Assembly (NCBI GenBank): GCA_002748505.1
Contig: PDSN01000039.1
Location: forward strand, 1-36,130
Length of the DNA stretch: 36,130 nucleotides
Source of the DNA: Gammaproteobacteria bacterium
GTDB lineage: Bacteria > Pseudomonadota > Gammaproteobacteria > Pseudomonadales > Halieaceae
Reading direction: 5' to 3'
The position numbers were made by a program, and so were the translations under genes. Under the pieces are notes generated by a model, which saw nothing but the letters and a program-made list of their open reading frames with translations, was not told the DNA's origin and searched no databases. The first letter of the stretch is position 1, and each line of letters starts with the position of its first letter. Below, in pieces: positions 1 through 36,130 of this stretch.

Positions 1-33
1 ACGGCATTCCCCAAATTATTCAGGATATCAAGC

Positions 34-1170
34 ATGGCGGCTATTGATTCTTTGCCACGGATTGTTTGCGTAGTGGGTGCGCGTCCCAATTTTATGAAAA
101 TCGCGCCGATTATGCGTGCCTTGCGCGCAGATGATTCCGGTTTGCGTGCGACCCTGGTACACACTGGGCAGCATTATGATCAGGCTATGAAAGCCACTTT
201 TTTTGACCAGCTTGGCATTCCTGAACCGGATGTCGATCTGGGAGTTGGCTCTGGCAGTCACGCGGCGCAAACTGCGGCAATTATGATGGCTTTTGAGCCG
301 TTGCTGGATGAAGATCGTCCCGCAGCGGTGTTGGTTGTGGGTGATGTGAATTCAACGATCGCCTGCGCGCTGGTGGCGGTAAAAAAAGCTATTCCGGTTA
401 TTCACGTTGAGGCGGGGCTTCGCAGTGGCGATCGCACTATGCCCGAAGAAATCAACCGCGTGCTGACCGACCAGATTTCTGATTTATTGTTTACCACTGA
501 GGTTAGCGCGGCGGGAAATCTGGTGCGCGAGGGTATCAGTGAGTCCAGCGTGTTTTTTGTTGGCAACGTGATGATTGATACCTTGAAATACAATTTGCCG
601 CGCGCCAAACCCGCGAGTGAGACCCTGGCAGAGGCGGGCGCATCCTTTCAGGGCGATTACGGTTTGCTGACCCTGCATCGCCCGTCCAATGTGGATGACC
701 CAGCGGTGCTTTCGCGTCTGTTAAATTACCTGCGTGGCGTGGCCGAGCAACTGCCACTGGTGTTTCCCGTTCATCCGCGCACCAAGGCACAAATAGAAAA
801 AGCTGGCTTTGAAAGCTTACTCGAACACCCCAATATTTTGTGTCTTGGCCCCCAGGCCTATCTGCAAATGCTGGGTTTAATGAAAGACGCTAAAGTGGTG
901 CTTACCGATTCCGGCGGTATTCAGGAAGAGACAACCGCGCTGGGAGTGCCCTGTTTGACCTTGCGTGAAAACACCGAGCGTCCGATCACCGTGGATCAGG
1001 GCACGAATACGGTCGTGGGGATTGATCCAGCGGTTATTGACGTTGCACTTAAAGACGTTCTTGGTAGTGGTGGTAAGTCAGGCCGGGTGCCGGCCATGTG
1101 GGATGGCCACGCGGCAGAGCGCATAGTTAAGCACCTGCGCACTTGGGTGAGTCAGCGGGGAGTGAAGTAA
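34..1170 (+). CDS. wecB: UDP-N-acetylglucosamine 2-epimerase (non-hydrolysing)
   Basis: 378-aa ORF. N-terminal IVCVVGARPNFMKIAP and C-terminal LTDSGGIQEETTALGVPCLTLRENTERP are typical WecB/MnaA epimerase motifs. AGGA lies about 9 nt upstream of the ATG. Confidence 0.9.
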   Translation: MAAIDSLPRIVCVVGARPNFMKIAPIMRALRADDSGLRATLVHTGQHYDQAMKATFFDQLGIPEPDVDLGVGSGSHAAQTAAIMMAFEPLLDEDRPAAVLVVGDVNSTIACALVAVKKAIPVIHVEAGLRSGDRTMPEEINRVLTDQISDLLFTTEVSAAGNLVREGISESSVFFVGNVMIDTLKYNLPRAKPASETLAEAGASFQGDYGLLTLHRPSNVDDPAVLSRLLNYLRGVAEQLPLVFPVHPRTKAQIEKAGFESLLEHPNILCLGPQAYLQMLGLMKDAKVVLTDSGGIQEETTALGVPCLTLRENTERPITVDQGTNTVVGIDPAVIDVALKDVLGSGGKSGRVPAMWDGHAAERIVKHLRTWVSQRGVK

Positions 1171-1204
1171 GAGAATTGGCATGGGCGAAGCTAAAGGAAC
1201 TGGC

Positions 1205-2062
1205 ATGAGCGAAACAGTAACATCAGGCGTTGTAAAGAATGCGATGTCTGTTGACGTCGAGGACTATTTTCAGGTTTCCGCTTTTGAGGACTGCGTCGAT
1301 AGGCGTGATTGGGACGGTATGGAAAGCCGTGTCGAAATAAACGTGTATCGGATTTTATCGCTGTTCGGTGAATACAATATTAAAGCGACATTTTTCACTT
1401 TGGGTTGGGTGGCGCAGCGTTATCCGCGTATGATTGAGCGCATCGTCGAAGGCGGTCACGAAGTGGCCAGTCACGGCTGGGATCACAAACGAGTAACGGA
1501 GATGACGCCTGAACAGTTCGCTGCAGATGTTGTCAAAGCCAAACAATTGCTTGAAAAATTATCCGGTCAGCAAGTTATAGGTTATCGCGCGCCGAGTTAC
1601 TCTATTGGTAGTGACAATCTCTGGGCGCAGGATGTATTGGCTGATACGGGGCATGTGTACAGCTCTTCTGTCGTGCCGGTAAAGCATGACCTGTACGGCA
1701 TGCCCGAGGCACCCCGCTTCGCCTACAAAGCCGCTGAGGGAAGGTTGTTGGAAATACCTATCACCACTGTGCCAGTTGCCGGGCGCAATATTAACTGCGG
1801 TGGCGGTGGTTGGTTTCGACTGTTTCCTTATGCGTTCACCCGCCGGGCGCTAAAAAAAGTGAATCAGCAGGAAGGGGAAAGTGCAGTGTTTTACTTTCAT
1901 CCCTGGGAAGTTGACCCCGAACAGCCGCGTATTGAAGGCGCGAGCTTTAAGTCGCGCTTTCGTCATTATTTGAATTTGCAGCGAATGGAGCCGCGTCTCG
2001 AACAGTTAATTCGCGATTTTTCCTGGGGGCGAATGGACGAGGTGTTTGTCGGCGAGCGCTGA
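1205..2062 (+). CDS. Polysaccharide deacetylase (NodB/CE4-like), XrtA/PEP-CTERM-locus subfamily
   Basis: ORF 1181-2062. AMSVDVEDYFQV near the N-terminus and HGWDH are typical of the deacetylase found in exosortase A loci. ATG 1205 has AAGGA 6 nt upstream; ATG 1181 is an alternative start. Confidence 0.8.
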   Translation: MSETVTSGVVKNAMSVDVEDYFQVSAFEDCVDRRDWDGMESRVEINVYRILSLFGEYNIKATFFTLGWVAQRYPRMIERIVEGGHEVASHGWDHKRVTEMTPEQFAADVVKAKQLLEKLSGQQVIGYRAPSYSIGSDNLWAQDVLADTGHVYSSSVVPVKHDLYGMPEAPRFAYKAAEGRLLEIPITTVPVAGRNINCGGGGWFRLFPYAFTRRALKKVNQQEGESAVFYFHPWEVDPEQPRIEGASFKSRFRHYLNLQRMEPRLEQLIRDFSWGRMDEVFVGER

Positions 2063-2156
2063 TCGATTGTCATTTTTGACGATCATAGAATACAAGCGGT
2101 AATTGGCTGGATTGAATAGCCGGTTTTTGTTGGGCCAATGGATTTGGAAATAGGGT

Positions 2157-3197
2157 ATGACCGTTAGCATCGAACAATTAGGGCAGTCTGAAAGTGAATT
2201 GGCGAGTTGGGATGACTATGTAAAAGCCGCCGAGAACGGCACATTTTTTCATTTGTCTGGCTGGCAAACCGTGCTTAAGAAAGCCTTTGGCCACAAGCCT
2301 TTTTTTCTGCTGGCAAAGCGCGAGGGGCGCATTGTTGGTGTTTTGCCATTGGCACAGGTAAGGAGTTTTCTGTTTGGTAATCATCTGGTAGCGCTACCGT
2401 TTTGTGTATACGGTGGCGTGGTGGCCGATGATGAAGAAGCTGCAAATGCGCTTCGCGAAGCGGCCTGCGCAAAAGCCATAGAACTGAATGTTGAAGCGTT
2501 GGAGATGCGCAATATAGAGGCCACGCAAAACAGTGATTGGCCGCGAAAAGACTTGTACGTCACTTTTCGTAAAGCGATTGATCCCGATCACGACGTCAAT
2601 TTAAAAGCTATCCCCAATCGTCAGCGCGCGATGATTCGCAAGGGTATTGCCAATGGCCTGGTAAGCGAACCCAGCGACGATAGCGCGCGCTTGTATCGAG
2701 TGTATTCGGAAAGTGTGCGCAATCTGGGTACGCCGGTGTTTAGCGCTCGTTATTTTAAGGTATTGCAAGAGGTTTTTGGTGATGCTTGCCGTATTTTAAT
2801 GATTACCCACGAAGGGCGTGATGTAGCGGGAGTGATGAGTTTTTATTATAAAAATGAAGTGCTGCCCTACTATGGTGGCAGTGTCGCCGCTGCGCGCTCG
2901 ATTAAAGGCACCAATGATTTTATGTATTGGGAATTGATGCGCCGCTCTTGCGATGAGGGTCTAAGCCTGTTTGATTTTGGCCGCAGTAAAAAAGGTACGG
3001 GCGCCTACAAGTTCAAAAAGAACTGGGGTTTTCCTCCGCAGGATCTGAACTACGAGTATTTTCTGGTGAAAGCGGAAAAAATGCCAGAACTCAATCCCAA
3101 CAACCCGCGCTACGAAAAACTTATCGCGATTTGGCGTAAATTGCCGCTGTCTGTGGCGAATAGGATAGGCCCACCAGTGGCCGCGTATCTCGGGTAA
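2157..3197 (+). CDS. FemAB-family protein, PEP-CTERM system-associated type (GNAT-fold aminoacyl/peptidyl transferase-like)
   Basis: 346-aa ORF. Its position between the deacetylase and the first glycosyltransferase, its length, and the C-terminal GTNDFMYWE...FDFGRS...GAYKFKKNWGF block match my recollection of the FemAB-like member of XrtA loci. Confidence 0.7.
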   Translation: MTVSIEQLGQSESELASWDDYVKAAENGTFFHLSGWQTVLKKAFGHKPFFLLAKREGRIVGVLPLAQVRSFLFGNHLVALPFCVYGGVVADDEEAANALREAACAKAIELNVEALEMRNIEATQNSDWPRKDLYVTFRKAIDPDHDVNLKAIPNRQRAMIRKGIANGLVSEPSDDSARLYRVYSESVRNLGTPVFSARYFKVLQEVFGDACRILMITHEGRDVAGVMSFYYKNEVLPYYGGSVAAARSIKGTNDFMYWELMRRSCDEGLSLFDFGRSKKGTGAYKFKKNWGFPPQDLNYEYFLVKAEKMPELNPNNPRYEKLIAIWRKLPLSVANRIGPPVAAYLG

Positions 3198-3206
3198 GGG
3201 GGGCTT

Positions 3207-4430
3207 GTGAGCGATACTGCCAAGCCCGGCCTGTTGTTTCTCTGTCATCGTTTACCGTATCCACCCAATAAAGGTGACAAAATTCGCTCATGGCATCTGC
3301 TTAAATTCCTTGCCCGGCACTATCGCGTTTATTTGGGTACGTTTATTGATGACAGCGAAGACTGGCAATATGTGAATGAGGTGCAGACGCAGTGCGCCGA
3401 GCTTAAAGTGCTGTCTTTGGAGGGGCTTGCGCCTAAGCTGCGCGGTATCGTCGGTTTGCTGACGGGACGGTCGTTATCAGAACCCTGGTATCACCTGGGT
3501 GACATGAAAAACTGGGTAGACGCCCTGGTAGAACAACAAAAAGTTACCCACGCCCTGGCGTTTTCCTCGCCCATGGCGCAGTATATTTTGCCCCACAAAA
3601 GCCTCGCCGAGCACGGCGTAATTGATATGGTCGATATCGATTCGGACAAGTGGGCGCAGTATGCCACCAAAAAGCCCTGGCCGCTTAGCGTGTTGTATCG
3701 CACCGAGGCGCGACGTCTATTCCGGTGTGAAGAAAAAATTACCCGTGGTTTAAATTATAGCTTATTTGTCTCAAGCACCGAGGCGGCGCATTTCCGACAA
3801 ATGTTGCCGGGGCTCAGCGATAAGATCGGCTATTACAATAACGGCGTTGACACCGAGTATTTTGCCCCCGCTGAGTTTGTTTCACCCTTTGCGCAGGATT
3901 CCGTACCCGTATTGGTGTTTACCGGCGCCATGGACTATTGGCCGAATGTTGATGCGGTACGGTATTTTTGTCGCGAGGTTTTACCCGCTTTGCAACAGCG
4001 TGGTGCGGTCAGTTTTTGTATTGTGGGCAGCAAGCCCGGCAAAGAGGTACAGAGTTTAGCGCAGTTACCAGGCGTAACTGTCACAGGGCGCGTTCCTGAT
4101 GTACGTCCTTATTTGGCCCATGCCGCTGCAGTGATTGCACCTATGAGGGTCGCACGAGGCGTGCAAAACAAGGTGCTGGAAGGCTTGGCAATGGACAAAC
4201 CTGTGGTCACTACCAGCCTGGGTTTGGAGGGTATTTCCGCCGTACCGGGCAAAGAAGTCCTTATTGCCGATTCACCAGAGGCATGGCTTGACTGTTTGTC
4301 ATTTATTTTTGGGGGCGATAGTGGTATCGCAAGAGGCGCGGCACGTAAGCGAGTGCTTAGCGATTTTAACTGGAATGAAACCTTGCCGGTGGTGTTGCGA
4401 GCACTAAACGGGGAGTCATTGAATGGCTGA
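3207..4430 (+). CDS. GT4-type glycosyltransferase, PEP-CTERM/EpsH1 system-associated (first sugar transferase)
   Basis: GTG start preceded by AAGGGGGG. N-terminal LLFLCHRLPYPPNKGDKIRS signature. C-terminal GT-B motif GVQNKVLEGLAMDKPVVTT. Confidence 0.8.
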   Translation: MSDTAKPGLLFLCHRLPYPPNKGDKIRSWHLLKFLARHYRVYLGTFIDDSEDWQYVNEVQTQCAELKVLSLEGLAPKLRGIVGLLTGRSLSEPWYHLGDMKNWVDALVEQQKVTHALAFSSPMAQYILPHKSLAEHGVIDMVDIDSDKWAQYATKKPWPLSVLYRTEARRLFRCEEKITRGLNYSLFVSSTEAAHFRQMLPGLSDKIGYYNNGVDTEYFAPAEFVSPFAQDSVPVLVFTGAMDYWPNVDAVRYFCREVLPALQQRGAVSFCIVGSKPGKEVQSLAQLPGVTVTGRVPDVRPYLAHAAAVIAPMRVARGVQNKVLEGLAMDKPVVTTSLGLEGISAVPGKEVLIADSPEAWLDCLSFIFGGDSGIARGAARKRVLSDFNWNETLPVVLRALNGESLNG

Positions 4431-5988
4431 AGTTCTACCGACCTTAAGTAACACCCAGGGTCGTTACTATCGTTTTGCCCTGCTGGCCTGGACGTTGATT
4501 TGCGTGCTGGCTTTTTTTAGCACCTTTGCGACAATGGTGAACACCTGGATTGTTGCAGAAACCTATACCCACGGTTTTTTGATCGTGCCGATTTCTGCGT
4601 GGTTGCTGTGGGACGGCCGCCACCGTTATTTGAATCTGCCCATAAAACCTTGTTTGTTGCCTTTGGTTCTGCTGTTTGGCGCCAGTCTGCTGTGGTTTTT
4701 AGGCACGCTGGCTGGGGTGCAAGTGGTACAACAACTTGCGGCGGTGAGTGCCTTTATTGTCGGTGTATGGCTGATTCTGGGTTATCAGATTGCCTGGCGT
4801 ATCGCTTTTGCCCTGGCGTTCTTATTATTCGCCGTGCCCATGGGGCAGGGGTTGGTGCCTCCTATGATAGACCTCACCGCCGATGCAACGGTGTGGTTGA
4901 TAAAACTGACGGGTATTCCCATTTATCGTGAAGGTACTTTTTTTTCACTGCCCACGGGTAACTGGTCGGTGGTCGCTGCCTGTAGTGGCGTGCGCTATCT
5001 TATTGCCTCGGTCACCCTGGGTTGTTTGTACGCCTATATTACCTATCGCAGCCTGAAGAAACGTTTGGCTTTTGTGGCATTGTCGATTGTCGTGCCGGTT
5101 ATTGCCAATGTGTTTCGCGCCTTCTTGATTGTGATGATCGGTCATTTCAGTAATATGGAATTAGCCACTGGCGTGGATCATTTAATATACGGCTGGATTT
5201 TCTTTGGCGTGGTGATGCTGGTGCTGTTCAGTCTGGGTGCACGTTGGCGTGACGATATGACCGACAAACCAGCCGCCGTTGAAAAGCTACCAGATAACGG
5301 TGCGGATACCAGGACTCGCAGTTTGCCGATTGTTGGGGGACTTATGCTGGTATGTGTGCTCGCCGCGCCGTTGACTATTAAAGCGATGGATCAGCGCGCA
5401 CTGCCCGAGCAACTTGTACCACTCGCCCTGCCGTCGCGTATCAACGCCTGGCATCAGGTCGATATACCCTTTTCGTGGCAGCCCTATACTGTGGGTTCCC
5501 ACGAGCAGTTGTATCAGGCGTTTTCCGATAGTGAGACGGAGGTGGCGGTATATGTCGATTACTTCCTGTATCAGCAGGAAGGTGCAGAGGTAATCGATCG
5601 GCGCAGTCGTATTGTTGAGCCGGGTCGCAAAACACCGTGGCGAAAAACTGCGGATCTGGGTCTACAACGGGCGAACAGCGAGCCGTCTTTTGTGGTGAAT
5701 ACCTATGTGCTCACCGATGACAATCAGCGTTTGTTAGTGTGGGGGTGGTTTCGTGTGGGTGATAGCGCCACACCCAGTCCGTACATGGCAAAAATACAGG
5801 ATATTAAAAGCCGTTTGCTAGTTGGCAGGCGTGATGCGGCCAAGTTGTTTGTGGCGACAGTAATTCCCAATGAAGATCAGGGTCAGCGCCATGCTGAGCA
5901 AAAATTGCAGGCATTCGCAGAGCAGGTGCTGCCGCAAGTGATGCATGCCATTGATGCTGTGTCAGGTTGGGACAGCGATGCGCAATAA
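4423..5988 (+). CDS. xrtA: Exosortase A (XrtA) fused to a C-terminal EpsI-family domain
   Basis: 521-aa polytopic membrane protein with the exosortase catalytic-type motifs VVAACSGVRYL (Cys), ANVFRAF (Arg) and MIGHFSN (His). After about residue 300 there is one more TM helix and a soluble EpsI-like domain. The ATG overlaps the upstream stop by 8 nt, and GGGGAG lies upstream. Confidence 0.85.
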   Translation: MAEVLPTLSNTQGRYYRFALLAWTLICVLAFFSTFATMVNTWIVAETYTHGFLIVPISAWLLWDGRHRYLNLPIKPCLLPLVLLFGASLLWFLGTLAGVQVVQQLAAVSAFIVGVWLILGYQIAWRIAFALAFLLFAVPMGQGLVPPMIDLTADATVWLIKLTGIPIYREGTFFSLPTGNWSVVAACSGVRYLIASVTLGCLYAYITYRSLKKRLAFVALSIVVPVIANVFRAFLIVMIGHFSNMELATGVDHLIYGWIFFGVVMLVLFSLGARWRDDMTDKPAAVEKLPDNGADTRTRSLPIVGGLMLVCVLAAPLTIKAMDQRALPEQLVPLALPSRINAWHQVDIPFSWQPYTVGSHEQLYQAFSDSETEVAVYVDYFLYQQEGAEVIDRRSRIVEPGRKTPWRKTADLGLQRANSEPSFVVNTYVLTDDNQRLLVWGWFRVGDSATPSPYMAKIQDIKSRLLVGRRDAAKLFVATVIPNEDQGQRHAEQKLQAFAEQVLPQVMHAIDAVSGWDSDAQ

Positions 5989-7105
5989 GCACGCCGAGCG
6001 CCCCCTGGTTGTGCATGTAATCTTCGAGCTGGGTACAGGTGGTTTGGAAAATGGCCTGGTCAACATTATCAATCGTATGCCTGCTTATCGTCACGCCATC
6101 GTCTGTTTAACCCACAGTGGTATTTTTGCCGAGCGTATTACCGCCGACGTGGACATCTACGAGCTTCACAAAAAGCCCGGTCACGATCTTGGCGTGTTTT
6201 GGCGATTGTGGCGCTTGTTGACGCGGCTGCGCCCCGCGATTGTTCATACCCGCAATCTTGCGCCCCTGGAAACCCAGATTTTAGGTCTGCTGATGCCGCG
6301 GGTGAAGCGTGTGCACGGTGAACACGGTCGCGATATGGATGATCTGGATGGCAGCAATCCGCGGTATCGTTTTTTGCGTCGACTACTGCGCCCACTCATT
6401 CACCGTTACATTACCGTAAGTGAGGATTTGGCGTCTTATTTACGCTGCATAATCCGTGTGCCAGAGGCTAAAATACGGCAGATATACAACGGTGTGGATA
6501 CGTGCAAATTTAGCGCTGTCAGCAAGGCTCGTGTTGATGACCTGCCGGGAAGTTTTCAGGGTGATGTCAAAATTATTGGCACCGTAGGGCGTTTGGCGGC
6601 GGTGAAAGATCAGCCAACCCTGGTTAGAGCCTTTGCCAAAATTTGCGCAGATTACCCCGCGCGCCTGCTGCTTGTCGGCGATGGCCCCAAGCGCGGTGAG
6701 CTTGAAAACACCATCGCTGAGTTGGCTATCGGCGATAAGGTATACCTGGCAGGGGATCGCACCGATGTGCCCGCACTGTTGTCGAGTATGGACGTGTTTG
6801 TATTGCCATCATTAGCAGAGGGCATATCTAACACCATACTGGAGGCCATGGCCAGTGGTTTGCCGGTGATTGCCACCGATACCGGCGGCAATCCCGAGTT
6901 GGTGCGCGATGGCGAGAATGGCCTGTTGGTGCCGGTAGGTGATGATGACGCGCTGGCCTTGGCTCTGGCTAAGCTGCTGGCGTCTGATGGGCTGGCCCGG
7001 CAAATGGGCGAGCGCGGTCGTTGGCGTGTTCTACAGGAATTTGACTGGTCGCGCACGGTGGCGCGTTATCAGGGCGTTTATGATGAGTTGCTTGAGCGGA
7101 CTTGA
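5978..7105 (+). CDS. GT4-type glycosyltransferase, PEP-CTERM/EpsH1 system-associated (second sugar transferase)
   Basis: The ORF track starts at 5945, but MRNKHAERPLVVHVIFELGTGGLENGLVN from ATG 5978 matches the usual N-terminus. E-x7-E region EGISNTILEAMASGLPVIATDTGGNPELV. Overlaps the xrtA stop by 11 nt. Confidence 0.8.
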   Translation: MRNKHAERPLVVHVIFELGTGGLENGLVNIINRMPAYRHAIVCLTHSGIFAERITADVDIYELHKKPGHDLGVFWRLWRLLTRLRPAIVHTRNLAPLETQILGLLMPRVKRVHGEHGRDMDDLDGSNPRYRFLRRLLRPLIHRYITVSEDLASYLRCIIRVPEAKIRQIYNGVDTCKFSAVSKARVDDLPGSFQGDVKIIGTVGRLAAVKDQPTLVRAFAKICADYPARLLLVGDGPKRGELENTIAELAIGDKVYLAGDRTDVPALLSSMDVFVLPSLAEGISNTILEAMASGLPVIATDTGGNPELVRDGENGLLVPVGDDDALALALAKLLASDGLARQMGERGRWRVLQEFDWSRTVARYQGVYDELLERT

Positions 7106-7140
7106 GCGATGTATTACAGAGTGTAAATTGGTAAATTAGC

Positions 7141-9039
7141 ATGTGCGGCATTTCCGGTATTTTTGATACAACAGACAGGCGTCATTTAGATCGCGACTTA
7201 CTATCGCGAATGAATGAAACTCAGTTTCACCGCGGCCCCGACGAGGGTGGTATTCACGCCGAGCCGGGCGTGGTGCTTGGGCACAGGCGTTTATCTATTA
7301 TTGATCTGTCTCATGGCCAGCAACCCATGCTCACCGACGATGGCCGCGTGTCGTTGGTGTATAACGGTGAAATCTATAATTTCCCAGAGCTGACCGAACA
7401 ATTAAAAGCCCGGGGCTACACGTTCAGAACCCGCTGTGATACAGAGGTGATTCTATACGCCTGGTGTGAGTGGGGTGTGGATTGCGTGCAGCGTTTTCGC
7501 GGTATGTTTGCCTTTGCAATTCACGATCGCGAGCGCGGCTGTTTGTTTATGGCGCGCGATCGTTTAGGCATTAAACCGCTGTTTTATTCTCTGCTGGATA
7601 ATGGTCAGTTGGTGTTTGGTTCAGAATTAAAAGTGCTTAAGGAACACCCGCAACTGCCGCGGAAATTAAATCCCACGGCAGTGGAAGAGTATTTTGCCTT
7701 TGGCTACGTGGCCGAGCCCGACACCATCTATCAGGGCGTTTACAAAATGTCGCCGGGGCATTGCCTGCTGGTCGAGCGCGGGAAGCCTTTGGGGCAGCAG
7801 CAACAGTATTGGGATATTCCCTTTGCCAGCGCAGCGCCCATGTCCGAAGAGGAAATGCAAGCCGGACTGATTGAGCGCATGCGCGAAGCGGTGGATATTC
7901 GCATGGTGGCGGAGGTGCCATTGGGTGCGTTTTTATCCGGTGGCGTCGATTCCAGCGCTGTGGTGGCGATGATGGCGCAGCTACAGGAAGACCCCGTGCA
8001 CACCTGTGCCATCGGTTTTGATGTGGATAAATTTGACGAAACCAGCTACGCGCGCCTTGTCGCGGATCGCTATAAAACTGATCACTATGAAAAAACTGTC
8101 AGCAGCGACGATTTTGATTTAATCGACAAGCTGGGTTGGTTGTATGACGAACCTTACGCCGACAGCTCCGCCATTCCCACCTATCGCGTATGCGAATTAG
8201 CGCGCAACAAAGTAGTGGTGGCGCTTTCTGGTGATGGGGGCGATGAAAACTTAGCCGGTTATCGCCGCTACCGCTGGCACATGAATGAGGAAAAACTGCG
8301 CGGCAGATTGCCGCTGGGTTTGCGCAAAGCGGTGTTTGGCCCCCTGGGTAAATACTACCCCAAGGCCGATTGGGCGCCGCGTGTGTTCAGAGCGAAAACC
8401 ACCTTTGAGTCGCTGGCCTACAATTCTGTGGAAGCCTATTTGCACTCGGTGTCGATATGCTCCGGTGCGCAGCGTCGGGCGCTTTTTTCCGATGCCCTAA
8501 AACGCGAGCTGCAAGGCTACGATGCGATTGAGGTGTTTAATCGCCACGCTGCCAACTCGCCCACCCAGGATCCGCTGTCCCTGATTCAGTATCTGGATAT
8601 GAAAACCTATCTGGTGGGCGATATCCTTACCAAGGTTGATAGAGCGAGTATGGCGCATTCTCTGGAAGTGCGTGTGCCGCTGTTAGATCACAAATTTGTG
8701 GAGTGGACCTCATCTCTACCGGCAAACGTGAAATTGCGCGGTCAGGAAGGCAAATATATTTTGAAAAAATCCCTGGAGCCACATCTGCCCAATGATGTGT
8801 TGTACCGCCCCAAAATGGGTTTTGGCGTACCCCTGGCAAACTGGTTCAGGGGGCCACTGAGACAGCGTTTGCAAGACAGCATTGTGGAGGGCGGCCTGGC
8901 GAAGACGGGTTTGTTCAATCAAAGCTATTTGGCGGAGTTGGTGAATCAACACCTATCCGGGCGGCGCGATCACAGTGCCGCGCTCTGGACCTTACTGATG
9001 TTTGACGCCACCACTTCCGGCGAGAATTTTGGATTTTAA
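7141..9039 (+). CDS. Asparagine synthase (glutamine-hydrolysing) family amidotransferase, exosortase A-associated type
   Basis: 632 aa. N-terminal MCGISGIF (Ntn Cys nucleophile), the NGEIYN glutamine-site motif and the PP-loop SGGVDSS are all present. Confidence 0.88.
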   Translation: MCGISGIFDTTDRRHLDRDLLSRMNETQFHRGPDEGGIHAEPGVVLGHRRLSIIDLSHGQQPMLTDDGRVSLVYNGEIYNFPELTEQLKARGYTFRTRCDTEVILYAWCEWGVDCVQRFRGMFAFAIHDRERGCLFMARDRLGIKPLFYSLLDNGQLVFGSELKVLKEHPQLPRKLNPTAVEEYFAFGYVAEPDTIYQGVYKMSPGHCLLVERGKPLGQQQQYWDIPFASAAPMSEEEMQAGLIERMREAVDIRMVAEVPLGAFLSGGVDSSAVVAMMAQLQEDPVHTCAIGFDVDKFDETSYARLVADRYKTDHYEKTVSSDDFDLIDKLGWLYDEPYADSSAIPTYRVCELARNKVVVALSGDGGDENLAGYRRYRWHMNEEKLRGRLPLGLRKAVFGPLGKYYPKADWAPRVFRAKTTFESLAYNSVEAYLHSVSICSGAQRRALFSDALKRELQGYDAIEVFNRHAANSPTQDPLSLIQYLDMKTYLVGDILTKVDRASMAHSLEVRVPLLDHKFVEWTSSLPANVKLRGQEGKYILKKSLEPHLPNDVLYRPKMGFGVPLANWFRGPLRQRLQDSIVEGGLAKTGLFNQSYLAELVNQHLSGRRDHSAALWTLLMFDATTSGENFGF

Positions 9040-9048
9040 GGCAGCGCT

Positions 9049-10263
9049 ATGCATATTCTTCACATTTTGGATCATTCCATCCCACTGCACAGCGGTTATA
9101 CCTTTCGCACTCGCAATATTTTGTTACAGCAGCGTGCGCGCGGTTGGCAGACCTCGCATATTACCGGCTTGAAGCAGGGTTTTGCCAGCGAGCCAAAAGA
9201 AACCGTTGATGAGCTGACCTTTTATCGCACGCCAGCTGCCGAGGGTGTGTTGGACCGTTTGCCGGTGATTAACCAGTGGCGGGTGATAAACACCCTGGCA
9301 AAGCGTCTAAAGCAGGTTGTCGATGAGATTAAGCCCGATATTTTACACGCGCACTCACCGGCACTTAACGGTTTGGCGGCGCTTAAGGTTGCGCGCCAGA
9401 CCGGTATACCCCTGGTGTATGAATGCCGCGCATTCTGGGAAGATGCGGCGGTGGATCACGGCACCAGCAGTGAGGGGGGGCTGCGTTACAAGCTCACCCG
9501 CGCACTTGAAAGCCGTGTTTTTGCCAAAGCCGATGCGGTGACAACCATTTGTGAAGGGTTAAGAAAAGATATTGTTGCCCGCGGCATCAGCCCCGATAAG
9601 GTCACCGTGATTCCAAACGCGGTGGATATCGAAAACTTCGCCATGGATCAGCCCGTGAACCTTGATTTACAGGAAAAGCTGGGCTTGAAAGACAAGCAGG
9701 TGCTGGGTTTTATCGGTTCGTTTTACGCCTATGAAGGTCTGCCGCTGATTTTGGACGCAATGCCCGCACTGGCAAAACAGTTTCCCGATATAAAGCTGCT
9801 GTTGGTTGGCGGTGGCCCGCAGGAAGATTTGATCAAGCAAAAAACCGCAACCCTGCAGTTGCAGGATCGGGTTATTCTCACCGGCCGCGTGCCCCATAGC
9901 GAGGTGCAGGACTACTACAATCTGGTGGATATTTTTGTGTATCCGCGTCTCTCCATGCGCTTGACTGATTTGGTGACGCCATTAAAACCGCTGGAAGCCA
10001 TGGCGCAGGGGCGTTTGGTGGTAGCGTCTGACGTGGGCGGACACCAGGAATTGATAGAAAACGGTAAAACCGGCCGTTTGTTTAAGGCAGGTGATGCGAA
10101 GGATTTAGCCGCAGTGGTGGCGAAGTTGCTCGACGATGAAGAACGGTGGCCTGCGATGCGCGCTGCCGGGCGCGATTATGTGGAAAACGTGCGCAACTGG
10201 CCCAATTCGGTGGCAAATTATCAAGCCATTTACGACAAATTGCTTGCGGGAAAACGCGCGTGA
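9049..10263 (+). CDS. GT4-type glycosyltransferase, exosortase A-associated (third sugar transferase)
   Basis: 404 aa. N-terminal MHILHILDHSIPLHSGYTFRTRNIL is characteristic of the third XrtA-locus transferase as I recall it. C-terminal PLKPLEAMAQGRLVVASDVGGHQELI. Confidence 0.8.
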   Translation: MHILHILDHSIPLHSGYTFRTRNILLQQRARGWQTSHITGLKQGFASEPKETVDELTFYRTPAAEGVLDRLPVINQWRVINTLAKRLKQVVDEIKPDILHAHSPALNGLAALKVARQTGIPLVYECRAFWEDAAVDHGTSSEGGLRYKLTRALESRVFAKADAVTTICEGLRKDIVARGISPDKVTVIPNAVDIENFAMDQPVNLDLQEKLGLKDKQVLGFIGSFYAYEGLPLILDAMPALAKQFPDIKLLLVGGGPQEDLIKQKTATLQLQDRVILTGRVPHSEVQDYYNLVDIFVYPRLSMRLTDLVTPLKPLEAMAQGRLVVASDVGGHQELIENGKTGRLFKAGDAKDLAAVVAKLLDDEERWPAMRAAGRDYVENVRNWPNSVANYQAIYDKLLAGKRA

Positions 10264-11324
10264 AAATCGGTTTAGTTGGTCCTGTTCCACCGCCAGCGGG
10301 TGGTATGGCGATGCAAACCTTGCAACTCAAAGAGCTGCTGGAGAGTGAAGGGCAGAGCGTAGTCATGCTGGCCACCAACGGCCCCTACAAGCCAGCCTTC
10401 GCTGAAAAACTCAAAGGTATTCGCGCGCTGTTTCGCCTGCTGCCGTATTTAGCTGGCTTATGGAATTTATGTTCGCGCGTTGAATTGATTCACTTGATGG
10501 CAAATTCCGGTTGGTCATGGCTGCTTTTCAGTGCGCCCTGTCTAGTGATTGCCAAACTTCGCGGTACGCCGGTTATCGTCAACTATAGAGGCGGAGAAGC
10601 AGACAGTTATTTCGCCAACAACGCCTGGCATGTCAGGCCGATTATGCGCCTGGCCGCAAAGGTGATTGTGCCTTCGCGCTTTTTAAAGCATGTGTTTTTA
10701 CGCTACGACCTGCGCACCGATGTTATTCCCAATATTGTGCGTCTTGAGCGTTTTTCAGGCCAGCGCGCATCTGTGCACGATGGTGCGCATCTCGTTATTA
10801 CCCGCAATTTAGAACCTATTTACGGCATTCCCACTGCGCTAAAAGCACTGGCACTTGTTGCTGAAAAATTCCCGCAAACACACTTATCCATTGCTGGTAG
10901 TGGGCCGCAATTGGAAGAGCTTGAAACCCTGGCGGAAACCCTGGGCGTGCGGGATAAGGTTTCTTTTCTCGGGCGGCTTGATCGCGATGCGATAGACGCA
11001 CTGTACCGCAGCGCCGATGTGCTGCTCAATCCCACCACCGTGGACAATATGCCCAACTCACTGTTAGAGGCGATGGCCGCCAAAGTGTGCATTGTCAGCT
11101 CCAATGTGGGTGGTGTGCCGTTTATGGTGGAACATGAAAAAACCGCTTTGTTAACGCCGGTTGGCGATGAACAAGCGATGGCCGATGCCATATCCTGTCT
11201 ACTCACCGATGAGCTGTTGCGCAAACGACTGGTGACCGCTGCTTACAACAGTGTGCAACGCTGTGCGTGGCCCGAAGTGAAAAATCAATGGCTAAGCACG
11301 TATCAGGAGGTGCTGCGCGCATGA
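10260..11324 (+). CDS. GT4-type glycosyltransferase
   Basis: The ORF track starts at 10146 inside the previous gene. GTG 10260 forms a GTGA overlap with the upstream stop and gives VKIGLVGPVPPPAGGMA. C-terminal PNSLLEAMAAKVCIVSSNVGGVPFMVEHEKTA. Confidence 0.75.
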   Translation: MKIGLVGPVPPPAGGMAMQTLQLKELLESEGQSVVMLATNGPYKPAFAEKLKGIRALFRLLPYLAGLWNLCSRVELIHLMANSGWSWLLFSAPCLVIAKLRGTPVIVNYRGGEADSYFANNAWHVRPIMRLAAKVIVPSRFLKHVFLRYDLRTDVIPNIVRLERFSGQRASVHDGAHLVITRNLEPIYGIPTALKALALVAEKFPQTHLSIAGSGPQLEELETLAETLGVRDKVSFLGRLDRDAIDALYRSADVLLNPTTVDNMPNSLLEAMAAKVCIVSSNVGGVPFMVEHEKTALLTPVGDEQAMADAISCLLTDELLRKRLVTAAYNSVQRCAWPEVKNQWLSTYQEVLRA

Positions 11325-12670
11325 GTTTTTATACGTCTTTGGTGGCGAATATTTTATTTCCGCTGCATGAGCGCTTAAAAAAACACAGTACCATCGCTGT
11401 GCACAAGCAGATGGAAGCTACTCAGTGGTACAAGCCGGAGCATTTAGAACAACTGCGCGTACAGCGTCTGCGCACGTTTTTGCAGCGTATTGGCAAAGAT
11501 GTGCCTTATTATCGTGAACTGTTTGCCAGGCTTGAGTTTAACCCCGACACCGTCAATTCCCTGGACGATATTCAGCAATTACCCCTGATGGGCAAGCCGG
11601 AAATTCGCGGGCATTCCGACGCTATGAAAGCCGACAACGCACAGGGTCTGGCGCGATTTAACACTGGCGGTTCCAGCGGCGAGCCCTTGATTTTTTATAT
11701 TGGCAATGAGCGCGTCAGTCACGATGTGGCGGCGAAACGTCGCGCAACCCGCTGGTGGGGTGTTGATATTGGCGATCCCGAAATTGTGGTCTGGGGCTCG
11801 CCCATTGAACTGGGCGCACAGGATCGCGTGCGTATGCTGCGCGATAAACTGTTTCGCACCGAACTGTTATCAGCTTTTGAAATGACAGAGGATAATTTAA
11901 ACCATTTTGTCTCGGTCATTCGTGAAATGCGCCCCAAAATGTTGTTCGGTTATCCCTCCTCGCTATCCCATATCGCCAAACACGCCAGGCAGAAAGGCGT
12001 GCCCATGGATGACCTGGGTATAAAGGTGGCGTTTGTAACCTCTGAGCGTTTATACGACGAGCAGCGTCTGATCATTGAAGAGGTCTTCGCCTGTCCGGTG
12101 GCAAATGGCTACGGTGGCCGCGATGCGGGCTTTATCGCCCACCAATGCCCAGAGGGCAATATGCATATTACCGCTGAAGACATGCTGGTGGAAATCATTG
12201 ACAAGGACGGCAATACCCTGCCCGCAGGGCAAAGTGGTGAAATTGTCGTCACCCATTTTGCCACCGCTGATTTCCCCTTTTTGCGCTATCGCACCGGCGA
12301 TGTGGGTGTGCTGGATGACGAGTTGTGTCGCTGCGGTCGCGGTCTGCCATTGTTAAAAGAAATACAAGGCCGGACTACGGATTTTGTGGTCGCAAAAAAC
12401 GGCGCGGTGATTCACGGTCTTGCACTGATTTATATTTTGCGTGATTTGCCGGGCATCGCTGAGTTTAAGGTGGTACAGGAATCCCTGGATCTCACTCGGG
12501 TCATGTTGGTAAAAGGCCCTGATTTTGCAGCCAGTAATGAAGACGCCATCCGCGATGTTTTTCAGCAGCGCCTGGGTAAAGATGTGGATGTGGTATTTGA
12601 ATACAGCGACCTTATTCCGGCGGAAAAATCCGGCAAATTCCGGTATATCATCAGCAAAGTAGCGGTTTGA
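11321..12670 (+). CDS. Adenylate-forming enzyme of the phenylacetate-CoA ligase / CapK / coenzyme F390 synthetase-like family
   Basis: ATG 11321 forms an ATGA overlap with the upstream stop. NTGGSSGEPLIF (AMP-binding P-loop-like) and FLRYRTGDVG motifs. About 449 aa, typical for CapK-like proteins of capsule loci. Confidence 0.75.
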   Translation: MSFYTSLVANILFPLHERLKKHSTIAVHKQMEATQWYKPEHLEQLRVQRLRTFLQRIGKDVPYYRELFARLEFNPDTVNSLDDIQQLPLMGKPEIRGHSDAMKADNAQGLARFNTGGSSGEPLIFYIGNERVSHDVAAKRRATRWWGVDIGDPEIVVWGSPIELGAQDRVRMLRDKLFRTELLSAFEMTEDNLNHFVSVIREMRPKMLFGYPSSLSHIAKHARQKGVPMDDLGIKVAFVTSERLYDEQRLIIEEVFACPVANGYGGRDAGFIAHQCPEGNMHITAEDMLVEIIDKDGNTLPAGQSGEIVVTHFATADFPFLRYRTGDVGVLDDELCRCGRGLPLLKEIQGRTTDFVVAKNGAVIHGLALIYILRDLPGIAEFKVVQESLDLTRVMLVKGPDFAASNEDAIRDVFQQRLGKDVDVVFEYSDLIPAEKSGKFRYIISKVAV

Positions 12671-13770
12671 TGCGCGTTTTCCTGGCTGTCTTGCTGTGCC
12701 TGCCCTGGCTGGTCAGCGCCGAGGGCGTGGATAAAACCTTTAGCTTTGCAGATTGTCACCGCGTACAGGGCAAGGTGGTCTGTGACCCACGGGAAAAATC
12801 GACTGCCAGGCCTGTGCAAAAAAACAATCTGCAGGCCCTGGTCAATGTCACGCCAAGTGGTGGCACATTGACGATTGCACCCGGCGAATATCAGCAGGGT
12901 TTGATTCTGTACCGTCCAATTACCCTCAATATGCGAGGGGTGCATATGCATAAAGTGGTGTGGAAAAAAGCTGCGCTGATTGTCGAGCAAACAGAACCCG
13001 GCCCTATTGTTATCAATGACTATCAGCACGATGGCAGGCACTCAGATGCTGTTTACAGAAACCTGTCGGGGCTGCGCATCAGCGGGAAACAGTTTGATGT
13101 CACGTTGAATAACGCCCATATTCAACACACCGCAATGGGTGTATTGACGGACAATAAGGGCGGTAGTCTGACGATCAATGACTCGGTGATTGAAAACATC
13201 GGCGGCATTCCCGGGCAGTCCAGTCTCAGTCATATCGTATACGCGGGATTGATTGACACCCTGACCATTCAGGACACTGTCTTACGAAATTCTACGGGCA
13301 AAGGGCATTTGTTGAAGTCCCGTGCCAAACGCACCACTGTCAGTCGTTCTGAGCTTGCGGGCAAAGACGGTGAACACAGCCGTGTAATTGATATTTCCTG
13401 CGGTGGGTTTTTGGCTGTGACCAACAGTCTTTTACAGGCAAGTGCCAATGCCGATAACGCCGATCTTATTGCCATGGGCGTGGAAGCCCCGCAGAATTGC
13501 CACAACACCAGCCGCGACAATAAGGTGGTGATTACCGGCAATACCATCCTGTTTGATATACGCCATAAGCAACAACTACCCTTGGCGGATCAGATTTTTT
13601 TTAACTGGCAGGGGCCGGTGAGTTCCCTGAACGTCAGCGACAACATCATTGTCGCGCCGGGGCGGTTTTTGTGGCAGGCCCCGTGGCGTCATGTGGATAT
13701 CAGCATTCCCAAAAGCGCGAATAACTGCATTTATAAAACGCGCGAGGCGGCGGGTTTAGCGGGTTTTTGA
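12670..13770 (+). CDS. Secreted right-handed parallel beta-helix protein (putative polysaccharide lyase/epimerase/hydrolase)
   Basis: Signal peptide MRVFLAVLLCLPWLVSAEG. Repeated short N/D/T-x-hydrophobic rungs occur (LTINDSVIEN, LTIQDTVLRN, LAVTNSLLQA, VVITGNTILF, LNVSDNIIV). The start overlaps the upstream TGA by 1 nt. Confidence 0.6.
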   Translation: MRVFLAVLLCLPWLVSAEGVDKTFSFADCHRVQGKVVCDPREKSTARPVQKNNLQALVNVTPSGGTLTIAPGEYQQGLILYRPITLNMRGVHMHKVVWKKAALIVEQTEPGPIVINDYQHDGRHSDAVYRNLSGLRISGKQFDVTLNNAHIQHTAMGVLTDNKGGSLTINDSVIENIGGIPGQSSLSHIVYAGLIDTLTIQDTVLRNSTGKGHLLKSRAKRTTVSRSELAGKDGEHSRVIDISCGGFLAVTNSLLQASANADNADLIAMGVEAPQNCHNTSRDNKVVITGNTILFDIRHKQQLPLADQIFFNWQGPVSSLNVSDNIIVAPGRFLWQAPWRHVDISIPKSANNCIYKTREAAGLAGF

Positions 13771-13827
13771 TTTTAGTGCTTGATTTTATTTTTGTGCCGC
13801 CAGCACTGCATTCATGAAATACCCGAG

Positions 13828-15651
13828 TTATTCCTGATGTGCCGCTACCCACAGTTCAAACACTGTTAAAATCCACACCAGCTCTCCGTAATAGGAGGCG
13901 TGGCCAGAGCGGTGCAGTTCTATGGTTTTGTCGATAAATTCAGGGCGCAGGTAGCCGCGTTTCTTTAATGAGAGCAGGTTGTCGTAGGCCATGTCGCGCA
14001 GTGGCTGGTGTTCGCGCATCCATACGCCGAAGGGCAGGCCAAAACCCTGTTTGCTTTTGTTAATGGTGGCATCGGGTAACCAGCCGCGCAGGGCGTTTTT
14101 ATAAAAACGTCGCAGTTCGCCTTTGGCCAGTTTCATTTTACTGGGAATGGAGAGCGAAAAATTCACCAGCTCATCGTCGAGCATAGGGTAGCTGACCCTG
14201 ACTCCGGCCAGGGCGCACATATGGCTGACTTTGCGCAGGTCGTTGTCGGCCAGCGTGTACTGCCAATCCAGATACAACATACGGTTTTGCAGAGTGGCGG
14301 GTTCTGGCCGCTGGTATATTTCGCGCTGTAAAGCGATGGGCGCTTCTGTGTTTATTTCACTGACAAAGTCGTCAGTGAATATTTCCCTGGCACTGTGGCG
14401 ATGCAGGAAGTTATAGCTTTGCATTCTGTCGGGCAGCGGGGTGTTGGCCTGGTCAATATAACTGCCGGCTTTTGACACCAGCGGCAATGCGTTTGGCAGA
14501 GCTTTAACTAGGGGTTCCAGTAAACCGCTGCGCAAAAAACCAGGTATGTTTTGGTAGTATTCAAACACTTGTTGTTTGGCGTAGCGCTCATTACCCGCAA
14601 AAAACTCGTCGCCACCATCGCCAGCTAACAACAGCTCGATGCCCGCTTCTTTGGCTGTTTTGGCACAGAAATAGGCGGGCAGGGCAGAGGAGTTACCAAA
14701 GGGTTCGTCGTAGCTGGTGGCAACCAACGGCAGTGCTTCCACTACGTCCTCGGGGGTGACGTAATACTCGTTGAGTTCAACGCCAAAGTGTTTGGCGGTA
14801 ATGCGCGCGAAGGCCATTTCGTCATAGCCCTCGGCGGAGAAACCAATCGAGAACGCGCGCGCGGTGTCGTCGCGAATTTCCGATAACATGCCCACCACGG
14901 TTGAGCTGTCCAGTCCGCCGCTCAAAAACGCACCCACGTTCTCGCCTTCAGCGCCGGCTTTACGGGTGGATTCACGCAGCCAGTGTTTTAGCTCTTCACA
15001 GAGCTTTTGCTCCGGCGCGCTGGCCTTCTCGCTGAATTTCGGTACCCAGTAGCAGTGGGTGTTTAGCTGTCCATTTGCGAAGCGCAAACAATGTGCACCT
15101 GGCAATTTACTCAAGCCCCGGTAAACCGACACCGGGCTTGGCACCATATGGAAATACACATAATCGTAGATGCCCTGTGCAGTCAGCTCGCGCTCCAGCG
15201 CGGGGTGGGCCAGCGTGGCACTGGCGGAACTCGCCACTGCGATACCTGCATCGTTTGGCATTACGGCATAGTAAATGGGATGTTGGCCGAAACGGTCGTT
15301 GGCGGCGACAACGGTGTCTGCCTGTTTGTCCACTAAACAAACACTAAAGACGCCGGTGATACCGTCCAGCACTTTTTCGCCCCGTTTGCTGTAGGTGTCG
15401 GCGAACGTCTGCGCGGGATGCGTCGATACCTCACCCGCAAAGCGCGGAGCGCCGGTAACCAGCACTAAAAACTGCTCATTTTCAAATACATCGCCGGTAC
15501 TGACGCCGTGGCAGTGTTCACCGCCCAAATAGTGGTGCGGCAGCTGCGAATTCAGAGCGCCGCCTAAAATGTTGCTGGCATCGGGCGCATCGGCCTTATA
15601 CCAGCAGGCCAGGGCATCAGTTAGCAGAGGGGATTGGGAAATATGACTCAC
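13828..15651 (-). CDS. Asparagine synthetase B-family protein with a degenerate (Cys-less) glutaminase domain
   Basis: The 706-aa track ORF runs into the upstream gene. GTG 15651 has AAGGA about 9 nt upstream and gives MSHISQSPLL. PP-loop AFLSGGLDSS and the DGGDE motif are intact. There is no N-terminal Cys, and the NGE motif is replaced by TGA (LVLVTGAPRF). Confidence 0.75.
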   Translation of the reverse strand: MSHISQSPLLTDALACWYKADAPDASNILGGALNSQLPHHYLGGEHCHGVSTGDVFENEQFLVLVTGAPRFAGEVSTHPAQTFADTYSKRGEKVLDGITGVFSVCLVDKQADTVVAANDRFGQHPIYYAVMPNDAGIAVASSASATLAHPALERELTAQGIYDYVYFHMVPSPVSVYRGLSKLPGAHCLRFANGQLNTHCYWVPKFSEKASAPEQKLCEELKHWLRESTRKAGAEGENVGAFLSGGLDSSTVVGMLSEIRDDTARAFSIGFSAEGYDEMAFARITAKHFGVELNEYYVTPEDVVEALPLVATSYDEPFGNSSALPAYFCAKTAKEAGIELLLAGDGGDEFFAGNERYAKQQVFEYYQNIPGFLRSGLLEPLVKALPNALPLVSKAGSYIDQANTPLPDRMQSYNFLHRHSAREIFTDDFVSEINTEAPIALQREIYQRPEPATLQNRMLYLDWQYTLADNDLRKVSHMCALAGVRVSYPMLDDELVNFSLSIPSKMKLAKGELRRFYKNALRGWLPDATINKSKQGFGLPFGVWMREHQPLRDMAYDNLLSLKKRGYLRPEFIDKTIELHRSGHASYYGELVWILTVFELWVAAHQE

Positions 15652-15736
15652 GGCGATACTGTCCTTGCGAGAATATGACAAAGCGGTGATGCTAGCATTT
15701 TGCGATGCTAAAGGTAACGCAGCACCTGCATTCGCT

Positions 15737-17302
15737 TTAGGCAATATCACCAGAGCTTGTGCTTTTCCGTTGATCCGGCGCTGCCCGGTACCTTGGCAAT
15801 ACGGTAGCGGTGGGGAACTGATCCAGTAGTGGTTGGGGGAAACCGCTGGCATCGACCACCTGCGCGTGTTGCCGCCCCAGCTGGCGCGGCTCGGTGACAC
15901 CACAGGAATGGGCGATGATTTCAACCTCGTGGGCGATATTGTCGGCATAGTGCGCCACGCGCTCGGCCTTGTGCAATGGGTTCAGTCCTTCCTGTAGGTC
16001 TTTATTGTGTGTGGTAATACCGGTGGGACAGGTGTTTTTATTGCATTGCAAAGCCTGAATACAACCAAGTGCGAATAAAAAACCGCGCGCCGTGTTAACC
16101 ATATCGGCACCCAGACACAGGGCGCTGGCGACTTCTATCGGGTTAATGAGTTTGCCCGAGGCGATAATTTTGACACGATCGCGCAGGGCATAGCGGGTCA
16201 GGGTATCCACCAACAGCGGCAGGGCGCGTTTCAGGGGGAGCCCCATCGCATCGATTAAACTCAACGGTGCGGCGCCGCTGCCGCCATCGCCACCATCCAA
16301 GGTAATAAAGTCCGGTGCGTAATCCAGCCCTTTTTGGTGGATGGTTTTGCAAAGCTCATCGAGCCAGGCGTCTGCACCCAACACCGTTTTAAACCCTACG
16401 GGCTTGCCGGTGACCCTGCGAATATGTGCGATACGCTCCAGCAGTTCGTCGATGGAATTGATGTCGGTGTGGCGATTTGGGCTGATTGAGGCCTCGCCGA
16501 CAGGAATCCCCCGGGTGCTGGCGATCAGTTCGGTGACTTTTGCAGCGGGTAATATGCCGCCCTTACCGGGTTTGGCACCCTGGGCGAGTTTAAGCTCAAA
16601 CATACGCACCTGTTTATGCGCAGCGATGTCTTTGAGTTTCTCGTCACTCAAATGCCCGTGTGCATCGCGCACACCGTATTTCGCCGTGCCGATTTGAAAA
16701 ACGATGTCACAGCCGCCCTCTAAATGATAGGGCGACAGGCCGCCTTCGCCGGTGTTTAAGTAAATACCGGCTTTGGCAGCGCCGTGGGACAGTGCTTGCA
16801 CCGCTGGCGCCGACAGTGCGCCAAAACTCATCGCGGAAATGTTGACCAGTTTATTGCTGGTAAAAGGTGTGGCGGCGCTGTGTTCTCCAAACACGATGGC
16901 CGCGGGCGCGGTGATATCACTTTCCAGTGGTGGAAATAGCGCGTTCAGGAAAATGGTGTTGCCAGGGGTGTTCAAACTGCGTGAGGATCCAAAGGCAGTG
17001 GTGGTGTCGAGGTTTTTTGCTGCGCGATACACCCAACTGCGCTGGGCGCGGTTAAAGGGCAGCTCTTCGCGATCCATGGCGAAGACATAAGGTCTGAAAA
17101 ATTCACCCAGATGTTCAAAAAAATAGCGAAAACGGCCGATGATCGGGAAGTTGCGACGGATGGCATGGCGACTTTGGTTGATATCGCGAAAGTACATCCA
17201 GGCGAGGACAAGCACTACGGCAAAAACCGCCAGACTGACGCCAATGGCGCTGATTTCCAGGAATAGCGAAGTGAAACGCTCAAGCGTGCCGGACTGATTC
17301 AT
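15737..17302 (-). CDS. FMN-binding glutamate synthase-family protein (GltS FMN domain-like), N-terminally membrane-anchored
   Basis: ATG 17302 with GGAG upstream. TM helix ISAIGVSLAVFAVVLVLAW. TIM-barrel FMN-type motifs GEGG and LDGGDGGSGAAP. C-x5-C-x4-C (CIQALQCNKNTCPTGITT) matches the GltS [3Fe-4S] ligand pattern. Confidence 0.8.
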   Translation of the reverse strand: MNQSGTLERFTSLFLEISAIGVSLAVFAVVLVLAWMYFRDINQSRHAIRRNFPIIGRFRYFFEHLGEFFRPYVFAMDREELPFNRAQRSWVYRAAKNLDTTTAFGSSRSLNTPGNTIFLNALFPPLESDITAPAAIVFGEHSAATPFTSNKLVNISAMSFGALSAPAVQALSHGAAKAGIYLNTGEGGLSPYHLEGGCDIVFQIGTAKYGVRDAHGHLSDEKLKDIAAHKQVRMFELKLAQGAKPGKGGILPAAKVTELIASTRGIPVGEASISPNRHTDINSIDELLERIAHIRRVTGKPVGFKTVLGADAWLDELCKTIHQKGLDYAPDFITLDGGDGGSGAAPLSLIDAMGLPLKRALPLLVDTLTRYALRDRVKIIASGKLINPIEVASALCLGADMVNTARGFLFALGCIQALQCNKNTCPTGITTHNKDLQEGLNPLHKAERVAHYADNIAHEVEIIAHSCGVTEPRQLGRQHAQVVDASGFPQPLLDQFPTATVLPRYRAAPDQRKSTSSGDIA

Positions 17303-17429
17303 GGCGGGCTCCGTGGGTATGTGGGGCTGCCAAGTATCGCTCCTGAACAAAAGTGGTGCAAGGTTTGCTGCAAGCGTGTATGGTGTTGACCGAATCTTCG
17401 TTGAGGTCAATAGAAACAGGAGCCGTAAT

Positions 17430-17804
17430 ATGTCACGCAGATCAGTCGCTTACCTATTTGTTGCATTACTTTCGCCCGCCATGGCACAGGCGGATGAGTT
17501 GTCAGTTTTATCCAGCAATCTGTGTGAAAAAATGAAAGCCTGCGCGCTTGAGGAAATGCAAAGTGAAGGTATGGACGTGTCGATGCGGGCTATGATTCAG
17601 CCCATGCTTGATAATATGTGCGTGAGCATGGCTCAATACACCGCTGCAGTGGCGCAACACAGCGATCTTCGAGGGCCGGCTACGGCCTGTTTAAAGAGCC
17701 TGCAGGGTTTTACCTGCGCCGATTTTAAACGTGGCCAGCAAGGTTCTACTCCTGAGTGCAGGGAGTTTGAAGAAAAAGCGAATGCCGCGCGCAAGCAGCA
17801 GTAG
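17430..17804 (+). CDS. Small secreted Cys-rich hypothetical protein
   Basis: ATG 17430 with AGGAG 8 nt upstream. Signal peptide MSRRSVAYLFVALLSPAMAQA. The mature part of about 100 aa has six Cys. No family was recognised. Confidence 0.55.
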   Translation: MSRRSVAYLFVALLSPAMAQADELSVLSSNLCEKMKACALEEMQSEGMDVSMRAMIQPMLDNMCVSMAQYTAAVAQHSDLRGPATACLKSLQGFTCADFKRGQQGSTPECREFEEKANAARKQQ

Positions 17805-17860
17805 CTAGACAAACCCCGCGCCCCGCGCGCAGAGCAGATATTGCGCTAAAGTCCTGCATT

Positions 17861-17880
17861 CCAGTAAAATTACTGGTTTT
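17861..17880 (+). terminator. Weak candidate intrinsic terminator (CCAGTA-aaat-TACTGG-TTTT)
   Basis: A 6-bp stem with a 4-nt loop, followed by four T, located 57 nt after the stop of the small secreted protein gene. The stem is AT-rich. Confidence 0.3.
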
Positions 17881-17915
17881 CCTTGTTCCATCCCTATTTG
17901 AAGGAGTGTGCGCAC

Positions 17916-19022
17916 GTGGCTTTAGCTGATTCTGTGTTGGCGGTAAATAATGATCTTCCCATCCGTACCGATGAGCCGGTGCACAGCGGCAAGGTTCGCT
18001 CGGTCTATTGGCTGACCCAGGAAGACAGCGCTCGCTTGATTGCCGAACGCAACTATCCCGTTGCCACAGATGCGCCGCTGGCGATCATGGTTATCAGCGA
18101 TCGCCTGTCGGCCTTTGATTGTATTTGGCAGGCCGAGGGTGGTTTAGCCGGTGTGCCCGGCAAGGGCGCAGCGCTCAACGCCATTTCCAACCACTGGTTT
18201 GAGCAGTTTCGTAAGGCGGGGCTGGCCGACAGCCATATTCTGGACATTCCTCACCCGCTGGTGTGGATTGTCCAGAAGGCGCGCCCAGTAATGATTGAGG
18301 CGATTGCCCGTCAATATATCACCGGCTCCATGTGGCGCAGCTACGCCAAGGGAGAGCGCGTGTTTTGCGGCATTGAGTTGCCAGAGGGTCTGGAGCGCGA
18401 TCAGCGCCTGCCCGAGTTACTTATTACCCCATCCACCAAGGGTATTCTGACCGGTATTCCCGGCGTACCCGAGGTAGACGATGTCAATATTACCCGCAAG
18501 GATATTCTGGATAACTATCGGGCCTTTGGCTTCAACACCCCGGAGCATGTGGATCACTACGAAAAGCTGCTCAGCGAAGGTTTTGACTTGATCGGCAAGC
18601 GTTTGGCCGAGGTCGAGCAGGTGTTTGTGGATACCAAGTTTGAGTTCGGCTACGTCACCGGTGCGGATGGTCAGGAGCTCATGATTTACATGGATGAGGT
18701 GGGCACGCCGGATTCCTCGCGCATCTGGGATGCGAAAGCCTACGCTGAGGGCAAAGTGGTGGAGAACTCCAAGGAGGTTTTCCGCCAGCAATTACTCAGC
18801 TGGGTATCAGATAAAGACGTGTTGTTAAACTCTGATCGTATGGCTGAGCGTTTGTCCCTGGCGCACTCCAGTACGCTGCCCGTATCAATCTTCGAGGAAG
18901 TGTCTCGAACTTATGTCAGCATCGCCGAGCGCATTACCGGTAAAGCGCTGCCCCAAAGCGAGAATCCGCGGCAGGATATCATCGACTGTCTGGCTAAAGA
19001 CTACGACTTAATTGTCACATAA
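17916..19022 (+). CDS. purC: Phosphoribosylaminoimidazole-succinocarboxamide (SAICAR) synthase, long Vibrio-type
   Basis: GTG 17916 with GAAGGAG about 9 nt upstream. [32 protein letters not shown]...[10 protein letters not shown] closely resembles the N-terminus of the long (about 367 aa) PurC form as I recall it from Vibrio. Confidence 0.9.
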
Positions 19023-19333
19023 TGGGGCAGGCATACTCCGGGATGCCGCCGCTTTGCGGGCTTGTTCGATGGCGCGGGTGCTCTCTTATGGGGGCGCTAT
19101 CTGTTGGGGGGGAATGCTGGGCGATGTTTGTTCAGCCACATGCAAATGTTGTTCGCCAAAAAAAACGATCCTTTGCTAACCCGGATATTTCACCAGTACG
19201 GCAGCCATTCTACTATTATACATTCAATATCAAGGGGTTACGCCATGAATAGCAACAAAAACCAATGTGCAAACCGTACCTAAATGGTTTTTCGAAAAAA
19301 ATGACTTCGAACCTTGCCCAAAATCATTCAAAC

Positions 19334-19354
19334 CGTAGCTACTGCTACGCTTTT
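19334..19354 (+). terminator. Hairpin CGTAGC-tact-GCTACG followed by C-TTTT (candidate terminator or sRNA 3' end)
   Basis: A perfect 6-bp stem with a 4-nt loop and a T4 run, inside the ORF-poor spacer. Confidence 0.3.
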
Positions 19355-19389
19355 CATGATGTTTGAGCAACTTTCTTTGTCATTTATTC

Positions 19390-19424
19390 CCGAAAATTCC
19401 ATTTACTGGTGAGATATCCGGGCT
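19390..19424. repeat. Copy A of a short intergenic repeat (CCGAAAATTCCATTTAC-N-ATCCGGGCT)
   Basis: A 17-nt exact match plus a 9-nt exact match with 32325-32362, in the same orientation, with a 3-nt indel between the blocks. Confidence 0.6.
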
Positions 19425-19479
19425 AAGATACCGAACCGAACAATCTGCTAAAAACTCGCGATAAATCCTGAAGTTGCTA

Positions 19480-19506
19480 TTGACTAACAGGTCGCTGTGC
19501 TATGGT
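19480..19506 (+). promoter_or_regulatory. Candidate sigma70 promoter for the outer-membrane protein gene
   Basis: TTGACT, then a 15-nt spacer ending in TGc (extended -10), then TATGGT. It lies about 50 nt upstream of GTG 19559. The spacer is short. Confidence 0.3.
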
Positions 19507-19558
19507 TGCGCGATGCGTTTCGCAGTTTTTGTACACACTTAGCAAAGGATAGTTTTTC

Positions 19559-20833
19559 GTGGCAACTCTCTTTAGGCAGAGGGTAATTCGTAGCGCTCTT
19601 GCGGTTGGCGCGCTACTGTTTGGCATGTCCGGCATTGCCAGTGCGCAGCTCCTGGGTCATCCCAACTGGCAGTTGCGCGGCTTCGGTACGCTAGGTCTCG
19701 CGCGCTCGGAATCAAACCATCTCGTTTTCCAGAGTGATTTAAAACAAACCGCTTCTATAGGCGATAGCTGGACAGCCAGGTCCGACTCCGTGTTGGGTGG
19801 ACAGCTGCGCGGCGAGTTGACGGAAGCGGCCGATCTGGTGGTACAGGTAGTCGTTAAAGATCGCCGCGACTACAATCTCGATAACCTGCTTCGTTTTGCG
19901 TATTTGGATTTGGCCTTTACTCCGAATATGGTGTTGCGATTGGGGCGCAATCCACACGACATTCGTTTTCTATCCGATACCCGTGATGTCGGTTTCAGCT
20001 ATTTATGGGTGCGACCGATATCTGAGTATTACGATGAGTATTTTGTCGATTACTACGATGGGGTGGATTTCAGCTATCGCTTTAAGACCGGCAATGGTGT
20101 GCTTACCACGCGATTGCTGGGCGGAGAAATGGACGTGGATCTCAGCATCAATGTGGAGCCCGAACCCATCGCCTATGAGTCTTTTGTCGGTGTTAAGCTG
20201 GGCTACCAGCAAGGTGATTTTGAGTTAAATCTGGGTTACCAGCGGGCAAAGGTCGGGAATACTTCGGAACTGCTGACGCGGTTTGCAGATGCATGGGCGA
20301 CCGTGCCCGAGTCAGTCGTTACCAGCGCGCCGCGCCTGGCAAAAAACTTCGATATTGAGGGAGCTATTCTGGAATATTACGTCGGCGGCATCTCCTGGCA
20401 GCCCGGAAACTGGCAGTTCCAAGGTGAGGTGGGTAAGCTCTACATGCCGGAGGCAATGGGTATTCGCGCGACGGCGGGGTATGTGAGCGCGGCTTATAAG
20501 ATTGGCTCGGTCACGCCCTACCTTGTGGCATCGCGTGTCTATAACCATATCGATCCGCTGGGCTTTGATGAGGCCGATATTTCTGCTATGCCCGCCCCTG
20601 TGCAAGGTTTGGCAGAAACCACCCGCGATATCCACCGCTCATTCGGCTCCAGGCAAAAGTCGGTGGCACTGGGTCTACGCTGGGACTTCCACTCCAAAAT
20701 GGCATTGAAAGTCCAGTGGAATATGATCAGTGTCGATACGGCGGGGCATCAAATCTGGATGCCGCGATCCGATCAGGCTGCAAATGGCGACGATTTCAAT
20801 ATGTATGCCGTTACTCTGGACTTTTTCCTGTAA
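19559..20833 (+). CDS. Putative outer-membrane beta-barrel (porin-like) protein
   Basis: GTG start. Signal peptide ending GIASAQ. Alternating amphipathic beta-strand pattern with many aromatic girdle residues. C-terminal YAVTLDFFL resembles an OMP terminal strand. Confidence 0.6.
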   Translation: MATLFRQRVIRSALAVGALLFGMSGIASAQLLGHPNWQLRGFGTLGLARSESNHLVFQSDLKQTASIGDSWTARSDSVLGGQLRGELTEAADLVVQVVVKDRRDYNLDNLLRFAYLDLAFTPNMVLRLGRNPHDIRFLSDTRDVGFSYLWVRPISEYYDEYFVDYYDGVDFSYRFKTGNGVLTTRLLGGEMDVDLSINVEPEPIAYESFVGVKLGYQQGDFELNLGYQRAKVGNTSELLTRFADAWATVPESVVTSAPRLAKNFDIEGAILEYYVGGISWQPGNWQFQGEVGKLYMPEAMGIRATAGYVSAAYKIGSVTPYLVASRVYNHIDPLGFDEADISAMPAPVQGLAETTRDIHRSFGSRQKSVALGLRWDFHSKMALKVQWNMISVDTAGHQIWMPRSDQAANGDDFNMYAVTLDFFL

Positions 20834-20914
20834 ACATTATCGATAACAGAAAGCTTGTGCTTTTGCCAGGTTTTGGTAGCCTTCTTGCCGTCAAAGTGTC
20901 TTGAGGCTGAAATA

Positions 20915-22234
20915 ATGAAACGTCTGGTATCTGCGCTGGCGCTGGTCGCGGTCAGCGGCCTATTAAATGCGGCTGATTTGTCGCAACAGGTGAAACAGGA
21001 TTACGATGCCCATCTGGGCGCTTTGTTTGACCATTTCCACAGAAATCCCGAGCTGTCTTTGATGGAGCATAAAACCGCGGCGCGCCTTGCCAAAGAACTG
21101 CGCGATGCGGGTTATGATGTCACGGAAAACGTGGGTGGCACCGGGGTAGTGGCCATACTGAAAAACGGCCCAGGTCCGCTGGTGATGATGCGCGCGGATA
21201 TGGACGGCCTGCCGGTGGAAGAAAAGTCCGGCCTGCCCAATGCGTCAAAAGCCAAGCAGCGGGACTGGGATGGTAATGAGGTGTATGTGATGCACGCCTG
21301 CGGTCACGATGTGCACATGACCTCGCTGGTAGGTACAGCGCGGGCGATGGCGGCGGCCAGGGATAAGTGGTCTGGCACCTTGATGTTGATCGGTCAGCCG
21401 GCGGAGGAGCGCGTCGCTGGTGCGCGGGCGATGATGGCTGATAAACTCTGGCAGCGCTTTGGCAAGCCCGACTACGCGCTGGCATTTCATGTGGCATCGA
21501 CCTTGCCCACGGGTAAACTCGCCGCGGTGGTTGGTGCGGCCTATTCCGGCGCAGATACCGTGGATATTATCGTGCACGGCGTAGGCGCCCACGGTGCCAG
21601 CCCCCACGCGGGTATTGACCCGGTGCTGCTGGGCTCGCAAATCGTGGTCGCTTTGCAGAGTGTGATCAGCCGCGAAATGCCACCGCGCGAGGCGGGGGTG
21701 ATTACGGTGGGCTCCTTCCATGCAGGCACCAAACACAATATTATTTCCGATCGCGCTCACTTGCAGCTCACCGTGCGCCACGACGATCCCAAAGTACGCA
21801 CGGTTTTGCTTGAGGGTATTAAGCGCGTGGCAGTCAATATGGGACGCGTGGCGGGTCTGCCCGATGACAAGCTGCCGGAGGTCATTGTCTCGAACGAGTC
21901 TGTCCCGCCCACGCAAAACGACCATGCCCTGACCAAACGTCTGCGCGGTGTCTGGCGGGATAAACTGGGCAAGGATATTTTATTCGAAGGTAAGCGCGCG
22001 GGTATGGGCGCGGAGGATTTTCCGGTGTTTACTAAGGAACCCGCGATCCCCAGCACCTACTTTGCAGTGGGTGGCACTCCGCCTGAAGATTTTGTCCGCG
22101 CTGAAAAGGGCGGTAAACCCGTGGCCACCCACCATTCACCGCTGTTTAAAATCGCCGCTGAACCCAGCGTGCGTTTAGGTGTTGAAGCCACTGTGGTTGC
22201 GCTGCTGGATTTACTGCAAAAGCCCGCCAAATAA
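20915..22234 (+). CDS. Periplasmic M20-family amidohydrolase (M20D aminoacylase/hippurate hydrolase-like)
   Basis: ATG 20915 with GAGG upstream. Signal peptide MKRLVSALALVAVSGLLNA. Metal-ligand motifs MHACGHDVH and GQPAEE. Confidence 0.85.
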   Translation: MKRLVSALALVAVSGLLNAADLSQQVKQDYDAHLGALFDHFHRNPELSLMEHKTAARLAKELRDAGYDVTENVGGTGVVAILKNGPGPLVMMRADMDGLPVEEKSGLPNASKAKQRDWDGNEVYVMHACGHDVHMTSLVGTARAMAAARDKWSGTLMLIGQPAEERVAGARAMMADKLWQRFGKPDYALAFHVASTLPTGKLAAVVGAAYSGADTVDIIVHGVGAHGASPHAGIDPVLLGSQIVVALQSVISREMPPREAGVITVGSFHAGTKHNIISDRAHLQLTVRHDDPKVRTVLLEGIKRVAVNMGRVAGLPDDKLPEVIVSNESVPPTQNDHALTKRLRGVWRDKLGKDILFEGKRAGMGAEDFPVFTKEPAIPSTYFAVGGTPPEDFVRAEKGGKPVATHHSPLFKIAAEPSVRLGVEATVVALLDLLQKPAK

Positions 22235-22246
22235 CCGAGAAATACT

Positions 22247-23410
22247 GTGCGTAAACTGATAAACCGTATGCGAGGTCGCAATGATACAGACGCGACCATC
22301 GCCGCAACAGAGTCAAGCTCCGCACCTGGCGCTGAGCAAACAAACGCGGACAATACACCGGCGATAAAGCGCTCTCCGGTCATCCCCGGCACGGATAAAA
22401 TCCCCTTTGCGCCGATTCCGGTAAAACGCTATGCGGATGAATTGCCACTGTTGGCATTGCCCGCGCGCAGTGCCGACGGCCCGCGTATCAGTGTGGTCAT
22501 GGTGGTGTACAAAATGGCGCGGCAGGCACTCAACACGGCGTTGAGTCTGGTGCCGCCCTACCAGCGCGGGCTTGATAATGAGGACGTCGAGTTGATTGTG
22601 GTGGAAAACCGCAGCGATGCCAATATGGACGAGAGCGCGCTGACAGCGATTTCCCCCTGTATTTCCTACTATCTGCGCGATGAAACCGAACCCACTCCGG
22701 TACACGCCGCGAATTTTGGCATCGAAAAAGCCCGCGGTGAGTTGGTGGTGCTGTTGATTGACGGTGCGCGTATGGTCACGCCGGGGCTTCTCAATCAAAT
22801 GCTGGGCGCGAGCCAGTTGGCGATACAGCCGGTGATTGCCACACCCAGTTACCATTTAGGTGAAAAAGTGCAGCAGCAGGCCATGCTGGAAGGTTATGAC
22901 GAGGAAGCAGAACAGGTCTTGCTGGCATCGATTAACTGGCCGCAGCAGGGTTATAAACTCTACGATATTTCCTGTTTAAGTCGCACCAGTATGGGGGGTA
23001 TTTTCAGACCGTTTAGTGAAAGCAATTGCCTGGCTGCGCCAAAAAAATTACTGGAAGAACTCGGCGGGTTCGATCGGCGTTTTAATGAAACCGGTGGTGG
23101 TCAGGCGAATTTGGATTTGTACAAACGCCTGGTTGAGCACGAGCACAGTCAGTTTCTGGTCTTGCCCGGTGAAGGCTCTTTTCACCAGTTTCACGGCGGT
23201 GTTACCACGGGGCAGCAGGGCGAGAAGCGTCATCAGGCGATGGTGGATCACTTCGCTCAGTACGCCGCCATTCGCGGCGGTGCCTATGTCGCGCCCAATA
23301 AAAGACCGATCTACGTGGGCGCAGTGCCGGACAATGCCGTGCGCTTTATTCGCAACAGTGGCAATGCGCTGATTAAGGCATTACAAGAGGAGCAGGCGGA
23401 GCAGTCATGA
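22247..23410 (+). CDS. GT-A fold (family 2-like) glycosyltransferase with a low-complexity N-terminal extension of about 90 aa
   Basis: Only 12 nt after the M20 stop. ISVVMVVYKMARQALNTALSL, VELIVVENRSDA and LLIDGARM (D-x-D position) follow the GT2 Rossmann-like pattern. The start is uncertain (GTG 22247 or ATG 22268). Confidence 0.6.
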   Translation: MRKLINRMRGRNDTDATIAATESSSAPGAEQTNADNTPAIKRSPVIPGTDKIPFAPIPVKRYADELPLLALPARSADGPRISVVMVVYKMARQALNTALSLVPPYQRGLDNEDVELIVVENRSDANMDESALTAISPCISYYLRDETEPTPVHAANFGIEKARGELVVLLIDGARMVTPGLLNQMLGASQLAIQPVIATPSYHLGEKVQQQAMLEGYDEEAEQVLLASINWPQQGYKLYDISCLSRTSMGGIFRPFSESNCLAAPKKLLEELGGFDRRFNETGGGQANLDLYKRLVEHEHSQFLVLPGEGSFHQFHGGVTTGQQGEKRHQAMVDHFAQYAAIRGGAYVAPNKRPIYVGAVPDNAVRFIRNSGNALIKALQEEQAEQS

Positions 23411-24174
23411 GTACAGCAGCAGATACTACCTTGTTAGATTTTTCAGCCCTGCCTGCGCTGGCGCAAGTGCAGGCGCAAAATTATCAAAGTGCAAAGCCTT
23501 TTCCCCATGCGGTATTTGACAATTTTATCAGTCTCGATCTTGCCCGAGCCATCGCCGCCGATGTGCCGGCGCCCGGTGCGGAAAAAAACTGGCGCGCGAT
23601 TGTGGACAATTACAGCGATGGCGATGCGGCGCAGCACGGCAAGTTGGGCTTGCCCCACGAGGCGGAATTCTCGCCGTTGATTCGGGCTTTGTTGTGGGAA
23701 CTTAACAGCGGGCCGTTTTTGCGCTTTTTAGAAACTTTAACGGGTATTAAGGGTTTAATTGCTGACCCGCGCTTACAGGGCGGTGGGGTACATCAGATTT
23801 TGCCGGGTGGCTATTTAGGCGTTCATGCGGATTTTACCGAGCACAAATACTACGGTTTATCGCGCCGTTTGAATGTGCTGATTTATTTGAATGAAAACTG
23901 GCAAAATGAGTGGGGCGGACATTTGGAGTTATGGGAGCGGGATTTATCCCGTTGTGCGCGCCGCGTGCAGCCCACGCTGGGGCGCTGCGTCATTTTTTCC
24001 ACCGACGACACTTCTTATCACGGCCACCCCGAGCCCCTGGCCTGCCCGGAAGGTGTGACGCGCAAATCCCTCGCGCTTTATTATTATACTAACGGCAGGC
24101 AGGACGCCGTGGATTCGGTCACCCATACTGAGTGGCATAAAACCCACCGCACTGAACTGCCAATAGTGGAGTGA
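23407..24174 (+). CDS. 2-oxoglutarate/Fe(II)-dependent oxygenase (prolyl-hydroxylase-like DSBH)
   Basis: ATGA overlap with the upstream gene. H-x-D in YLGVHADF, distal His in SYHGHPEP, basic residue in VTRKSLALYYY. RRLNVLIYLNENWQNEWGGHLELW resembles the P4H/Ofd1-type core. Confidence 0.75.
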   Translation: MSTAADTTLLDFSALPALAQVQAQNYQSAKPFPHAVFDNFISLDLARAIAADVPAPGAEKNWRAIVDNYSDGDAAQHGKLGLPHEAEFSPLIRALLWELNSGPFLRFLETLTGIKGLIADPRLQGGGVHQILPGGYLGVHADFTEHKYYGLSRRLNVLIYLNENWQNEWGGHLELWERDLSRCARRVQPTLGRCVIFSTDDTSYHGHPEPLACPEGVTRKSLALYYYTNGRQDAVDSVTHTEWHKTHRTELPIVE

Positions 24175-24176
24175 CT

Positions 24177-24647
24177 ATGCGTTATTTGCGATTGGCGGCA
24201 CTGGGTGAGCATTTGCAACAGCAAGTTGAGCAGCAGCCCTTTGCTCTGCCTCTGACCTTGAAGCACCTGATTGAACCGGGTGCACTTGCCGCGTTGCAGC
24301 AGGGCTTTGCGGCCGCCTGTGAAACCTCGGACACACTGCCACTGCCGTATTTACGTTTGGTGCAAGAACTGAGTAGCCACGGCCTGTTAATGCGCCTTGA
24401 GCGTTTAACCGGGCTGACACGGCTGCTCCCCGACCAGCAGCTGATAAGTGGCGGCTGTCGGCATCGGGGTGTTGAGGTGGCGAGCATTCATCCGGAGACC
24501 GGCCTGCGTTTGGCCCTGTCGCTGCGCATTGACCTGGGGCAGACATCGAGTACCGGAGATGGGCTGCTTTACAACACCGCTGTTGCCGATGATAAACCAG
24601 GGTTTTTGATGCACTACTATTATTCCCCTTTTTCTGGTAGGGGATAA
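24177..24647 (+). CDS. Hypothetical protein; truncated, probably non-catalytic paralogue of the preceding oxygenase
   Basis: GGAG lies 5 nt upstream of ATG 24177 (GTG 24171 is an alternative, overlapping the upstream stop). 14 of 30 ungapped identities by eye between ELSSHGLLMRLERLTGLTRLLPDQQLISGG and ELNSGPFLRFLETLTGIKGLIADPRLQGGG of the oxygenase. Confidence 0.5.
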   Translation: MRYLRLAALGEHLQQQVEQQPFALPLTLKHLIEPGALAALQQGFAAACETSDTLPLPYLRLVQELSSHGLLMRLERLTGLTRLLPDQQLISGGCRHRGVEVASIHPETGLRLALSLRIDLGQTSSTGDGLLYNTAVADDKPGFLMHYYYSPFSGRG

Positions 24648-24726
24648 TAGCCGCCAGTGGCGTTAGTTCGCCCCCTGCGGTACACTGCGCGCCTTTTTTA
24701 GCAGATTAAACGGGGTGTTATTCGCG

Positions 24727-25825
24727 ATGTTGGAAATAAATCCTTTGGTGCAAACCCTGAAGGACATCGAAATGCGTACCGATGTGCTTAGGGGGTATCT
24801 TTGACTACGCCGAGCGCAAGGACAGGCTGTCGGAAGTCGAATTAGAATTAGCCGAGCCCAGTGTTTGGGATGACCCCGAACGCGCCCAGGCGCTTGGCAA
24901 AGAGCGCTCAACCCTTGAAACGGTGGTGCACACTATCGAGAGTTTGACCGCGGGGGCGGGGGACGCGGCGGATATTTTAGAGTTAGCCGCTGCCGAGGAC
25001 GACGAAGACACCGTTGCCGAGGTGGAGCGGGAAATCAACGCCCTGATCGCGCAGCTGGAGAAACTGGAATTTCGCCGCATGTTCTCCGGCGAGATGGACC
25101 CCAATAACGCATATTTGGATATTCAGGCAGGCTCCGGTGGTACCGAGGCACAGGATTGGGCGGAAATGCTGCTGCGCATGTACCTGCGCTGGGGTGAGTC
25201 GCACGGCTTTGACACCCAGTTGATCGAGGTGTCCGCAGGGGAAGTGGCGGGCATCAAGAGTGCTACCATTCAGTTTGTCGGTGAGTACGCCTTCGGTTGG
25301 CTGCGCACGGAAACCGGTGTGCATCGCCTGGTGCGAAAATCCCCCTTTGATTCCGGCAATCGCCGCCATACCTCTTTTTCCTCGGTGTTTGTCTCACCGG
25401 AGATCGACGACAATATCGAGATTGACATCAATCCCGCCGACATTCGCGTGGACACTTACCGCGCCAGCGGCGCCGGTGGTCAGCATGTTAACAAGACGGA
25501 CTCGGCGGTGCGTTTGACCCACAACCCCTCGGGCATTGTGGTGCAGTGCCAGACCGAGCGTTCGCAGCATCAAAACAAAGACAACGCGATGAAGCTGCTG
25601 CGCGCCAAGCTCTACGAGATGGAAATGTTCAAACGCAATGAAGAGAAGCAGGCGATGGAAGACAGCAAGGCCGACATCGGTTGGGGCAGTCAGATTCGCT
25701 CCTACGTGCTGGATTCTTCACGTATTAAAGACTTGCGCACCGGGGTGGAGACCAGCAACACTCAGGCGGTATTGGACGGTGATTTAGATGCTTTTATTGA
25801 AGCGTCTTTAAAAAGCGGATTGTAA
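24727..25825 (+). CDS. prfB: Peptide chain release factor 2, expressed through a programmed +1 frameshift
   Basis: Frame 0 runs from ATG 24727 through CTT (24799-24801) and ends at in-frame TGA 24802-24804. The +1 frame continues from 24803 to 25825. SPF (RKSPFDS) and GGQ ([10 protein letters not shown]) motifs are present. The joined length is about 365 aa. Confidence 0.95.
24790..24805 (+). promoter_or_regulatory. prfB: prfB autoregulatory +1 frameshift site AGG GGG TAT CTT TGA C
   Basis: An internal SD-like AGGGGG, a 3-nt spacer, then the slippery CTT followed by UGA-C. This is identical in form to the E. coli site. Confidence 0.95.
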
Positions 25826-25834
25826 GGATTAGTC

Positions 25835-27328
25835 ATGACAGAGCACGACAATGCGTCACAGGGCGCAGCCGAAAATAAACTGATTGCCGAGCGCCGCGCG
25901 AAACTCGATAGCTGGCGCAAGCAGGGTGGCGCTTTCCCCAATGACTTTCGCCGCAGCGCGTGGGCGGGCGAGCTACAGGCCAGTCACGGCGCGCGCGAAA
26001 AAGCGGATTTAGAAGCCGCTGGCGAGGTGTTCAGCGTGGCGGGCAGGTTGATCCGCAACCGCGGCGCGTTTATGTTGATTCAAGATGGCAGCGGTGAAAT
26101 ACAGCTGTACTTAAATCGCAAAGGTCTGGATGAGGCCACCCTTGCCCAGATCAAAACCTGGGATCTGGGCGATATCGTTTGCGCCACCGGCGAGTTGCAC
26201 AAGTCCGGTAAGGGCGATTTGTATATCAATATGACCGAGGCCAAACTACTGACCAAGGCGCTGCGCCCCTTGCCCGATAAGTACCACGGCCTGGCAGACC
26301 AAGAGTTGCGCTATCGTCAGCGCTACGTGGATTTGATTGTCAACGCCGAGTCCCGCGCAGTGTTTTGCACCCGCTCAAAAATCATCGACTTTATCCGCTC
26401 CTACATGAAAGCGCAGGATTTTATGGAAGTGGAAACGCCGATGATGCATGTGATTCCCGGTGGCGCGACCGCGCGGCCTTTTGTTACGCATCACAATGCT
26501 CTGGATCAGGATATGTATCTGCGCATTGCACCAGAGTTGTACTTGAAGCGCCTGGTGGTGGGCGGTTTTGAACGGGTGTTTGAGATCAACCGCAGCTTCC
26601 GCAACGAGGGCTTGTCTACCCGTCACAACCCCGAGTTCACCATGCTTGAATTCTACCAGGCCTATGCAGATCACAACGAACTGATGGACATGACCGAGGA
26701 CATGCTGCGCCAGCTCACCCAGGCGGTACTGGGTTCTACACAGGTCAGCTATCAGGGCGAAAGCTATGACTTTGCCAAGCCCTTCGTGCGGATGACGGTG
26801 CTGGAAGCGATTTTGGCGCACAACCCGGAATTGGATGCACAAACACTGAGCGATGAGCAGGGCGCGCGCGATTACGCGAAAAAGCTGGGTATTGAACTGC
26901 AAGAGGGCTATGGCCTGGGCAAGGTGCAGATTGAAATATTTGAAGCCACGGTGGAGGAGAAGCTGCTTCAGCCGACCTTCATCACCGCCTATCCCGCCGA
27001 GGTGTCGCCCCTGGCCCGCCGCAGCGATGCCGACCCCTTTGTGACTGATCGCTTTGAGTTCTTTGTCGGTGGGCGCGAGCTGGCCAACGGCTTTTCCGAG
27101 CTTAACGATGCCGAAGATCAGGCTCAGCGCTTTGCCGCTCAGGTTGCAGAGAAAGATGCCGGCGACGATGAGGCCATGCACTTTGACGCCGATTATGTGC
27201 GCGCGCTGGAATACGGTATGCCGCCGACTGCGGGCGAGGGCATTGGTATTGACCGTTTGGTGATGCTGCTCACCGATTCGCCCTCAATCCGCGACGTGTT
27301 GCTGTTTCCGCATATGCGGCCGGAGTGA
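25835..27328 (+). CDS. lysS: Lysine--tRNA ligase, class II
   Basis: 497 aa. Class II motif 2 region [29 protein letters not shown] and motif 3 region [12 protein letters not shown]. Conserved prfB-lysS linkage. Confidence 0.95.
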
Positions 27329-27502
27329 TGGCCTTCCCTGAATGGGGTGGCGAGGGCGCGATGGGGGTAGTGAAAGTGTTCACTGCTCTCATCCGTTTAG
27401 GTGGTAGACGTTCACGGTGTTTCAGACTCTCTCAGATTTTTCTGTAAATAATTCACATAAAATGTTAAGCTCCAGGGGTATCCAGTACCTAATTTGATCC
27501 AG

Positions 27503-28093
27503 ATGTTGAAAGTCCCCCATCTTGTTTTGCTGTGTTCATTCGTCTTGTTGCAGGCGTGTGGAACGCTGGGTGCTGACTCCGCAAAGAGGGGACCTGGCGC
27601 GCAGGAAATCGAGTCTGTCGTCGCGGTTGGGGAGCCAACATCCGGTGGGATTTGCCCCTCGTTTTGCAACGTGGGTCGAAGCCGTTTGATTACCTTGCTT
27701 GAGCGCGGACACAAGGCGCTGACGCGTGGTGAATACGACAAAGCCAGCAAGTTTTTTCAAGCCTATCGCCGCGCCCATCCGGGGCGGGCGGCGAGTTGGG
27801 AAGTAGAGGTGGCCGAGGTGTATATGGCTTCTTTGCCTGGCTCGCCGTTTTACAATCCCGTGCAGGCCCGTATCGCCGCCAAGGCGCTGAGCCCTTTACC
27901 GATTAAGCCTTCATCGGTGCACAGCAGTTCACTGCTGTTACATCAGATGCTTGAAGTCTTGCTGAAGGAACAGCGGGACGCCTCCAGCTTGAAAGCACAA
28001 GTGAAAACATTGAAAAACGATATCGCGGTGCGCGAAGCGGCGCTTAAGCGTTTGCGGGAGTTGACGCTTGGACAACAGGTAGGCGGACTGTAA
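27503..28093 (+). CDS. Hypothetical lipoprotein with a C-terminal coiled-coil-like tail
   Basis: Lipobox-like LLQAC after a hydrophobic h-region. No convincing RBS, and the start is uncertain (TTG 27494 or ATG 27503). The 3' end overlaps the convergent kinase gene by 50 nt. Confidence 0.45.
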
Positions 28094-29573
28094 ACGTGCT
28101 GCCTATCCCGGGTTCACTGTACACCCCAATACTGCCGCCCATCATTTGACACAATTCGCGACAAATAGCCAAACCTAAACCGCTGCCGCCATAGTTGGCG
28201 CTGGTGGATTCCTCGGCTTGTACAAAAGCTTCGAAAATTCGCGCTTGTCGCTGATGCTCTATGCCGATGCCGGTGTCGGTGACGCTAAACCACAGACTGT
28301 CGTGGCGGCCTCCGTCGAAGCCGCCGGTTACGGTGATTTCTCCATCACGGGTAAATTTGCAGGCATTGCTAAGCAGGTTGACAAAAATCTGCTTGAATTT
28401 CTGGGCATCGTTGTAAAGGGGTGGTAATTCGCGCAAATCATCCAGGGTGAGGGTATTGTTTCCGTCTTTAACCAGCGGCGTTAAATTGTCGCAGATATTT
28501 TGCAGTGTGGAGGCGGCATCAAACTCGGTGCAGTGCAGGTTCATTTTGCCGGTTTCAACTTTTGACATATCGAGAATGTCGTTAATTAAATCCAGCAGTT
28601 GGTGGCCAGACGACACAATTTTGCCAAGATCCTGTCGATGCTGTTCTTTATCCATAGAGCCACCATCGGCTAACTCATCGCTCAGCATTTCGCTATACCC
28701 GATAATTGCGTTTAACGGCGTGCGCAATTCGTGGCTGACGTTGGCGAGAAAGCTGCTCTTGGCGGCATTGGCTTTGTCGGCGGTTTCTTTGGCCTGGCGC
28801 GCCTCGTAAATCGCGCCGCGCAACTTGCCCGACATGTCGTTAAATGCGTTGGCCAGATCTCCCAGTTCGCCGTCTTCGTCGATGTCGTTGATGCGATAGT
28901 TTAAATCGCCTGAACCAAAGCGTTCCGTACCGATTTGCAGGCTCTTAAGTGACGCACGGGTATGGCGGATCAGGAAAAAACCTAAAATGGTTGTCAGGCA
29001 GGTTAAGCCAACAAAACCGATCAAGGTGATGGAGTCGGTCAGGTTAATGGTGCGGTCAATTGCCTGCGCGCGCTGGCGTGACACCAGAGCCTGTTGTTTG
29101 TCCAGCTCGGCGAGGTTTTCACTCACTACGTAAAATGGCAGTTGCTCAGAAACCCTGGTTTTAAACATCGGGTCATTGTAACGTTCGTAAAACTGATGCC
29201 ACTGATTAAGCAGTTGATCGCCACTTTTTTTAAGTTGTTGAAATTTTGTTTCGTTGGTGTTGTGGGTCAGTTTACCCAATTTGGTGATGTGCCTGCTTAT
29301 ATCATTTAGTCCGGCTTCGGCTTGCAGGTATTCCTCATTTTCCAAAGGGTCATCGGTGGTATCACGCAGGGTTTCCAGCACCAGAACCTGCTGTCGTTGC
29401 GCTTCGAGCAACTGTTTAATTTCTTCGGACAGACGCGCCGCCTCAACGGTAGCGCGGAAAGCCATCATGCTCTGATGTCGCGCATAACTGCCCCAAAAGT
29501 GGGTTCCTACATTGATGGCAATAACAACTAAAATCGCCAGAAGCGAAAGAGTAAGACGGTGGGTAAGGCTCAT
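28044..29573 (-). CDS. Membrane sensor histidine kinase (periplasmic helical sensor, HAMP, HisKA, HATPase_c)
   Basis: Two TM segments flank a helical region of about 170 aa. H-box [19 protein letters not shown]-box [11 protein letters not shown]-boxes DTGIGI and GGSGLGLAI. Confidence 0.88.
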
Positions 29574-29944
29574 TGGGGTCGAAGTCGCTCTATTTTTTCC
29601 AGCAGGGCAGGGAAGTCTACGGGTTTTGTGGCGTAATCGCTACAGCCTGCTTCAAAGGCTGCATCGCGGTGAGTATCCATGGCATGTGCGGTCAGTGCGA
29701 TGATGGGAATCCAGGCGATCTCGGGATCCTGGCGAGCATTGCGGCAGGCCGTCCAACCATCCATTACTGGCAGGTTGATGTCCATCAGCACCAGATCGGG
29801 TTGTTCGCTGGCCATTTTTTCCAGTGCTTGCTGACCGTTGCTGGCGGTGATGACATTAAACCCGGCACGCCTCAGGCGGCGCACCAGCATATCGCGGTTC
29901 ATTTCATTGTCTTCAACCAGTAATACGCGTGTCGTCTTACTCAC
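29570..29944 (-). CDS. Single-domain response regulator (CheY-like receiver)
   Basis: [14 protein letters not shown], phospho-acceptor in LVLMDINLP, and LTAH...KP. GTG 29944 forms a GTGA overlap with the upstream stop (ATG 29974 is an alternative). Its stop forms an ATGA overlap with the kinase start. Confidence 0.85.
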
Positions 29945-31380
29945 GGCAGCTCTCTCTTTATCTGGTGTATACACAGGGGTTCCTGTACGCCCTTAACCTG
30001 CACATTTCGAGAAAAGCCTAAGATGTATCGTCCCGACAAGGCATCCAGGGTGGCCTGGGAGGCGATCACCATACCGCCGTGGGCGTGTTCCTCTATACGC
30101 GAAGTCACATTCATAGGATGCCCGACAAATCCATATTTGCTACGTTTTTTTGAGCCAATATTACCAGCTACAACCACACCTGTATTCAGGGCGATGCCGC
30201 TTTCCAGTACGGGAAGGTTTTCCTTGATATTGGCGGCGTTGATATCCGCCATAGCTGCCTGCATGGCCAGTGCGCAGCGCACTGCGCGATCGGCATCATC
30301 CGGGCGTCGCTGCGGTGCGCCAAACACCGCTAAAATAGCATCACCCAAAAACTCATCAATAGTACCCTGATGCTCGATGATGATATCGGCCATCGCGCCG
30401 AGGTAGCGGTTCAGTACCTTCACTACCTTTGCCGCCGGAAGACCTTCGCAAATGCTGGTAAAACCGCGAATATCCGACATCATAATAGTTACTTCGCGCA
30501 GGTCGCCACCCATATCCAGACCCTGGGGATGTTCCAGAATATCGGTAACGATTTCATCGGAGAGATAACGTCCAAAAATATCGCGAATAAACTTTTCTTT
30601 GCGCTCAAGCTCGGCGCGGTAGCTCTGTTCCCGGTTGTGCCAACGCTTGCGTTCAATGCCGGCTTTGATTCGCGCCTGCAACAGCACGGGGTTGAAGGGC
30701 TTGAACAGGTAGTCCTCGGCGCCGGTTTCAATACACTGGATGATACCCGCCATGTCCTGACGGCCGGAGATGACGACCACCGGTGTGGCGCGCCATTGCG
30801 GATGCTCTTTAATGCGTTTTAGCGTCTCACGACCGTCAAGCCCGGGCATAATGAGATCTAAAAGCACCACGTCGACATCCGTTGTGGCGAGGGTGTCTAT
30901 CGCTTCTTCACCCGATGCGGCGGTGATAACCGTATGTCCCATGCGAGTGAGGTAGCGGGCAATCAGGTCTCGGTTTTCCCGACGATCATCCACCGCCAGA
31001 ATAAAACCAGGGTCTGAACTCCTGCCGGGGTTCTTGTGGCGTTGATCCGATTGTCCACTGCTTTCGATGGCGAGTATGGTTTTGTGCAGCCGACTTAAGC
31101 CTTCGTACAGATCAACGGAGCTGCCGCAGAGGTCTTCCAGCAACAGTTCCGTGTAGCCTTTGATAACGCCCAGTGTATTTAATACCTCGTGCCGATCGCG
31201 ACGGGGAGTGGCAAACAGTTGGTTGATTTGCGCTGCGGCGGTGAACAGTTTGCTAAAGTCCGCGGCCGAGGCCTCATCGAGCTCGCCGCGCCACAGCGAT
31301 AACTGCTGGCGCAGATCGGCAATGGCGCGCAACAGATGGTCGCTCCACAGATCTTCGGTTATGTTTGGGGTGCTCTTCAT
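29941..31380 (-). CDS. H-box-containing helical domain + receiver (REC) + class III nucleotidyl cyclase
   Basis: 479 aa. Residues about 60-82 read RDRHEVLNTLGVIKGYTELLLED. REC contains VVLLDLIMPGLDG. The cyclase domain has MMSDIRGFT, GTIDEFLGDAILAVFGAP and KYGFVGHPMNVTSRIE. Confidence 0.85.
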   Translation of the reverse strand: MKSTPNITEDLWSDHLLRAIADLRQQLSLWRGELDEASAADFSKLFTAAAQINQLFATPRRDRHEVLNTLGVIKGYTELLLEDLCGSSVDLYEGLSRLHKTILAIESSGQSDQRHKNPGRSSDPGFILAVDDRRENRDLIARYLTRMGHTVITAASGEEAIDTLATTDVDVVLLDLIMPGLDGRETLKRIKEHPQWRATPVVVISGRQDMAGIIQCIETGAEDYLFKPFNPVLLQARIKAGIERKRWHNREQSYRAELERKEKFIRDIFGRYLSDEIVTDILEHPQGLDMGGDLREVTIMMSDIRGFTSICEGLPAAKVVKVLNRYLGAMADIIIEHQGTIDEFLGDAILAVFGAPQRRPDDADRAVRCALAMQAAMADINAANIKENLPVLESGIALNTGVVVAGNIGSKKRSKYGFVGHPMNVTSRIEEHAHGGMVIASQATLDALSGRYILGFSRNVQVKGVQEPLCIHQIKRELP

Positions 31381-31575
31381 GGTGGGTTAGAACCCCTCTG
31401 GTATTGATGATTCAGCCAGACCGAAGTATACACAGTAAAGCACGCATTTATAGTGTGTTCACAGTAAACTTTGCGTTACTATTGTTTTGTTACTTTGGCA
31501 TATTGGTGGTCGATTCGCAGCTTGGTTTTGTTAGAATCGGTAACCGACGAAATCCATCAGATCACAGGACGAGAC

Positions 31576-32223
31576 ATGATTGATAAGGTAGAACTCTTTC
31601 AAGGGTTGGCGGCCGAGGAATTGGAAGCATTAATGGCGAGCAGCAGTATGCGCTCCTTTCCTAAAAACACCGTGGTGATTCACGAGAATGATCCCGCTGA
31701 CTCGCTGTTCATCATTGACTCTGGCAAGGTGAAAGTGTACTGCTCAGACAAAAACGGTAAAGAGTTCATCATGAACACCGAAGGTCCCGGCGATTATTTT
31801 GGTGAGTTGGCGTTGCTTGATGACGCTACCCGCTCCGCCAGTGTTCGCACCGTAGAGAAGTCTTCTTTCATTATTATCTACAAGGATGACTTCAATCGTG
31901 TGCTGGACAACCACCCCAACATCGCCAGACAACTTATCACTAATCTCGCTCAGCGTGTGCGTAAACTCACTGCCGATGTTAAGAGTCTCGCATTGCAGGA
32001 CGTCTATGGTCGCGTAGCCAACGTGTTGATGGATATGTCAGAGGAGCGCGGCGATGGCACTTCGTTCATCCCCGAAAAACTTACCCAGCAGGATATCGCC
32101 GACCGCGTTGGTGCGTCCCGGGAAATGGTGGCGCGTATTTTAAAAGATCTCACTATTGGTGAATATATTCGCTTCGAGGGTCGCCACATTATTATTAACA
32201 CCCGTTTGCCGGCAAAATACTAA
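31576..32223 (+). CDS. CRP/FNR-family cyclic-nucleotide-binding transcriptional regulator
   Basis: ATG 31576 with AGGA upstream. cNMP phosphate-binding cassette FGELALLDDATRSASV. C-terminal HTH DIADRVGASREMVARILKDL with the CRP-type R-E-x-x-x-R. Confidence 0.85.
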   Translation: MIDKVELFQGLAAEELEALMASSSMRSFPKNTVVIHENDPADSLFIIDSGKVKVYCSDKNGKEFIMNTEGPGDYFGELALLDDATRSASVRTVEKSSFIIIYKDDFNRVLDNHPNIARQLITNLAQRVRKLTADVKSLALQDVYGRVANVLMDMSEERGDGTSFIPEKLTQQDIADRVGASREMVARILKDLTIGEYIRFEGRHIIINTRLPAKY

Positions 32224-32324
32224 ACTATTTTTCTTTTTTTGCTTTGATGGTGTCGCAACATTTGCGTTTGCTGAGGCGCGATGTTTTTTGCGGGCGTTTG
32301 CCAGGCGCCCGCTGTAGTGTTAGT

Positions 32325-32362
32325 CCGAAAATTCCATTTACCGGAGAAATAATATCCGGGCT
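32325..32362. repeat. Copy B of the short intergenic repeat (CCGAAAATTCCATTTAC-N-ATCCGGGCT)
   Basis: See copy A at 19390-19424. Here the motif contains the internal inverted repeat CCGGA-gaaataata-TCCGG. Confidence 0.6.
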
Positions 32363-32373
32363 GGTCGCCGTAG

Positions 32374-33864
32374 CTACTTTGTCGCTTCCTCCACCACACA
32401 GGCAAGCTCACCGCGTCCGACTTGTGCCCGCACATGATCGCCGCTGCTGCACTGTGATGCGTCCGTCACCACCTTGCCCTGGGCATCTGTCACAATCGCA
32501 TAGCCACGCTCCAGCGTATTAAGCGGGCTCAGAGAATTGAGCAGTTGCACCTGACCGTGCAGTTTCGCTGCAGCGTCGGTGAGCGCCTGTTTTATTTGCT
32601 GCTTCAAGCCGTGTTGCACTTGCCTGGTGCGCAGTTGGAGTTGGCTGATGCGCGGGGCAGGGGACAGCTGTTGTAATTGCTGCTGTCGATGCGCAAGCGT
32701 GGTTTTATGCTCACTGAGGCGGCGCGACATCACGTCGTGCAAGCGGTGCTCAAGTGCGTCGCAGCGTTCGTTGGCTTTTTCGAGTCGCGTCCAGGGTGAA
32801 TTCGCGCCGATCTGCGCCCGCAGGTGGGTCAGCTTCATTGCCGCTTGATGCAGCGATTGGGCAACAGCGCGCTGCAAGCGCCGTTCCAATTCATCACAGC
32901 GCTGGCTGGTCTGTTCGATCAAGCGCTGCGGGTTTTGCAAACGACGACGCAGGTGGTGTAAGTGGTTTTGTTCGGCCTGTAAGCGCTGGGCAATAAAGCG
33001 GACAAACTGCGCCTCGATGGCGGCCAGTTGTTCCAGCCGGGTTTCCCGATCGGTACTTAAAAGCTCCGCCGCCGCCGACGGCGTGGGCGCGCGCACATCG
33101 GCGACCAGATCGGAGATGGAAAAATCCGTCTCGTGCCCCACGGCGCTGACCACCGGCAAGTCACTCGCAAAAATCGCCCTGGCGACGACTTCTTCATTGA
33201 ATGCCCACAGGTCTTCCAGCGAACCGCCGCCGCGCCCTGTGATGATGGCATCGAGTTCACCCCCCTGTTGATGATAGGCATTGGCGCGGGCAATGGCGTC
33301 GGCAATTTTCTGTGCCGCGCCTGCGCCCTGTACGGGCACGGGAATCAGGGTGATGCGTGTGGCGGGGCTGCGCCGTGCAAACACGCTCAACATATCCGCA
33401 ACGGCGGCACCGGTGCCGGAAGTAATAATAGCCACGTGGTGGGGGTGTTCAGGCAGGGCTTGTTTGTGCTTTGCGGCAAACAGCCCCTCGGCCAGCAGGC
33501 GTTTTTTCAGGGCTTCGAAGGCGGCTTGTAAGTCACCTAGCCCGGCGTCCTGCATGCTCTCGGCGATCATTTGAAAATCGCCGCGAGCCACATAGATGGA
33601 TACACTGCCCCGCAATCGCACTTTGAGGCCGTTTTCCGGGGTGAGGCGCACCCGCTGATTGGCGGAGCGAAACATGGCGCAGCGCAACTGTGCGCCCTGG
33701 TCTTTTAAGGTGAAATACCAGTGTCCCGATGCGCCGTGGCAGTGCAGGTTGCTGATTTCGCCTTCCACCAGTACGCGGCCGATATGCGTCTCCAGTGCTC
33801 GTCTGCTGTTGTTTACGAGCTGGCTGACGCTCAGTACCTTATTATCTACAGATGATGTAATCAC
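32374..33864 (-). CDS. xseA: Exodeoxyribonuclease VII large subunit
   Basis: VLSVSQLVNNSRRALE...VLVEGEISNL...ASGHWYFTLKD matches the XseA OB-fold N-terminus. Divergent xseA/guaB synteny as in E. coli. GTG 33864 puts the conserved LSVSQL at the usual distance from the N-terminus; ATG 33915 is an alternative. Confidence 0.85.
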   Translation of the reverse strand: MITSSVDNKVLSVSQLVNNSRRALETHIGRVLVEGEISNLHCHGASGHWYFTLKDQGAQLRCAMFRSANQRVRLTPENGLKVRLRGSVSIYVARGDFQMIAESMQDAGLGDLQAAFEALKKRLLAEGLFAAKHKQALPEHPHHVAIITSGTGAAVADMLSVFARRSPATRITLIPVPVQGAGAAQKIADAIARANAYHQQGGELDAIITGRGGGSLEDLWAFNEEVVARAIFASDLPVVSAVGHETDFSISDLVADVRAPTPSAAAELLSTDRETRLEQLAAIEAQFVRFIAQRLQAEQNHLHHLRRRLQNPQRLIEQTSQRCDELERRLQRAVAQSLHQAAMKLTHLRAQIGANSPWTRLEKANERCDALEHRLHDVMSRRLSEHKTTLAHRQQQLQQLSPAPRISQLQLRTRQVQHGLKQQIKQALTDAAAKLHGQVQLLNSLSPLNTLERGYAIVTDAQGKVVTDASQCSSGDHVRAQVGRGELACVVEEATK

Positions 33865-33868
33865 AAGT

Positions 33869-33897
33869 TTGCTCAGGGGTTGACAAAGACGTATAAT
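33869..33897 (+). promoter_or_regulatory. Candidate sigma70 promoter for guaBA
   Basis: TTGCTC (33869-33874), a 17-nt spacer, then a perfect TATAAT (33892-33897), about 125 nt upstream of the guaB ATG. Confidence 0.35.
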
Positions 33898-33935
33898 TGC
33901 GCGTTTTCCCAGCATCCTAAGAGACACGCGGCCCC

Positions 33936-33965
33936 ATTGTACGCCGGGGTTTGCCCGTAAGTCAC
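33936..33965 (-). promoter_or_regulatory. Candidate sigma70 promoter for xseA
   Basis: On the minus strand: GTGACT, an 18-nt spacer, then TACAAT, in the xseA-guaB divergent region. Confidence 0.3.
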
Positions 33966-34021
33966 AGGAAAATCGGCGGGATTTGCTGTCCTTGCCCATA
34001 ATTGACCAGATGAGGTATACC

Positions 34022-35491
34022 ATGTTGCGAATTGCTCAGGAAGCACTCACCTTTGACGATGTTTTACTCGTGCCCGGATATTCCGACGTGGTGGCCACGG
34101 GCGTCAGCTTGAGAACCAAGCTCACCCGCGGTATCGAGCTGAACCTGCCGCTGGTTTCTGCGGCAATGGACACTGTCACGGAGCACCGCCTCGCCATCGC
34201 CATCGCCCAGGAGGGCGGCATCGGCATCATTCACAAAAGCATGACCATCGAACAGCAGGCCGAGCAGGTGCGCTGGGTAAAGAAATTTGAAAGCGGCGTG
34301 GTAAAAGACCCGGTCACTATCTCCCAAAACGCCACCGTCGGCGAATTGATCGAGCTGACCCGCGCCAAGGGTTTCTCCGGGGTGCCGGTGCTGGATGGCC
34401 AGGATTTGGTGGGCATTGTCACCCATCGCGATATGCGGTTTGAGTCCGATCTGACCAAGCCTGTGTCCAGCATTATGACACCCAAAGAAAAGCTGGTGAC
34501 GGTAAAAGAAGGCGCAAGTGCAAAAGAGGTGCAGGCCCTGCTGCACAAACACCGCATCGAAAAAATTCTGGTGGTAAACGATGATTTCGATCTCTGCGGC
34601 ATGATTACGGTAAAAGATTTCGACAAGGCCGAAAGTTTCCCTGCAGCCTGTAAAGACGAGTTCGGTCGCCTGCGCGTCGGCGCATCGGTGGGCACGTCCC
34701 CTGATACCGATGACCGCGTTGCCGCATTGATCGAGGCGGGCGTGGACGTGCTGGTGGTAGACACCGCACACGGTCATTCGCGCAATGTACTGGATCGGGT
34801 AAAACGCATTCGCGATCACTACAGCGATATTCAAATCATCGGCGGCAATATCGCCACCGGTGACGCCGCGCGCGCTCTGGTCGATGCTGGCGTCGACGGT
34901 GTAAAGGTGGGTATTGGCCCGGGTTCAATTTGTACTACGCGCATCGTTACAGGTACTGGTGTGCCGCAGATCACCGCGATTGGTGATGTGGTCGAAGCGT
35001 TGGAGGGCACCGACATTCCCGTGATTGCCGACGGCGGTATTCGCTTTTCCGGCGACATCGCCAAGGCTTTGGTAGCAGGTGCGCACGCGGTGATGATGGG
35101 CAGCATGTTTGCCGGTACCGAAGAGGCGCCGGGCGAGGTGGAGCTGTACCAGGGGCGTACCTACAAGTCTTATCGCGGTATGGGGTCATTGGGCGCAATG
35201 GCGCGCACCCAGGGCTCCAGTGATCGCTATTTCCAGGACGCCAGTCGCGGTGCGGAAAAACTTGTGCCCGAAGGCATTGAAGGTCGCGTGCCTTACAAAG
35301 GCCCGGTGGCGGCGATTATTCACCAGCTTATGGGCGGCGTACGCTCGGCCATGGGTTACACCGGAAGTCGAGACCTTGCGACCATGCGCACCGAGCCAAA
35401 ATTTGTGCGGGTCACATCGGCGGGTATGTCAGAAAGCCATGTGCACGATGTATCGATCACCAAAGAAGCGCCGAACTACCCCGTACGCTAA
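34022..35491 (+). CDS. guaB: IMP dehydrogenase
   Basis: ATG 34022 with GAGG upstream. [21 protein letters not shown], a CBS pair, the catalytic loop [11 protein letters not shown] and GGIRFSGD. 489 aa. Confidence 0.95.
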
Positions 35492-35513
35492 GTTTGTTTA
35501 AGGAACGCCGTCA

Positions 35514-36130
35514 ATGAATGCTGACATCCATGCTCAGAAAATACTCATTCTGGATTTTGGTTCCCAATACACCCAGTTGATTGCACGGCGTGTGCGCGAG
35601 ACAGGGGTGTACAGCGAAATTCGCTCCTGGGATATCGACGAGGCCAGCATTCGCGACTTTGCGCCAAAAGGTATTATTCTCTCCGGTGGGCCTGAGTCAG
35701 TGCCCGAGGCCGGCTCGCCCCGCGCCCATGCCTGCGTGTTTGAGTTGGGCGTTCCGGTGCTGGGTATTTGCTACGGCATGCAAACCATGGCGGCACAGTT
35801 TGGCGGTGAGGTCGCCGCCTCGCCGACCAGTGAATTTGGTTATGCACAAATTCAGTTGGTAAAAGAAAACGCACTGCTGCACGATATTCGCGATCACGTG
35901 GATCACAGCGGCAATGCGCTGTTAGATGTGTGGATGAGTCACGGCGATAAGGTGAGCCGCGCGCCCGATGACTTCGAGGTTATCGCCGCCACCGACAGTT
36001 GCCCCATCGCCGCGATGGCGCACAAGGACAAGCCTTTTTACGGCATTCAGTTCCACCCGGAAGTCACCCACACCTTGCAGGGCGAGCGCATTATTGCCCA
36101 CTTCGTGCGCGAGATTTGCGCCTGTGAGGG
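35514..36130 (+). CDS. guaA: GMP synthase (glutamine-hydrolysing), 5' partial (runs off the window)
   Basis: Translated by hand from ATG 35514 (AAGGAA upstream): [29 protein letters not shown]...[14 protein letters not shown], a class I GATase with a Cys nucleophile. There is no stop before the window end, so it is absent from the ORF track. Confidence 0.9.

Follow-up and report, generated by a model that had tools for sequence, protein, structure and literature searches.

A glycosyltransferase, oxygenase and pseudo-oxygenase gene triad upstream of prfB-lysS in a Halieaceae genome: a probable surface-glycan tailoring module

Results

The window analyzed here, i.e., the whole stretch of 36,130 nucleotides from a gammaproteobacterium of the Halieaceae, carries three closely spaced genes on the forward strand. 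The first (22247..23410) has a GTG start and encodes a 387-aa GT2-family (GT-A) glycosyltransferase (Pfam PF10111). The second (23407..24174) encodes a 255-aa Fe(II)/2-oxoglutarate (2OG) oxygenase of the PF13640 type (Pfam), and the third, ORF3 (24177..24647, with an alternative start at 24171), encodes a 156-aa shortened pseudo-oxygenase that was recognized by its hhalign alignment to the oxygenase. The glycosyltransferase and oxygenase genes share an ATGA overlap at 23407-23410, and the oxygenase gene and ORF3 are joined by a GTGA overlap or, if ATG 24177 is used, separated by 2 nt. ATG 24177, which has a GGAG 6 nt 5' of it, is the real ORF3 start, as homologues begin with MRYLRL; ORF3 is translationally coupled to the oxygenase gene. 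The stop of an upstream M20 amidohydrolase gene (20915..22234, forward strand; Pfam, NCBIfam TIGR01891) lies 12 nt before the glycosyltransferase start, and ORF3 ends 79 nt before the ATG of prfB at 24727. ORF listing and reading of the sequence recovered the three coupled reading frames, the overlaps and both spacings exactly as they had been described in the original prediction.

All three genes are genuine and make up a conserved unit. The 4-nt and 2-nt junctions are retained, the glycosyltransferase and oxygenase genes are under strong constraint (pN of 0.09-0.11 vs pS of ~0.7), and co-occurrence of these two genes is widespread. No transmembrane-like or signal-like segments were found in any of the three proteins, which are predicted to be soluble and cytoplasmic; the N-terminus of the M20 protein is hydrophobic and signal-like. 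The M20 gene may share a transcript with the triad but is not demonstrably a module member, and its adjacency to the triad is kept only inside the clade of the window and is missing in other genera.

The glycosyltransferase matched PF10111 with an E-value of 1.9e-8 and 34.5 bits (curated cut-off 27.3), and its match to PF00535 was marginal (23.2 bits against a cut-off of 23.3). An unusual low-complexity N-terminal extension had been proposed for this protein; the extension, of ~78 aa, does exist, but it is of low complexity only in part, and homologues conserve a basic motif at its N-terminus as well as the motif IPFAPIPVKRY. In place of DxD, D172-G173-A174-R175 occurs without variation across 14 homologues, so that only the first Asp is kept. 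A C-terminal EGSFHQFHGG motif is also conserved, and its HQFHGG part might make up for the altered DxD. The ~1220 homologues are mainly from Halieaceae/Pseudomonadales and include fusions of ~665 aa that carry two glycosyltransferase domains; paralogues of the glycosyltransferase reside in Wzm/Wzt operons.

The oxygenase matched PF13640 with an E-value of 3.4e-19 in Pfam, and residues H140-A-D142, H205, R219 and S221 are invariant across 12 homologues. H140, D142 and H205 form the HxD...H iron triad of a PF13640 Fe(II)/2OG oxygenase, R219/S221 supply the basic residue that binds the 2OG C5-carboxylate, and the AF2 model (pLDDT 88) has the DSBH fold. Profile search and alignment hence agree with the complete triad reported before. 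The model gave 262 PDB fold matches at E<=1e-3, the best 50 of which were all 2OG oxygenases. The top Foldseek matches were Tpa1 (E 2.8e-10) and OGFOD1, so that the resemblance noted earlier is genuine at the fold level. Since the nearest solved folds include the protein prolyl hydroxylases Tpa1, OGFOD1, P. putida P4H/EF-Tu and PHD2, the structure is compatible with a protein substrate. However, the sugar-nucleoside oxygenases PolD and PasI score about as well as Tpa1 in the fold comparison, and PolD (S. cacaoi, PDB 9BLQ) is the best PDB sequence match (hmmsearch E 3.3e-7). Homologues are named 'Rps23 Pro-64 3,4-dihydroxylase Tpa1-like' by JGI, and a weak NCBIfam match to the peptide-modifying oxygenase YhhC (E 6e-7) is far under the cut-off. 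In the tree, the oxygenase falls in the Oxy1 clade of the tandem pairs of relatives (support 98/99). The family comprises >4000 sequence clusters at E<=1e-3, is represented by at least 587 loci among reference genomes and is also present in viruses; no characterized enzyme and no paper was found in the literature for this oxygenase family or for this glycosyltransferase family.

ORF3 had no Pfam match. It matched the oxygenase in BLASTP (E 2e-4), and its residues 59-136 align to residues 93-201 of the oxygenase (hhalign probability 98%, E 1.8e-13). In the profile alignment, the HxD positions are non-conserved residues or gaps and a deletion has removed the segment that would hold the distal His and the Arg. 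No metal or 2OG ligand is left, in line with the dead oxygenase paralogue that had been postulated. ORF3 is thus a homologue of the oxygenase that cannot act as an active member of the family. The best PDB fold matches of its AF2 model (pLDDT 74) were bacterial P4H (E 6e-3). The ORF3 family is small (113 representatives), and ORF3 has an evolutionary rate 2-3 times that of its neighbors. Because at least five lineages have an intact ORF3 in which motifs are conserved, because its pN is below its pS (0.23 vs 0.69 against the closest homologue) and because its tree has the same topology as that of the oxygenase, it appears to be maintained rather than decaying. It probably stems from a bacterial tandem oxygenase duplicate, with the duplication having arisen inside the bacterial family. 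In one relative (genome G008), the second oxygenase copy carries an in-frame stop.

Downstream of the triad, and outside the module, lie prfB (24727..25825, forward strand), which encodes RF2, carries the canonical CTT TGA C site for +1 frameshifting (24799-24805) and was identified by reading of the sequence and by its PCRF and RF-1 domains, and lysS (25835..27328, forward strand; Pfam tRNA-synt_2), which encodes a class II lysyl-tRNA synthetase (LysRS). The prfB-lysS pair is retained in 23 of 24 relatives, with lysS always after prfB, and in none of these 23 do the 1.5 kb upstream of the pair contain a triad gene. The order triad-prfB-lysS was confined to contigs with oxygenases that share 84% and 71% identity with that of the window. 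At 63-64% oxygenase identity, the order is M20, M13, PhyH, glycosyltransferase, oxygenase and ORF3, followed by a convergent ppk. In five other Halieaceae genera, the glycosyltransferase and tandem oxygenase genes are far from prfB, and in two genomes (G001 and G004) triad-type genes and prfB are 0.6-0.9 Mb apart on one contig. Among 80 loci of oxygenase homologues from many phyla, prfB was found in none and lysS in one, and the top neighbor families of oxygenase homologues in cellular and viral loci included no ribosomal or translation family.

The spacer between ORF3 and prfB contains a conserved box, CCCCCTGCGGTACACTGCGCGCCTTTTTT (24671..24699, forward strand), made up of a -10 element TACACT (TAGAAT or TAAAAT in relatives), a GC-rich discriminator and a T-run. 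The box is conserved in three lineages in which synonymous sites are saturated, and of the 23 relatives that have no triad at this place, ~13 carry the same box ~30-45 nt 5' of the prfB ATG. A pattern scan scored it as a weak terminator-like site; it reads as a putative promoter-like element of prfB itself. As the linkage is lost beyond the nearest clade and absent in the relatives and the 80 loci, and as the spacer box is independent of the triad, the adjacency of triad and prfB appears to be purely positional, an accident of gene order. The original prediction had tied the triad to RF2 and LysRS with the caveat that this link could be positional only; the neighborhood comparison confirmed the caveat and not the link, since prfB-lysS adjoins the triad in no relatives but the closest, i.e., those with an oxygenase of at least 70% identity. 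That the triad would occur in other genomes never with translation genes had been named beforehand as an outcome that speaks against such a link, and this is essentially what was found beyond the nearest clade.

Relatives place these genes in a different setting. In other Halieaceae, a single cluster holds the glycosyltransferase and tandem oxygenase genes together with those for Wzm/Wzt, an MT24 methyltransferase, PhyH, MBOAT and sulfotransferases. In a detailed comparison of 21 loci, 20 of them with the glycosyltransferase type of the window, a glycosyltransferase cluster was found in 19, MT24 in 13, MBOAT in 9, PhyH in 8 and a sulfotransferase in 6; polytopic membrane proteins and a Wzm-like permease also lie alongside in related loci. 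In the window's own genome, another contig (C135) encodes Wzm, Wzt, a 663-aa double glycosyltransferase, MT24 and a sulfatase-family membrane protein, and the double glycosyltransferase is 41% and 37% identical to the glycosyltransferase of the window. Wzm/Wzt, the double glycosyltransferase and MT24 are contiguous with oxygenase genes in five loci of relatives (L111, L088, L105, L013 and L016). An ABC-2 permease, its ATPase and glycosyltransferases are hence found together in the same genome (C135) and in the same cluster in relatives (L111, L088 and L105), but the triad of the window is not inside an export locus and sits between M20 and prfB. Because of this, its assignment to a Wzm/Wzt pathway rests on relatives and paralogy. 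In other phyla, the oxygenase gene is flanked by Wzx-like (10 loci within 500 nt), Wzy-like (9 loci within 500 nt), GT2 and GT4 genes; a glycan-type neighbor was found in at least 54 of the 80 cross-phylum loci, and a recognizable one is missing in about one third. As context only, an exosortase (XrtA/EpsH-type) exopolysaccharide locus (34..13770, forward strand; Pfam) lies ~8.5 kb upstream and encodes a UDP-GlcNAc 2-epimerase, a polysaccharide deacetylase, a FemAB-like protein, four GT4 proteins, an exosortase with DUF3485, AsnB and a CapK-like protein.

The viral copies of the oxygenase also point to sugars. On viral contigs, the neighbors up to two genes away from the oxygenase include genes for GT2 proteins (14/122), SAM methyltransferases (12/122) and NAD sugar epimerases/dehydratases (6/122, 5 of them matching GDP_Man_Dehyd). 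The best structural match of the oxygenase model in any library searched (PDB, BFVD) was a 616-aa protein of the giant virus ChoanoV1 annotated as GDP-mannose 4,6-dehydratase (E 4.6e-20, TMq 0.82, 27% identity), which we read, from this single case and its model, as a putative oxygenase-dehydratase fusion.

Discussion

The triad is probably a cytoplasmic module for the tailoring of a glycan or nucleotide sugar, likely of a Wzm/Wzt-dependent cell-surface glycan pathway. The analysis shows what the domains are, which catalytic residues are kept or lost, that the gene linkage is conserved, that the genes belong to a glycan-locus context and that they are independent of prfB. From the gene context we infer both substrate and chemistry, and the order of steps and a complex between the oxygenase and ORF3 are part of the same proposal. 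The glycosyltransferase, oxygenase and ORF3 would form a tailoring module of an ABC-transporter-dependent pathway that was split off from the rest of its cluster in a small genome (1.69 Mb at 84% completeness) and ended up upstream of an autonomous prfB-lysS pair. The oxygenase would oxidize, most likely hydroxylate, a sugar, either on a nucleotide-sugar precursor or as a residue of the lipid-linked chain, and the soluble GT2 enzyme would add a sugar to the chain, perhaps at or near the modified residue, with its double-glycosyltransferase paralogues building the chain in the same pathway. ORF3, as a truncated and catalytically dead derivative of the second tandem oxygenase, may be kept as a non-catalytic partner with a role in stability, substrate presentation or regulation.

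ABC-transporter-dependent assembly of O-polysaccharides, as in E. coli O8/O9a with WbdA-WbdD, uses Wzm/Wzt, multi-domain glycosyltransferases and a terminating methyltransferase. The genome of the window and its relatives similarly have Wzm, Wzt, a double glycosyltransferase of the window glycosyltransferase's family and the sugar-type methyltransferase MT24, although the three genes of the window are detached from the exporter genes and, to our knowledge, no characterized Wzm/Wzt O-polysaccharide system includes an Fe/2OG oxygenase. KdoO and LpxO, two Fe(II)/2OG dioxygenases acting as hydroxylases on Kdo or a lipid A acyl chain of LPS, provide a precedent for the tailoring of a lipid-linked envelope glycoconjugate by a 2OG oxygenase from the cytoplasmic side; they are of the Kdo_hydroxy and Asp/Asn beta-hydroxylase types and not PF13640, and the comparison carries no claim of homology. 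PolD and PasI (P. asymbiotica, PDB 9EI6/9EI7), which are among the top fold matches (E ~2e-9, TMt 0.71-0.76), were crystallized with an octosyl-acid phosphate ligand, showing that the fold accepts phosphorylated sugar substrates, but their identity to the oxygenase is only 16-21% and they belong to nucleoside-antibiotic clusters rather than envelope glycan loci.

The small-molecule role of these two enzymes on the same fold, together with the weak YhhC match and the tight collinear order of M20, M13 and PhyH (the latter two in relatives), glycosyltransferase, oxygenase and ORF3 common to two genera, could also indicate that a soluble metabolite (e.g., a modified amino acid, a peptide or a nucleoside-type compound) is tailored, maybe with the M20 enzyme and in relatives M13 and PhyH, and that no surface polymer is involved. 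We consider this unlikely, as the M20 N-terminus is signal-like while the triad is cytoplasmic, M20 is unlinked to the triad in other genera, NRPS, PKS, radical SAM and precursor peptide genes were seen in none of the loci, and the recurrent partners are Wzm/Wzt, Wzx/Wzy, glycosyltransferases, MBOAT and sulfotransferases.

Whether the triad is instead a decaying remnant of an ancestral cluster, with ORF3 a non-functional leftover and the other two proteins no longer cooperating, was also considered. The small genome, the fast evolution of ORF3, the interrupted oxygenase copy of G008 and the division of the cluster among contigs would fit such decay, but the preserved junctions, the matching trees, an ORF3 that is intact in at least five lineages with pN well under pS and the low pN of both the glycosyltransferase and oxygenase genes make it decidedly unlikely.

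Hydroxylation followed by glycosylation is known for proteins, i.e., Skp1 with PhyA/Gnt1, collagen with LH3 and GLT25D1, and mimivirus L230, and a PHD-like oxygenase gene is likewise coupled to a GT-A gene here. With an XrtA/EpsH exosortase EPS locus in the same window and an oxygenase fold that is shared with protein hydroxylases, secreted or surface proteins, such as PEP-CTERM proteins of the exosortase system, could be envisaged as substrates. This is very unlikely, however, as the triad is unlinked to exosortase genes in the 63%-identity relatives and in other genera and export signals are missing from all three proteins. The glycosyltransferase, moreover, is a GT2 enzyme with polymer-type paralogues in a glycan-export context, not a GT60 or GT25 enzyme, and no conserved candidate gene for a substrate protein adjoins the triad in the 21 related loci.

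Tpa1/Ofd1/OGFOD1, the uS12 prolyl hydroxylases, resemble the oxygenase in fold (Foldseek E 2.8e-10 to 6e-9, TMq 0.61-0.68; OGFOD1 also by profile search, E 4.9e-6), and their union of an active and a degenerate DSBH is loosely echoed by the oxygenase and ORF3. They are, however, only 16-19% identical to it and are single polypeptides of ~550-640 aa with an N-terminal active and a C-terminal inactive DSBH, whereas the oxygenase here is a single-domain protein and ORF3 a separate, truncated gene. It seems hardly credible, given the glycan context, that these double-DSBH enzymes have a split counterpart in the bacterial oxygenase and ORF3, which would hydroxylate a cytoplasmic protein that the glycosyltransferase then glycosylates. 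A milder form is more likely, though still doubtful, in which an obligate heterodimer of active and dead subunits creates an acceptor hydroxyl on a deoxy-sugar that the coupled glycosyltransferase extends. The modification of a translation protein (RF2, uS12, EF-P or EF-Tu) by hydroxylation and O-glycosylation, with a functional prfB-lysS link, is highly improbable: the shared fold with Tpa1/OGFOD1 and the EF-Tu prolyl hydroxylase, the JGI names, the solubility of the three proteins and the triad-prfB order in the two nearest lineages are outweighed by the loss of that order at 63% identity, its absence in 23 relatives and 80 cross-phylum loci, the promoter-like box of prfB, the polymer-building paralogues in Wzm/Wzt operons and the equal scores of PolD and PasI. 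The equally close fold of the latter two and the polysaccharide-type loci of relatives likewise leave the proposed tie to protein hydroxylation unsupported, as is a hydroxylation/glycosylation system directed at RF2/LysRS, and the finding should not be treated as translation biology.

For the preferred glycan-tailoring role, the oxygenase family matters as a widespread, apparently uncharacterized one that recurs in surface-glycan loci and beside nucleotide-sugar enzymes. Little work has addressed the Fe/2OG-dependent tailoring of surface glycans in bacteria, which could explain unusual sugars, hydroxylated or rearranged, in the polysaccharides of marine bacteria and in surface interactions between phages and their hosts. 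With its conserved, dead paralogue coupled to the active enzyme, the triad also represents a tidy small case of pseudo-enzyme retention. By analogy only, the oxygenase and ORF3 may be compared with the TlxI-TlxJ heterodimer (PDB 7VBQ) and P3H1-CRTAP (PDB 8K0M), in which an active oxygenase is paired with a non-catalytic subunit that is fully or partly homologous; the two structures were among the weak fold matches of ORF3.

Organization of the triad and predicted activities of its proteins

The glycosyltransferase gene (GT, ORF1; 22247-23410) encodes 387 aa from a GTG start 12 nt past the stop codon of the M20 amidohydrolase gene and shares an ATGA overlap with the oxygenase gene (Oxy, ORF2; 23407-24174), which encodes 255 aa. 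The third gene, ORF3, ends at 24647; its homologues start with MRYLRL and, therefore, the ATG at 24177, located 2 nt past the Oxy stop codon with a GGAG 6 nt upstream, is the real start. The prfB ATG is found at 24727, 79 nt beyond the end of ORF3, with a canonical frameshift site (CTT TGA C) at 24799-24805. This layout, including the overlaps, is exactly that of the original prediction, and Pfam searches confirmed the families proposed for ORF1 (Glyco_tranf_2_2, E 1.9e-8) and ORF2 (2OG-FeII_Oxy_3, E 3.4e-19). The complete H-x-D...H triad that had been described for Oxy was also verified, as H140-x-D142 and H205, along with R219 and S221, are kept and are all invariant across 12 homologues. 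A signal or transmembrane segment was not found in any of the three triad proteins; the M20 protein has one.

In the GT, D172-G-A-R stands where DxD is usual and does not vary among 14 homologues. The nucleotide-binding motif is E120-N-x-S, and a further motif, E309-G-x-F-H313-Q-x-H316-G-G, is invariant in the homologue alignment. The combination of D-G-A-R in place of DxD with EGxFHQxHGG may give the GT a metal site that is uncommon among GT-A enzymes; a sequence search with the GT against the PDB gave no significant match. The N-terminal extension previously noted in this protein is present and is partly conserved in homologues, which share a basic N-terminus and an IPFAPIPVKRY motif, and it is therefore more than the low-complexity region it had been taken for.

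ORF3 had no domain match in the Pfam search, showed local BLASTP similarity to Oxy (E 2e-4) and, in a comparison of the ORF3 and oxygenase profiles, gave an hhalign probability of 98% (E 1.8e-13). The HxD residues are missing from the aligned region, and a deletion has removed the segment with the distal His and the Arg that binds 2OG. An AF2 model of ORF3 (pLDDT 74) produced only weak fold matches, all of them to 2OG oxygenases, bacterial prolyl hydroxylases included. Judged by its sequence, ORF3 is a pseudo-oxygenase, i.e., a catalytically inactive oxygenase homologue. The family is small (113 representatives at E<=1e-3); a distant relative of ORF3, P0249, is encoded on a contig of just 699 nt. 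Since synonymous sites are saturated, pN and pS were used in place of dN/dS; ORF3 and its closest homologue have a pN of 0.23 and a pS of 0.69, and pN in the neighbouring genes is 0.07-0.11. That ORF3 is a pseudogene is argued against by this pN below pS, by the presence of intact copies with conserved motifs in at least 5 lineages and by a tree topology that is the same as that of the adjacent oxygenase.

Among 151 Halieaceae species genomes, full-length ORF3 is confined to the genome of the window and one other genus. In the other Halieaceae, which have two full-length oxygenases in tandem, the ORF3 profile fits the downstream copy (Oxy2) better than the upstream copy (Oxy1). The oxygenase of the window groups with the upstream tandem copies in the tree (98/99 support), and ORF3 joins on the Oxy2 side on a very long branch, a placement that is suggestive only. 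Given this profile preference and tree placement, ORF3 is best read as having descended from the second tandem oxygenase by shortening and loss of activity. An in-frame TAA was observed in the second tandem copy of one relative (G008:C13:102670-103413; L014), suggesting recurrent decay or remodelling of the downstream paralogue. In Halioxenophilus sp. WMMB6, a 199-aa ORF3-like protein is encoded between two full-length oxygenases (L030, 10764-11363), and thus the dead paralogue coexists with both active copies in that lineage.

Adjacency of the triad to prfB and lysS

The MAG to which the window belongs is a Halieaceae genome of 1.69 Mb and 84% completeness. The gene order M20-GT-Oxy-ORF3-prfB-lysS is kept in contigs where the oxygenase is 84% and 71% identical, and only in these contigs was the triad found beside prfB and lysS; such adjacency had led to the idea that the triad is functionally linked to translation. 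At 63-64% oxygenase identity, M13 and PhyH genes separate M20 from the triad (M20-M13-PhyH-GT-Oxy-ORF3), and the gene next to ORF3 is a convergent one for polyphosphate kinase. In five other genera the GT and tandem oxygenases are sited elsewhere than prfB, and in two relatives (G001 and G004) prfB is 0.6-0.9 Mb away from them on the same contig. Of 24 relatives, 23 retain prfB and lysS as a pair, and in none of them was a triad gene or M20 gene found within 1.5 kb upstream of it. Across loci from many phyla with 44-55%-identical oxygenases, prfB was found in 0/80 and lysS in 1/80. The adjacency is thus very probably positional, and a functional link between the triad and translation is highly improbable.

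The two loci at 63-64% identity (L027 and L028, 4500-11300) have M20, an M13 endopeptidase, PhyH, GT, Oxy and ORF3 on the same strand with gaps of 3-65 nt. Two genera encode two secreted peptidases (M20 and M13) collinearly with the cytoplasmic triad.

The 79-nt spacer between ORF3 and prfB contains CCCCCTGCGGTACACTGCGCGCCTTTTTT (24671-24699), which is conserved between lineages with saturated synonymous sites. A -10-like box (TAGAAT, TAAAAT or TACACT), a GC-rich discriminator and a T-run lie ~30-45 nt upstream of prfB; the pattern, (G/C)TA(G/A/C)A(A/C)T followed by GC-rich GCGCGCC and then a T-run, was found in the window and in L114, L119, L121, L126 and other loci. This box resembles a -10 element followed by a GC-rich discriminator, a layout linked to growth-rate or stringent control. 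Because the box is also present in ~13 of 23 relatives without the triad upstream, prfB appears to have its own promoter. A terminator between ORF3 and prfB was considered and rejected: the one hairpin found is weak (5 bp), the matches in total were no more than expected by chance, and folding of the spacer gave a z of 0.27. The weak terminator-like match of the pattern scan was reinterpreted as the -10/discriminator box of prfB.

Association with surface glycan loci

The closest paralogue of the GT within its own genome is a 663-aa double GT on another contig (G000:C135, 175-6494; L138), the halves of which are 41% and 37% identical to the GT. It is encoded in a compact Wzm-Wzt-double GT-MT24 operon together with genes for a Wzm-like ABC-2 permease, a Wzt-like ABC ATPase and a TylF/CmcI-like methyltransferase (MT24), with a divergent gene for a sulfatase-family membrane protein. 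In relatives, genes of this type are contiguous with the oxygenases, in the orders Wzm-Wzt-PhyH-Oxy-Oxy-MT24-GT (L111), sulfatase-Oxy...MT24-GT-GT-Wzm-Wzt (L088 and L105) and GT(orthologue)-GT-MT24-Oxy2-Oxy1 (L013 and L016). Recurrent partners were counted in detail in 21 loci, 20 of them with this GT type, using our own ORF calling and tblastn; they include a GT cluster (19/21), MT24 (13/21), MBOAT (9/21), FAD amine-oxidase-like proteins and PhyH (8/21 each), and sulfotransferases and sulfatase-family proteins (6/21 each), and polytopic membrane proteins adjoin the partner genes. A PhyH search gave no match in the genome of the window and likewise none in the control genomes.

Oxygenase orthologues outside this bacterial order are found with Wzx-type flippases in 24 loci and with Wzy-like proteins in 11; in 10 and 9 of these, respectively, the two genes are within 500 nt of each other. 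GT2 genes accompany the oxygenase in 35 loci and GT4 genes in 22, and a neighbour of glycan type is present in at least 54 of the 80 oxygenase loci. These neighbours were determined with tblastn and a GC3-aware ORF caller. When 80 immediate neighbours were sorted by Pfam family, GT2, flippase, Wzy_C, sulfotransferases and methyltransferases ranked highest, and the top 25 included no translation family.

The most economical reading, which we consider somewhat more probable than its alternatives taken together, is that the triad is a tailoring module that acts in the cytoplasm on a surface glycan of the Wzm/Wzt type. In this scheme a sugar, present as a nucleotide-sugar or as a lipid-linked residue, would be oxidised by the oxygenase, the GT would attach a further residue, and ORF3 would act as a non-catalytic partner; substrate, chemistry, step order and an Oxy-ORF3 complex are what we infer beyond the observed gene linkage, context and catalytic-residue state. 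The more specific sequence, in which a sugar is hydroxylated and that same sugar is then glycosylated, is only a tentative possibility. The pieces of the proposed module (i.e., GT2, PF13640 oxygenase and the Wzm/Wzt pathway) are already known in kind. In literature searches on the family, PolD (9BLQ), PasI and bacterial P4H-GT operons, neither this oxygenase family nor the combination of GT, Oxy and a dead paralogue was found to have been described.

The window also contains, at 34-13770 and 8.5 kb upstream of the triad, a complete-looking exosortase (XrtA/EpsH + DUF3485) exopolysaccharide locus with a UDP-GlcNAc 2-epimerase, a DUF3473 deacetylase, a FemAB-like protein, four GT4, AsnB and a CapK-like ligase; its linkage to the triad is not conserved in relatives.

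Fold of the oxygenase and its viral relatives

The best PDB fold matches of the Oxy model (pLDDT 88) were Tpa1 and OGFOD1 (E 2.8e-10 to 6e-9), which confirms the resemblance that had been pointed out from sequence. Fold scores for PasI and PolD were on par (E ~2e-9); these enzymes were crystallised with octosyl-acid phosphate as the ligand or belong to the polyoxin pathway, and PolD is the best sequence match to Oxy in the PDB. Since both pairs match equally, the fold does not separate protein from sugar substrates.

Among predicted viral structures (BFVD), the best match was A0A5B8IHX4, a 616-aa protein of Mimiviridae sp. ChoanoV1 annotated as GDP-mannose 4,6-dehydratase (E 4.6e-20, TMq 0.82, 27% identity over 244 columns). 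Its lead over the other predicted viral matches is ten orders of magnitude, and it contains a domain that fits the oxygenase far more closely than do the solved structures. On the basis of the predicted model, the protein appears to join a member of the oxygenase family to a nucleotide-sugar enzyme (oxygenase-GMD fusion). No such fusion was found in IMG/VR, where three long frames carried a methyltransferase N-terminus or nothing. IMG/VR did yield 91 viral contigs with oxygenase relatives that are 33-57% identical (L140-L219). Neighbours within 2 genes include GT2 (14/122), SAM methyltransferases (12/122) and NAD sugar epimerases/dehydratases (6/122, 5 of them GDP_Man_Dehyd), as well as MT24, DegT and PhyH. 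On some of these contigs, PhoH and cell-wall hydrolase genes were observed beside the oxygenase relative.

Follow-up and report, generated by a model that had tools for sequence, protein, structure and literature searches.

Does a class III cyclase encoded beside a CRP-like transcription factor in a Halieaceae gammaproteobacterium form, together with that factor, a cGMP signaling circuit? The question is raised by a locus on contig PDSN01000039.1 of assembly GCA_002748505.1, from which we analyzed one stretch of 36,130 nt, referred to here as the window. The locus is a four-gene signaling cassette composed of a CRP-like regulator, a cyclase, a receiver protein and a histidine kinase, and its features are as follows.

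31576..32223, + strand: gene of the CRP-like transcription factor, 215 aa (Pfam cNMP_binding and HTH_Crp_2)
31381..31575, no strand assigned: divergent promoter region of 195 bp shared by the CRP-like gene and the cyclase operon (conserved blocks)
29941..31380, - strand: gene of the three-domain cyclase, 479 aa (ORF with ATG start; Pfam)
31051..31380, - strand: HisKA/DHp-like N-terminal helical domain of the cyclase, residues 1-110 (helices; weak HisKA and SPOB_a matches)
30667..31002, - strand: receiver (REC) domain of the cyclase, residues 127-238 (Pfam Response_reg, 8.8e-28)
29977..30498, - strand: class III catalytic domain of the Cya2 type, residues 295-468 (phmmer against 2W01; Pfam)
30352..30354, - strand: GAG codon of Glu343, the first purine-specifying residue (HMMER alignments)
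30130..30132, - strand: GGA codon of Gly417, the second purine-specifying residue (HMMER alignments)
29570..29974, - strand: single-domain response regulator, REC only (Pfam Response_reg, 1.7e-28)
28044..29573, - strand: membrane sensor histidine kinase (Pfam HAMP, HisKA and HATPase_c)
27494..28093, + strand: probable lipoprotein of 199 aa (synteny)

The cyclase, REC-only and kinase genes abut or overlap in the manner of an operon. The REC-only ORF runs into the 3' end of the cyclase gene, which it immediately follows at every related locus examined, and its real start may lie a few codons further downstream. Its stop codon is overlapped by the start of the kinase gene, which encodes two transmembrane segments and a periplasmic region of about 150 aa, followed by HAMP (200-252), HisKA (271-342) and HATPase_c (389-500) domains identified with Pfam. 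The kinase gene is syntenic at all related loci, and at Oceanicoccus-type loci it encodes a hybrid kinase with one extra REC domain. A terminator-like hairpin is found at 28035-28023, by the 3' end of the kinase gene. The lipoprotein gene is convergent with the kinase gene and overlaps its 3' end; it keeps its syntenic place at every Halieaceae locus (29-43% identity) and is missing from the Oceanicoccus-type loci, while at locus L087 a 185-aa gene with no Pfam match occupies its position. Pfam and PADLOC searches with the 199-aa lipoprotein returned no match. It may be an accessory protein of the cassette, of which its membership is uncertain.

The catalytic domain of the cyclase is matched by Pfam Guanylate_cyc (PF00211) over residues 295-468 (2e-23), and the AlphaFold2 model of the protein resembles many class III structures in Foldseek (TM 0.82-0.89). 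A sequence-only reading of this DNA had claimed intact Asp, Asn and Arg motifs in the active site, and all of them are found at the residues given there. MMSDIRGFT spans residues 300-308, GTIDEFLGDA 339-348, FLGDAIL 344-350, KYGFVGHPMNVTSR 415-428 and MNVTSR 423-428. The same reading had likened the enzyme to Synechocystis Cya2, as a cyclase with Glu plus a small residue, and the likeness goes considerably deeper. The catalytic domain is 53% identical to that of Cya2 (2W01) over 183 ungapped residues (phmmer, E = 4.8e-56), and the model superimposes on 2W01 with a TM of 0.88 and an rmsd of 1.7-1.9 Å in Foldseek. D303, R305, E343, D347, G417, N424, R428 and K463 correspond to D448, R450, E488, D492, G562, N569, R573 and K608 of Cya2, so all eight functional residues tabulated for that enzyme in PMC6005667 are identical in the window cyclase. 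Across the family, the metal-binding D303 and D347 and the transition-state residues N424 and R428 are invariant. Judged from these alignments, the window cyclase is a close homologue of Cya2, beyond merely sharing its Glu.

Glu343 and Gly417 do occupy the purine-selecting sites, as had been claimed. In HMMER alignments with solved structures, they align to Glu488 and Gly562 of Cya2, and the characterized adenylyl cyclases CyaB and CyaC have Lys at the former site, in D-K-F-V-G-D, and Thr at the latter, where other adenylyl cyclases may have Asp. The solved Cya2 fusion 6FHT also has Lys at the Glu488 position. All of 24 diverse family members have the Glu/Gly pair, as do 86 of 88 distinct related loci, and the Glu is kept in 87 of the 88; among the nearest 150 representatives of 50%-identity clusters, 125 have Glu/Gly, 14 Glu/Ala and 5 Glu/Ser. 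The pair is therefore no product of chance; it marks the whole subfamily, in which selection has kept it fixed. None of the 3592 cyclase homologues retrieved at E <= 1e-20 carries a specific functional name.

Cya2 is a proven guanylyl cyclase (Ochoa de Alda 2000 and Rauch 2008, via PMC6005667). It has a strong preference for GTP, with the Glu as the chief base-selecting residue, and ATP use was obtained with a few substitutions, this Glu among them (PMC6005667). Tyr572 of Cya2 has been reported to raise guanylyl but not adenylyl cyclase activity greatly, the affinity of Cya2 for ATP and GTP is said to be similar, and mutants of Ma1120 gave mixed outcomes (PMC4215837). Two residues are an unreliable predictor of specificity in class III cyclases. 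The Tyr572 position, beside the transition-state Arg, is Ser427 in the window cyclase, which we count against the cGMP reading; only 5 of the 125 Glu/Gly relatives have Tyr there. On the strength of the Cya2 alignment, the window cyclase probably prefers GTP over ATP.

The AlphaFold2 model places four N-terminal helices (residues 7-29, 36-57, 63-83 and 89-108; pLDDT about 80-88) before the receiver and cyclase folds. These helices are HisKA/DHp-like and come without an ATPase domain. Pfam HisKA is matched by 21 of the 24 family members at E <= 0.01, the best value being 1.3e-05 and the matches lying at or below the Pfam cut-off, and a weak match to SPOB_a covers residues 51-79 (E = 0.007). His64, in the motif RH(D/E)(L/V)xN, is invariant across the family, both in the 24 diverse members and in the survey of loci, where L088 is the exception. 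In the receiver domain, the phospho-acceptor Asp175 and the conserved Lys227 are both invariant in the 24 members and at the related loci. The HisKA-like domain may also serve in dimerization alone.

In the scheme that we propose, and to which we give an even chance of being right, a histidine kinase would feed a phosphorelay that turns on a guanylyl cyclase of the Cya2 type, and the CRP-like protein would read the nucleotide made. The membrane histidine kinase would detect a periplasmic or membrane cue, and phosphoryl groups would travel via the stand-alone receiver protein to Asp175 in the receiver domain of the cyclase, possibly with a second relay stop at His64 of the HisKA-like domain in the fashion of Spo0F/Spo0B. 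Phosphorylation would then switch the dimeric catalytic domain, converting GTP to 3',5'-cGMP. The divergently encoded CRP-like protein would take up the cyclic nucleotide in its phosphate-binding cassette and alter transcription via its CAP-like recognition helix. The phosphotransfer route, and activation rather than inhibition by phosphorylation, are presumed here, and the nucleotide made and the nucleotide sensed would presumably both be cGMP.

The 215-aa ORF described in the sequence-only reading, divergent and 195 bp away, is present at 31576-32223 (+), as are the cNMP cassette and CRP-type helix attributed to it. Pfam recognizes cNMP_binding (PF00027) at residues 26-113 (1.4e-26) and HTH_Crp_2 (PF13545) at 145-208, and also PF00325; the strings FGELAL, RSAS and SREMVAR are all found, and the recognition helix retains R-E-x-x-x-R. 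By sequence, its closest relatives of solved structure are Rv3676 (3.7e-32) and GlxR (5e-31), with Clr at 2.8e-19, and Foldseek ranks GlxR, Mtb CRP, Clr and CAP highest. With the model of the canonical CRP/Vfr equivalog, NF008732, the CRP-like protein reaches 130.4 bits, below the cut-off of 266 bits. All 120 family members aligned with E. coli CAP by MAFFT carry the phosphate-binding residues G76, E77, R86 and S87, in keeping with the signature E(X)nR[ST] of cNMP-dependent CRPs (PMC10187061), and the invariance of these residues argues for a bound cyclic nucleotide. Together with L131, T132, R182, E183 and R187, they are kept at 83 of 84 loci.

One claim about the regulator needs correction. 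The equivalent of CAP Thr127-Ser128 had been read as Thr-Ala (KLTAD), a shift by one residue. Aligned by HMMER, without gaps, to Rv3676 of M. tuberculosis, the CRP-like protein has Leu131 and Thr132 at these positions; when the family is aligned with E. coli CAP by MAFFT, all 120 members have Leu for Thr127 and 119 of them have Thr for Ser128. This C-helix pair is neither the Thr-Ser nor the Thr-Thr of Gram-negative CRPs, including the cGMP receptors CgrA (Thr-Ser) and Clr (Thr-Thr), and we count the difference against the cGMP reading. SYCRP1 is a cAMP binder. Its C-helix pair is Leu-Asn (PMC10187061). The Leu-Thr pair is non-diagnostic for the cyclic nucleotide sensed. Since the substitutions T127L and T127I turn E. 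coli CRP into CRP* forms that need less cAMP, the regulator could be partly ligand-independent. We infer that the cyclase product is received by the CRP-like protein, with cGMP as its preferred ligand.

Whether the two genes belong together can be judged from their conservation. A divergent CRP-like gene lies upstream of the cyclase gene at 84 of the 85 loci that have enough upstream sequence, in Halieaceae and in more distant Cellvibrionales-type genomes. The sole exception, L088, is a cyclase paralogue with Gln for Glu and without the H-box His. The cassette is kept in six Oceanicoccus-type and other Cellvibrionales-type loci, and in the three compared outside Halieaceae (L085-L087) the cyclase is 48-51% identical to the window protein. 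At several Cellvibrionales-type loci the flanks are altered, with SirB and HicAB inserted or with different downstream genes. The pairing, which persists across deep divergence and changing flanks, is in this respect supported by conservation. Across Halieaceae, the block guaB-xseA-CRP-like-cyclase-REC-HK-lysS is syntenic, housekeeping genes included; the order guaB-xseA-CRP-like-cyclase is mostly vertical synteny in a single order, and is therefore weaker evidence than independent re-assortment would be. Within Halieaceae, the CRP-like protein is 84-91% identical, the cyclase 54-65% and the housekeeping protein GuaB 79-85%.

The shared promoter region carries blocks conserved at about 79 loci. 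Towards the CRP-like gene, these are a -10-like AAACTTTGGGTTACTAT(TG), a GGTGCG spanning about -37 to -32 and a TTTTGC near -51; conserved blocks towards the cyclase gene are TTTCCA and TATACT, separated by about 18 nt. In the window, a promoter-like TTCACA-16-TATTGT is located at 31458-31485. A search of this shared region for a palindrome of the CAP type, TGTGA-N6-TCACA, found none, leaving autoregulation of the CgrA kind unsupported.

The Cya2 match and the adjoining CRP-type regulator make the locus a credible candidate for a rare type of bacterial cGMP circuit. The label "candidate cGMP circuit" given in the sequence-only reading stands, its cyclase half being strongly supported and the pairing being borne out by conservation; the argument drawn from the purine-reading residues of the regulator falls with the Leu-Thr pair, and the cGMP part of the label is something we infer.

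The same wiring could serve another nucleotide, with the cyclase making mainly cAMP, or cAMP and cGMP, in vivo and the CRP-like protein acting as a cAMP or dual receptor of the Clr/Vfr kind and as a global regulator. We hold this to be a real possibility, although somewhat unlikely. A global role would fit the degree to which the CRP-like protein is conserved, which is very high. Its cNMP cassette is of a generic kind, and both Rv3676 and GlxR, its closest relatives of solved structure, serve as receptors for cAMP; SYCRP1, known to bind cAMP, likewise has Leu at the Thr127 position, and Clr takes both nucleotides. On the cyclase side, this alternative gains from Ser in place of the activity-boosting Tyr572 and from the similar affinity of Cya2 for ATP and GTP, and is countered by the selection of adenine through Lys rather than Glu in CyaB and CyaC, by Glu in 87 of 88 loci, by the few replacements, this Glu included, that Cya2 needs for ATP use, and by the fixation of Glu/Gly by selection subfamily-wide.

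It is less probable, and on balance we doubt, that cyclase and CRP-like protein adjoin through inherited gene order only, the product acting on other effectors and the regulator answering another signal or working independently of ligand as CRP* proteins do. The syntenic guaB-to-lysS block, which takes in housekeeping genes, could be read in this way, as could the far slower evolution of the CRP-like protein (84-91% vs 54-65% identity), its Leu at a position where Leu gives CRP* behavior in E. coli, and the shared promoter region without a CRP-type palindrome. Inherited order does not readily account for a pairing that outlasts rearranged or replaced flanks, for invariant phosphate-binding residues in the regulator, or for the fact that the only related locus free of a CRP-like gene encodes a paralogue without Glu. 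As for a Pycsar-like anti-phage system, in which a pyrimidine cyclase would serve a cNMP-binding effector, we consider it highly improbable. PADLOC PycC models do match the cyclase domain (best 2e-20), and PycTIR/effector models match the cNMP domain of the CRP-like protein, but these hits are to generic domains and fall far short of the Cya2 match (4.8e-56). Moreover, the partner bears a DNA-binding HTH and is neither a TIR nor a membrane effector, the cyclase is two-component controlled, and the locus occupies a fixed chromosomal site amid housekeeping genes in all genomes examined, unlike defense islands.

The proposed cGMP circuit shares traits with several known systems. The window cyclase belongs to the same class III catalytic subfamily as Cya2 (2W01), sharing D, R, E, D, G, N, R and K with the unusual Glu/Gly pair included. 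Cya2 sits in the membrane and carries a CHASE2 sensor (PMC6005667), whereas the window cyclase is soluble with HisKA-like and REC inputs, and no receptor is known for the cGMP of Cya2, whereas the window cyclase has a conserved CRP-like neighbor. In Rhodospirillum centenum, the GcyB/GcyC cyclase genes are likewise linked to a CRP homologue, CgrA, and the signal is other than classical cAMP; CgrA retains the CAP phosphate-binding signature and recognition helix, as the CRP-like protein does. However, that system is alphaproteobacterial, and cgrA lies in the operon of the cyclase subunits with a perfect TGTGA-N6-TCACA and a feed-forward loop, while the window genes are divergent and have no such site. 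Compared by reported residues, CgrA has Thr-Ser and Arg-Thr where the CRP-like protein has Leu-Thr and Arg-Ser. The dual cAMP/cGMP receptor Clr of S. meliloti (7PZA/7PZB) shares the fold and the phosphate-binding residues, together with a Thr at the Ser128-equivalent position, which in Clr touches the base from the other subunit. The first Thr of its Thr-Thr pair binds O6 of cGMP, whereas Leu131 of the CRP-like protein is unable to form a hydrogen bond.

E. coli CAP/CRP has the same domain organization, and its G71, E72, R82, S83, R180, E181 and R185 are conserved in the CRP-like protein. Leu131 occurs naturally and mimics T127L, an allele from the laboratory. In work by Lee and colleagues from 1994, CRP reportedly discriminated less between cAMP and cGMP when positions 127 and 128 were hydrophobic. 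The input side resembles the Spo0F-Spo0B-Spo0A relay of Bacillus in its kinase, stand-alone receiver, His-bearing HisKA/DHp-like domain without ATPase and final, output-controlling receiver, and differs in that the output enzyme itself contains the His domain and the last receiver. In X. campestris, An and colleagues are said to have described in 2013 a guanylyl cyclase, XC_0250, encoded beside XC_0249, a cNMP-binding GGDEF receptor. By this description, it is a gammaproteobacterial class III guanylyl cyclase whose gene adjoins that of its cNMP-binding receptor, but the receptor is a diguanylate cyclase and not a CRP-type transcription factor.

More tentatively, the cassette may reflect a general use of cGMP as a principal second messenger in Halieaceae (the OM60/NOR5 clade) and their Cellvibrionales-type relatives. 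Here a Cya2-type cyclase would stand at the end of its own built-in phosphorelay of four steps (His-Asp-His-Asp), and its product would be read by a cGMP-specific Leu-Thr subclass of CRP acting as a global regulator. We put this forward as a possibility that falls well short of an even chance. If true, Gammaproteobacteria would have their first cGMP-CRP pair, cyclases of the Cya2 family would have their first identified receptor type, and the Leu-Thr CRP regulators would be a previously unrecognized subclass. Halieaceae and their relatives are abundant marine Gammaproteobacteria.

The cyclase and its conserved CRP-like partner form a candidate cGMP circuit, whose enzyme fits best the description of a predicted guanylyl cyclase of the Cya2 type under phosphorelay control. 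A circuit of this kind was proposed in a sequence-only reading of the stretch; its residues and motifs are real and the enzyme does match Cya2, but one residue pair of the regulator, read as Thr-Ala, was mis-registered. Every peptide string quoted there was found at its residue number, Glu343 being encoded by GAG at 30352-30354 and Gly417 by GGA at 30130-30132. The ORF coordinates also bear out that the regulator gene is divergent from the cyclase gene, with 195 bp between the two start codons. The genes and domains concerned are as follows.

Features of the cyclase locus
27494-28093, plus strand: 199-aa conserved ORF, convergent with the kinase gene and overlapping its last 50 nt
28044-29573, minus strand: HAMP-HisKA-HATPase membrane histidine kinase gene, 3' of the stand-alone receiver gene (Pfam)
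29570-29974, minus strand: single-domain receiver gene, directly 3' of the cyclase gene (Pfam)
29941-31380, minus strand: cyclase gene, 479 aa (ORF)
Residues 127-238 of the cyclase, minus strand: receiver domain (Pfam, 8.8e-28)
Residues 295-468 of the cyclase, minus strand: class III cyclase domain (Pfam, 2e-23)
31576 (ATG)-32223, plus strand: CRP-like gene, 215 aa (Pfam cNMP-binding domain and CRP-type helix-turn-helix)

Since their ends overlap on one strand, the cyclase, receiver and kinase genes form an operon. Terminator-like hairpins directly follow the stop codons of the kinase gene (28023-28035, minus strand) and the CRP-like gene (32262-32281, plus strand), which fits two separate transcription units. 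The 199-aa ORF has no match in Pfam or PADLOC. Its product is a probable lipoprotein because the N-terminal signal peptide ends in LLQAC, and may assist the periplasmic sensor of the kinase as an accessory protein. This ORF is syntenic in all Halieaceae loci, with 29-43% identity, and absent from the Oceanicoccus-type loci.

In a search of all PDB sequences, the best natural match of the catalytic region is Synechocystis Cya2 (2W01, E = 4.8e-56), to which it aligns without gaps over 185 residues at 53% identity. The sole better match, 6FHT, is an engineered phytochrome-Cya2 fusion with the specificity Glu changed to Lys. The AlphaFold2 model of the cyclase (pLDDT 73.6 on average, and 80-94 over most of the catalytic core) superimposes on 2W01 with a TM score of 0.88 and an rmsd of 1.7-1.9 Å. 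The eight functional residues of Cya2, D448, R450, E488, D492, G562, N569, R573 and K608 (PMC6005667), correspond to D303, R305, E343, D347, G417, N424, R428 and K463 at a constant offset of 145. The proposal that the active site is intact holds, as the metal Asp pair (D303, D347) and the transition-state Asn/Arg (N424, R428) align with their Cya2 counterparts. E343 and G417 likewise fall on the Glu/Gly pair of Cya2. The adenylyl cyclases aligned in the same way, CyaB of P. aeruginosa and CyaC of Spirulina, have Lys in place of E343 and Thr in place of G417, in line with the earlier reading. The comparison with characterised class III adenylyl and guanylyl cyclases that it had called for thus shows the catalytic domain to be a close relative of Cya2, whose guanylyl cyclase activity is proven.

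According to the review literature, Cya2 has a strong preference for GTP, selects the base through the Glu, and is switched to ATP use by a few substitutions (PMC6005667). A difference that matters is at Tyr572 of Cya2, which is reported to enhance greatly guanylyl cyclase but not adenylyl cyclase activity (PMC4215837) and is replaced by Ser427 in the window protein. When 1.84 billion cluster representatives were scanned in full with HMMER, 6522 reached E <= 1e-30, and the best 150 of these 6522, sharing 43-59% identity and having many different architectures, carry the pairs Glu/Gly (125), Glu/Ala (14) and Glu/Ser (5). Of the best 150, 148 retain the four catalytic residues D, D, N and R. The Tyr of Cya2 survives in no more than 5 of the 125 with Glu/Gly, which usually have Ser, Ala or Gly there. 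Glu/Gly is a family trait, and the window cyclase therefore belongs to the 'Cya2-like bacterial GC subgroup', reportedly proposed in the Cya2 structure paper (PMC6005667). Glu/Gly cyclases form a very large class with generic annotation only, one name being 'adenylate/guanylate cyclase domain-containing response regulator'. Within a set of 24 diverse homologues of the window cyclase, Glu343, Gly417, the metal Asp residues, the Asn/Arg, the receiver residues Asp175 and Lys227, and His64 are all invariant.

Among solved structures, the CRP-like protein is closest to M. tuberculosis CRP (3.7e-32) and to GlxR of C. glutamicum, followed by E. coli CAP, Vfr and Clr; its CRP fold was confirmed by Foldseek. 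It is not a canonical CRP orthologue, since it scores 130 bits against an NCBIfam CRP equivalog cut-off of 266. When 120 family members were aligned with CAP and Rv3676, the CAP residues G71, E72, R82 and S83 correspond to G76, E77, R86 and S87, and R180, E181 and R185 to R182, E183 and R187, each conserved in 120/120. CAP Thr127/Ser128 correspond to Leu131 (120/120) and Thr132 (119/120). The ungapped HMMER alignment to Rv3676 gives the same Leu131/Thr132 register as the family alignment, and the Thr-Ala assignment was therefore off by one. Both residues lie on the long C-helix (114-135) of an AlphaFold model of moderate quality (pLDDT 75), in which the domains are wrongly oriented and the pocket is uninformative at the level of single residues.

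Among characterised proteins, Gram-negative CRPs have Thr-Ser or Thr-Thr as the C-helix pair, and the cGMP receptors CgrA and Clr are no exception; actinobacterial proteins have Thr-Asn and SYCRP1 has Leu-Asn (2023 review, PMC10187061). In Clr, the first Thr forms a hydrogen bond with O6 of syn-cGMP, which Leu131 is unable to do. Hydrophobic residues at positions 127/128 were reported by Lee et al. 1994 to weaken the discrimination of cAMP from cGMP. E. coli T127L and T127I are CRP* alleles with a lower requirement for cAMP. Judged from these known pairs, the Clr contact, the CRP* alleles and the effect of hydrophobic residues, the Leu-Thr pair is compatible with an altered nucleotide specificity, and is not specifically indicative of cGMP.

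The pairing of the two genes was followed in two sets of loci. A scan in which each GTDB species was represented by a single genome gave, as its best 80 loci, nearly all Halieaceae genera (Halioglobus, Haliea, Parahaliea, Congregibacter, Chromatocurvus, Pseudohaliea, Seongchinamella and Mangrovimicrobium) or unclassified Gammaproteobacteria. Where the contig reaches, the order is guaB, xseA, the divergent CRP-like gene, cyclase, REC, kinase, 199-aa ORF and lysS. This order within Halieaceae alone amounts to vertical synteny, which is weak evidence for a pairing. The second set came from a protein search with same-architecture relatives of only 40-47% identity, and seven loci were examined. The arrangement of a CRP-like gene beside cyclase, REC and kinase genes is kept in six of them: one is from Oceanicoccus sagamiensis and the other five are on metagenomic or MAG contigs. 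Three of the six (L085-L087) were compared with the window; their cyclase is 48-51% and their CRP-like protein 70-75% identical, and both the Leu-Thr pair and the SREMVAR helix are unchanged. In several distant loci other genes stand downstream in place of lysS and prfB, and upstream a SirB-family gene is inserted between xseA and the CRP-like gene, in O. sagamiensis (L085, CP019343) together with a HicA/HicB toxin-antitoxin pair (4313-4890 in L085 and about 3600-4300 in L085, L089 and L090 for the inserted genes). These insertions show that the junction between the CRP-like and cyclase genes has been kept while its flank is plastic. The seventh locus (L088, 1607-7866) encodes a 621-aa paralogous REC-cyclase, its gene coming right after that of a 1455-aa hybrid histidine kinase with several PAS domains; in the paralogue the first specificity residue is Gln (GTIDQFMGD), and there is neither an H-box His in it nor a CRP-like neighbour.

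Among 88 distinct loci, the H-D-D-E-D-G-N-(S/A)-R signature is present in 86, and the divergent CRP-like gene in 84 of the 85 with enough upstream sequence. Identities are 84-91% for the CRP-like protein, 79-85% for guaB, 54-65% for the cyclase and 48-62% for the kinase; conservation of the CRP-like protein on par with guaB fits a regulator with many targets.

These data bear on two other readings. The wiring could be the same with cAMP, or a mixture, as the product, and the loss of the Cya2 Tyr together with the binding of cAMP by the regulator's relatives leans that way; we regard it as rather unlikely, however, since the Glu is invariant where the compared characterised adenylyl cyclases carry Lys. 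We judge that the window cyclase probably prefers GTP. Alternatively, the pairing may reflect an inherited neighbourhood only, as synteny within Halieaceae would allow, or the regulator may be ligand-independent like CRP*. The persistence of the pair through changes of the flanks and the invariance of the regulator's phosphate-binding residues make this quite improbable, and the CRP-like protein is likely to read the product of the cyclase. A Pycsar-like defence system was rejected, because the PADLOC matches are to generic domains (2e-20, against 4.8e-56 for Cya2); the DNA-binding partner and the fixed locus position also argue against it.

On the input side, residues 1-110 of the cyclase form four helices in the model (pLDDT ~80-88), and His64 lies within an H-box-like motif, RHEVLNTLGVIKGYTELL, whose RH(D/E)(L/I)RN form is kept in relatives of only 40-47% identity. 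Pfam HisKA is matched at E <= 0.01 by 21 of 24 family members (best 1.3e-05), and the N-terminal domain of the window cyclase gives a weak Spo0B-type match. There is no ATPase domain in the cyclase. The kinase is not a hybrid in Halieaceae loci; in Oceanicoccus-type loci a receiver domain is part of the kinase itself, in addition to the stand-alone receiver. Taken together, the HisKA-like domain, the kinase and the stand-alone receiver suggest a His-Asp-His-Asp relay ending on Asp175. An alternative to such a relay is that the HisKA-like domain merely dimerises the enzyme. We hold the whole model, a phosphorelay-driven Cya2-type guanylyl cyclase with a CRP-like reader, to be evenly poised between right and wrong.

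In the shared promoter region, the cyclase gene is preceded by a promoter of TTTCCA, ~18 nt and TATACT. Towards the CRP-like gene there are a -10-like TACTAT or TATTGT within AAACTTTGGGTTACTATTG, GGTGCG around positions -37 to -32, and TTTTGC around -51. The conserved elements near -41.5 are non-palindromic and could be a putative activator site. A search of the whole window for TGTGA-N6-TCACA with up to two mismatches gave 10 matches against 12.7 expected, none of them in the intergenic region, and an alignment of ~79 orthologous intergenic regions contains conserved promoter-like blocks and no conserved palindrome. With neither a CAP-type site nor a palindrome in the conserved blocks, CgrA-type autoregulation finds no support, though it may still occur. 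A 16-bp near-palindrome, TAGTGTGTTCACAGTA (TGTG-TT-CACA core, 31450-31465), overlies the predicted -35 of the CRP-like promoter; it is specific to the window, and other genera carry GGTGCG at the same position. The leader of the CRP-like gene (31484-31575) is ~45 nt longer than in most relatives (106 vs ~61 nt from the promoter block) and holds a direct repeat, GTTTTGTTA, at 31484 and 31525. No Rfam family is matched anywhere in the window, including this leader.

The logic of the circuit is comparable to that of Gcy-CgrA in R. centenum, from which it differs in the enzyme type, input, gene arrangement and C-helix pair of the regulator. The cassette is a previously uncharacterised example within a known kind of circuit, not a new kind. 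To our knowledge, bacterial cGMP signalling is established in only a handful of cases, i.e. R. centenum CgrA, S. meliloti Clr, X. campestris and Synechocystis Cya2. We found no literature linking Halieaceae to cGMP, in a survey that covered the key bacterial guanylyl cyclase papers in part. The 2023 CRP review knows no cGMP-activated CRPs other than Clr and CgrA, which are both from alphaproteobacteria, and gives the receptor for the cGMP of Cya2 as still unidentified (PMC10187061). In the cassette, a cyclase of the Cya2 type has a CRP-like protein of its own that is highly conserved. Its hosts are marine bacteria of ecological importance that can be cultivated, and complete genomes exist for Halioglobus maricola, Congregibacter variabilis and Oceanicoccus sagamiensis. 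The cassette is thus a tractable place to ask whether Glu/Gly cyclases signal via cGMP and what reads it. Should the product be cAMP, it would caution against calling cyclase specificity from two residues.

Elsewhere in the window, positions 34-13770 (plus strand) hold a long exosortase/PEP-CTERM-type polysaccharide locus with UDP-GlcNAc 2-epimerase, polysaccharide deacetylase with DUF3473, GNAT, several GT4 glycosyltransferases, EpsH exosortase with DUF3485 (4423-5988), asparagine synthase and an AMP-binding protein. The prfB (RF-2) ORF at 24782-25825 (plus strand) is 347 aa long, against 365 aa called in the orthologues of related loci, a gap that would be the expected signature of a programmed +1 frameshift near the prfB start.
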